DNA of 32,000 nucleotides from Candidatus Electrothrix sp. GW3-4 (GTDB lineage Bacteria > Desulfobacterota > Desulfobulbia > Desulfobulbales > Desulfobulbaceae). Shown here piece by piece: positions 1 through 32,000 of this stretch. Below the pieces are notes generated by a model. That model was given only the letters and a program-made list of their open reading frames with translations, was not told the origin of the DNA and made no database searches. How positions within the stretch are numbered: the first letter of the stretch is position 1; each line of letters opens with the position of its first letter. The DNA lies in NCBI RefSeq assembly GCF_037902255.1, contig NZ_CP147990.1, forward strand, positions 1,230,001-1,262,000. The letters are read 5' to 3'. Both the position numbers and the translations under genes were made by a program.

Positions 1-1
1 C

Positions 2-964
2 TTTACCAATGGCCTCTATTTTAAGGGGTTTAGGTCTTATTTGCTTAATGAATCCTCACTGGAATCCGTCCATATCTTTAAACATCGAGATAAGGTCTTC
101 AAAGATTCTTCTTCGGCCGTGCTACAGGAAAATGTTATTTGCCGCTTTAAGAGAGGTTGTCGGGCGCAACACGTCGCTGTGACTTCAAGTAATTGTGATG
201 CAGATATTCAGCATGGGGCCAAAGAGGTGTATCCCACTGCATTGATCATTGATTCTTCTAATGACCAGAATATGATCAGAATTCCAGAGTCAGTCTATGA
301 GGCAGAGATACTTCAACAGGCTGAAATGTTTGAAACCACCTTTCAGGATTGTGGTTATTTTATTTCAACAGGCCGCATTGTTGAGCATCGTACACGAGAG
401 TATATTACTGACAATACCAGAGCGGAGAACATTGTACCCCTCTATAGGCCTCATAATGTAACTCCGTTACAGGCAACCTGGACTGGGGATCATAAAAAAG
501 ATGTATCTTTCCTACTTATTGAAGGACATAAAAAACATACTCTGAAGAATGGGACCTATGTACTTTTAAAGCGTTTTTCATCAAAAGACGAGAAACGCCG
601 ACTCGTTGCCGCTGTGCATCTTGCTGAAATGCATAACTGTCAATTGATTGGCTTTGGTAATAAGGTAAATTATATCGGACTGATGAATGGAGAGCTCTCC
701 GCCGCAGAAGCCTACGGGCTTGCAGCTGTTTTTAATTCTTCCTTTATGGATAGATACTTCAGGTCTATTTCGGGGAATACCCAGGTAAATGCCACAGAAA
801 TTCGATTAATGAAGTTTCCATCGCGAAATCAGGTGAGAAAGATAGGTGAACAAGCACAAAGAATGTCCTTGAATAACTTAAGTGAGTTTGATGATCTTGT
901 TCATCCTATTCTTGGGATAGCGCTGGAGCATCTCGATAACTCTGGCTCCTCGTCACTAAATTGA
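2..964 (+). CDS. Type II DNA methyltransferase, C-terminal part (5'-truncated by window edge); partner of the adjacent PstI/BsuBI-type endonuclease
   Basis: The frame is open from nt 2, with no stop before the TTG at 41 used by the ORF track, so the gene starts upstream of the window. The catalytic (D/N)PPY region is therefore not visible. The visible part resembles the C-terminal target-recognition half of Eco57I/TaqI-like N6-adenine MTases ([45 protein letters not shown]). Stop TGA (962-964) overlaps the TTG start (961) of the next gene. Confidence 0.65.
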
Positions 965-1965
965 AATTTACAAAGAAACAAGAACAGAAGCTTCAAGAGG
1001 CCAAATCATTATTGACAGCTTTAGGCCTGCCAAAAGCTCAATGCAATGATCGTTCGGCCTGGGTTTTGTTAGCCTTAGCTCATGTGAAGCCTTCCGATAC
1101 CTGGAGTTCTGTAACCGCACCTCTGCTGCCCACGGTGAGCATCATGGAGTTCATCCGTAATGAATACGGTATGAATTATAAGCCGAATAGCAGGGAAACC
1201 ATTCGAAGACAAACACTTCATCAGTTTGAGCAGGCCAGAATCGTCGACCGCAATAGGGATGATCCTGCTCGACCCACCAACAGTAAAGATAATAATTACT
1301 CGTTAAATCAACCGATATTGGATATTATGGTGGAATATCCAGATGGAAATTGGCAGGAGAAAATTCAGGATTTTAAGCAAGCTGTACCTGAGCTAAGGAG
1401 TCAGTATCAACGAGTTATTGATATGCATAAGATTCCGATCCGTTTACCAAACGGCGAGACGATAAGATTGTCACCGGGGAAACATAATCAACTGCACGCT
1501 GATATTATCCATGAGTTCTGTTCTCGCTTTATCGGGCTAAGTGGCCGGGTGCTTTACGTTGGCGATACAGCCAGTAGCAGAGAGGAAGGTGGCAAGCTCA
1601 TGCTTCTGGAGAAAGAATATTTGGAAGAGCTAGGAGTTCCCCCTCTGTCCCACGAGAAATTGCCTGACGTTTTGGTGTATGACAAAAAACAGCACTGGCT
1701 TTTTTTGATTGAAGCCGTGACCAGTCATGGTCCTGTTTCACCAAAACGATGGTTTGAACTCGAAGAGGCCTTTAAAGGATGCAAGGTAGGGATGGTGTAC
1801 GTGACTGCATTTCCAGATCGCGCAGCATTCCGAAAAAATGCTACCGAAATTGCATGGGAAACAGAGGTATGGATTGCCGACCAGCCGGATCACCTTATCC
1901 ATTTTAACGGGGATCGATTTTTGGGGCCGCACAGAAGAGATGACGAGAGTAATAACTACCCTTAA
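961..1965 (+). CDS. BsuBI/PstI-family type II restriction endonuclease
   Basis: 334-aa ORF. The blocks [24 protein letters not shown] and [32 protein letters not shown] match my recollection of the BsuBI/PstI endonuclease family. The TTGA start/stop overlap with the methylase gene is typical of a coupled R-M pair. Confidence 0.65.
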
Positions 1966-1992
1966 GCTGTAACTCTTTTATCTGGGAGAATT

Positions 1993-2937
1993 ATGCAAAC
2001 TGGTGAAAGCCCAATTCGGGATATCCTGCGCCTGATCGTCTGGTATCCTCTCCGTTGGTTCCTGCTTGCCATGCCGCCTAAGGTTGCCTTGACAACGTTA
2101 CGGTTCATGGGTGACCTTCATTACAGAGCTGCTCAGGGAAAGCGCCAGATGCTGGCAGCAAACCTGCACAGAATGGGCATCGCCCCCTCTCAGCACGAAG
2201 AAAACATCCGCCTCTATTTTCGCAACCACTATCAGGATCAACTTTTTCCCCTTGTCTTTCCGAAATTCAAGAGGAAAAACATTGCTGATTATGTCAACTT
2301 TCAGGGGCTTGCCCACCTGGACAAGGCCTTAGAGAAAAAGAAGGGGGTTGTTTTGGTCCATGGCCATTTCGGCCCGGCTCATCTCCCTTTGGTTTCCCTT
2401 GCCCTTATGGGGTATCCCATGCAACAGATCGGGAATCCCTCGGACAAGGGCCTGAGCTGGATAGGTCGTCATGTGGCCTTCCGCCTGCGCATGCATTATG
2501 AGAGCCGCATTCCTGCTGACATTATCCAGGCTGGCTCTTTTCTCCGCCCGATCTTTCAAGCCCTCCGCAAGAATCAGGTGATCATGACAACCGGAGACGG
2601 TGCAGGAACAGAGGAACGATTCGGCAAGCAGCAATGCTTCAATTTTCTTGGTCAGCCAGTTATGTTACCGCTTGGCCCGGCAATCCTCGTGCAGAAGACC
2701 GGGGCCACTCTGCTCCCTCTCTTTATTCTGCCCGGTGATCGGACCTTATTTACCGTGATTATTGAACCGGAAATCACCTCTGATCTCCCAGGAGAGCAGG
2801 GGGTCCTTGACTGTACCCGGCAATTCCTTGCCCGCTTAGAGGACTACATCCGCTCCTCTCCTGGATATATGCATTTCCTTGATCGCTTCGTCCCAGGGCA
2901 GTTCATTGCTGCAAAACAAGGCGAGCAAGAGAAATAG
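1993..2937 (+). CDS. Lipid A biosynthesis (LpxL/HtrB-type) late acyltransferase family protein
   Basis: 314 aa with an N-terminal hydrophobic anchor. GVVLVHGHFGPAHL sits at the position of the HX4(D/E) acyltransferase box, though the acidic residue is not obvious. A later MTTGDGAG block is present. GGGAGA lies upstream of the ATG. Context: directly upstream of a heptosyltransferase gene (6-nt gap). Confidence 0.6.
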   Translation: MQTGESPIRDILRLIVWYPLRWFLLAMPPKVALTTLRFMGDLHYRAAQGKRQMLAANLHRMGIAPSQHEENIRLYFRNHYQDQLFPLVFPKFKRKNIADYVNFQGLAHLDKALEKKKGVVLVHGHFGPAHLPLVSLALMGYPMQQIGNPSDKGLSWIGRHVAFRLRMHYESRIPADIIQAGSFLRPIFQALRKNQVIMTTGDGAGTEERFGKQQCFNFLGQPVMLPLGPAILVQKTGATLLPLFILPGDRTLFTVIIEPEITSDLPGEQGVLDCTRQFLARLEDYIRSSPGYMHFLDRFVPGQFIAAKQGEQEK

Positions 2938-2943
2938 GCCTGC

Positions 2944-4140
2944 ATGTATAAGATCATCAATCGAAAAAAACGCATTGCCACCATTATTGCAGATATCTTT
3001 GGTAACCTTTTCTTTCTTCCCCTGCGTCTTCTGCGGAAGCAGGAAACTATCACCCTGGATCGGGTAAAAACGATCTGTATCATTCGGACGGCCTACATCG
3101 GCGACGTTGTCATGACCCTGCCGATCCTGCCTGCCTTGCATAACAAATACCCCGAGGCCAGGATCACCTTTCTGACCTCAACGGCCTCCGTAGCGGTCTT
3201 GCAGCATAATCCATATCTTGATAATATATTGACCTTTGATCCTTTCTGGTTCTATTCTGGTCGTATCAGGGATTGGCTGTTTTTTATCAAAAAACTACGC
3301 CTGCTTCGCTTTGATCTCTTGATTGAGACCAGGGCCGATATACGGGAGCTTGCCCTGCTGGCCTTTTGGATTCCGGCCCGCTTCAAGGTCAGTTATGATG
3401 TGGGCGGAGGCGGCTACCTGCTGAGCCACCGGGTCCCTTATCCTGGACTTTGCCATAAGGTGGATTATCATCTGCATCTGGCCCAATACCTGGGTTGTCC
3501 TATTGAGGGAGTAGAGGCCGAGCTTTTTCTGACAGCTGAGGAGAAACAGGAGATCGTTTCCATATTGCGAGCGCAAGGGATAACAGGCCCCTTCCTGGCC
3601 GTCCATCCTGGTTCTCGTCTCGTTCTGAAACGATGGTTTCCTGATCGTTTTGCCCAAGTATGCGAGAATCTTTTTCAGCTACATGGCCTGCCCGTCGTGC
3701 TTGTGGGAGCAGCGGAGGAGGCACCACTGACTGAACGTATTCAGGCGACTCTTCAATGTCAGCAATGTCAGGCTATCTCGCTGGCAGGAACTCTCAGTAT
3801 TCGACAGTTAGCTGCCTTGTTGGGTCGGGCGGCCCTTTTTCTCTGTAATGACAGTGCGCCCATGCATATTGCAGCGGCCATGAAAACCCCGACGGTTGCT
3901 ATCTTTGGCCCATCTCAATCCGTGGAAACGAGCCCGTACAGTCTGGTCGGTACGGTGGTGGAAAAAGACTTCCCATGCCGTTGCACCTGTGATGAGAGTA
4001 ACTGCCTCCACTCCGACTATCATGCCTGCTTGAAGGAAATTACTGTTCAGGATGTGCAACAGGTTGCAGAGGAACTCCTTATCCGGTGTTTTTCCGGGAC
4101 CCGCCCAGCTAACCCTTCAGATCAGCCCATTTCATTATGA
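2944..4140 (+). CDS. Glycosyltransferase family 9 (ADP-heptose:LPS heptosyltransferase, WaaC/WaaF-like)
   Basis: 398 aa. The N-terminal ICIIRTAYIGDVVMTLPILPALHNKYPEARITFLT and C-terminal LFLCNDSAPMHIAAAMKTPTVAIFGP are hallmark GT9 blocks. Confidence 0.8.
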   Translation: MYKIINRKKRIATIIADIFGNLFFLPLRLLRKQETITLDRVKTICIIRTAYIGDVVMTLPILPALHNKYPEARITFLTSTASVAVLQHNPYLDNILTFDPFWFYSGRIRDWLFFIKKLRLLRFDLLIETRADIRELALLAFWIPARFKVSYDVGGGGYLLSHRVPYPGLCHKVDYHLHLAQYLGCPIEGVEAELFLTAEEKQEIVSILRAQGITGPFLAVHPGSRLVLKRWFPDRFAQVCENLFQLHGLPVVLVGAAEEAPLTERIQATLQCQQCQAISLAGTLSIRQLAALLGRAALFLCNDSAPMHIAAAMKTPTVAIFGPSQSVETSPYSLVGTVVEKDFPCRCTCDESNCLHSDYHACLKEITVQDVQQVAEELLIRCFSGTRPANPSDQPISL

Positions 4141-5384
4141 CAAAAAAAAATCACGCAGACATTATTCAGTGCCGATCTCTTGAGGAAATTCGAACCCGTC
4201 TCGCTGAGGTACTGGCACGATATAAAGATATTCTGCCCGCTGATCGAGATGCAAAAATTCTGATTAAGCCGAATCTGAACAGTAATATGAATGCCCTGAC
4301 CGGGAACACCACGGATCTGCGCTTGCTGGCCGCTGTTATCCTGTTTTTGAGAGAATCAGGATATCGGAATATTACCGTAGGGGAAGGAACAAATAGCGGA
4401 TTCTACCGAAGTAATATCAGTGTCATTACCCGGCTGCGGGTGGATGAGTTGGCAAGATATTATGGTGTCAACTGCATTGATCTGAATTATTCCGAGCCTT
4501 TTCTCATCCCCTTTGAAGACGGGGTGCAGGCAGGCATTGCCAGGGAATGCAAGGAGGCTGATCTGCTGATCAACATGCCCAAGCTCAAGACCCATTTTGA
4601 AGCAGGCATGACCGTTTGTCTGAAAAACCTGATCGGTTGTTTGGTGGGGCAGGAAAATAAGAAAAAGACCCATCTCTCCCTTGCTGCAAATATTGTCAAT
4701 ATAACCGAAAATTGTCCTCCCCATCTCCATATTGTCGACGCGCTCTTTGCCATGGAAGGGCTGGGGCCGACCAAGGGTACTCCAGTGAAGGCCGACACGA
4801 TCTTTGTCGGCACAGATCCCTACTTCCTTGATCTGCTGGCGGCCCGGTTTGCCTCCTGTGACCCTGAAAAAATAACACCTCTTCAGGTTGCCCGCAGACG
4901 AGGCATTATCCGTCAGGAGTTAGTTACTGCAGCCCAGAATTTTCCGCTCACCCCGTACGAACGCCCCTTTGCGCCACCCAAGGCCGGGCCCATTGCCACC
5001 TTTATCCATCATCCTAAACGGCAAAAGTACTTTCTTGCCATCCGCAACACAGCGTTTTTTAATTATCTCTGTACTACAGATCTGTTTGCCAAACTCTTAT
5101 TCATGACTGATCTGCGCCAGGATGTCTTTCTTGAGACTGAGATGGAATGGGAAGGGCTGATTCTTGCAGAGGAGCAATGTGATCAATGCGGGAAATGTGC
5201 TGAGTACTGCCCGGTAGAGCTGCCCCTGCCCCAGGCCCTTGCTGATCAGGATTTGGATAAATGCATTCACTGTCTTTACTGTTTCTGTGTCTGCCCGCAG
5301 GAGGCGATTCGATTTCAGGGAAAGCTGGGTTTTATGGAAGAGCAGATGAAGCAGTACGATACGATGATCCGCAGGATGGCCTAA
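4137..5384 (+). CDS. DUF362 domain protein with C-terminal 2x[4Fe-4S] ferredoxin domain
   Basis: 415 aa with DUF362-like blocks ILIKPNLNS and MPKLKTH. The C-terminus carries CDQCGKCAEYCP and CIHCLYCFCVCP, two CxxCxxCxxxCP cluster motifs. ATGA start/stop overlap with the GT9 gene. Confidence 0.65.
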   Translation: MTKKNHADIIQCRSLEEIRTRLAEVLARYKDILPADRDAKILIKPNLNSNMNALTGNTTDLRLLAAVILFLRESGYRNITVGEGTNSGFYRSNISVITRLRVDELARYYGVNCIDLNYSEPFLIPFEDGVQAGIARECKEADLLINMPKLKTHFEAGMTVCLKNLIGCLVGQENKKKTHLSLAANIVNITENCPPHLHIVDALFAMEGLGPTKGTPVKADTIFVGTDPYFLDLLAARFASCDPEKITPLQVARRRGIIRQELVTAAQNFPLTPYERPFAPPKAGPIATFIHHPKRQKYFLAIRNTAFFNYLCTTDLFAKLLFMTDLRQDVFLETEMEWEGLILAEEQCDQCGKCAEYCPVELPLPQALADQDLDKCIHCLYCFCVCPQEAIRFQGKLGFMEEQMKQYDTMIRRMA

Positions 5385-5415
5385 GAGACATAGATAAGAA
5401 TAACCGGAGCATATT

Positions 5416-6894
5416 ATGCGCGTCACCTTTCTCAATCCACCATTTATTAAAAATTTTTCTCGACCTCAACGCAGTCCGGCTGTCACCAAGAGCGGCACCC
5501 TCTACTATCCCATGTGGCTGGCCTCTGCCGCTGGCTATACTGAGGCGGGCGGGCATGCAATTGATCTTATTGATGCCCCGGCAGCTGATTTCACCGAGGA
5601 TGCTGTTATTGAGCGCATACGAGATTTCGGTAGCTCATTGGTGATCGTGGAAACCAGCACACCGAGCATTTACAATGACGTTAGTTTTTCTGAAAAATTG
5701 AAAACTACGTTGAGCAGAGAAGGGCAGGAGGTCTTTATCGTCCTCGTTGGTACCCATGTTTCTGCCCTGCCTGAGGAGAGCCTGCGCCTGAATGTCTCCG
5801 TAGATGCGATTGCCCAGGGGGAGTATGATGCCACGGTCAGGGAGCTCGCCGATGCCTTAGAAAACAGGCAGGAACCTGGAACCGTTACCGGGCTCTGGCT
5901 TCGGGATGGAGAAAAGATAATCCATACTGGTGAACGGTCTCCCCTCTCCAATGTCGATCAGATCCCCTTTGTCAGCTCGGTGTATAAGAGATTTCTTGAG
6001 CCGCACCATTATTTTAATCCCAATGCCCTGTTTCCTATGGTGACCATCACCACCAGTAGGGGCTGCCCGCACCATTGCTTCTTCTGTGTCTACCCGCAGA
6101 CCATGATGGGACATAGGCTACGCAATCGCAGCGTGGAGAATGTGGTGGATGAGTTGGAATATATCATTGCCCATTTTTCCGATATCAAAGCAATCTTTTT
6201 TGAAGATGATACCTTCCCGGCCAATAAGAAGCGGTGTATTGCTATCTGCGAAGAGATTATTCGTCGGAATATCCGGATATCCTGGACCGCCAATGCCCGG
6301 GTTGATTTGGATCAGGAGACTATGCGTGTCATGAAAAAGGCTGGCTGCCGCTGTCTCTGCGTTGGGTTTGAAAGCGGTAATCAGCAGCTTCTGGACCGGA
6401 TGAAAAAAGGTATTACCCTGGAACAGTCTCAAACCTTTATGGAGGCAGCCAGAAAGACAGGTATCCTGATCCATGGGTGCTTTATGGTTGGCCTGCCCGG
6501 AGAGACCCGGGAGACCATGCAGGAAACCCTGGACCTTGCCATCAGCCTCCAGCCTGATGCGATCCAGATGTATCCGGTCATGGTCTATCCTGGCACAGAG
6601 GCCTATGCCTGGTACCAACAGAAGGGGTTGATTACCTCAAAGGATTTCTCCCAATGGCTGACCCCCTCAGGTCTTCATAACACGGTTATTCATGGGGAGG
6701 AACTCTCTGCTGAGGAACTGGTCAGGTTCTGTGATGAGGCACGGAAAAAGTTTTACTTGCGGCCTAAGTATATCCTGTATAAGTTCGTCCAGATGCTGCG
6801 CCATCCCGGTGAAATCCGGCGTACCCTGAAATCCGTCCGTACCTTTGCAAAATATCTCCTCTTTGGCTCTGATGTACAAAAGGAGCCTATATGA
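5416..6894 (+). CDS. B12-binding-domain radical SAM enzyme (class-B-like)
   Basis: 492 aa. An N-terminal Rossmann-like B12-binding-type domain is followed by TSRGCPHHCFFCVYPQ (CxxxCxxC radical SAM motif) and GFESGNQQLL. Confidence 0.8.
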   Translation: MRVTFLNPPFIKNFSRPQRSPAVTKSGTLYYPMWLASAAGYTEAGGHAIDLIDAPAADFTEDAVIERIRDFGSSLVIVETSTPSIYNDVSFSEKLKTTLSREGQEVFIVLVGTHVSALPEESLRLNVSVDAIAQGEYDATVRELADALENRQEPGTVTGLWLRDGEKIIHTGERSPLSNVDQIPFVSSVYKRFLEPHHYFNPNALFPMVTITTSRGCPHHCFFCVYPQTMMGHRLRNRSVENVVDELEYIIAHFSDIKAIFFEDDTFPANKKRCIAICEEIIRRNIRISWTANARVDLDQETMRVMKKAGCRCLCVGFESGNQQLLDRMKKGITLEQSQTFMEAARKTGILIHGCFMVGLPGETRETMQETLDLAISLQPDAIQMYPVMVYPGTEAYAWYQQKGLITSKDFSQWLTPSGLHNTVIHGEELSAEELVRFCDEARKKFYLRPKYILYKFVQMLRHPGEIRRTLKSVRTFAKYLLFGSDVQKEPI

Positions 6895-6910
6895 CACAAA
6901 CTCCCTGAGT

Positions 6911-7915
6911 ATGCCCGATTTTTCAGTTATTGTTCCGGCCTGGAACGCGGAAAAAACTCTTGTGCGCTGTCTCAAAAGCCTCACTCGACAAACCCTTGCT
7001 CAAGAGCGCTATGAGATCATCATAGTGGATGACGGTTCAACAGATCGAACGGCTGATATTGCCGATCAGTTTTCTGTCGTATATCATTATCAGGAGAATC
7101 AGGGGCCTGCGGCAGCACGTAACGCAGGTGTCTCCCTGGCAAAAGGCGCTGTGATTTTTTTTACAGATGCGGATTGTGTGCCGGACCCTGACTGGTTGGA
7201 GGAGATGTCTGCCCCTTTTGCGAGACCTGAGGTTGCAGCTGTCAAGGGGGCATATCGTACAGAACAAAAGGAGCTTATCGCCCGTTTTGCCCAGATTGAA
7301 TTTGAGGAGCGTTTTTTGATGCTGGAGCAAAGGGAGACCATTGATATGGTGGATACCTACTCAGCTGGTTTTAGGAAAGAAATTTTTTTAGGTTTGGGTG
7401 GCTTTGACACCCGTTTTCCCAAAGCTGATAATGAGGATACTGAATTTTCCTACCGGATGGCGGAACACGGTTACACGATGGTTTTTACCCACCGTGCCTT
7501 GGTACGCCACCTGAATCACCCGGACTCCGTCCTTCGCTATTTTCGCTTGAAATTCAGCAGAGGGTACTGGCGGTTAATGGTTTATCGGATGCATCCTGAA
7601 AGAGCGGTGAAGGACTCCTATACCCCGCAAACGCTCAAGTTGCAGATTATCGCTCTGTTTCTGGGGATGATCACACCGTTTATTCTTTTTTTCTCTCCCT
7701 TCATGGGAGGAATCTTCCTGGCCTGTTTTTTCCTTTTTTACTTAGCACTTACCTTTCCCTTTTTTCGTGTCGCCTATAAGTATGACAGGGCTGTGGCTTT
7801 CCTTTCCCCATTATTACTGGCTTTGCGGGCTGGAGCCCTTGGAAGCGGTCTTCTGTGGGGGGGCATGCGGCTCTGGTTGGGGCATGATGTCTTTGGACAA
7901 GAAGAAAGGAAATAG
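6911..7915 (+). CDS. Glycosyltransferase family 2 with C-terminal membrane region
   Basis: GT-A family 2 blocks: MPDFSVIVPAWNAEKTLVRCLKSL, IIVDDGSTDRT and FTDADCVP (DxD). The last ~90 aa are hydrophobic. Start placed at ATG 6911, because the ORF-track start at 6845 would overlap the radical SAM gene by 50 nt. The exact start is uncertain. Confidence 0.8.
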   Translation: MPDFSVIVPAWNAEKTLVRCLKSLTRQTLAQERYEIIIVDDGSTDRTADIADQFSVVYHYQENQGPAAARNAGVSLAKGAVIFFTDADCVPDPDWLEEMSAPFARPEVAAVKGAYRTEQKELIARFAQIEFEERFLMLEQRETIDMVDTYSAGFRKEIFLGLGGFDTRFPKADNEDTEFSYRMAEHGYTMVFTHRALVRHLNHPDSVLRYFRLKFSRGYWRLMVYRMHPERAVKDSYTPQTLKLQIIALFLGMITPFILFFSPFMGGIFLACFFLFYLALTFPFFRVAYKYDRAVAFLSPLLLALRAGALGSGLLWGGMRLWLGHDVFGQEERK

Positions 7916-8205
7916 AAGTAACCAAGGCACGGAATCAAGTAGTGCGGTTAAATTATTGATCTGGTCTGGGGACGCAGCAAGAGCTCTGTGGTTCTGTTCT
8001 GGCAGATTCGCGCTGTTGACTGACCTGTTTTTCTTTACCCTGAGAGATAAATGGGCTATGCTCAGGCGAGCTTGAGCAGATTCTGGCTATTTTTTTGTGC
8101 AGGAATTTTGGCCTGTGTTGTCAAAAAAACAACAGCTGACCAGTGCTGGCTTGAGCAGAGTTATTGAAGAAAACGCAATGATAATGAGAAAAGGAGAAGA
8201 GCTGA

Positions 8206-8658
8206 ATGAGTGAGGACAACAAGGTGCAGCTGCCTATGGGGATCAAGGAAATTCTTGACCTCTTGCCGCATCGATATCCTTTTATTATGCTGGATCGGGT
8301 CTTGGATTTTGAGCCTGATAAAACAATAACTGGCCTGAAAAATGTGTCCATGGGCGAGCCTTTTTTTCAGGGGCATTTTCCAGGCGAACCTGTTATGCCC
8401 GGAGTCCTGATTCTTGAGGGTATGGCCCAAGCCGGGGCCGTGTTGGCCTATCTTTCCACCGAAGACATTGCTGGAAAACTCGTGTACTTTGCCGGAATGG
8501 ACAAGGTTCGTTTCCGCAAGGTGGTACGACCCGGTGATCAGCTGATTTATAAAGTGGAATTGGTTCGGCGAAAAAGCAAACTCATCAAGGTGCAGTGTCA
8601 TGCCTATGTTGATGATGTCCTGGTGACCGAAGCCGAGCAGCTGGCCACGTTTTCTTGA
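8206..8658 (+). CDS. fabZ: 3-hydroxyacyl-ACP dehydratase FabZ
   Basis: 150 aa. LPHRYPFIMLDRV and FFQGHFPGEPVMPGVLILEGMAQ are the FabZ hot-dog active-site signature. AAGGAG-type RBS upstream (aaaaggagaagagctgaATG). Confidence 0.95.
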   Translation: MSEDNKVQLPMGIKEILDLLPHRYPFIMLDRVLDFEPDKTITGLKNVSMGEPFFQGHFPGEPVMPGVLILEGMAQAGAVLAYLSTEDIAGKLVYFAGMDKVRFRKVVRPGDQLIYKVELVRRKSKLIKVQCHAYVDDVLVTEAEQLATFS

Positions 8659-8748
8659 TGTTGTCCCTTTTTGTCACAGGACAAGGTGCAGCACATGTTG
8701 CTTATTAGACTGTTGGCCTAACCAGAGGCTGACAAAGGAATACTATAA

Positions 8749-9549
8749 ATGACTATACATGCTACTGCCGTGGTTGATCCACAGGCGGAAGTTCATGAAA
8801 CCGCTTCCGTTGGTGCATATAGCGTTGTCGGGCCTCATGTCTCTATCGGTCCCAACACGCTCATCGACGCACATGCAGTGATCTCTGGGCATACCCGTAT
8901 CGGAGCTGATAATCATATCGGTTCTTTTTCTTCTCTTGGAACGCCGCCACAGGATATCCATTATCAGGATGAACCGACCGAGTTGATTATCGGAGATGGA
9001 AATAGGATACGGGAATATGTCTCTATCCATCGAGGAACGGTTTCCGGGGGAGGAAAGACGGTTATTGGCAATAAGAATATGCTGATGGCCTATTGCCATG
9101 TGGCCCATGATTGTATTCTCCATGATCATGTGATTATGTCCAATGTGGCAACTCTGGGAGGCCATGTGGAGGTGGGCAGTTATGCCAATCTTGGTGGCTT
9201 GGTAGCTGTTCATCAGTTTTGTCGTATAGGGGCCTATACCTATGTTGGAGGGATGTCAGGTATTTCGCTTGACGTGCCCCCTTATGTTATTCTGACCGGT
9301 ACCAGAAATAGGATGCGCATTGCCGGGGTCAATAAGATCGGTATGCGGCGTAACGGCATGTCTCGGGAAGCGGTTAATGATATTGATCGTGCCTTTAGAA
9401 TTATTTTCCGTTCCTCCCCGCAGGTTCTGGTTAAAGAGGCTTTGGCCCAGGTAACCCATGAATTTCCTGATTCCAAAGAGGTTCGTATCTTAGTGGATTT
9501 TTTCCGAGAGAGTAAACGCGGTGTGGTGAAACGCACCGAAGACAGCTAG
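8749..9549 (+). CDS. lpxA: Acyl-ACP--UDP-N-acetylglucosamine O-acyltransferase LpxA
   Basis: 266 aa. Left-handed beta-helix hexapeptide repeats cover the first ~190 residues (IHATAVVDPQAEV..., IGPNTLIDAHAVISGHTRIG...), followed by a C-terminal helical domain. Canonical position after fabZ. Confidence 0.95.
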   Translation: MTIHATAVVDPQAEVHETASVGAYSVVGPHVSIGPNTLIDAHAVISGHTRIGADNHIGSFSSLGTPPQDIHYQDEPTELIIGDGNRIREYVSIHRGTVSGGGKTVIGNKNMLMAYCHVAHDCILHDHVIMSNVATLGGHVEVGSYANLGGLVAVHQFCRIGAYTYVGGMSGISLDVPPYVILTGTRNRMRIAGVNKIGMRRNGMSREAVNDIDRAFRIIFRSSPQVLVKEALAQVTHEFPDSKEVRILVDFFRESKRGVVKRTEDS

Positions 9550-9563
9550 AACGCGCACTGTAC

Positions 9564-10397
9564 ATGTCAACACCGATCGGACTTATTGCCGGAGGAGGGC
9601 AGTTCCCTCTGCTTTTTACCGAAGCGGCCCAGGAGCGCAAACGCAGAGTCGTTGCGGTTTGTCACCAAAACGAGACGCAAGCGGAGCTTGAGCAACGCGC
9701 TGATATTTCCTGTTGGGTAAAGCTGGGTCAGCTGGGTAAAATCATCCGTTTTTTTCATGAACAGGGCGTTCGTGAGGCTGTTTTTTGCGGTACCATCACC
9801 AAGACCCGGATGTTTAGAGATATCCTCCCGGATTTTAAGGGGCTGAGTCTCTGGAATAAAATTGACAGACGACTGGATGATGCCATCCTGCGGGCAGTGG
9901 CCGGGGCGCTTGAGGAAGAGGGAATCAAGGTGCTGGCCTCGACCTGTTATCTTGAGCATCTTTTTTTTCCAAAAGGGGTCTTAGGAAAGAAAAAGCCCTC
10001 CCAGGAGCAGTTGGCAGATATTCATTTTGGCTGGCGAATTGCCCGTGAAATAGGACGACTGGATATTGGTCAATGCGTTGTGGTTCGCGAGGGGGCAGTG
10101 TTGGCCGTTGAGGCCATAGAGGGGACGGACGCAGCAATACGTCGGGGCGGGGAGCTCTCAGGATCAGGGGCCGTGGTTGTCAAGCTGAAGAAACCAGGCC
10201 AGGATTTTCGTTTTGATCTGCCTGCCACCGGGACCAAGACTATCGAGACCTTGGCCTCGGTGAAGGGGGCTGTACTGGCTGTTGAGGCTGGGCAGTCCCT
10301 TCTTTTTGATTGCGAGGCCATGATTGCTGCTGCTAACCGGGCTGGTATTGCCGTCGTTGGAGTGCAGGAGGATGAGTCTGGCGAATTGCTCTTCTGA
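9564..10397 (+). CDS. lpxI: UDP-2,3-diacylglucosamine diphosphatase LpxI (DUF1009 family)
   Basis: 277 aa. IGLIAGGGQFPLL at the N-terminus and DIGQCVVVREGAVLAVEAIEGTDAAIRRGG...VVVKLKKPGQDFRFDLPATG match LpxI signature blocks. Position after lpxA, as in genomes that use LpxI instead of LpxH. Confidence 0.8.
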   Translation: MSTPIGLIAGGGQFPLLFTEAAQERKRRVVAVCHQNETQAELEQRADISCWVKLGQLGKIIRFFHEQGVREAVFCGTITKTRMFRDILPDFKGLSLWNKIDRRLDDAILRAVAGALEEEGIKVLASTCYLEHLFFPKGVLGKKKPSQEQLADIHFGWRIAREIGRLDIGQCVVVREGAVLAVEAIEGTDAAIRRGGELSGSGAVVVKLKKPGQDFRFDLPATGTKTIETLASVKGAVLAVEAGQSLLFDCEAMIAAANRAGIAVVGVQEDESGELLF

Positions 10398-10419
10398 ACA
10401 GCAATGTTAGGGTAAGCCA

Positions 10420-11649
10420 GTGAAGAGCAAGCAGAAGATACTGAAGGTGCTCCTGCTGACGACCTCCTTCCCTTTAACCAGGGAGTCAAGGAGCGGTATC
10501 TTTATCCAAAAAATGATCAACCAGCTGCCTGATAATGTGCAGGTAACTGTGCTGACTCCAGACAGTGCCAGCGCTGCCCTCCAGCCCTCTGGAGAGTACT
10601 CTGTCCTTCCCTTTCGCTACGCGCCCAAACATTGGCAGCAACTCGCCCATGGTTCCGGTGGAATCATGGCTGCTCTTTCGCGCAATAGGTTGCTTCTTCT
10701 TCTCCTTCCTTCTTTTCTCTGCTCCAATCTGCTGGTCTGCTGTTATGCTGCGCGTAAGATGGATATTCTGCACGCTAATTGGTCGATTAACGGGGTTATC
10801 GCCGGAATTGTCGGGTTGATTTTAGGAAAACCGGTCCTGACCACCTTACGGGGCAGCGATGTTAACCTGATGGAAACATCAGCTTTGATGCGTCGGTTGG
10901 TGCATTTCTGTCTCCGTTTCAGTAATGTTGTTGTTACAGTCAGCCCTTCTTTGCAACAAAAACTTACAGAACGTTTTCCCCAATACAGGGCAAAGATCGG
11001 AGTTATTTGTAATGGCATTGATCAGGCTTTTTTTGCTGCTGAGGATATTCAGGAAGAAGTAGAAGAAGGCTGTTCCGCATCAGGACAAGGGAAAAGATCT
11101 CTCCGTTTTTTATATGTGGGAAATCTGGTCCCTGGTAAAGGGGTGGATATTATTCTTCAGGCAGCAGCTTCCTTGCCTTCGGAGAATTGGCAGCTTGATA
11201 TTATCGGTGACGGACCGGACCGGAAGGCATTAGAGGGGTATTGTCAGAAGCAGGGCCTGGAGAGCAGGGTCACCTTTCGCGGTTCAGCTCCACCAGAGGA
11301 AATACCGCATGCCATGGCCCAGGCAGATGTCTTTGTCTTTGCCAGCTTTGCCGAGGGAAGGCCGAATGTCGTGCTTGAGGCTATGGCGGTTGGCCTGCCT
11401 GTGATAGCCGGAGCAATCCCAGCGGTATCGGATCTCATTGAAAGCGGGCAACAGGGCCTTCTTTTCCCTCCAGGGGATGTCAGGGCCTTGGCAGGACATA
11501 TGACATCTCTTCTGCAGGATTCGCTCGCACGGCAAAGGTTAGGGAACAAGGCCAGGCAGTCTCTTGCATCCTCAGGATTGAGCTGGCCCGAGTCAGCCAG
11601 ACACTATCTCTCCGTTTATACAGATGTTGTTGAGGGGGAGTGTAGTTGA
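10420..11649 (+). CDS. Glycosyltransferase family 4 (GT-B, retaining type)
   Basis: 409 aa with a GTG start. The N-terminal Glyco_trans_4-like half is followed by a C-terminal EGRPNVVLEAMAVGLPVIAG block (E-x7-E signature). It does not resemble LpxB (GT19). Confidence 0.8.
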   Translation: MKSKQKILKVLLLTTSFPLTRESRSGIFIQKMINQLPDNVQVTVLTPDSASAALQPSGEYSVLPFRYAPKHWQQLAHGSGGIMAALSRNRLLLLLLPSFLCSNLLVCCYAARKMDILHANWSINGVIAGIVGLILGKPVLTTLRGSDVNLMETSALMRRLVHFCLRFSNVVVTVSPSLQQKLTERFPQYRAKIGVICNGIDQAFFAAEDIQEEVEEGCSASGQGKRSLRFLYVGNLVPGKGVDIILQAAASLPSENWQLDIIGDGPDRKALEGYCQKQGLESRVTFRGSAPPEEIPHAMAQADVFVFASFAEGRPNVVLEAMAVGLPVIAGAIPAVSDLIESGQQGLLFPPGDVRALAGHMTSLLQDSLARQRLGNKARQSLASSGLSWPESARHYLSVYTDVVEGECS

Positions 11650-11691
11650 GGAGCAAGGCCCACCGCCAACGAAAAAGAGAGGCGATTTTTT

Positions 11692-12033
11692 TTAATCCGG
11701 CTGAGTGGTAACAGCTGCAATTAAGTCTTTCAGTTTTTCAATAATCTGGATGGTCCCTTCAAATGCATCCTGCTCCTCACTCAACACCTGTTCATAAAAT
11801 TCACAGTCGTAACAGCTGGTGTGCAGAATGCGGGCAAAGCTCCCCTGAACTTTTTCAGCAGGGCCGGACATGGTTCCGGTGAGTGCCCAACAGGCCCGTC
11901 CCCCATTTATCCCGTTATTAATCCCGCTCACCGCCATTATTGTCGATGCAGGACAGATTCCCTGGTTCTTTACCTGATTGCCACCGGGTTGGCGGCCACA
12001 TTTTTTCACTTCCCAACAATTTTTTTTTCGCAC
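11692..12033 (-). CDS. Cys-rich 'two-CW' domain protein (putative metal/redox-sensing small protein)
   Basis: 113 aa. GTG start preceded by AAGGAG (CGCAAGGAGAACTGGGTG). The N-terminal NCWEVKKCGR...GICPA...NGGRACWALTGT...SCYDCEFY carries six Cys and two C-W dipeptides in the arrangement I recall for the two-CW domain. The C-terminal ~35 aa are helical and acidic. Confidence 0.55.
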   Translation of the reverse strand: MRKKNCWEVKKCGRQPGGNQVKNQGICPASTIMAVSGINNGINGGRACWALTGTMSGPAEKVQGSFARILHTSCYDCEFYEQVLSEEQDAFEGTIQIIEKLKDLIAAVTTQPD

Positions 12034-12075
12034 CCAGTTCTCCTTGCGTTCTGCTTACGGGCTCTCTTCAAAAAA

Positions 12076-12615
12076 TTAAGGGAGCAGGTTATCAAAGGCG
12101 TTGCCTACCTTCTTTTCATCCAAGAGCTCATGGAGTTCCTTTTTTGATTTTTTTGTGCTCTCACTCTCTGTAGTATCGTGAGTATCATCATTATGATGAG
12201 AGCTCGTGGCCGAGCCAACCTCGGGGCTTCGGAAGTGTTCAGCCAATGCTTGAATAACATGGCCTATCTCAATTTTTGCTATGCCGAAACTGTCGGGGTT
12301 ATCAATGATGAGAAGAAGGTGGATGTGACATTTTCCAGGCTCAGGTCCGAGGGGGTTTTTCCCTTCATTCAGGCAGCGATTGAGAATGAGAGCCTTGTCT
12401 GTATGCATGAAGATAAAATGGCTGCGCCCAAATCCCATATCACGGGAGGCCTTTTCAGCTGTTCGCAGCACGTTATTGGCAAGGGCACTGATCAACTCAA
12501 TATTGATATCTGTGGGTTCACATTTTAGCAGGACTCGACCGTCAGGTGTTAATACGGCTGCCCCGGCAAAGCCATCTATTTCTGTAAGCCGGGAAAGTTT
12601 TTCCTGAAGTTTCAT
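12076..12615 (-). CDS. Roadblock/LC7 (MglB-like) domain protein with acidic/His-rich C-terminal tail
   Basis: 179 aa with an AGGAG RBS upstream of the ATG. LTEIDGFAGAAVLTPDGRVLL...ELISALANNVL...HFIFMHTDKALILNRC...HLLLIID fits the Roadblock/LC7 alpha-beta pattern. The tail (SSHHNDDTHDTTESESTKKSKKELHELLDEKK) looks disordered. Confidence 0.6.
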   Translation of the reverse strand: MKLQEKLSRLTEIDGFAGAAVLTPDGRVLLKCEPTDINIELISALANNVLRTAEKASRDMGFGRSHFIFMHTDKALILNRCLNEGKNPLGPEPGKCHIHLLLIIDNPDSFGIAKIEIGHVIQALAEHFRSPEVGSATSSHHNDDTHDTTESESTKKSKKELHELLDEKKVGNAFDNLLP

Positions 12616-12655
12616 AAAGGTACTCCTGTTTCCGCATATGTCGCTCCCTCCTCCT

Positions 12656-12696
12656 TAGAGCTTGTAAAACGAAGGGTTAAAATTGAGTAGAGCTTG
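12656..12696. repeat. 9-nt direct repeat TAGAGCTTG x2 (12656-12664 and 12688-12696) in the gap between the two Roadblock genes
   Basis: Read directly from the sequence. The period is 32 nt within a 92-nt intergenic gap. Function unknown. Confidence 0.4.
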
Positions 12697-12707
12697 ACCC
12701 TGTATCA

Positions 12708-13109
12708 TTAGATGGTTGTTTCAAGCGGATAAAGCTTCAGCATAATGTCAAGAAGTTCTGCTTCAAAGGATTGCATAACCATCTTGGTCCTGCCAAGCCA
12801 TTCGGTACGATCGGTCATAACAAAGAGAAAAAAGGGGAGGTTCGTGAGGTCTCTGATGATAAAATGATGTTGACCGGTACTGATAATGATATCGTCTGTT
12901 ACCTCATCATTGGCAAGCAGTTTAATCGCCTTACGATTTGATTTCACGATGGAGGAGAGGTAGGCGGCTGCCACACCCGCTTCAATCTCCGGTTGTACAC
13001 TCAGCTCGGCCAGTGACAGGCCGTCATCGCAGTTCACAACCGCAGCTGTTAAAAAACCTGGTAGTTTTTTTTCAAGTCGGTCCAGGAGGGGAGGAAGTTG
13101 CTTTATCAT
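12708..13109 (-). CDS. Roadblock/LC7-like domain protein
   Basis: LPGFLTAAVVNCDDGLSLAE...AAAYLSSIV...HHFIIRDLTNLPFFLFVMTDRTEWLGRTKMVM fits a Roadblock-like pattern. Start placed at the internal ATG (13109). The ORF-track TTG start at 13184 is possible. Neither has a clear SD, so the start is uncertain. Confidence 0.45.
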   Translation of the reverse strand: MIKQLPPLLDRLEKKLPGFLTAAVVNCDDGLSLAELSVQPEIEAGVAAAYLSSIVKSNRKAIKLLANDEVTDDIIISTGQHHFIIRDLTNLPFFLFVMTDRTEWLGRTKMVMQSFEAELLDIMLKLYPLETTI

Positions 13110-13264
13110 GGGGAGAAATCCGGTCAGAGTTTTGAGACGGTACGTATTGTAGTGTTGTAGTGCTGTGGCGCGTTGAGGTTGCAAGGTCTTGCTGCGTGCG
13201 AGGTGCCTCTCGAAAAAAGGTTCGCGTTATATGTTTTCGCCTTTGCCTTATTGCAGGGGGAAAT

Positions 13265-14047
13265 TCATTTCTCTGCATTACTGAACAGGGGAAGCAGGCG
13301 GACAGGCCGCTCTTTGTCTTTACTGATCATTCTGGCATCAAATATAAACCCTGTTCTTCCTGGAAGCCCGTCGGTAATTGCCGATCTCCCAAAGGTTTTA
13401 CGCAGAAAGAGATAGCGCGATGAAAAAAACAGGGCGCCCAGTTCGCTGTCCCAATGCACAGAAACAGGATTTTTATATTTTAACAGAAAAAGAGAGTACG
13501 GCAAAGCAGGATTCACATAAAGAATAACGTAGGAACCGATAACCGCCTTGGAAACCGCGTAAAGCTTATTGCCGTAGGAGGGATGGTTCATATCAGTGGA
13601 AATGCTGTCAAGCAGAGCTATTATGGCCTCGCTGTCCACGGAGCCGATCCTGTCGCCGCTGATTGCTTGCTGGGCAAAGATGAGGTTGTCATTGGTAATT
13701 GTGCCGTTATGTACCCCGACAATATTTCCTCGGATAATAGGATGATTATTAACGTTTTTTTGAGGAGTTCCCTTGGTCGGCTCCCGGGTATGACCTAACA
13801 GAATCGTTGTCTTTTCGGACAGGGAATCCAGCACCTGGAGATACCCTGAGGATTGGACGAATTGGCTCGCTCTTATCGGGGCCTTGTTCACCCGTAGACT
13901 GGAATCGTTATTCAAGAGGGCGATACCCGTGGCCTCCCGCCCCCTTTGTTCATTGGCGAGTAGGTTGGCAGAAAACAATTCCCTGATCCGGCGGAGCTGG
14001 GGAGGGGTTCTGCCAGGGCTGATGAGGATACCGTTAATTCCGCACAT
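13265..14047 (-). CDS. Stand-alone class-II (Ntn-type) glutamine amidotransferase domain protein
   Basis: 260 aa. It begins MCGI (catalytic Cys2 after Met removal), then QRGREATG, GHTREPTKG...NNHPI, VHNGTITND and SVDSEAIIALL, the canonical PurF/AsnB/GlmS-type GATase blocks. No fused synthase domain. It starts 21 nt after the upstream stop. Confidence 0.8.
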   Translation of the reverse strand: MCGINGILISPGRTPPQLRRIRELFSANLLANEQRGREATGIALLNNDSSLRVNKAPIRASQFVQSSGYLQVLDSLSEKTTILLGHTREPTKGTPQKNVNNHPIIRGNIVGVHNGTITNDNLIFAQQAISGDRIGSVDSEAIIALLDSISTDMNHPSYGNKLYAVSKAVIGSYVILYVNPALPYSLFLLKYKNPVSVHWDSELGALFFSSRYLFLRKTFGRSAITDGLPGRTGFIFDARMISKDKERPVRLLPLFSNAEK

Positions 14048-14068
14048 GGCTGCTTGTTATCTCTCTGG

Positions 14069-15358
14069 TCAGCGGAGAAAAACCATGCTGCCCAGTTCTT
14101 CCTGCCAAACCGGGGACCGGTTTTTGTAGTTTTGCAAGCGTTCGTTGATCTCGTTTACCGGAAGCTGCAAAAAGAGGGCTGCTGCGTCAAACCAGCACTC
14201 TTGATTGCCGATATCTGTCAACAGCCCTAATTCAATAAGCTTAATGAGCTCATAATCTGTGCTGTCCAGGGTGGGTTGTGGGCTGATATAACTGAGGAGT
14301 TCATCCTCAATCTCTTTCCATTCTTTGCCCTGACTTCTTCGAAGAGAAATCGGCTCTAAAGCCAGTTGTTGTAGCACCAGTTCACTGGGGTTATCAAGGA
14401 GGAGAAAGATGGATTTGAGGAAAAATAAGAGGCCTTGAGCGTTGTTTCTATATTTTTCCAGAGCGCTATCGTCAATGGCGCTGGTGTCACTGGTCGCCAG
14501 CTTGCCCTCGTTATTACTGATCATATTTATGAGCTCTTTGCTGGTCTCGAAAAAAGGAACGCTATCAACCTTGAGAAGGCCGAATTTGGAGATCTCAACC
14601 GCCTTGAGCATCATGGTCATGAACAGGAAGGTTTTGGCCGTGATTGATACCGGACAGATATCGCCGTCTGGAAAACGGAGTTCTAAGTGAAAATTGGCAA
14701 TCTTGCCGGACGTGCTAAAGCGAACATGTTCGAGATTGAAAAAATTTTGGTGTTCCGGCACCTCCAGACTTTTTTTCAGTATCGTCTGGATTTCTGCCAT
14801 CGACTGTTTTTCTGGGGACAGGCGCATGAATTCCTGATGGGCATTATGCTGTCGTCGTCGACAAAGGGCCTGTCGATCTTTACCGGTTGAGGTGATAAAC
14901 TTAAGCCCAGGCGCAAAAAGACGGGCCATGTTCCAGAGATTTGCCAGGATAATTTCAGGGACTTCTTCTGAGAGACCTGTTCCGAGGATATGGAAATGAA
15001 GGCCGCAGGTAGGACGCATCCTGATTTTTTCTGCCAGTAAGGGCAGGACGATCCGTTGATATTGATTGAGCAGGGCATCCCAGTGAGGATGGCGCCCGAT
15101 CACCAGGACCTCAATACCGCAATGCTCTTTGATGACATCATAGACCCCCAGCTCACCCAGTTGATGCATATCCCCCGAGGGTTGCAAGGCCTCTTCAATG
15201 CGAGGTTGAAAATCCTGGCGCAGCACCCCTTTGGGAAGGGCAAACTCCAGCTCAGTGCCGATCTTGACAGCTCGGTAGAGAAGATCCTGGAAATAACGAG
15301 CATCAGGCAGCGTTAATACATTGGGCCGATTGAGAAAACTGGGACGGAAATTGAGCAT
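14069..15358 (-). CDS. Putative ATP-dependent amidoligase (glutamine synthetase / gamma-glutamylcysteine ligase-like fold) with uncharacterised C-terminal extension
   Basis: Start trimmed to ATG 15358 (429 aa). IGTELEF (res 33-39), CGLHFHILG (118-126) and FHLELRFPDG (223-232) match my recollection of the GxExE, HxH and ExR blocks of the amidoligase family. The C-terminal ~170 aa match nothing I recognise. The upstream 270 nt of the ORF-track call overlap the neighbouring gene and translate to P/H/S/R-rich nonsense. Confidence 0.5.
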   Translation of the reverse strand: MLNFRPSFLNRPNVLTLPDARYFQDLLYRAVKIGTELEFALPKGVLRQDFQPRIEEALQPSGDMHQLGELGVYDVIKEHCGIEVLVIGRHPHWDALLNQYQRIVLPLLAEKIRMRPTCGLHFHILGTGLSEEVPEIILANLWNMARLFAPGLKFITSTGKDRQALCRRRQHNAHQEFMRLSPEKQSMAEIQTILKKSLEVPEHQNFFNLEHVRFSTSGKIANFHLELRFPDGDICPVSITAKTFLFMTMMLKAVEISKFGLLKVDSVPFFETSKELINMISNNEGKLATSDTSAIDDSALEKYRNNAQGLLFFLKSIFLLLDNPSELVLQQLALEPISLRRSQGKEWKEIEDELLSYISPQPTLDSTDYELIKLIELGLLTDIGNQECWFDAAALFLQLPVNEINERLQNYKNRSPVWQEELGSMVFLR

Positions 15359-15379
15359 AAGATCTGCGCAGGGCAGCCG

Positions 15380-15442
15380 ATACCGAAGAAGTGATGGCAG
15401 GGAGAGGGGTTTCTCTGACCCGAATTTCCACTTCTTCGGTAT
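15380..15442 (-). promoter_or_regulatory. Intercistronic stem-loop: perfect 14-bp inverted repeat with a 35-nt structured loop
   Basis: Read directly: 15380-15393 (ATACCGAAGAAGTG) is the exact reverse complement of 15429-15442 (CACTTCTTCGGTAT). The loop can form a nested GGG/AGAG...CUCU/CCC helix. It lies between the stop of the 15454-15930 gene and the ATG (15358) of the amidoligase-like gene. No U-tract follows on the minus strand, so it is not a canonical intrinsic terminator. Confidence 0.6.
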
Positions 15443-15453
15443 TCGAGGGTGCT

Positions 15454-15930
15454 CTACTGTTCTATCAGAGTGAACGTAATCGTGGAACCGTGCGTTTCCG
15501 GGATAGGAGTAATGGCCTTTTGGGCTGGTTTTCCCATGCGGATGAGGGCAGCTTGACAAACGTTCATGATTGGGCAGGTAAAGGGAATATCCACCCCTGT
15601 CTTGAGAATGGACTGGGTCAGGTTCCATCCCTGACAGTGGTTGACGGACAGAGCAATTTTATTTCCTTCTTGCTCGGTGCTGAAGGATTCTATAAAACCC
15701 ATTTCATCAGCAAAAATCCGACCGATTTCAGTAATGACATTCTTGGGATCCTCGCCTTCGACCTCAAGTCCCATTTCCTGTTCCATGATTTCCAATGTGG
15801 ATTTCCCGACTTCGCTCATGGTGGCGAAAGCTGTTTCACCAAATAAATCATAGAGCGCCTTGGCCATGCCCGCAATCATTAAGGTCATGAGGCGCATCAT
15901 ATTTTTTTTCTTTTGTTCTTCGGTAGCCAT
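15454..15930 (-). CDS. Small soluble protein, possibly V4R-like (small-ligand-binding) domain
   Basis: Start moved to the second ATG (15930), which is preceded by AAAAAGGGGGA. The C-terminal IALSVNHCQGW...FTCPIMNVCQAALIRMG...GSTITFTLIE loosely resembles the Cys-containing core of V4R/hydrocarbon-binding domains. This is a weak assignment. Confidence 0.3.
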   Translation of the reverse strand: MATEEQKKKNMMRLMTLMIAGMAKALYDLFGETAFATMSEVGKSTLEIMEQEMGLEVEGEDPKNVITEIGRIFADEMGFIESFSTEQEGNKIALSVNHCQGWNLTQSILKTGVDIPFTCPIMNVCQAALIRMGKPAQKAITPIPETHGSTITFTLIEQ

Positions 15931-16075
15931 AAGGTCCCCCTTTTTCATTGCTAAGTTTAGGTCACCGATTGGGCTGGCGGCCTTGCTGTCTTGATCTCGT
16001 TGTCTTGTCGATATTTACTGATGTTGTCCTTCTCCCGTCTCTGATCGGGATCCTACTGATGGTTTAAAAAAAAAG

Positions 16076-17206
16076 TTATAATGACTTGCGAAGCTGGTCA
16101 AGATAACGCTGGGCGACCAGGCGAACGTTGCCCAGGGTTCCGTCCCGACTTACCGCGATTCCAACATAATATTGAGGGGTGATGAATCTGGTGAGTATCC
16201 AGGCGTTTTGTGACTGGACCAGATTCTCCTCAAAATCTCCCATTCCCTGCAGTGAGTCAATAGATTTTTCGACAAGTTTCATAACCATAGCAAATTTTGC
16301 TGAAAATGCTTCAACGTCTGTTCCTGTTGGATTATGGAGTGCGATTGTGATGCCGTCCATACCTGTTACCTGGATTGCAAGGACGCCGTCCATTTCGCCA
16401 GCCATTTCTTTGAGCAGCTCTTTGATCCCAGCCATTTTACTCTCTCCTTTAAGTGATTGTTGTTTCTTCTTTTGTTGTTGTATACGGATGAATTCTTGCT
16501 TAACCAAATCCAGAGGTCTTTCTTTCATAGCCGTATCCTTACGGTGTGCGGCCTCAAGCAGAAGCGACATGAGTTCGGACTGAATCTTGGGTTCTGGGAG
16601 AGGCGGCGCAAGTTTTTTCATGCTGAGCCGGACATTATCCCAGGTCAGCATTTCAAAAACCGCTTCTTCACCTATGAAATTATCATATATCGCATCAATG
16701 AGTTTGCCCTCTGTAAAAAAGAGATACCCTCTTTTGCCATTGGGATGCGCGACCTTCAATGCTGCTGTTTTTTGTTCCATAGCAACAATTTGAAGAAAAT
16801 TGGCAAGCGAAATACCGGCCAGTCCGTCGTTCCGATGTTCATGGAGGTCCAGGGCCCGGTTGATCGCCTGTTCCAAGGCATCAATGTCAAGAGGCTTTTC
16901 AAGCACCTCCATAGTTCCTGCTTTTTTCAGCTGCTGCTCCATCACTGGGGTACCAAAGGCTGTCATGACGATATTGGGAACCTTGGGAAAAGATTCTGTC
17001 ATGGCTGCGAGCAGCTCAACCCCGTCCATGACGGGCATTCTCAGGTCGGTAACAACAAGGTCCATCGGTATTTTCGATAAGATATCAAGGGCCTTCTGTC
17101 CGTTATGAGCGGTAGTTATCTGGAAACGATCATTTTTTTCAAAACCTGAGCTGATACTGAGAAGCAGTTCCGGCTCATCATCAACAATGAGTACTTGTTG
17201 TTTCAT
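16076..17206 (-). CDS. Response regulator: REC - DUF4388 - Roadblock/LC7 fusion
   Basis: 376 aa. REC: VLIVDDEPELLL...DLVVTDLRMPVMDG...VMTAFG...EKPLD. DUF4388-like: GISLANFLQIVAMEQKTAALKV...GYLFFTEGKLIDA...GEEAVFEMLTWDN. A KKKQQ linker is followed by a C-terminal Roadblock-like part: MDGVLAIQVTGMDGITIAL...AWILTRFITPQYYVGIAVSRDGTLGNVRL. Confidence 0.75.
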   Translation of the reverse strand: MKQQVLIVDDEPELLLSISSGFEKNDRFQITTAHNGQKALDILSKIPMDLVVTDLRMPVMDGVELLAAMTESFPKVPNIVMTAFGTPVMEQQLKKAGTMEVLEKPLDIDALEQAINRALDLHEHRNDGLAGISLANFLQIVAMEQKTAALKVAHPNGKRGYLFFTEGKLIDAIYDNFIGEEAVFEMLTWDNVRLSMKKLAPPLPEPKIQSELMSLLLEAAHRKDTAMKERPLDLVKQEFIRIQQQKKKQQSLKGESKMAGIKELLKEMAGEMDGVLAIQVTGMDGITIALHNPTGTDVEAFSAKFAMVMKLVEKSIDSLQGMGDFEENLVQSQNAWILTRFITPQYYVGIAVSRDGTLGNVRLVAQRYLDQLRKSL

Positions 17207-17247
17207 GGATTACCCTGTGACTGTGTCAGCTCCAGAACTGATTCTGC

Positions 17248-17976
17248 TTATTTCTTTTTTTGCAGTCGAGTAAATTCTCGTCTGACCTTATCTAAGGGGG
17301 GAGCATCACCATATTGTTCTTTATGATAGGGCACCCCAGAAAGGAGAGGCCACAGCTGAGATTGTTCATCAGTCGGAATTGATGAGGGGCGGAATTCTTT
17401 CATGCTTACTCTGAACCCTTGCCACTCCAGCATCGCCAAGACCGCCTCATCACCAGTCAGGTCCCCTTGCTCTGCATCAATGAGGTAACCTTTGCGGAAA
17501 AAGAAACTGCCGTGTTGCTTATCAACATCAATGACCTTTAAGTGAACAGTTTTTTTCTCCATCGCAATAAGCTGGAGAAAGATATCCAACTGTGGCCCTC
17601 CGTTACGATTATGATAAAAATCAAGGGCGTTATTGATCGCCTGTTCGAGCGTTTCGAAATCTAGAGGTTTTTCCAGAAGATACATCGTTCCTGCCTTTTT
17701 GAGTTGTTGTTCCAGGCAGGAGGTTCCAAAAGCAGTCATAACAATGCTGGGAATCTCTGGAAAGGACTGAGTCATGGCCGCAAGAAGGTCTATTCCGTCC
17801 ATCTTAGGCATTCTGAGATCTGTGACGACAAGATCGATAATATTATTTTCGAGAATATCGAGTGCATCCATGCCATTATCTGCTGTCAAGAGCTGGAAAT
17901 GACCATTATTTTTAAAGCCAGCACGGATACTGAGAAGGAGTTCCGGCTCGTCATCAACAATGACTACTTGTTTCAT
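17248..17976 (-). CDS. Response regulator: REC - DUF4388 (tandem paralog of 16076-17206, no Roadblock domain)
   Basis: 242 aa. It is collinear with the downstream paralog through REC and DUF4388. REC identity is roughly two-thirds by eye; the DUF4388 part is clearly more diverged. Phospho-acceptor context DLVVTDLRMPKMDG. Confidence 0.75.
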   Translation of the reverse strand: MKQVVIVDDEPELLLSIRAGFKNNGHFQLLTADNGMDALDILENNIIDLVVTDLRMPKMDGIDLLAAMTQSFPEIPSIVMTAFGTSCLEQQLKKAGTMYLLEKPLDFETLEQAINNALDFYHNRNGGPQLDIFLQLIAMEKKTVHLKVIDVDKQHGSFFFRKGYLIDAEQGDLTGDEAVLAMLEWQGFRVSMKEFRPSSIPTDEQSQLWPLLSGVPYHKEQYGDAPPLDKVRREFTRLQKKK

Positions 17977-18446
17977 AAATCCCCTTTTGGTTGTTCTCTT
18001 GCGGCATCAACGATAAAAGGCCTCGCGTTTGCTTGCAGAAAGATATCAGTATTATACTTCTTATAATATAGTTGTGATACAATATAACGTTCATCCCGTC
18101 CCAGCGGGCCGGGACAATAAAGCATGAAAGATGGGGATCCTGGTCCCCTTCGTTAACCACTTTCATATAAAAAGGCAGTAGTTAGGCATGTATTTTTCTC
18201 CAGTTCCTGTTGCGCGTTGGGAGGCGAATAAATCTTGTTTCTCAGAACATTCCATGTTAGCAATAACAGTGTCTGAAAGAAACAAAAAAATGTGTTGTCA
18301 GTCCAGTTAGATGACCTTTGGGATACCAGAGGTTGCCAGGTGTTGAGCTACATTTTGGCTGGTGCAAATATTTCAAGTAGATGTTTCTTGGTGAATAAGC
18401 ATTGCTGGCAGGCCATTATTGATCCTCTCCTTTTTTCGCATAAGCT

Positions 18447-20498
18447 ATGAAAACTGAAAAGGTTTGTATACTCCTTGTTGATGATGACCCGCTGATTTTA
18501 GCTATTCTGCGCTATATTCTTGAGCATGAACAGTATACGGTGCTGGATGCACAAAACGGTCGTTGTGGGTTGCAACTTGCGGAAGAGGAGCAACCTGATC
18601 TTATCTTGCTTGATATTAATCTTCCAGATATTAATGGATTTTCTGTATGTAAGCAGCTGAAAGAGAATAAGAAAACGAAGGGTGTCCCTGTTATTTTTCT
18701 CACCGCTACCGGCATGGAAGGGCACGAGTATAGAGGGTTTGAAGAAGGGGCTGTAGATTTTCTGCGCAAGCCGGTGAATAAGGCCCAACTCTGCGCCCGG
18801 GTCAATAATGCCTTGGATATGCAAGCTGCTCGGCAGAAACTGGAACAGCAAACCCTGGACCTGGAGCGGGCAAACGCGTTGCTCAAAGAGGCCTTAGCGA
18901 GTCAACAGCGAACAAGCTGTAACTTAGTGCAGAGGGATCATATCCTCAGTTCCGTGAATTATGTGGCAAAATCGTTTTTAAAGACAGATAATTGGGAAGA
19001 GATTATAAAAAATGTACTTAAGTACTTAGGCGAGAACATAGACAGTGAACATGTTTACCTGAAAACCTTTGAGCCACAGATCGCGCAGCGACGCCATTAT
19101 ACCTGGTATAAAACCAATAACACGATTACCTGCTCAAGTATTGATTTGCTGGCAATGTGGAGGCCGCCCATCGAATTATTGTCTGGGGGGGCGATAAGCG
19201 GGCCTGACGCTCATGTGCCTCATTTCCTCTGGGGGGAGTTTGAGAATAATAACATCCGTACCTATCTTATCCTGCCTATCTACGTCTATAAACAGCTCTG
19301 GGGCTGTATTGGTTTCGATTGCAGTCTTGCCGGGCGATCCTGGGCTGAACCGCTTGTTGAGGCGATGAAGACCTCTTCCGATATCATAGGAACCGCAATT
19401 CAGCGAACCTTTGAGTCCAGGGAACGTACTCGGCTGGCCGCAGCAATCAATGAGTTTGCTGACTGTGTGCTTATGACGGACAAGGTCGGGACGATATTTT
19501 ATGCCAATCCCGCCAGTACACAGATTACCGGTTATCTTCCTGAAGAGTTGGTTGGCTTGAAGTTGAGTCAGGTCCAGCATGATGAGCAGAATCGCTTTGA
19601 CTGTCGTGAGGTCCTGAACGCGGTGGCAGGAGGGGCAGAATGGCATGGCGAGATCAAGAATCGTCATAAAGATGGGACATTTTACGACGAGTCTGTAGCG
19701 ATTATTTCGGTAAAAGGAAAGTTGAACAGGGTCAATAGTTTTTGTGTTATCAAGCACGATCAGACAGAGAAAAAGCGGCTTGAATCCATAGCTGAAGCGG
19801 CCAATTTGATGGATAATGTTGGTTTTGTTTTTTCTGGAATCAGGCATGAGTTGGGTAATCCCTTGAACTCGTTAAAGATGGCGATCAGTGTCTTGCTCAG
19901 ACAATTAGGAGATCTTCCTCTGGATAAGATTAAGGAGTTCCTGGATCGCTCTATGGGCGAAATTAAACGGATGGAGTATCTTCTCTATTCGTTGAAGAAT
20001 TTTAACATTCTGGAAGAACAGAAACTTGTCCTGACAGACCTTGCCGCCTTTTTGGAGAATTTTAAGCGGGTTCATGAAAAAGATCTGCTGGGAAATGGTG
20101 TAAAGATGGAGCTGCATATCAAGACGAATGCCCGTGGTCTTGTTGATGAACGGGTCTTGCATCAAGTCTTCCTGAATCTGTTGACGAATGCGGTCAATGC
20201 CCTCCAACATACCTTAGCACCGCTTATATCTATCCATCTTTTGCGAAAAGATGACCAATTTGTCCAGATGATTTTTCAGGATAACGGTTGCGGGATTTCC
20301 GAGCAGGTGAGGAAGCAGCTTTTTAAACCGTTTTTTACCACCCGGGCCAAAGGAACCGGCTTGGGCTTGACCATTGTTAAAAAAATGCTCACTTCGATGA
20401 GCTGTACTGTGAGTATAGAAGGGAAAGTGGGCAAGGGGACCCGTATCATTATCACCTTACCAACGGAAAAGAGCGCCTCCCCAAGAGCTAAAAGATAA
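18447..20498 (+). CDS. Hybrid signalling protein: REC - coiled coil - GAF-like - PAS - HisKA - HATPase_c histidine kinase
   Basis: 683 aa. REC: ILLVDDDPLIL...DLILLDINLPDINGF...FLRKP. GAF-like: YLILPIYVYKQLWGCIGFDC. PAS: CVLMTDKVGTIFYANPASTQITGYLPEELVG...WHGEIKNRHKDGTFY. H-box: FSGIRHELGNPLNSL. N/G boxes: LLTNAVNAL, FQDNGCGI, GTGLGLTIV. Confidence 0.85.
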   Translation: MKTEKVCILLVDDDPLILAILRYILEHEQYTVLDAQNGRCGLQLAEEEQPDLILLDINLPDINGFSVCKQLKENKKTKGVPVIFLTATGMEGHEYRGFEEGAVDFLRKPVNKAQLCARVNNALDMQAARQKLEQQTLDLERANALLKEALASQQRTSCNLVQRDHILSSVNYVAKSFLKTDNWEEIIKNVLKYLGENIDSEHVYLKTFEPQIAQRRHYTWYKTNNTITCSSIDLLAMWRPPIELLSGGAISGPDAHVPHFLWGEFENNNIRTYLILPIYVYKQLWGCIGFDCSLAGRSWAEPLVEAMKTSSDIIGTAIQRTFESRERTRLAAAINEFADCVLMTDKVGTIFYANPASTQITGYLPEELVGLKLSQVQHDEQNRFDCREVLNAVAGGAEWHGEIKNRHKDGTFYDESVAIISVKGKLNRVNSFCVIKHDQTEKKRLESIAEAANLMDNVGFVFSGIRHELGNPLNSLKMAISVLLRQLGDLPLDKIKEFLDRSMGEIKRMEYLLYSLKNFNILEEQKLVLTDLAAFLENFKRVHEKDLLGNGVKMELHIKTNARGLVDERVLHQVFLNLLTNAVNALQHTLAPLISIHLLRKDDQFVQMIFQDNGCGISEQVRKQLFKPFFTTRAKGTGLGLTIVKKMLTSMSCTVSIEGKVGKGTRIIITLPTEKSASPRAKR

Positions 20499-20649
20499 AA
20501 ATAAACCTGATCGTTTTTTTTGTTGGGAAAACCGCATGGTTTCTTTTATGCTTTCATGAGTTATGAGACTGTCCCGATTCCTCAGGGCTGACTATACAGA
20601 GAGCACAGAGAATAAATTGAAGAGATTAACATTTAACCTGATGTAAGCC

Positions 20650-21324
20650 ATGTCTTTTGAAGCTAGTTCAACCTGTTATGAGCGTTTGAATAATATCGTG
20701 ATTTCACTTGGGATGGAGGTCTCTGATTCCATTCTTTCCGCGTTACGCAACGAAGTTGAAGCTTGCCGCCAGGAACAGAGGAAAGATCTCGCTATTGTTG
20801 GCCCGGTTCTCTTAGGAATTGATGCTGTGATCCGACATATTGACGAAATAAGAGCGCTTGCCGACGCCCGTGCCTTTCATTTGTTGAATGAACTTATGCA
20901 GGCCTATCGTATGATTACGGAGGAATGCCAGGAGCCGCAAAAGGCCTGGGCCGTGGCATCGGAGGCCCTGGATAAGGTGCTTGCCTGGCAGCATAGTTGT
21001 ATCCAGGAAAGCCAGGAAAAGGTGCAGAACGCAAGCTCTGTTGCCCCGGCCCTGAGCGAATCTCCGACCTTTGACATGAAGGGCCTGCTTGGTGCTGTGC
21101 GGCAGGAAATTGCTGCAACCGGCATGATGGCCATCCGGGAATCTGCTGCATTACTGGAGCTTGTTCATGTCCAAAAAGAGTCTGCAGGTTCTGCTGATCC
21201 TGAGGAAAGTAAAGAGAAAGATGGCGACGCATTCAGTTCTGTTGTCCGGGAAAACATCTCCTCTTTGCAGCAGACGCTTCATCAGGAGATGGGGCGACTG
21301 CGCCATGATTTTATTGGGGACTAA
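20650..21324 (+). CDS. Hypothetical protein, predicted all-helical, no recognised domain
   Basis: 224-aa ORF with coding-like composition and no competing ORF. No SD upstream of ATG 20650, so the start is uncertain. I recognise no family signature. Confidence 0.45.
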   Translation: MSFEASSTCYERLNNIVISLGMEVSDSILSALRNEVEACRQEQRKDLAIVGPVLLGIDAVIRHIDEIRALADARAFHLLNELMQAYRMITEECQEPQKAWAVASEALDKVLAWQHSCIQESQEKVQNASSVAPALSESPTFDMKGLLGAVRQEIAATGMMAIRESAALLELVHVQKESAGSADPEESKEKDGDAFSSVVRENISSLQQTLHQEMGRLRHDFIGD

Positions 21325-21347
21325 TTTTTCCTCTTTCCTGTTTTTTT

Positions 21348-21446
21348 TATATGAAAATGACGGGTGACTCGGACGAGTTATCTGTTACTTTTCATGCTGT
21401 TGTTGTGAGCGCAAGCTCATGGTCGTTATATGAAAGTGCCGGGTGA
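21348..21446. repeat. Imperfect 20-nt direct repeat, two copies 79 nt apart
   Basis: TATATGAAAATGACGGGTGA (21348-21367) versus TATATGAAAGTGCCGGGTGA (21427-21446), 18/20 identical. Located in the 281-nt gap between the orphan gene and rlmL. Confidence 0.6.
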
Positions 21447-21482
21447 AGCATTCAAGTCGCTCGACCAACTTTCATCCTTTGT

Positions 21483-21512
21483 TCTCCCAGCCCGTTGGGA
21501 TGGGAGTTTATT
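21483..21512 (+). terminator. Candidate Rho-independent terminator or 3' end of a small transcript
   Basis: CTCCCA(GCCC gtt GGGA)TGGGAG gives a 6-bp outer and 3-bp inner stem. It is immediately followed by TTTATTT. It lies ~160 nt downstream of the stop at 21324. Confidence 0.35.
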
Positions 21513-21605
21513 TCAAGCTTCTTGAACTTTTTAATATGTCTGGCTGTCTGCTTTTGTTAGGAGCAAGCCGGTTTCGTTTCTTAACGAGGTTGTTATACTA
21601 ATTTT

Positions 21606-23852
21606 ATGCATGCTCATCGAATTTCCGGTCGCTCAGTTCGATCTAAAAGAAGGCGGAACACAAAAGAACCGTATTGCTTTGTTGCCACCTGCGCCGCAGG
21701 CCTTGAAAATCTGGTTCAAGAGGAAATTTCTTCGTTGGGCGGAAATGAGCCGATAACTGTACCTGGTGCAGTTACCTGGCAGGCAACCTCTTTAAAAACC
21801 GCCTACCTTGCCTGCCTCTGGTCCAGGTTCAGTTCACGCATCCTCCTGCGCTTGACCCAGTTTGAGGCACCGACACCAGAGGAACTCTATGCAGGGGCCA
21901 GTAAGATTGACTGGAGCAGGCATTTTAATGGTGATACCAGTTTTGCTGTCTATTGCACCCTGGTCAAATCTGAGCTGAACCATAGCCATTACGCTTCCCT
22001 GAAGATCAAGGATGCTATCGTGGATCAATTCCGCAACCGAACAGGCGAACGACCTGATGTGGATGTCCGTACGCCTGGTCTTCGCCTGAACCTGCACGTG
22101 GAAGGCACAACAGCGACCCTGTCCCTGGATCTGTCCGGGGATAGCCTGCATCGACGGGGATACAGATCCGGGGCTGGTGAGGCGCCACTGAAAGAGACCT
22201 TGGCAGCAGCCATTGCCCATCTTTCCGGGGTTCAGGTCGGTATGTCCTCTGCGACCTGTCTGTTAGATCCCATGTGCGGCTCCGCTACCCTCCTTATTGA
22301 GGCAGCCCTGATCATTGGTGATTCGGCACCAGGATTGTTGCGGAATAACTTCGGCTTTCAGCACTGGTTAGGGCATAATGAAAAAATGTGGCAGGCCTTA
22401 GTCGATGAGGCAGTGCAGCGGGAAGATCAGCATGCTGACACGCCCTGGCCGATGATTATCGGTTATGATGCAGATCCGCAAGTTGTGGCTGTTGCCCGCA
22501 AAAATATCACTAATGCCGGGCTGGGGGATCGCATTACGATCAAACAGCGGCAGCTTGCCCGCCTTCAGCCTCCAGCCGCTGAGGGGCTTCTGTTGACCAA
22601 TCCTCCCTACGGAGAGCGCCTGTCCGAAAAGGAGGCGGTGAAATACCTGTACCGCGCCTTGGGCCGAGTTTTTCGCCAGCATTTTTCCGGTTGGCAGTTG
22701 GGTTTTTTCACGGCTAATCCTGATCTTGCTGATATGGTTGGGGTGCGTTGGCAGGGGCGTTATCGCTTGTACAACGGCCCTCTGAAATGTCGTTTGCTCA
22801 CAGCGAGTTCTCCTGGTCCTGCTGAGGTGATCGACAAGGCAACTCAGCTGTCCCTTCAGGAAAACGATCCTGAGTTACCAGCGGAAGATTTTGCCCATCG
22901 GCTGAGCAAGAATTGCCAGCGGCTTTTTCCTTGGGCAAAAGAGAATAATATTACTTGTTTTCGGGTGTATGACGCCGATATTCCAGAGTACAACCTGGCG
23001 GTTGATCTGTACGAACAATGGGTCCATGTGCAGGAGTACGAACCACCAGCAACAGTATCTCCAGAAAAAGCAGAAGAGCGATTTAACCAGGCCCTCCAGG
23101 TGATCCGCCATCTGCTCGGCGTTCCTCATTCCCAGCTTTTTATCAAAAAACGGCGAAAACAGCGGGGGACGGAGCAGTATCAGAAACGATCTGGAGCAGC
23201 AGATAAAACAGGGAAAGCCGGAAAGACAGGGAAATTGTATGAGGTCCATGAGGGCGGTAATTGTTTTCTGGTGAATTTTACCGATTATCTGGATACAGGG
23301 TTATTTCTGGATCATCGTAAGACCCGAGCCATGCTGGCTGAACTTACCGATGGAAAGACCTTTCTCAATCTTTTTGCCTACACTGGTTCGGCAACAGTTT
23401 ATGCCGCACAAGGCGGTGCTGTTTCCACCCGGACAGTGGATCTCTCGGAAAAATATCTCATCCGGGCACAGGCCAACCTCGCGTTGAACGGGTTCGGCGG
23501 GGCTCTGCATCAATTCAGCGAAGCAGACTGTCTGCAATGGCTCAAATCCTGTCGGGACAGGTACGGAGTGATCTTTGTTGATCCTCCGACCTTTTCCAAT
23601 TCCCGGCATAAAAAGATTGTTTTTGATGTGCAGCAGGATCATCCTGAATTGCTCCGGCTTGCCATGAATCTGCTGACGCGGGACGGCGTGTTGGTTTTTT
23701 CCACAAATTTCAGAAAGTTTCAGCTGGATACCGAGTTGGAGGAAGAGTTTGTTGTCAGAGAGATAACAGACCTGACCTTGCCGGAAGACTTTCAAGGAAA
23801 AGGTAACATTCATCGTTGTTGGCGGTTCAGACACCATAGCGAGGAGGAGTAA
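21606..23852 (+). CDS. rlmL: Bifunctional 23S rRNA (guanine2445-N2 / guanine2069-N7) methyltransferase RlmL/RlmKL
   Basis: 748 aa, collinear with E. coli RlmKL. THUMP region, DPMCGSATLLIEAA, LLLTNPPYGERL, and a C-terminal RlmK half (CFRVYDADIPEYNLAVDLY, YLDTGLFLDHR, FLNLFAYTGSATV, IFVDPPTFSNS). The N-terminal ~25 residues are extra relative to E. coli, so the start is uncertain. Confidence 0.9.
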   Translation: MHAHRISGRSVRSKRRRNTKEPYCFVATCAAGLENLVQEEISSLGGNEPITVPGAVTWQATSLKTAYLACLWSRFSSRILLRLTQFEAPTPEELYAGASKIDWSRHFNGDTSFAVYCTLVKSELNHSHYASLKIKDAIVDQFRNRTGERPDVDVRTPGLRLNLHVEGTTATLSLDLSGDSLHRRGYRSGAGEAPLKETLAAAIAHLSGVQVGMSSATCLLDPMCGSATLLIEAALIIGDSAPGLLRNNFGFQHWLGHNEKMWQALVDEAVQREDQHADTPWPMIIGYDADPQVVAVARKNITNAGLGDRITIKQRQLARLQPPAAEGLLLTNPPYGERLSEKEAVKYLYRALGRVFRQHFSGWQLGFFTANPDLADMVGVRWQGRYRLYNGPLKCRLLTASSPGPAEVIDKATQLSLQENDPELPAEDFAHRLSKNCQRLFPWAKENNITCFRVYDADIPEYNLAVDLYEQWVHVQEYEPPATVSPEKAEERFNQALQVIRHLLGVPHSQLFIKKRRKQRGTEQYQKRSGAADKTGKAGKTGKLYEVHEGGNCFLVNFTDYLDTGLFLDHRKTRAMLAELTDGKTFLNLFAYTGSATVYAAQGGAVSTRTVDLSEKYLIRAQANLALNGFGGALHQFSEADCLQWLKSCRDRYGVIFVDPPTFSNSRHKKIVFDVQQDHPELLRLAMNLLTRDGVLVFSTNFRKFQLDTELEEEFVVREITDLTLPEDFQGKGNIHRCWRFRHHSEEE

Positions 23853-24379
23853 TGTATACTCCGGGAGAGGAAATCGTTCAGATTGTGGATGAACATAACA
23901 GAGAGCTGGGTGCGCTGCCCCGACGCTTGATGCGTGAGCAATGTCTTATTCACAGGGCGAGCTATATCCTGGTCTTTAATGCTGCCGGAGAGCTCTTTGT
24001 GCAAAAACGCACCGCAACCAAGGATGTTTATCCCGGTTACTGGGATGTGGCAGCTGGTGGGGTTGTCCTGGCCGGAGAAACCTATGAGCAATCAGCGGAA
24101 CGGGAGCTGAAAGAAGAGTTAGGGGTGGGGCCAGTCAAGCTCAATTTCCTTTTTGACCAATATTATGAGGACCAGGAAAATCGGGTTTGGGGGCGCATTT
24201 TTACCTGCGTTCATGACGGACCGTTTGTCTTACAAGCGGAAGAAGTGGAGTGCGGTCGCTTTATGTTGCCACGCATTGCTCTTGATTACAGTAAATCAGA
24301 ACCGGTTACGCCGGATGGCATTCTGTTATTGCAGAAATTTCTTACCCAAGAGGAGGCTGTTGCAGCGGTAACAGAGTAA
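23852..24379 (+). CDS. Nudix hydrolase, YfcD-like
   Basis: 175 aa with Nudix box GGVVLAGETYEQSAERELKEELGV. Overall collinear with E. coli YfcD (CLIHRASYILV...LFVQKRT..KD..PG..D..AGG, VWGRIFTCVHDGPF.LQ..EV). TAATG stop/start overlap with rlmL. Confidence 0.85.
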   Translation: MYTPGEEIVQIVDEHNRELGALPRRLMREQCLIHRASYILVFNAAGELFVQKRTATKDVYPGYWDVAAGGVVLAGETYEQSAERELKEELGVGPVKLNFLFDQYYEDQENRVWGRIFTCVHDGPFVLQAEEVECGRFMLPRIALDYSKSEPVTPDGILLLQKFLTQEEAVAAVTE

Positions 24380-24482
24380 GTCTGTTGTGCCTCTTTTTTT
24401 ATTGACCTTTCAGTGGACACCAGGTTGAACAAACCTGTATAAAGAAGAAAAGAGGATATACGGAAAAATAACGAGGTGCTGC

Positions 24483-25385
24483 GTGGGGAGAATAAGTATT
24501 CCGCTCAAATTTCTTGGGGTCTTTACGCTGACGATGCTGCTGACCGCCGGAGCCTTTATGACTACGCTGTCTTCCTTGCGGACCTACACTGCTCGCCATG
24601 AGGCCGGTGCGGTGGCAGATCAGGTTATTGCCTTCCGAACCTGGGTTGCTCAAACCGGCATGGTCTGGGTCCAGAAATTGGTCCCAGGTTATCATGATTT
24701 TCTCACCCAAGAAAATGCCGCTGATGGGGGGAACTTTTATGGGAAAAACCCAGCCCTCGCCACCCGTGAGTTGTCCATGATCGCCAATAAGGAGGCGACC
24801 CGCGCTATCTTTCGGGTCACCAGTGACGACTATCGGCATGAGGATAACATGCCGGATGGTTTTGAGACCTCGGCCATCAGGGCGTTCAGAGAAGATAAGC
24901 AGCTTGAATTTGTTGAGCGATATGAGGATGGAACATACCGGTACGCCCGTCCCATTCTGGTGCAGCTGGAATGTCTGAAATGCCACGGTGATCCAGAGGA
25001 CGCGCCGCCCAGTGTTATCGAAAAATACGGGGCAGAAAAGGCCTTTGGTTATAAGGTCGGCGAGGTGCGCGGTATTGTCAGTGTGAGTTTGCCTGCTGTC
25101 GGGGGTCGGGAGGTCATCCGGTCGTTGATAAATCCGTGGACCGTGTTCTTTGTGTTGGTTATTTTTGTCATCAATCTCCTCTTTATTCACTCAGTGGTTA
25201 TTCGTTTGGTCCGGCTGACCAGAAGTGCTGAGGCCATCGCCGCAGGCAAACTTGAGACCGAATTGATCTATACCAATCCCTCTGAATCCAATGATGAATT
25301 GGATCATCTCTATCATGCGACAAATCTCTTGAAACGAAGTCTGATTATTCTCTTTAAGCGGCTTGACCAGCAGGGGAGACGGTAA
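24483..25385 (+). CDS. Membrane sensor: DUF3365 (Tll0287-like, c-type heme CxxCH) periplasmic domain - TM - HAMP, no output domain
   Basis: 300 aa. GTG start with GAGG upstream. An N-terminal TM helix is followed by a DUF3365-like region containing ECLKCHGD (CxxCH heme-c attachment motif). A second TM (WTVFFVLVIFVINLLFIHSVVI) and a HAMP-like segment follow. The protein ends ~40 aa after HAMP. Confidence 0.65.
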   Translation: MGRISIPLKFLGVFTLTMLLTAGAFMTTLSSLRTYTARHEAGAVADQVIAFRTWVAQTGMVWVQKLVPGYHDFLTQENAADGGNFYGKNPALATRELSMIANKEATRAIFRVTSDDYRHEDNMPDGFETSAIRAFREDKQLEFVERYEDGTYRYARPILVQLECLKCHGDPEDAPPSVIEKYGAEKAFGYKVGEVRGIVSVSLPAVGGREVIRSLINPWTVFFVLVIFVINLLFIHSVVIRLVRLTRSAEAIAAGKLETELIYTNPSESNDELDHLYHATNLLKRSLIILFKRLDQQGRR

Positions 25386-25399
25386 GAAGGAAGAAGCAA

Positions 25400-25421
25400 G
25401 GGCGGGCGAGGGGGCTGGGGG
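25400..25421 (+). other. Canonical G-quadruplex motif (GGG C GGG CGA GGGGG CT GGGGG)
   Basis: Four G-runs of at least 3 with loops of 1, 3 and 2 nt, read directly. On the coding (mRNA) strand, in the 95-nt gap between the DUF3365 sensor gene and the 4-TM protein gene. Confidence 0.5.
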
Positions 25422-25480
25422 ATGATAACTGGGAGAAAAAGCTCTTGTAGGTTGTGGAAGAGATTTTTGAGGAGATCATC

Positions 25481-25921
25481 ATGCGTATCCCTGTTGGTGA
25501 GAGCCAAAAACGGCTGGTAATTATCTGGTTTGCTGGCTCTGGCTTTCTCTTTGCCTTGCTTTTTTTTCAAACCGTTTTAGGTAAATATGGCAGTGCTGCG
25601 AAAGAGGCCTGGGCATTGATGCTGCCGACCTTCGTACCGGCCCTGTTTTTGATTATTGGTACCCTGATTGCCGATGCAACCAGCGTTTCAGACCCTGATG
25701 AAACTGTCACTATTGATCGCTTTTTCTTTCGCCTTGCTGAGTTCCTCTCGATAGCCTATTTGACAACAGTTATTCTGACCATCCTTCTCAGTCCTTTTTC
25801 CCAGATTTCTCAGTTGGAATTGATAAAATTATCGAATCTTTGGCTAGTGCCCTTTCAGGGCTTGGTTACAGCAGCCCTTGGGGCATTTTTTGTCTCAAAG
25901 AATACGGGGTTGGATTCTTGA
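25481..25921 (+). CDS. Small integral membrane protein (about 4 TM helices), unknown function
   Basis: Start moved to ATG 25481, which is preceded by GAGGAG (6-nt spacer). Four hydrophobic stretches: LVIIWFAGSGFLFALLFF, ALMLPTFVPALFLIIGTLIA, LAEFLSIAYLTTVILTILL, LWLVPFQGLVTAALGAFFV. Confidence 0.5.
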   Translation: MRIPVGESQKRLVIIWFAGSGFLFALLFFQTVLGKYGSAAKEAWALMLPTFVPALFLIIGTLIADATSVSDPDETVTIDRFFFRLAEFLSIAYLTTVILTILLSPFSQISQLELIKLSNLWLVPFQGLVTAALGAFFVSKNTGLDS

Positions 25922-26044
25922 TAATTCTTGAAGTATCGACCCGTTAAGGGTGAAAATCCTGCTGCAGAGGGCAATGTCTCTGGCCTAACGTGCAGGCTGT
26001 TCCCATAGCGCCATTACTCTAATTAGCCATCAAAGACATCCGGT

Positions 26045-27814
26045 ATGAAGTTGTCCAGAATTTCTCTTCGTGCGTACCTGGTTCTTATGAATTCGGTCCT
26101 GCTCGTTCTGCTTTATCCTCTTCTGACTGCTGTTTTTATTCAAAAAACAACAGAGTTTCGCGATGAGGTTTTACGGGAAAATATCAATGCCATGCGGGAG
26201 GCAATGGAAAATCGTAGTGCTGCCTTGGTGCGTAGTATCGGCCTGAGTGTGGGGCAGGCCGCTGCTGGCTATGATTTTACCTTTCTCTCTGATCTCATGG
26301 CTGAGGTGGTGAAAAATGATCCTGAGATGGTGTATTGCTTGGTTATGGATCGTGAACGGCAGGTACTGGCCCATCCTGATAAGAATAAGCTGGGGACCCG
26401 TTTGGGGGATGCGATGGCCCGGAGGAACACCAAACAACTCTGGCCGATTTTTCCCAAGACGTTTCCTGAGGACCAGCCTTTGGAGGTTTTTTTCTTGGAA
26501 GAAAAGGACGTGTTGGGAAATACTGCGCTGTTGGAAGCCGTTCTTCCTGTGTACAACGGAGAAAAGCTTTGGGGGGTCTTGCGGTGCGGGTATACCATGC
26601 ATTTTTTGAACAGTAAAATGATCCAGGAGCATCTCCGTTGGGATAAACAGATACGGGCTATGAAGACCTATTTTATCAGCACCATGGCCGTGTTTTTTTC
26701 TATATCTGTCTTCATTGCAGTGTTGTTTACCCGTCCCTTGCTTCGGGCCCTTGATGTCCTGAGGCGAGGCGTGCATCAGGTCCGTGACGGCGACCTTGAG
26801 CACGAGATCAGGAAAGATTTGGTCTGTCATGAATTTGCTGATCTGGCAGACTCGTTTAACAGTATGACGGTCAGTTTGAGAATCAGTCGAAGGGATTTGG
26901 CAGCCTATAATAAATCCCTTGAAAAAAAGGTGGATGAGCGTACTCAAGAGCTCAAAGAAGCTCAAAATATTATGATTCAGCAGGCCCATGAAGCGGGAAT
27001 GGCTGAAATGGCTGTTGGGGTACTCCATAATATTGGTAATGCCATTACCCCAGCAAAAATCAGCACAACCACATTAATCACTCGTCTGAAAAACAGTCCG
27101 TTACGGAATAATCTGACGCAGGTGCTGAACTCGTTACAGGCGATACTAAAGGCTGCCCAGGGCTGCGTTGGTGATGATCGAACGCAGAGAATGCTGAAGA
27201 TTCTTGAGCTTATTCCTGTGTCCATTGCTGAAGAGTACGAACAGGTAGAAACGACCTTGGAACAGATCTGCGATAAACATCGCCATATCGAGGATATTAT
27301 CCGTCTGCAAAGGCAGTATGCCCGCGTTCCCATAGGGGAGCAACAGCATCTTGATATCAACCGGGTAGCCCAAGATGCCTTGAATATGTTTCAGGAGTCA
27401 TTGCAACAACGGGGCATCAAGCTTGAGCTGGCGTTTGAGGAGGTCCCTTTGGTTCGCCTTGAAGAAGTGCATGTTCTCCAGATTATCGTTAATCTGATTA
27501 AGAACAGCTATGAGTCTTTCGATAGTGGTACCACAGAGGATAAAAAAATAATATTATCCTCATTTTTAGAGGACAGTGTGCCTCATCATGTGGTATTCTC
27601 GGTCAAAGATAATGGTTGCGGTTTCACTGCAGAAGAGAGAAAAAACTTTTTCCGCTTTGGCTATAGCACCAAGGCCAGAGGCTCAGGATTCGGGCTCCAT
27701 TCTTGTGCCAATTACCTCATCGCCAACAACGGTTCCATTGACGCCGTCAGTGCTGGTCCCGGTATGGGCTCCGAGTTTATCCTACGCTTACCGACTGACA
27801 CCTCCCCGGAATAA
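26045..27814 (+). CDS. Sensor histidine kinase: TM - Cache-like periplasmic domain - TM - HAMP - dimerisation/H-box - HATPase_c
   Basis: 589 aa. Two TM helices flank a ~170-aa extracytoplasmic domain (MVYCLVMDRERQVLAHPD...LWGVLRCGY). HAMP: RPLLRALDVLRRGVHQVRDGDLEHEI. Atypical H-box: GVLHNIGNAITP. ATPase boxes: NLIKNSYES, VKDNGCGF, GSGFGLH. Confidence 0.85.
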   Translation: MKLSRISLRAYLVLMNSVLLVLLYPLLTAVFIQKTTEFRDEVLRENINAMREAMENRSAALVRSIGLSVGQAAAGYDFTFLSDLMAEVVKNDPEMVYCLVMDRERQVLAHPDKNKLGTRLGDAMARRNTKQLWPIFPKTFPEDQPLEVFFLEEKDVLGNTALLEAVLPVYNGEKLWGVLRCGYTMHFLNSKMIQEHLRWDKQIRAMKTYFISTMAVFFSISVFIAVLFTRPLLRALDVLRRGVHQVRDGDLEHEIRKDLVCHEFADLADSFNSMTVSLRISRRDLAAYNKSLEKKVDERTQELKEAQNIMIQQAHEAGMAEMAVGVLHNIGNAITPAKISTTTLITRLKNSPLRNNLTQVLNSLQAILKAAQGCVGDDRTQRMLKILELIPVSIAEEYEQVETTLEQICDKHRHIEDIIRLQRQYARVPIGEQQHLDINRVAQDALNMFQESLQQRGIKLELAFEEVPLVRLEEVHVLQIIVNLIKNSYESFDSGTTEDKKIILSSFLEDSVPHHVVFSVKDNGCGFTAEERKNFFRFGYSTKARGSGFGLHSCANYLIANNGSIDAVSAGPGMGSEFILRLPTDTSPE

Positions 27815-27836
27815 AAAACGTACGGAGATTTTCAAG

Positions 27837-29981
27837 ATGACAAACGGCAATAAGCGGATATTAATTATTGATGATGACCATGATATATGGAAGTCGTACC
27901 AACTCGTTTTGCAAGCAAAGAGCCAGGATGAATCATCGAGTATCAGTCAACTGAACGCTCTGCTCCAGGAAGAAGCCCCTCAGGAAGTTCCAGTACCTTT
28001 GGAAGAAACATTCGGTTTTGAGCTTTCCTATGCCGCTCAAGGCGAGGAGGGGTATGAAATGGTCAAACAGGCGATCCGTGATAAACAGCCCTTTGCCATT
28101 GCTTTTGTGGATATCCGCATGCCACCCGGCTGGGATGGTATGGAAACAGCAACCCATATTCGACAATTTGATCCTGATATTGAGATCGTCATTGTGACGG
28201 CCTATTCTGACCGCTCACGGGAGGAGATAGCCAGGACTGTGGGGGCACTTCATAAGTTGCTTTTTTTTCGTAAGCCCTTTGATCCTGATGAGCTCATGCA
28301 GGTGGCGGTTTCTCTTTGCGATAAATGGAATACAGGAAAAAGGGAAGACGAGCAACGGAGGGAGTTGCAAATTATTCTCGATACCAGTCCAGCTGCTATT
28401 TTCAGCATTGATCAGGAGGGGCGGATCATTGCCTGGAATCAGGCTGCTGAGAAAATTACCGGATACTTAGCTGCGGAGGTTCAGGGAAAGTTCTGTATTT
28501 TTTACAAGATCTCCGAAGATCCCATCTGTCATACCTGTGCAGCGCTGGACGCGTTTAAGAAGGGGGGGGCGGAGCGTGAGCTGAAGATCACGAGCAAAGA
28601 CGGTGCCAAGAAGATCATCTCTCTCTCTGTTTCCCAGGCTATTTTGGAAAATGAGCAAGGAAGAAGGCAGATTTGCAGCTTTTGGGATATCACGGACCTC
28701 AAAGAAGGGGAAAAGGCCCTTGCAGAAAGCAACCAACGGCTGAAGGAGAAGATTGCCAGTAATGAACGCCTGCAGGCGGAAAGTCTACGTCTGCAACAAG
28801 AGCTGCATCAGGCTCAGAAGATGGAGGCTATCGGCCTTATGGCAGGTGGGGTGGCCCATGACCTGAATAATATCCTGGCCTCTATTGTCGGCTATCCTCA
28901 GCTGATAAAATTTCAACTCCCTGATAATAAACAAGTACATGAGCTTGCTCAGGCTGTTGAAGAGTCGGGTGTGCGAGCCGCTGCGGTGGTGGATGATCTT
29001 TTGACCGTGGCACGAGGGGTGGCTGTGGTCAAACAGGTCGCAGACCTGAATCAACTGGTTGAAGAGTATCTTGTTTCGCCGGAAGCAAAGGAGATACTGG
29101 GACGACATCCCAAGGTCACCCTGTCCTCCAACCTGGACTCGCAATCACTGTATATCAGCTGTTCTTCAATTCATATTACAAAATGTCTTATGAATCTGGT
29201 CAATAATGCCGCAGAGGCCATTGGCGGAGCAGGGGAAATCGTCATCTCGACAACCTGTCAGGAGGTTGCAGAGGCCCTGGGTTGTCCTGCCTATAAGATA
29301 CAGCCATGGCAGTATGCTGTCCTGTCTGTTCGTGATAATGGTCCGGGGATCTCGGAAGAAGATCAGGAGCGGGTCTTTGAGCCCTTTTATACCAAGAAGA
29401 TTATGGGCCGAAGTGGTACCGGCCTGGGGCTGGCCGTGGTCTGGAATACGGTTCTTGATCATAGCGGCTCGGTGAGCGTGAGCAGTACCGAGGGAGAGGG
29501 GACCTGCTTTACTCTTCTCTTCCCCTTGACCGATGAAGAACCTTCTCAGGTGCAGAAAGTGGAACCCGGTCTTGAGGAATTGACCGGGAGCGCGCGTATT
29601 ATGGTGGTGGATGATGATGTGCGGCAGCTCAATCTCGCTGGTGGCATGTTGAAGGTCCTTGGTTACGAAGTGATCAAGGCCTCCAGCGGCGAAGAGGCCT
29701 TGCCGCTTCTGGCTGATCAGCCGGTGGATCTGCTGGTCTTGGATATGCTCATGCCGGGCATGAATGGTCGCCATACCTATGAAGAGGCAAAAAAACTCTA
29801 TCCTGCGTTAAAGGCTGTTATCTCCAGCGGCTTTGCCGCAGATCAGGAGGTGCAAAAAACGCAGGAATTGGGGGCTGGCAGCTTTGTCAAGAAGCCATAC
29901 ACCCTGAAACAACTGGGCCTTGCTGTCCGTAATGAATTAAGCAATATCCCGCAGGGAGAAGAAGAGCGAGAACATGAGTGA
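27837..29981 (+). CDS. Hybrid sensor kinase/response regulator: REC - PAS - HisKA - HATPase_c - REC
   Basis: Start moved to ATG 27837 (MTNGNKRILIIDDD...), 23 nt after the upstream stop. The ORF-track start at 27576 overlaps the preceding kinase gene out of frame. N-REC: FVDIRMPPGWDG. PAS: AIFSIDQEGRIIAWNQAAEKITGY. H-box: GGVAHDLNNILASIVGY. ATPase: NLVNNAAEA, VRDNGPGI, GTGLGLAVV. C-REC: IMVVDDD...DLLVLDMLMPGMNG...VKKPY. Confidence 0.85.
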   Translation: MTNGNKRILIIDDDHDIWKSYQLVLQAKSQDESSSISQLNALLQEEAPQEVPVPLEETFGFELSYAAQGEEGYEMVKQAIRDKQPFAIAFVDIRMPPGWDGMETATHIRQFDPDIEIVIVTAYSDRSREEIARTVGALHKLLFFRKPFDPDELMQVAVSLCDKWNTGKREDEQRRELQIILDTSPAAIFSIDQEGRIIAWNQAAEKITGYLAAEVQGKFCIFYKISEDPICHTCAALDAFKKGGAERELKITSKDGAKKIISLSVSQAILENEQGRRQICSFWDITDLKEGEKALAESNQRLKEKIASNERLQAESLRLQQELHQAQKMEAIGLMAGGVAHDLNNILASIVGYPQLIKFQLPDNKQVHELAQAVEESGVRAAAVVDDLLTVARGVAVVKQVADLNQLVEEYLVSPEAKEILGRHPKVTLSSNLDSQSLYISCSSIHITKCLMNLVNNAAEAIGGAGEIVISTTCQEVAEALGCPAYKIQPWQYAVLSVRDNGPGISEEDQERVFEPFYTKKIMGRSGTGLGLAVVWNTVLDHSGSVSVSSTEGEGTCFTLLFPLTDEEPSQVQKVEPGLEELTGSARIMVVDDDVRQLNLAGGMLKVLGYEVIKASSGEEALPLLADQPVDLLVLDMLMPGMNGRHTYEEAKKLYPALKAVISSGFAADQEVQKTQELGAGSFVKKPYTLKQLGLAVRNELSNIPQGEEEREHE

Positions 29982-30198
29982 GCAAAGCATAACCATTTCC
30001 ATTCGGGATGAATATATTGAACTGGACAAGCTCCTTAAACTGGCGAATCTGGCTGCCAGTGGTGGGGAAGCAAAATATATGATCAGTCAAGGTATGGTCT
30101 TGGTCAACGGGGAACCAGACACCAGAAAGCGGAGAAAGACCCGGGTGGGTGAGAAAGTGCTGTGTCATGGGGTGGAGGTGGAGATTGTTGCTGAGTGA
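29974..30198 (+). CDS. ybcJ: S4-like RNA-binding protein, YbcJ family
   Basis: 74 aa. IELDKLLKLANLAASGGEAKYMISQGMVLVNGEPDTRKRRKTRVGEKV is collinear with E. coli YbcJ (VELCDLLKLEG...GAQAKIAIAEGQVKVDGAVETRKRCKIVAGQTV). 8-nt overlap with the upstream gene. Confidence 0.75.
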   Translation: MSEQSITISIRDEYIELDKLLKLANLAASGGEAKYMISQGMVLVNGEPDTRKRRKTRVGEKVLCHGVEVEIVAE

Positions 30199-30410
30199 AG
30201 GTTGATTCTCCGGTGGACTTTTAGGCCGTATTGCGCTAAATGTCCTTGCCGGAACCGAGAACCCACGGTCTTGTCGAGCTGGAAGTAAGGAAAAAGCAAG
30301 GGGCGGGAGTGAGCAGCCTATCCTCTTCTCCCTTACTTGATATTAAGCGTGATTCTAAGACCGGTCAACGATCACCCAAGCACGAGAGCTGCAACAAGCT
30401 TACGAAAGAT

Positions 30411-31853
30411 ATGAACAGAGATATTTATCAGGAACCCCTGGTCAGTCGTTATACCTCGCCGGAAATGCAGGAGCTCTTTTCCGAGTGTTTCAAATTCACC
30501 ACTTGGCGCCGTTGTTGGATTGCCCTGGCAGAGGCCCAGCATGAACTGGGCCTGGAGCTGGTGAACCAGGAGATGATCGACGAGCTCAAGGCCCATGCCA
30601 AGGATGTTGATTTTGAGGTTGCCGCTGCCAAGGAAAAAGAGATCCGTCATGATGTTATGGCCCATGTCTATGCCTATGGCCTGCAATGTCCCAAGGCCGA
30701 GGGAATTATTCACTTGGGCGCTACTTCCCAGTTCGTGGTCTGCAATACCGATCTGATCATCCAGAAGAAGGCCCTGCAGCTGATCAAAAAGACCCTGATC
30801 AACACCATTGCCAATCTCTCGACCTTTTGCCGCTCCTATAAGGATCTGGCCACCCTGGGCTTTACCCATTACCAGCCTGCCCAGCCCACCACCGTGGGGA
30901 AACGTAATACGCTCTATATCCAGGATCTGCTCATGGATCTGGAATATATCGAGGCCTTAGAGCAACAGGTCAAGGCCAGAGGAGCCAAGGGTACCGTAGG
31001 CACCCAGGCCACCTTCCTGGAGTTGTTTCAGGGCGATCATGGCAAGGTGCGTGAACTGGATCGGTTGGTTTCCGAGAAACTGGGCTTTGCCACGGTTTTC
31101 CCGGTCACTGGTCAGACCTATCCCCGTAAGCTGGATATGAAAACCGCAGAGACCCTGGCCGGTATCGGGGCCTCGGCCCATAAATTTGCCGTGGATGTCC
31201 GTCTGCTCTCCAACCTCAAGGTCCAGGAAGAGCCCTTTGCCAAGAAGCAGGTGGGCAGCTCGGCTATGGCCTATAAGCGTAATCCCATGCGTTCGGAGCG
31301 GATGACAGGATTGGCCCGTAAGCTCATGGGGCTGCCAGCCAATTTTGCCGCCACCGCAGCTAATCAGTGGTTTGAGCGCACCCTGGATGACTCCGCCATC
31401 CGCCGGATGGATATGGCCCAGGCCTATCTCCTTACCGATGCCATCCTTAAGCTGTACGTCAACATCACCAGCGATATGGTAGTCTATCCCAAGCAGGTAG
31501 AACGTTACCTGCGGGCCGAGTTGCCTTTTATGTCCACCGAGAAGATCCTCATGGAGTGTGTGGAGAAGGGAGAGAGCCGTCAGGAGATGCACGAGGTCAT
31601 TCGGGAGCATTCTGTGGCTGCGGGCCTGGCGGTGAAAGAACAGGGCCTGGAGAACGATCTCCTCAACCGCTTGGCCGATGATGAACGGGTGCCTTTTGCC
31701 CTGGATGAGTTGGATGGTATGATCAGTAATTACCAGGAATTCACGGGCAGGGCTGCTGAGCAGACTGATGAGTTCCTGGATGAGGTGGTGGCTCCGATCC
31801 TGGAGAGATATCAGGATCAGCTTGGTGGAATCGATGCCTCACTCAAGGTCTGA
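30411..31853 (+). CDS. purB: Adenylosuccinate lyase PurB (long, ADSL-like type)
   Basis: Start moved to ATG 30411 (MNRDIYQEPLVSRYTSPEM...). Fumarate-lyase signature VGSSAMAYKRNPMRSE. HLGATSQ and THYQPAQPTTVGKR blocks. The upstream 57 codons of the ORF-track call have no PurB counterpart. Confidence 0.95.
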   Translation: MNRDIYQEPLVSRYTSPEMQELFSECFKFTTWRRCWIALAEAQHELGLELVNQEMIDELKAHAKDVDFEVAAAKEKEIRHDVMAHVYAYGLQCPKAEGIIHLGATSQFVVCNTDLIIQKKALQLIKKTLINTIANLSTFCRSYKDLATLGFTHYQPAQPTTVGKRNTLYIQDLLMDLEYIEALEQQVKARGAKGTVGTQATFLELFQGDHGKVRELDRLVSEKLGFATVFPVTGQTYPRKLDMKTAETLAGIGASAHKFAVDVRLLSNLKVQEEPFAKKQVGSSAMAYKRNPMRSERMTGLARKLMGLPANFAATAANQWFERTLDDSAIRRMDMAQAYLLTDAILKLYVNITSDMVVYPKQVERYLRAELPFMSTEKILMECVEKGESRQEMHEVIREHSVAAGLAVKEQGLENDLLNRLADDERVPFALDELDGMISNYQEFTGRAAEQTDEFLDEVVAPILERYQDQLGGIDASLKV

Positions 31854-31893
31854 AAAGGTGGAAAGGGGGACGGTGAGCCGTGCCCCTGAGGCA

Positions 31894-32000
31894 ATGTGTA
31901 CCTTTTATCTCAGGGTACGTCCTGAGCGGATAGCCCTTTTTCGTTTTTTGTTGGAGGGCTACGATGGTCTGGCCGTGCTTTCCACGATGGATGCCAAGGA
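31894..32000 (+). CDS. DUF4911-like protein, N-terminal fragment (3'-truncated by window edge)
   Basis: MCTFYLRVRPERIALFRFLLEGYDGLAVLSTMDAK... resembles the N-terminus I recall for DUF4911 proteins (..iaflkfilEgydgla.vsT.d). In-frame GTG starts at 31858 and 31873 are alternatives. Only 35 codons are visible. Confidence 0.4.
   Translation, partial: MCTFYLRVRPERIALFRFLLEGYDGLAVLSTMDAK

Follow-up and report, generated by a model that had tools for sequence, protein, structure and literature searches.

A multi-phylum Roadblock/PATAN cassette carrying a predicted ligase and a class-II amidotransferase in Candidatus Electrothrix

Does a gene block that places Roadblock/LC7 and response-regulator proteins beside a putative ligase and a glutamine amidotransferase form one linked system? 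The question is raised by a locus of Candidatus Electrothrix sp. GW3-4, lying within a 32-kb stretch of DNA (the window) for which we computed gene order, domain and fold identities, catalytic-residue conservation and cross-phylum linkage. The ORF check confirmed, at the positions first given, the eight minus-strand genes, named p1 to p8 here, which a first-pass annotation had described as a block inverted relative to both flanks. The intergenic gaps are 21-155 nt, the junctions are convergent at 11650-11691 and divergent at 17977-18446 (470 nt), and the claim that no integrase or flanking repeats surround the block was borne out. Plus-strand ORFs within the block overlap, in antisense, genes backed by an HMM, a fold or conserved homologs. 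Start codons are backed by homolog lengths (427-429 aa for p4, 157-158 aa for p3 and 131-141 aa for p6); p3 homologs begin with MATEE, and the p4 gene is nested in a longer ORF reaching 15628. HMMs recovered the REC, DUF4388, Roadblock, class-II GATase and two-CW domains expected from the first reading and left the V4R-like protein, the amidoligase-like protein and the third Roadblock unmatched.

Recurrence of the cassette across phyla

The cassette recurs in at least 10 bacterial phyla. Its core order, namely PATAN-Roadblock protein, small Roadblock, V4R-like protein, ligase and GATase, is kept in about 75 of 82 loci and was found in Desulfobacterota, Chloroflexota, Acidobacteriota/Aminicenantes, WOR-3, Coatesbacteria, Caldithrix, KSB1, one gammaproteobacterium and Cyanobacteria. 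Well-flanked loci contain a Roadblock gene in 46 of 48 cases and a PATAN gene in 44 of 48. The reverse search from p2 likewise retrieved p3 and p4, which come after its close relatives in all three metagenome loci with enough DNA. The conserved core order therefore indicates that the enzyme pair is truly linked to the signalling genes; neighbourhood searches in both directions support the proposed linkage with Roadblock/DUF4388 genes in related and very distant genomes. The window operon is the Electrothrix version of this conserved multi-phylum signalling-plus-enzyme cassette. The searchable literature yielded no description of a Roadblock/PATAN, V4R-like and ligase/GATase combination, in agreement with the initial view of it as undescribed.

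A fortuitous adjacency of enzyme and signalling genes has nothing positive in its favour; promoter and terminator scans of the window were uninformative. That reading is already contradicted by the order kept across phyla and by the p2 reverse search, and we give it almost no credence; the arrangement is more than chance because it is conserved across phyla. A few loci, such as Coleofasciculus locus L064, have p4 without signalling genes. Apart from p4 and p5, the only non-signalling gene to recur in the neighbourhoods is a carbonic anhydrase gene, present in 11 loci, and the two enzymes are therefore the plausible output of the cassette. The carbonic anhydrase genes are located between p3 and p4 and are unaccounted for by the model proposed below.

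The V4R-like protein and the enzyme pair

p3 (15454-15930/15948, minus strand; 158 aa) had no match in the local Pfam and NCBIfam copies, and nearly all of its 118 homologs carry the precomputed family tag PF27323 'RdxA_C'. Foldseek matched its AF2 model (pLDDT 90.2) to Bet3 (1wc8; E 1e-5, TM 0.55), with further matches to the PoxR/MopR V4R sensor domains, Thorarchaeota TRAPPC3 and H-NOX, in line with a predicted V4R/TRAPPC3 fold. Cys99 and Cys119 (PFTCP) are invariant in the homolog alignment, and p3 immediately precedes p4 in 65 of the 69 loci with enough upstream DNA. Small ligands bind inside a cavity of known members of this fold (PMC10933270), and p3 may, by analogy, be a ligand-binding protein.

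p4 (14069-15358, minus strand; 429 aa) was unmatched by Pfam, NCBIfam, a PDB profile search and hhalign against E. coli YbdK, and its family has no Pfam model; the initial amidoligase call failed with Pfam HMMs and stood on fold and motifs. The AF2 model (pLDDT 88.6) matched YbdK (1r8g/1tt4; E 1e-5) as well as GmaS, glutamine synthetase (GS) and Dop in Foldseek, and phage 'amidoligase enzyme' models were matched with E-values of 1e-6 to 1e-4. Residues invariant among its 514 homologs, the best of which are from Ca. Electrothrix at 85% identity, include E36-x-E38, H121-x-H123, E226-x-R228, C80, C118 and C166-RRR. We take the E-x-E, H-x-H and E-x-R motifs to be the counterparts of the GS metal and ATP residues. 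An extra, mostly helical C-terminal region spans about residues 270-429. The predicted structure, with modest TM-scores of 0.41-0.53 to YbdK, and the motifs together suggest that p4 is a carboxylate-amine ligase of the glutamine-synthetase type.

p5 (13265-14047, minus strand; 260 aa) is a stand-alone class-II (Ntn) glutamine amidotransferase domain with no acceptor domain of its own, matching GATase_6 (33.6 bits) and the GlmS N-terminal half (E 2.6e-15). An MCG start is present in 71 of 74 homologs, and C2, R35-G36, H86-T-R88, H113-N-G115 and D138-S-E140 show at least 99% conservation among 69 sequences. Cys2, the nucleophile, is intact in p5, as are the residues of the glutamine site. p5 follows p4 in 61 of 72 loci. 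The two genes are 21 nt apart in the window, and their median distance in 58 loci is 8 nt; we saw no fusion proteins among cassette components.

The ligase and GATase_6 genes are also adjacent or near each other around remote phage-borne homologs of p4, and the pairing is therefore older than the signalling context. These homologs sit on large phage-like contigs, next to GATase_6 and COOH-NH2_lig genes, and the many phage models matched by Foldseek would likewise fit a phage-derived conflict or defence module in which the sensor layer controls modification of nucleic acid or an invader protein by the two enzymes. We regard such a module as very unlikely: PADLOC returned nothing significant for any of the eight proteins, mobile-element features are absent, the flanks are syntenic within Electrothrix, and within phyla the cellular clade shows vertical coherence. 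Genes for two-component and GTPase signalling surround the cassette, rather than nucleases or abortive-infection effectors.

A class-II GATase domain may equally be a gamma-glutamyl amidohydrolase, by analogy with EgtC, which p5 matches weakly (NCBIfam; E 3.5e-4). p4 would then attach glutamyl, or another amino-acyl moiety, to an amine of a small molecule or cassette protein and p5 would take it off, so that the Roadblock/PATAN switch would be tuned by a reversible covalent modification. The logic would be that of EgtA/EgtC, PuuA/PuuD or PafA/Dop, and the tuning would compare with that of chemoreceptors by CheR/CheB. The GS-fold ligases nearest to p4 include the gamma-glutamyl ligases YbdK, GmaS and plant GCL, together with Dop; p5 keeps the residues for the free alpha-amino and alpha-carboxyl groups of a glutamyl moiety, so that gamma-glutamyl-X fits like glutamine; and ligase and hydrolase adjoin signalling proteins in every phylum. 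Against this, the cassette yielded no small tag protein and no identifiable target. A Pup-like C-terminal Gln/Glu is absent because the p3 C-terminus is not conserved, and the need of the p5 glutamine site for free alpha groups excludes deamidation of internal protein Gln. Such writing and erasing is possible but, in our estimate, doubtful.

Switch proteins and the GTPase

p2 (16076-17206, minus strand) combines REC (Response_reg, 86.6 bits), PATAN/DUF4388 (55.2 bits) and a C-terminal Roadblock, which scored below the cut-off with Robl_LC7 (17.4 bits) and reached 124 bits against an HMM of Chloroflexota PATAN-fused Roadblocks. It is the conserved switch protein, directly upstream of p3 in most loci. 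Its tandem paralog p1 (17248-17976, minus strand) has REC (85.9 bits) and PATAN/DUF4388 (23.3 bits, slightly below the cut-off of 25) without a Roadblock domain; the first 118 nt at its 5' end are 76% identical to p2, its translation shows the residues DD, D53, T and K, and its orthologs in Electrothrix loci were typed as REC+PATAN with custom HMMs.

The third Roadblock of the first-pass annotation, p6 (12708-13109, minus strand), has no Pfam or NCBIfam match alone and was supported by profile comparison. With disjoint sequence sets, hhalign aligned it to the p2 C-terminal Roadblock (100% probability, E 2e-41) and to the p7 family (97% probability); 13 of 28 family members individually match Robl_LC7, and among positional classes it scores best with the small Roadblock that precedes p3 in Chloroflexota (57.8 bits). 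p7 (12076-12615, minus strand), a Roadblock/LC7 protein with an acidic/basic low-complexity tail, passes the Robl_LC7 cut-off of 23 with 25.9 bits over residues 4-77. It is confined to the Electrothrix lineage, with direct homologs in 11 loci only. Scores of p7 were 30.6 bits against the PATAN-associated class and 14 and 6.8 bits against the GTPase-flanking Roadblocks, and the window's Roadblocks belong to the former class and not to the latter. The Cys-rich two-CW protein p8 (11692-12033, minus strand; NF045718 two_CW_domain, 89.3 bits, cut-off 35) is present in 7 of 82 loci, namely those of Electrothrix plus a single further deltaproteobacterial one; in locus L050 it lies between p3 and p4. 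First taken as part of the system, p8 is an accessory gene, and both p8 and p1 are extras of the Electrothrix lineage that lie outside the core.

The cluster had been called GTPase-less, which holds for the window: a six-frame search of the 32 kb with an HMM built from the cassette GTPases gave nothing at E <= 10. Three Walker-A-like strings in the window are chance matches. An MglA-like GTPase is encoded in 35 of 82 homologous loci, and 24 of 27 well-flanked Chloroflexota cassettes have it flanked by two Roadblock genes, whereas cassettes of Desulfobacterota and other phyla carry a GTPase in cis in only 1 of 20 cases and their PATAN-Roadblock protein usually has a REC domain. The family as a whole is therefore not GTPase-less, and the MglA-like GTPase that the first reading had named as counting against it is regular in Chloroflexota and rare in the other phyla, so that this reading is partly contradicted. 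Loci whose PATAN-Roadblock protein has a REC fusion tend to lack a GTPase in cis (6/28/25/8; Fisher p 2e-6), a comparison confounded with phylogeny (Chloroflexota versus the rest). The anticorrelation fits two alternative switch inputs, and the GTPase with its two flanking Roadblocks seems to behave as an accessory input module.

These proteins also invite an ordinary explanation, in which an MglA/MglB/PATAN regulator of polarity or motility (type IV pili or gliding) is merely co-regulated with a metabolic trio, p3-p5, that acts neither on nor through the switch proteins. PATAN response regulators are reported to bind the motor of type IV pili in Synechocystis (bioRxiv 10.1101/2021.06.11.447907), PATAN genes are known near MglA groups 1 and 5 (PMC4316618), and the cassette of locus L019 is abutted by an ordinary Desulfobulbaceae mglB-mglA pair. 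However, pilus or motility genes are not recurrent in the 82 neighbourhoods, no input module is as constant as the enzymes, and other Desulfobulbaceae have mglBA at a separate locus without p3-p5. Tight linkage over at least 10 phyla is hard to explain through co-regulation alone, and we consider this explanation improbable.

A proposed switch coupled to amidation

The reading we prefer, with about even confidence, is that glutamine-dependent, ATP-driven amidation is coupled to a Roadblock/PATAN switch driven by phosphorylation or GTP, with the V4R-like protein binding a ligand. The switch layer would consist of p2, the small Roadblocks p6 and p7 and the paralog p1, and would be set here by REC phosphorylation on p1 and p2; in the Chloroflexota core, the MglA-like GTPase and its two MglB-like Roadblocks would form an additional input sub-module. 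The effector arm would be the co-travelling trio p3, p4 and p5. We infer that p5 hydrolyses glutamine and passes ammonia to p4, which would convert a carboxylate into an acyl-phosphate and then an amide at the expense of ATP. The scheme follows asparagine synthetase B or GlmS, with the functions divided over two proteins. p3 may bind the substrate or product, or present it to the switch proteins, and the switch layer may either gate the enzyme or read its product.

The phosphodonor for p1 and p2 is probably the hybrid histidine kinase (REC-GAF-PAS-HisKA-HATPase_c by Pfam domains) encoded on the plus strand at 18447-20498, across the divergent control region of 470 nt (17977-18446). The highest-scoring sigma-70-like match anywhere in the scan falls in this region (minus strand, 18078-18051; 10 of 12 positions) and is merely suggestive because the match count was not above the shuffle expectation. 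The Electrothrix loci L004, L006, L007 and L010, and loci L094 and L095 too, have a homologous kinase-sized gene (~684 aa, REC at the N-terminus) in divergent orientation upstream of p1.

The operon and its surroundings

The eight minus-strand genes called in the first-pass annotation (p1 to p8, from 17976 down to 11692) are present exactly at the positions claimed for them, with gaps of 21-155 nt between neighbours. p1 is a REC-PATAN protein, p2 is a REC-PATAN-Roadblock protein, p3 is V4R-like, p4 is a predicted ligase of the GS fold, p5 is a class-II glutamine amidotransferase (GATase), p6 and p7 are small Roadblock proteins, and p8 is a Cys-rich two-CW protein. The start codons chosen earlier are supported by the lengths of homologs: those of p4 have 427-429 aa, those of p3 begin with MATEE and have 157-158 aa, and those of p6 have 131-141 aa. 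The operon lies between a convergent junction (11650-11691) and a divergent one (17977-18446), and the best matches of p4 come from Candidatus Electrothrix, at 85% identity, which places the window in a cable bacterium or a near relative of one. A promoter and terminator scan gave a result no better than shuffled sequence. The left flank is a row of lipid A/LPS genes, including LpxA, FabZ, LpxI and glycosyltransferases; to the right, the first gene encodes a hybrid histidine kinase (18447-20498, plus strand), is divergent from p1 and keeps its position across Electrothrix loci.

Flanking repeats, an integrase and a shift in composition were all sought in the window and not found. A mobile element was rejected as a reading on the missing flanking repeats and the unremarkable composition. 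The sole notable direct repeat at the operon reflects the paralogy of p1 and p2: the 5' end of p2 (17082-17199) is 76% identical to that of p1 (17855-17972) over 118 nt, and on this comparison both REC-PATAN genes are paralogs in tandem arrangement. p1 is without the Roadblock domain and occurs mainly in the Electrothrix lineage.

Several features of the flanks deserve mention in their own right. At the left end of the window, a 307-aa reading frame without assignment (41-964) precedes a gene for a BsuBI/PstI-type restriction endonuclease (961-1965; 208 and 162 bits). Inside the lipid A/LPS row, a heptosyltransferase gene and a GT2 glycosyltransferase gene enclose two others (4137-6894), one for a DUF362 protein that has 4Fe-4S domains and one for a B12-binding radical SAM enzyme. 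Shortly after the hybrid kinase follows a 224-aa protein (20650-21324) with no Pfam match; in five Electrothrix-type loci a homolog is likewise placed there, and the protein may belong to the unit of the kinase. Further right, a Tll0287-like protein, an sCache-HAMP histidine kinase and a PAS hybrid kinase (24483-29981) form a second sensory cluster of the window. The two kinase reading frames overlap by 239 nt as listed, and the second probably has a later start.

The predicted enzymes p4 and p5 and the TRAPPC3-fold protein p3

p4 had been called amidoligase-like. Its fold and its invariant motifs bear this out, and every sequence model tried fails to do so. The AlphaFold (AF2) model of p4 has a pLDDT of 88.6, and a Foldseek search of the PDB gave 24 matches at E <= 1e-3, all of them GS-fold ligases. 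YbdK/GCS2 was matched at E 1e-5 with TM scores of 0.41-0.53; the other matches include gamma-glutamylmethylamide synthetase, GS, Dop and plant GCL. In a viral structure library 39 models were matched at E <= 1e-3, and most of the named ones are phage 'amidoligase' proteins. The protein is extremely conserved. An alignment of 36 sequences shows invariant E36-x-E38 (GTELEF), H121-x-H123 (GLHFH) and E226-x-R228 (ELRFPDGD), which we take to be the equivalents of the metal and ATP residues E129/E131, H269/H271 and E357/R359 of GS. Sequence searches gave a different picture. No Pfam model, Amidoligase_2, GCS2 and COOH-NH2_lig included, matched p4, the 36 homologs or ten remote homologs; NCBIfam and PDB profile searches with p4 came back empty, and hhalign against E. 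coli YbdK returned a probability of 0.4%. Membership in Amidoligase_2 or GCS2 at the sequence level was rejected on these four results. An exhaustive profile search through 1.84 billion representatives recovered only 259 cluster representatives related to p4, and the matches did not trail off into a larger family. p4 stands for a small, distinct ligase family without a Pfam model, and the modelled fold predicts a carboxylate-amine ligase that would act with ATP. The family also has three invariant cysteines (C80, C118 and C166), an invariant C-R-R-R-x-H stretch and, in the mainly helical C-terminal region (about residues 270-429), an invariant NN-G--A-SDT loop. These features could serve as a metal- or redox-active site or as a surface for binding a partner.

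The assignment of p5 to the class-II GATases was borne out. GATase_6 scores 33.6 bits (cut-off 27), there is a match to the N-terminal half of GlmS, 71 of 74 homologs start with MCG and keep the Ntn nucleophile, and R35-G36, H86-T-R88, H113-N-G115 and D138-S-E140 are conserved to at least 99%. The conserved residues presumably correspond to the glutaminase site of GlmS and PurF, with its Cys1, Arg, Asn-Gly and Asp. Given the roles that these residues have in GlmS and PurF, the p5 site is expected to need free alpha-amino and alpha-carboxyl groups on its substrate, so that deamidation of an internal protein Gln is unlikely. In searches of Pfam and NCBIfam the 260-aa protein showed the glutaminase domain alone, and no acceptor or synthase domain. 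The median gap between p4 and p5 is 8 nt across loci; from this and from the constant adjacency of the two genes we infer that p4 is the partner of p5. The main rival reading is a writer/eraser cycle, in which p4 would make a gamma-glutamyl conjugate and p5 would hydrolyse it; it fits a weak EgtC match of p5 (NCBIfam) and the presence of gamma-glutamyl ligases in the list of folds matched by p4. We regard such a cycle as rather improbable, and prefer a reading in which p5 would supply ammonia to p4, which would then amidate an ATP-activated carboxylate.

For p3, described earlier as V4R-like, the fold agrees with the description and the sequence does not: no Pfam family, V4R (PF02830) included, matched at E <= 0.1. 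The AlphaFold (AF2) model (pLDDT 90.2) was matched by Foldseek to Bet3, TRAPPC3, PoxR and MopR, with a probability of 1.00 and TM scores of 0.5-0.6, and also to Thorarchaeota TRAPPC3 and H-NOX. As modelled, p3 has the two-layer alpha/beta fold with long N-terminal helices that defines the V4R/TRAPPC3 group, a group described as ligand-binding (PMC10933270). Only two cysteines, C99 and C119, are invariant in the alignment of the family, in place of the four-Cys Zn site of the TRAPPC3 kind. The family bears the precomputed tag PF27323 "RdxA_C", a name that hints that p3 has at least been catalogued by someone; full-text searches, with most subscription papers outside their coverage, gave no paper that explains it. 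The C-terminus of p3 is variable among 79 homologs. A Pup-like tagging role, considered for the 'EQ' at the end of the window protein, was dropped on account of this variability; 'EQ' is confined to the Electrothrix group.

Switch proteins and conservation of the cassette across genomes

The REC domains of p1 and p2 were readily verified. Response_reg scores 85.9 bits in p1 and 86.6 bits in p2 (Pfam cut-off 30.2), and both translations show the DD pair at positions 8-10, the D of VVTDLRMP, the T of VMTAFG and the K of LEKP. The two-CW call for p8 was equally clear (NF045718, 89.3 bits; NCBIfam cut-off 35). The DUF4388 domain (PF14332), which we take to be the PATAN domain, was recovered in p2 (55.2 bits). 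p1 scores 23.3 bits, marginally under the cut-off of 25, and its orthologs are recognised by a PATAN HMM built in this analysis. The proposed count of three Roadblock modules stood up to a different degree for each protein. Robl_LC7 (PF03259) passes in p7 (25.9 bits; cut-off 23) and is weak in p2 (17.4 bits), and p6 taken alone has no match in a Pfam and NCBIfam HMM search. Individually, 13 of the 28 members of the p6 family match Robl_LC7. With hhalign on disjoint sequence sets, p6 aligns to the Roadblock domains of p2 and p7 at probabilities of 100% and 97%. Profiles were needed for this result, as a direct BLASTP of p6 against the Roadblock domain of p2 gave nothing.

The conservation of the neighbourhood was then scanned with one genome per species, and the 80 loci returned were mapped with HMMs built from the window proteins. 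The loci come from Chloroflexota (the majority), Desulfobacterota, Cyanobacteria, Acidobacteriota/Aminicenantes, WOR-3, Coatesbacteria, Caldithrix, KSB1 and others; the cassette (in core order PATAN-Roadblock, small Roadblock, p3, p4, p5) spans at least ten phyla. Where the DNA reaches far enough, p3 is the immediate upstream neighbour of p4 in 65 of 69 loci; a p5 gene occurs downstream of p4 in 61 of 72. Among 48 well-flanked loci, Roadblock proteins are present in 46 and PATAN proteins in 44. The reverse search, with p2 as the query in metagenomes, gave four loci, and in all three with enough DNA p3 and p4 stand right behind the p2 homolog. Thiorhodovibrio frisius and an acidobacterial MAG carry Roadblock (or REC-Roadblock), PF27323, p4 and GATase_6 genes in a row. 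The linkage of the enzyme pair to Roadblock/DUF4388 genes, which the first-pass annotation had proposed from a single genome, was strongly upheld in both directions of search. With these counts, it is less likely that the enzymes and the signalling genes are neighbours by chance. The trio of V4R/TRAPPC3-like protein, GS-fold ligase and stand-alone class-II glutaminase is constant, and so is its association with Roadblock and PATAN proteins. When all unannotated neighbours were clustered, the recurrent additions to the cassette came down to three families, consisting of a small GTPase, of histidine kinases and of carbonic anhydrases. Among the very few exceptions to the cassette rule is a lone p4 homolog in Coleofasciculus sp. 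LEGE 07092 (locus L064, 1970-3244), which has no p3, p5 or Roadblock genes nearby.

The cluster had been described as GTPase-less. This holds for the window, in which no GTPase was found, and for the Electrothrix flanks: two Electrothrix loci with full flanks (L006 and L008) have no GTPase in the 10 kb to either side of p4, and six others with shorter flanks likewise have none. It does not hold for the cassette family, since a GTPase of 184-226 aa is encoded in 35 of 82 loci, usually between two Roadblock genes. Most of these GTPases have GPALSGKT and NKRD motifs and match Pfam Ras/Arf/Gtr1; two cyanobacterial ones match ATP_bind_1 instead and are P-loop proteins, presumably of the CvnD type. 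The distribution is lineage-bound, with a GTPase in 24 of 27 well-flanked Chloroflexota cassettes, in one of ten from Desulfobacterota and in none of ten from other phyla. At L019, a deltaproteobacterial MAG, mglB-mglA directly follows p5 and p6 (11514-13081). The 201-aa MglA is 75-88% identical to most Desulfobulbaceae MglA matches, and is an ordinary Desulfobulbaceae MglA that abuts the cassette together with its MglB. In other Desulfobulbaceae (L083-L086) mglB-mglA occupies a separate locus without p3-p5, and Desulfobulbus and Desulfotalea are recorded with mglBA in the supplement of PMC4316618. No Electrothrix-named protein occurs among the 120 best relatives of the Desulfobulbaceae-type MglA, which share 70% identity or more with it; this is weak evidence of absence. 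Full-text searches found no mention of MglA in Electrothrix.

Loss of a GTPase gene from between p6 and p7 was considered, since Chloroflexota loci carry a Roadblock-GTPase-Roadblock set behind p5. It was unsupported, as p6 and p7 resemble PATAN-associated and not GTPase-flanking Roadblocks. p6 scores 57.8 bits and p7 30.6 bits in their best comparisons with PATAN-associated classes of Chloroflexota, against 3-14 bits with the GTPase-flanking (MglB-like) classes. From these best scores we infer that the Roadblocks of the window are not orphaned GAPs left by a deletion. A REC domain at the N-terminus of the PATAN-Roadblock protein is usual without a GTPase in cis and is usually missing with one (6/28/25/8; Fisher p 2e-6, confounded with phylogeny). 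On our reading, MglA and two MglB-like genes constitute an accessory input sub-module, with REC phosphorylation as the alternative input.

Known systems and a proposed model of controlled amidation

The closest signalling relatives are the MglA/MglB modules with PATAN neighbours of Myxococcus and Thermus, surveyed by Wuichet & Sogaard-Andersen 2014 (PMC4316618), in whose passages on such neighbourhoods MglA, MglB and PATAN are the sole members named. There a coupled system has a GTPase and MglB within four genes, an arrangement found in 24 of 27 well-flanked Chloroflexota cassettes and found neither in the window nor in the Electrothrix flanks scanned. Like these modules, the cassette joins Roadblock/LC7, PATAN-domain and REC proteins, and the Chloroflexota cassettes place a 194-226 aa GTPase (GPALSGKT, NKRD) between two Roadblock genes. 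Unlike them, the window is without a GTPase and has Roadblocks of the PATAN-associated class, and the cassette has the V4R-like protein and the ligase/GATase pair as constant members. To our knowledge, bacterial Ras-like GTPase/Roadblock modules are almost only polarity and motility switches, with no enzymatic output assigned. We consider a pure motility regulator the less likely reading of the cassette.

The Streptomyces conservon comprises the kinase-like CvnA, the Roadblock protein CvnB, the DUF742 protein CvnC and the GTPase CvnD. As in the conservon, Roadblock proteins of the operon adjoin a kinase. A Pfam search and a GTPase search of the window proteins found neither a DUF742 protein nor a CvnD GTPase, and identity with the conservon was ruled out on the lack of both; the conservon, unlike the cassette, is also without PATAN, V4R-like and enzyme genes. 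The TRAPP and Asgard sets share with the cassette a Bet3/TRAPPC3-V4R fold and a Roadblock fold, joined in the Chloroflexota cassettes by a Ras-like GTPase. The Asgard TRAPPC3-Roadblock-small GTPase genes lie mostly outside operons (PMC10933270), unlike the cassette, which is one bacterial operon with an enzyme pair attached.

Turning to the enzymes, pairs of GS-like amidoligase and class-II GATase genes were reportedly described in phages and bacteria by Iyer, Abhiman, Burroughs & Aravind in 2009 (Mol Biosyst). In the cassette, too, a GS-fold ligase gene stands beside or near a GATase_6 gene. The cellular p4 clade differs from those ligases in that its genes belong to a Roadblock/PATAN/REC/GTPase cassette which also has a V4R-like member, and p4 in being missed by the Amidoligase_2, GCS2 and COOH-NH2_lig models. 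Phage amidoligases are among the Foldseek matches of p4, and remote p4 homologs of 558 aa and 436 aa occur in exactly such phage-like amidoligase/GATase clusters, on two large phage-like contigs (L088, 6916-14626, and L090, 2145-12356). The homolog of L088 is flanked directly by COOH-NH2_lig and GATase_6 genes, and that of L090 has GATase_6 genes at a distance of 2-5 kb; RuvB is encoded nearby on both contigs, SSB on L088 and MazG on L090. p4 and p5 are tightly coupled, and the same ligase/GATase_6 co-occurrence is seen among remote phage-borne homologs; it therefore predates the signalling context. The enzyme pair also resembles a split form of the class-II amidotransferases (AsnB, GlmS, PurF): p5 keeps what are presumably the residues of the GlmS/PurF glutaminase site, but stands as a protein of its own, with a presumed partner of the GS fold. 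p4 keeps GS-type metal and ATP residues, like the ligase of the gamma-glutamyl ligase/hydrolase pairs EgtA/EgtC and PuuA/PuuD. We know of no described case of a class-II GATase paired with a GS-fold synthase. PafA and Dop share the GS fold with p4, and Dop structures are among the Foldseek matches (E 1e-4). The cassette differs from that system in lacking proteasome genes and any Pup-like tag whose C-terminal Gln/Glu is conserved, and in that the partner of p4 is an Ntn GATase and not a second GS-fold enzyme. PADLOC returned only marginal REC-type matches (E 9e-5 to 7e-3). An anti-phage defence system was rejected as a candidate on this negative outcome, and a defence role in general is less likely.

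Together these data lead us to a model that we would put at an even chance of being right. p5 would supply ammonia to p4 for amidation, p3 would bind the substrate or the product, and the Roadblock/PATAN layer would gate or read the amidation step; in the window, phosphorylation of the REC domains by the divergent hybrid kinase would set that layer. In a wider form, which we put forward tentatively and with more doubt than belief, the cassette would be a new kind of bacterial signalling device: a switch of Roadblock, PATAN and TRAPPC3-like proteins with a Ras-like GTPase, or with a phospho-receiver replacing the GTPase in Electrothrix, that controls or reads a covalent amidation (or gamma-glutamylation) driven by ATP and glutamine, with a ligand or a protein of the device itself as the target. 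All parts come from known superfamilies; the novelty lies in their conserved combination and in the family of p4. Full-text searches, most subscription papers lying outside their coverage, gave no paper in which Roadblock, PATAN or MglA is linked to an amidoligase or GATase.

If the device is real, it would provide MglA/MglB-type switches with an enzymatic effector or adaptation arm, in a bacterial operon that unites the GTPase, Roadblock and TRAPPC3 folds used by eukaryotic GEF complexes. That proteins of these three kinds, TRAPPC3-fold, Roadblock-fold and Ras-like, share a single bacterial operon bears on the origin of the eukaryotic GTPase-regulator toolkit. A functional link would also give orphan Roadblock and PATAN proteins a testable output (or input), make GTP- and phosphorylation-driven inputs swappable on the same core, and define a ligase family missed by current domain libraries, with remote relatives in phage genomes. 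In cable bacteria, the cassette marks out a conserved sensory operon that includes a Cys-rich two-CW protein and adjoins a GAF-PAS kinase.

Carbonic anhydrase genes of two unrelated classes, accounted for by none of the models, lie on the same strand between or beside p3 and p4 in 11 cassettes. A gamma-like LbH enzyme is encoded at L035 (1817-2494; hexapeptide/LbH), L041, L042, L046, L051, L060 and L067, and a beta-class enzyme at L030 (5372-5998; Pro_CA, 127 bits), L073, L076 and L080. The exchange of one carbonic anhydrase for an analogous enzyme among cassettes suggests that CO2 or bicarbonate is relevant to the enzyme step. Accessory sensors vary by lineage as well: two-CW proteins are found in seven loci, PAS/GAF kinases in many, and protoglobin (gas-sensor) genes inside the cassette in one Chloroflexota and two cyanobacterial loci (L038, 8355-8894; L066, 8476-9024; L077, 3271-3819; the two that were scanned score 113 and 73 bits). 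Protoglobin is a further interchangeable input module of the cassette.

Follow-up and report, generated by a model that had tools for sequence, protein, structure and literature searches.

A GS-fold ligase, a class-II glutamine amidotransferase-type protein (GATase) and a V4R/Bet3-fold protein form a three-gene cassette inside operons of PATAN response regulators and Roadblock proteins, and we observed this arrangement in at least 9 phyla. The case described here lies in the window, the whole 32,000-nucleotide stretch of DNA from Candidatus Electrothrix sp. GW3-4 that was analysed. The cassette is a variant of the amidoligase/GAT-II kind that had already been predicted, while the clade of the ligase itself lies outside Pfam coverage. 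The third partner, the V4R/Bet3-fold protein, is a new finding and was absent from the earlier note on this DNA.

GS-fold amidoligases with GAT-II partners were predicted in 2009, and in the literature we found no characterised member and no biochemical data for the ligase clade or for any Amidoligase_2 protein. The clade is a cellular, highly conserved version of the amidoligase pair with an informative genetic context. Its chemistry, once solved, would provide a function for a superfamily widespread in phages and possibly a new regulatory metabolite or protein mark; a plain amidotransferase would still give the family its first substrate.

The ligase and amidotransferase genes

The locus is laid out in Table 1. 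The longest mechanical open reading frame of the ligase, with 519 aa from 15628, shares 175 nt with the upstream gene. Homologs of about 428 aa begin at the point of the ATG at 15358, and we therefore took 15358 as the true start. The resulting 429-aa product, as described in the earlier note, was recovered with all three of the blocks quoted there: KIGTELEF (residues 32-39), TCGLHFHILG (residues 117-126) and NFHLELRFPDGD (residues 222-233). We found 514 homologs at E<=1e-3, the top one from Ca. Electrothrix (85% identity, E=5e-250). Ligase identity across phyla was 46-52%, and the motif residues were invariant across 27 sequences from several phyla. Conserved positions included E36/E38, H79-C80-G81-x-E83, C118-G-L-H121-x-H123, N140, C166-RRR, H224-x-E226-x-R228 and D231. 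Among 68 diverse ligase members, E36, E38, E83, H121, E226 and R228 were invariant and H123 and H224 nearly so, and this catalytic set has aligned, equally invariant counterparts in phage amidoligases. Both genes of the pair are real, as judged from the homolog count and motif invariance of the ligase and from the GATase matches given next.

The GATase reads from an ATG at 14047 and begins MCGI. It matched Pfam GATase_6 with 33.6 bits (cut-off 27, E=4.6e-8), the GlmS N-terminal (glutaminase) domain at E=2.6e-15 and PDB 1xff at E=4e-4. Its residues C2, R88, N114-G115 and D138 correspond to C1, R73, N98-G99 and D123 of GlmS. The Cys1 nucleophile, the oxyanion hole and the glutamine-pocket Arg and Asp are thus all kept, and C2, R88, T91, N114-G115 and D138 were at least 99% conserved in 72 orthologs, 99% of which also had the MCG start with Cys right after the initiator Met. 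The Arg and Asp are predicted to bind glutamine, or a gamma-glutamyl group, by its alpha-carboxylate and alpha-amino groups. No fused synthase or acceptor domain of the GlmS, PurF, AsnB or GltB type was present in the 260 aa. The earlier description of a complete, stand-alone class-II (Ntn) GATase thus stands, with every catalytic and glutamine-pocket residue in place. A fragment of glmS, asnB or purF was also considered and was ruled out by the complete reading frame, closed by a stop 80 nt ahead of an unrelated gene, and by orthologs of 249-285 aa with full-length matches.

Table 1. Features of the cassette and its neighbours in the window (positions counted from the first letter of the window)
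Feature	Position	Strand	Basis
GS-fold ligase (predicted carboxylate-amine ligase), 429 aa	14069..15358	-	ORF, motifs, homologs, AF2 model, Foldseek, hhalign
Ligase catalytic domain, residues 1-260	14579..15358	-	Invariant columns; alignment to phage Amidoligase_2
Ligase C-terminal domain, residues 261-429	14069..14578	-	Secondary structure, ortholog conservation
Class-II (Ntn) glutamine amidotransferase-type amidohydrolase, stand-alone, 260 aa	13265..14047	-	GATase_6, GlmS N-terminal match
Spacer, 21 nt, ligase stop to GATase start	14048..14068	-	ORF coordinates
V4R/Bet3(TRAPPC3)-fold protein, 158 aa	15454..15930	-	AF2, Foldseek, gene order; PF27323 'RdxA_C' (precomputed annotation)
Response regulator, REC + PATAN (DUF4388) + Roadblock/LC7	16076..17206	-	Pfam domains; same architecture upstream of the cassette in other phyla
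Second response regulator, REC + PATAN-like	17248..17976	-	Domain scan
158-aa protein downstream of the GATase	12708..13184	-	Kept downstream of the GATase in Desulfobulbales-type loci
Roadblock/LC7-domain protein, 179 aa	12076..12615	-	Pfam Robl_LC7, E=8.4e-6
Two-CW domain protein, 113 aa; final gene in the run of same-strand genes	11692..12033	-	NCBIfam NF045718, E=1.6e-25

Fold and superfamily of the ligase

Plain profile searches with Amidoligase_2, GCS2 and GS models, which the earlier note had proposed, returned nothing even at E=10, and no Pfam, NCBIfam or PDB sequence model detected the ligase protein. For Amidoligase_2 (PF12224) there were zero matches at E<=10 with the window ligase, 26 orthologs and 10 distant relatives; of four phage controls, three scored above the 22-bit threshold (24-39 bits) and one reached 17 bits. 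GCS2 (PF04107) gave no match in NCBIfam, or in Pfam even at E=10, an hhalign comparison of the ligase profile with E. coli YbdK was not significant (probability 0.4%), and membership in the GS type III or GCS2 families was not found at the sequence level. A plain profile search alone would have resembled a refutation of the amidoligase assignment.

The structural comparisons supported the GS-fold, amidoligase-like character that had been proposed. The AF2 model of the ligase (pLDDT 85.9, pTM 0.80) was compared with the PDB by Foldseek, and all 50 of the top 50 matches were GS-fold ligases (GS, GCS2, GmaS, Dop and GCL), with a best E of 1.5e-5, probability 1.00 and TM 0.33-0.47. These included a GS (5dm3, E=1.5e-5), YbdK/GCS2 (1r8g, 1tt4; TMt 0.46-0.47), gamma-glutamylmethylamide synthetase (9qur/7cqn), a 1-naphthylamine GS (8x6z), Glu-Cys ligase and Dop (E about 6e-4 to 1e-3). 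The likeness to GCS2 and YbdK was at the level of the fold only (Foldseek). Against a viral library, the named matches were almost all 'amidoligase', from phages and giant viruses. Phage ligases of this type are annotated by name only.

Profile-profile comparison joined the clade to Pfam-confirmed Amidoligase_2 proteins. Using hhalign, the family profile A6 matched a profile of Pfam-verified phage Amidoligase_2 (A5) with 97.4% and E=1.4e-11 over 163 columns, and a second profile, A3, matched A5 with 94% and E=1.1e-7; the narrow ortholog profile A1 alone gave no significant match. Ligase residues 73-256 aligned in register to the DGSL-G-x-E / CSTHVH / SIEFR motifs of phage Amidoligase_2. Since fold and profile-profile match coincide with an absence of Pfam detection, the ligase is placed as a remote clade of the Amidoligase_2 superfamily that no Pfam model covers. 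By analogy with its relatives, it is predicted to be an ATP-dependent carboxylate-amine ligase that would form amide bonds through an acyl phosphate.

The 170-aa C-terminal domain is all-helical with a terminal beta-hairpin (AF2 secondary structure) and had no Pfam match apart from noise. The last helix of the catalytic core spans residues 236-256 in the AF2 model and the Amidoligase_2 alignment stops at residue 256, and for this reason the domain boundary drawn in the earlier note is sound. The domain was kept in all 27 orthologs, L329, P336 and W389 were nearly invariant in 68 sequences, and distant phage-borne clades matched the ligase profile up to positions about 427. Because it is kept throughout the clade, even in phage-borne members whose neighbours differ, this is an integral domain of the family and not a context-specific adaptor; the earlier note had suggested that it could bind a substrate or partner.

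Gene neighbourhood of the cassette

The tight coupling of the pair described from the window (a 21-nt gap) was found widely. The GATase gene lay directly downstream of the ligase in 67 of 74 loci from at least 9 phyla, and over 70 loci the spacer had a median in the high teens of nt, with a 1-nt overlap in 7 pairs. In the other 7 of the 74 loci the GATase was missing or degraded, with a remnant in Ca. Electrothrix gigas, and the ligase and V4R-like gene persisted there.

The same order, ligase then GATase, was also observed in distant relatives on phage-like contigs, where the pair occurs without V4R-like or Roadblock genes. In the classical phage cassettes an Amidoligase_2 gene is immediately followed by a GATase_6 protein (e.g. 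LUZ24 gp18/gp19, phiEco32 gp84/gp83), so the amidoligase/GAT-II linkage that the earlier note had mentioned is genuinely present in phages. Gamma-glutamyl chemistry is suggested by further genes found in these cassettes, which encode RimK-type ATP-grasp and gamma-glutamyl cyclotransferase proteins. Cassettes of Amidoligase_2 and class-II GATase in phages and plasmids were reportedly predicted by Iyer, Abhiman, Burroughs and Aravind in 2009, and the Amidoligase_2 family description mentions a conserved neighbourhood with a GAT-II-like protein. One could then read the pair as a phage-derived remnant, an auxiliary metabolic gene pair without host function, as the nearest relatives outside the cellular clade lie on phage-like contigs and the superfamily is best known from phages. 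We disfavour this reading as extremely improbable: no phage genes were found among the window ORFs scanned (Pfam, NCBIfam), the same chromosomal cassette recurs in at least 9 phyla at the ligase identities given above, and every catalytic residue is conserved.

The V4R-like gene sits upstream of the ligase in 68 of 70 loci. Its start was fixed by the conserved N-terminus MATEExKK. In two alignments, of 30 and of 32 sequences, M1 was invariant throughout; A2 and K7 never varied among the 30 sequences and reached at least 90% conservation among the 32. Two Cys are conserved and the C-terminus is variable. No Pfam match was found at E<=10 apart from noise, V4R included (in a Pfam copy that lacks PF27323), and its profile had no PDB sequence match. 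The AF2 model (pLDDT 90.2) matched Bet3 (1wc8) at E=2.8e-5 with TM 0.54-0.60, and the set of Foldseek matches, comprising Bet3, the PoxR/MopR V4R sensors and Asgard TRAPPC3, ranged in E from 3e-5 to 2e-3 and in TM from 0.5 to 0.6. The V4R/Bet3 fold binds ligands and has internal cavities (PMC10933270).

Conserved neighbours of the cassette were the V4R-like protein, PATAN-REC and Roadblock proteins, and histidine kinases, with the PATAN/Roadblock response regulators usually upstream of the V4R-like gene in an architecture that recurs in other phyla. The earlier note had missed this dominant context of V4R/Bet3-fold partner and PATAN/Roadblock regulators. The product of 12708..13184 had no Pfam match and resembled the Roadblock part of the REC-PATAN-Roadblock regulator weakly and non-significantly (BLASTP E=10). 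In cyanobacteria, movement by type IV pili is under the control of PATAN regulators (bioRxiv 10.1101/2021.06.11.447907), and PATAN genes are found close to MglA/MglB polarity genes (PMC4316618).

This neighbourhood bears on two further readings. The first is a pupylation-like tagging, in which the ligase would add an amino acid or peptide to the V4R-like or a Roadblock protein and the Ntn GATase-like enzyme would remove it. The depupylase Dop is among the structural matches of the ligase, M1, A2 and K7 of the V4R-like protein are unusually conserved, and the cassette always lies beside small regulatory proteins, not metabolic enzymes. Peptide tagging is also said to have been predicted by Iyer et al. 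in 2009 for related ligase/GAT-II systems. However, no Pup-like small disordered protein was seen and the neighbours have no conserved C-terminal Gln/Glu; no Pup-like tag or proteasome gene was recognised among the operon ORFs scanned. The target is also not universally a V4R-like or Roadblock protein, as the phage pairs do without these genes, and we consider tagging quite improbable. Second, the pair could serve amine catabolism or detoxification by gamma-glutamylation, in the manner of PuuA/PuuD or GmaS, with the neighbours only controlling expression. Gamma-glutamylmethylamide and 1-naphthylamine ligases were among the structural matches, and such pathways likewise combine a ligase with a hydrolase. 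We judge this very improbable, given that no conserved transporter, oxidase, dehydrogenase or aminotransferase gene lies beside the cassette and that GS type III or GCS2 membership was not found at the sequence level. Moreover, the PATAN/Roadblock regulators are without DNA-binding domains (Pfam), which makes a role as plain transcription factors of a catabolic operon unlikely.

Proposed chemistry and comparison with known systems

GS-fold gamma-glutamyl-amine ligases partner GATase-type gamma-glutamyl hydrolases in PuuA/PuuD, EgtA/EgtC, the GmaS pathway and aniline/naphthylamine gamma-glutamylation. By analogy we infer a chemistry, a substrate, a direction for the GATase and a link to signalling that would run as follows. 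The ligase, as writer, would activate a carboxylate as an acyl phosphate and couple it to an amine on a small ligand or protein group; the analogy and the GATase pocket suggest the gamma-carboxylate of glutamate as the most likely carboxylate. The GATase-like enzyme, as eraser, would cleave the gamma-glutamyl-type amide via a Cys1 thioester. From gene order, the V4R-like protein may bind or carry the substrate or product and pass its state to the PATAN/Roadblock regulators. That the ligase makes a gamma-glutamyl-type amide, the GATase removes it and the V4R-like protein binds or carries the substrate is our tentative preference, which we put at slightly under an even chance.

The main rival is glutamine-dependent amidation by a heteromeric amidotransferase, in which the GATase would release ammonia from free glutamine and channel it to its partner, and the ligase would use it to turn an ATP-activated carboxylate (metabolite or protein Glu/Asp) into the corresponding carboxamide. 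The GATase has kept Cys1 and the whole glutamine pocket, and class-II pocket residues cannot tell a gamma-glutamyl-amide hydrolase from an ammonia-supplying glutaminase. The very short or overlapping spacers fit subunits made in equal amounts, and such tight translational coupling is equally typical of heteromeric amidotransferases. In addition, the ligase-GATase pair is kept in unrelated contexts, and 'amidotransferase' is the routine annotation of GATase_6 domains in phage cassettes. Among plasmid-borne relatives, the one closest to the GATase (29.5% identity) is found under a gene annotated as 7-cyano-7-deazaguanine synthase and may be fused to that ligase as its ammonia donor, which would favour amidation over the writer/eraser pair. 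An add/remove cycle on a free metabolite would moreover be futile unless it is regulatory or another step intervenes. Against amidation, ammonia-donating class-II GATase domains are normally fused to their synthase, and the ligase and V4R-like gene outlast loss or decay of the GATase in the 7 loci noted above. The Pfam text for Amidoligase_2 regards the neighbouring GAT-like protein as a thiol peptidase, and we know of no characterised GS-fold ligase that takes ammonia from a GATase subunit; those known to us use free ammonia or amines. On balance we consider amidation rather unlikely.

The writer/eraser reading may be extended to the whole operon. The cassette would then be a so far unrecognised signalling device, in which ligase and amidohydrolase adjust the amount of a gamma-glutamyl-type small molecule or protein mark, and the V4R-like protein reads it and relays it to PATAN/Roadblock regulators of polarity and motility. 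We hold this extension to be unlikely. If true, it would describe a non-nucleotide 'second messenger' or reversible-modification circuit, tied evolutionarily to the phage amidoligase cassettes and common to cable bacteria, Chloroflexota, cyanobacteria and others.

Of the known systems, the phage Amidoligase_2 cassettes share with the window cassette the ligase motif series GxExE; (D/H)(G/C)(S/G)...GxE; C-(S/G)-x-H-x-H; ExR, a homologous GATase_6 protein right after the ligase (25% identity, E=5e-11, between the window GATase and the one adjoining the LUZ24 amidoligase) and a function predicted computationally. In contrast to them, the window ligase fails the Pfam model, has HCG in place of DGS and adds the conserved 170-aa C-terminal domain, and the window GATase has 260 aa whereas phage GATases have about 490-850 aa (full genes: UFV-P2, LUZ24, LAh_6, phiEco32, 7-11). 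The window cassette is also chromosomal and without COOH-NH2_lig, RimK and GGCT, having V4R/Bet3-fold and PATAN/Roadblock partners instead.

The earlier note had also drawn a parallel to EgtA/EgtC of mycobacterial ergothioneine biosynthesis, where a gamma-glutamyl intermediate is handled by a GS-fold ligase together with a class-II GATase-type enzyme that stands alone, an arrangement that the window pair may share. The parallel holds as an analogy, but the window pair does not belong to that system: the GATase matched the EgtC equivalog TIGR03442 weakly (E=3.5e-4, 20 bits against a cut-off of 218.65), the ligase had no GCS2 profile match, the YbdK comparison by hhalign was non-significant and no EgtB/EgtD-type genes were found among the window ORFs scanned. 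The context in the window is one of signalling, not biosynthesis.

The logic of a GS-fold ligase with a GATase-type hydrolase is shared as well by PuuA/PuuD, by GmaS with N-methylglutamate synthase and by the aniline/1-naphthylamine ligases, and GmaS and NpaA1 were among the structural matches of the window ligase. Unlike the window ligase, the ligases of amine gamma-glutamylation are sequence-detectable homologs of GS type I/III; several of the hydrolases are class-I (triad) GATases, whereas the window GATase is class-II, and the amine pathways adjoin transporters and oxidative enzymes that the window cassette lacks. PafA/Dop are alike in their GS/GCS fold and in the concept of a regulatory mark, a gamma-glutamyl isopeptide, that is formed and cleaved again. 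There, however, both enzymes have the GS fold, while the putative eraser here is an Ntn hydrolase; the two systems show no sequence similarity, and the window operon has no recognised Pup-like or proteasome gene. The upstream partner shares its fold with V4R/Bet3 (TRAPPC3) proteins, including the phenol-sensing PoxR/MopR V4R domains and Asgard TRAPPC3, and its conserved Cys pair resembles that of Zn- or ligand-binding V4R proteins (PMC10933270). It differs from these in being a stand-alone protein with a strongly conserved N-terminus, encoded beside a ligase.

The ligase and GATase gene pair

The ligase and GATase open reading frames are real genes. As the earlier note had described, the window encodes a 429-aa product with three motif blocks, located here as KIGTELEF (residues 32-39), TCGLHFHILG (117-126) and NFHLELRFPDGD (222-233), and after a gap of 21 nt a 260-aa protein beginning MCGI; the two genes are on the minus strand. 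A longer mechanical reading frame of 519 aa, starting at 15628, was rejected as the true ligase, as it overlaps the upstream gene and the homologs are approximately 428 aa long with the same start as 15358. A database search returned 514 ligase homologs (E<=1e-3); the most similar, at 85% identity, belongs to Candidatus Electrothrix, which places the window in a cable bacterium.

Features of the window around the ligase and GATase genes
Feature	Coordinates	Strand	Description
Plus-strand genes adjoining the operon	5416-11649	+	Unrelated housekeeping/envelope genes (B12-binding radical SAM protein, glycosyltransferases, LpxI)
Two-CW domain protein	11692-12033	-	113 aa; NCBIfam NF045718, E=1.6e-25; last of the same-strand string
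Roadblock protein gene		-	Domain match; in the same-strand string after the 158-aa protein
Protein without family match	12708-13184	-	158 aa; downstream of GATase
GATase gene	13265-14047	-	ATG at 14047, ends at 13265; 260 aa
Ligase gene	14069-15358	-	ATG at 15358, stop ends at 14069; 429 aa
Ligase C-terminal extension	14069-14578	-	Residues 261-429; helices and a terminal beta-hairpin (AlphaFold model)
V4R-like protein gene	15454-15930	-	158 aa; just upstream of ligase
Hybrid histidine kinase (REC-PAS-HisKA-HATPase)	18447-20498	+	Divergent from the operon

The GATase passed the Pfam GATase_6 model and aligned to the GlmS glutaminase domain, with C2, R88, T91, N114-G115 and D138 corresponding to GlmS C1, R73, T76, N98-G99 and D123. 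In GlmS these residues provide the nucleophile and the oxyanion hole and bind the alpha-carboxylate and alpha-amino groups. Each was at least 99% conserved among 72 GATase orthologs, and by its residues the protein is predicted to be an Ntn amidohydrolase, catalytically intact and with a pocket for glutamine or a gamma-glutamyl group. Because orthologs with full-length matches measured 249-285 aa, the GATase is complete and stand-alone, as had been claimed, and a fragment of glmS, asnB or purF is ruled out. It also matched, at 25% identity (E=5e-11), the N-terminal region of the GATase encoded after the amidoligase of phage LUZ24.

Conservation of the pair was examined in 80 loci fetched from species-representative genomes, labelled as Desulfobacterota, Acidobacteriota, WOR-3, Coatesbacteria, Chloroflexota (the majority), Cyanobacteria, Calditrichota, KSB1 and Bacteroidota; the cassette was also found in a further phylum, in Thiorhodovibrio frisius. 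In 67 of the 74 loci with enough flank, the GATase gene came immediately after the ligase gene in the same orientation, so the pairing first seen in the window is conserved. Spacers were short: their median lay in the high teens of nucleotides, and seven pairs overlapped by one base. In Ca. Electrothrix gigas (locus L008:9294-9417) all that is left of the GATase gene, between the ligase and the gene that follows, is a C-terminal remnant, and in Ca. E. laxa (locus L007:9594-10100) no more than a partial match of approximately 150 aa was seen; gene decay or assembly error may account for this. Two inverted, head-to-head ligase-GATase copies in one locus (L061:5891-10114, junction at approximately 8001-8004) are probably a palindromic assembly artefact. 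In a plain tally of record titles, many carriers of the cellular cassette (loci L004-L083) belonged to filamentous or gliding lineages, including cable bacteria, Anaerolineae and other Chloroflexota, Coleofasciculus, Caldithrix and a Cytophagia-labelled MAG.

Fold and family of the ligase

The ligase belongs to no curated family by score. A profile search with Amidoligase_2, GCS2 and glutamine synthetase (GS) models, proposed in the earlier note, came back empty: Pfam, NCBIfam and PHROGs gave no match to the window ligase even at E=10. The same collections gave nothing for its C-terminal domain, for 26 orthologs or for 10 distant relatives either; one weak PHROG 'amidoligase' match (P0162, E=0.042) was the sole exception in all these searches. 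PDB sequence searches, run with the sequence itself and with a profile, gave nothing relevant, and hhalign comparisons of the ortholog profile with E. coli YbdK and with LUZ24 gp18 alone were not significant. An exhaustive HMMER search of 1.84 billion representatives put the whole family at only 258 clusters and gave no bridge through distant relatives to Pfam families; a further, word-indexed search starting from the distant clade returned nothing with a Pfam ligase domain, and tblastn of one distant relative against phage genomes found no match. Some database entries name ligase homologs 'Amidoligase enzyme'.

Structural comparison, by contrast with these sequence models, supported a GS fold for the ligase. 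The AlphaFold model was judged confident, with a mean pLDDT of 85.9 and a pTM of 0.80, and all 50 of its top 50 PDB matches were GS-fold carboxylate-amine ligases, among them GS, YbdK/GCS2, gamma-glutamylmethylamide synthetase, 1-naphthylamine GS, Dop and Glu-Cys ligase (best E-value 1.5e-5, TM-scores up to 0.47). The named matches among viral models were nearly all phage and giant-virus 'amidoligase'.

For comparison with Amidoligase_2 we fetched seven phage amidoligases (LUZ24 gp18, phiEco32 gp84 and others); three of the four scanned against Pfam PF12224 scored above the gathering threshold and one below. A narrow profile of ligase orthologs had no significant similarity to these proteins. 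The only profile that worked was a broadened one, built from the orthologs and the distant relatives of the exhaustive search, which aligned over 163 columns (probability 97.4%, E=1.4e-11). Its motifs fell in register with those of the phage proteins (HCG..GxE/DGSL.GxE; CGLHFH/CSTHVH; FHLELRF/SIEFR), and E36, E38, E83, H121, E226 and R228 were invariant in 68 diverse family members. On this alignment and these residues, the ligase is a remote homolog of the Amidoligase_2-type GS-fold ligases with its catalytic set intact, and sequence and fold together predict a catalytically intact GS-fold ligase.

The C-terminal extension, whose conservation the earlier note had left to be checked, was kept in every ortholog compared and in distant phage-borne clades, where the profile match reaches approximately position 427; L329, P336 and W389 are nearly invariant, including in those clades. 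Because of this conservation, we regard it as an integral domain of the ligase clade and not an add-on tied to the present gene context. The alignment to classical phage Amidoligase_2 proteins stops short of it, at residue 256.

V4R-like partner and signalling neighbours

The earlier note had the ligase-GATase coupling right and missed a conserved V4R-like gene, found upstream of the ligase in 68 of 70 loci. The MATEExKK N-terminus of its product is strongly conserved across phyla (M1 invariant; A2 and K7 invariant in one of two alignments and conserved to 90% or more in the second), and this unusual conservation might mark a modification or docking site. Two cysteines are also conserved, as are acidic and basic residues around the second helix (E56, E68, R71, D75, E76). 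The structure predicted with database homologs (pLDDT 90.2) matched Bet3/TRAPPC3 and the phenol-sensing V4R domains of PoxR and MopR; the V4R/Bet3 fold, which has internal cavities, binds ligands (PMC10933270). Precomputed annotation assigned homologs to Pfam PF27323 'RdxA_C', a name whose meaning our literature search did not recover.

The next gene upstream nearly always encodes a response regulator with REC and PATAN (DUF4388) domains, often with Roadblock/LC7, and histidine kinases and further receivers occur nearby in the cassette loci. The small protein without a family match recurs downstream of the GATase in loci of the Desulfobulbales type; it gave a weak alignment (E=10) with the Roadblock part of the window's REC-PATAN-Roadblock regulator. 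In one locus (L053) a two-CW gene sits between the V4R-like gene and the ligase. A promoter and terminator scan of the region was at chance level overall, its best promoter-like site (10 of 12 matches, 18078-18051, minus strand) lying upstream of the first response regulator.

The ligase and GATase are thus coupled, with a V4R-fold partner, within signalling operons. These neighbours speak against plain amine catabolism as the role of the pair, which is unlikely, and against its being a phage remnant, likewise unlikely; a prophage remnant was rejected.

Phage relatives, proposed chemistry and known systems

More distant ligase relatives were found on phage-like contigs. Members of a Cys-rich clade (loci L084:7001-8737, L085:7001-8689 and L086:4122-5810) are approximately 530-590 aa long, with a Cys-rich stretch of about 100 aa inserted behind the GxExE strand; a GATase_6 gene follows the ligase directly, and the neighbours include two COOH-NH2_lig, two GATase_6, RimK-like and GNAT genes, a helicase and weak RNA-polymerase matches. 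An intermediate clade of 436 aa (L097:7001-8311, L098:173-1483) lies on phage-like contigs of about 150 kb with many small same-strand ORFs, and its GATase_6 genes are close by (approximately 2 kb or a few genes off) and not adjacent. V4R-like and PATAN genes are confined to the cellular clade. The classical phage cassette runs COOH-NH2 ligase, amidoligase, GATase and RimK-type ATP-grasp, the last followed in LUZ24-like phages by a gamma-glutamyl cyclotransferase.

The earlier note had offered an add/remove or a glutamine-dependent amidation couple. The coupling held, and between the two chemistries we lean, tentatively and by analogy, to a writer/eraser pair, in which the ligase would form an amide of gamma-glutamyl type on a small amine or protein group and the GATase would remove it. 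We favour this reading because all characterised pairings of a GS-fold ligase and a GATase-type enzyme that are known to us make and remove a gamma-glutamyl amide (PuuA/PuuD, EgtA/EgtC, the GmaS pathway, arylamine gamma-glutamylation), because the GATase pocket requires a free alpha-amino acid head group, because phage cassettes include the cyclotransferase, and because some genomes keep the ligase without a GATase. The main rival, glutamine-dependent amidation with ammonia passing from GATase to ligase, seems to us less likely; the tight coupling of the pair speaks for it, as does the closest GATase relative on plasmids, which falls within a gene annotated '7-cyano-7-deazaguanine synthase' and may be a GATase-ligase fusion. 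That gene and glmS were all that tblastn of the GATase against plasmids returned in a search for an annotated amidoligase neighbour. Tagging of an operon partner protein is a variant that we hold to be more doubtful still. The EgtA/EgtC parallel drawn earlier stands as an analogy only; membership of the pair in the ergothioneine pathway was rejected.

The closest known kind of system is the Amidoligase_2 and GAT-II cassette, reportedly predicted by Iyer et al. in 2009, with which the window's system has fold, motifs and gene order in common. In the literature found, these cassettes appear only as annotation or as speculative auxiliary genes (PMC3890496, PMC10945688), and our search for V4R combined with amidoligase/GATase and PATAN/Roadblock found no paper. 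The window's system is a variant of this predicted cassette type, apparently undescribed in that literature. Unlike the predicted cassettes, it has a ligase that is invisible to curated models and carries its own C-terminal domain, and its GATase is short; what most sets the system apart is its place on the chromosome, in a signalling context and beside a V4R-like partner.
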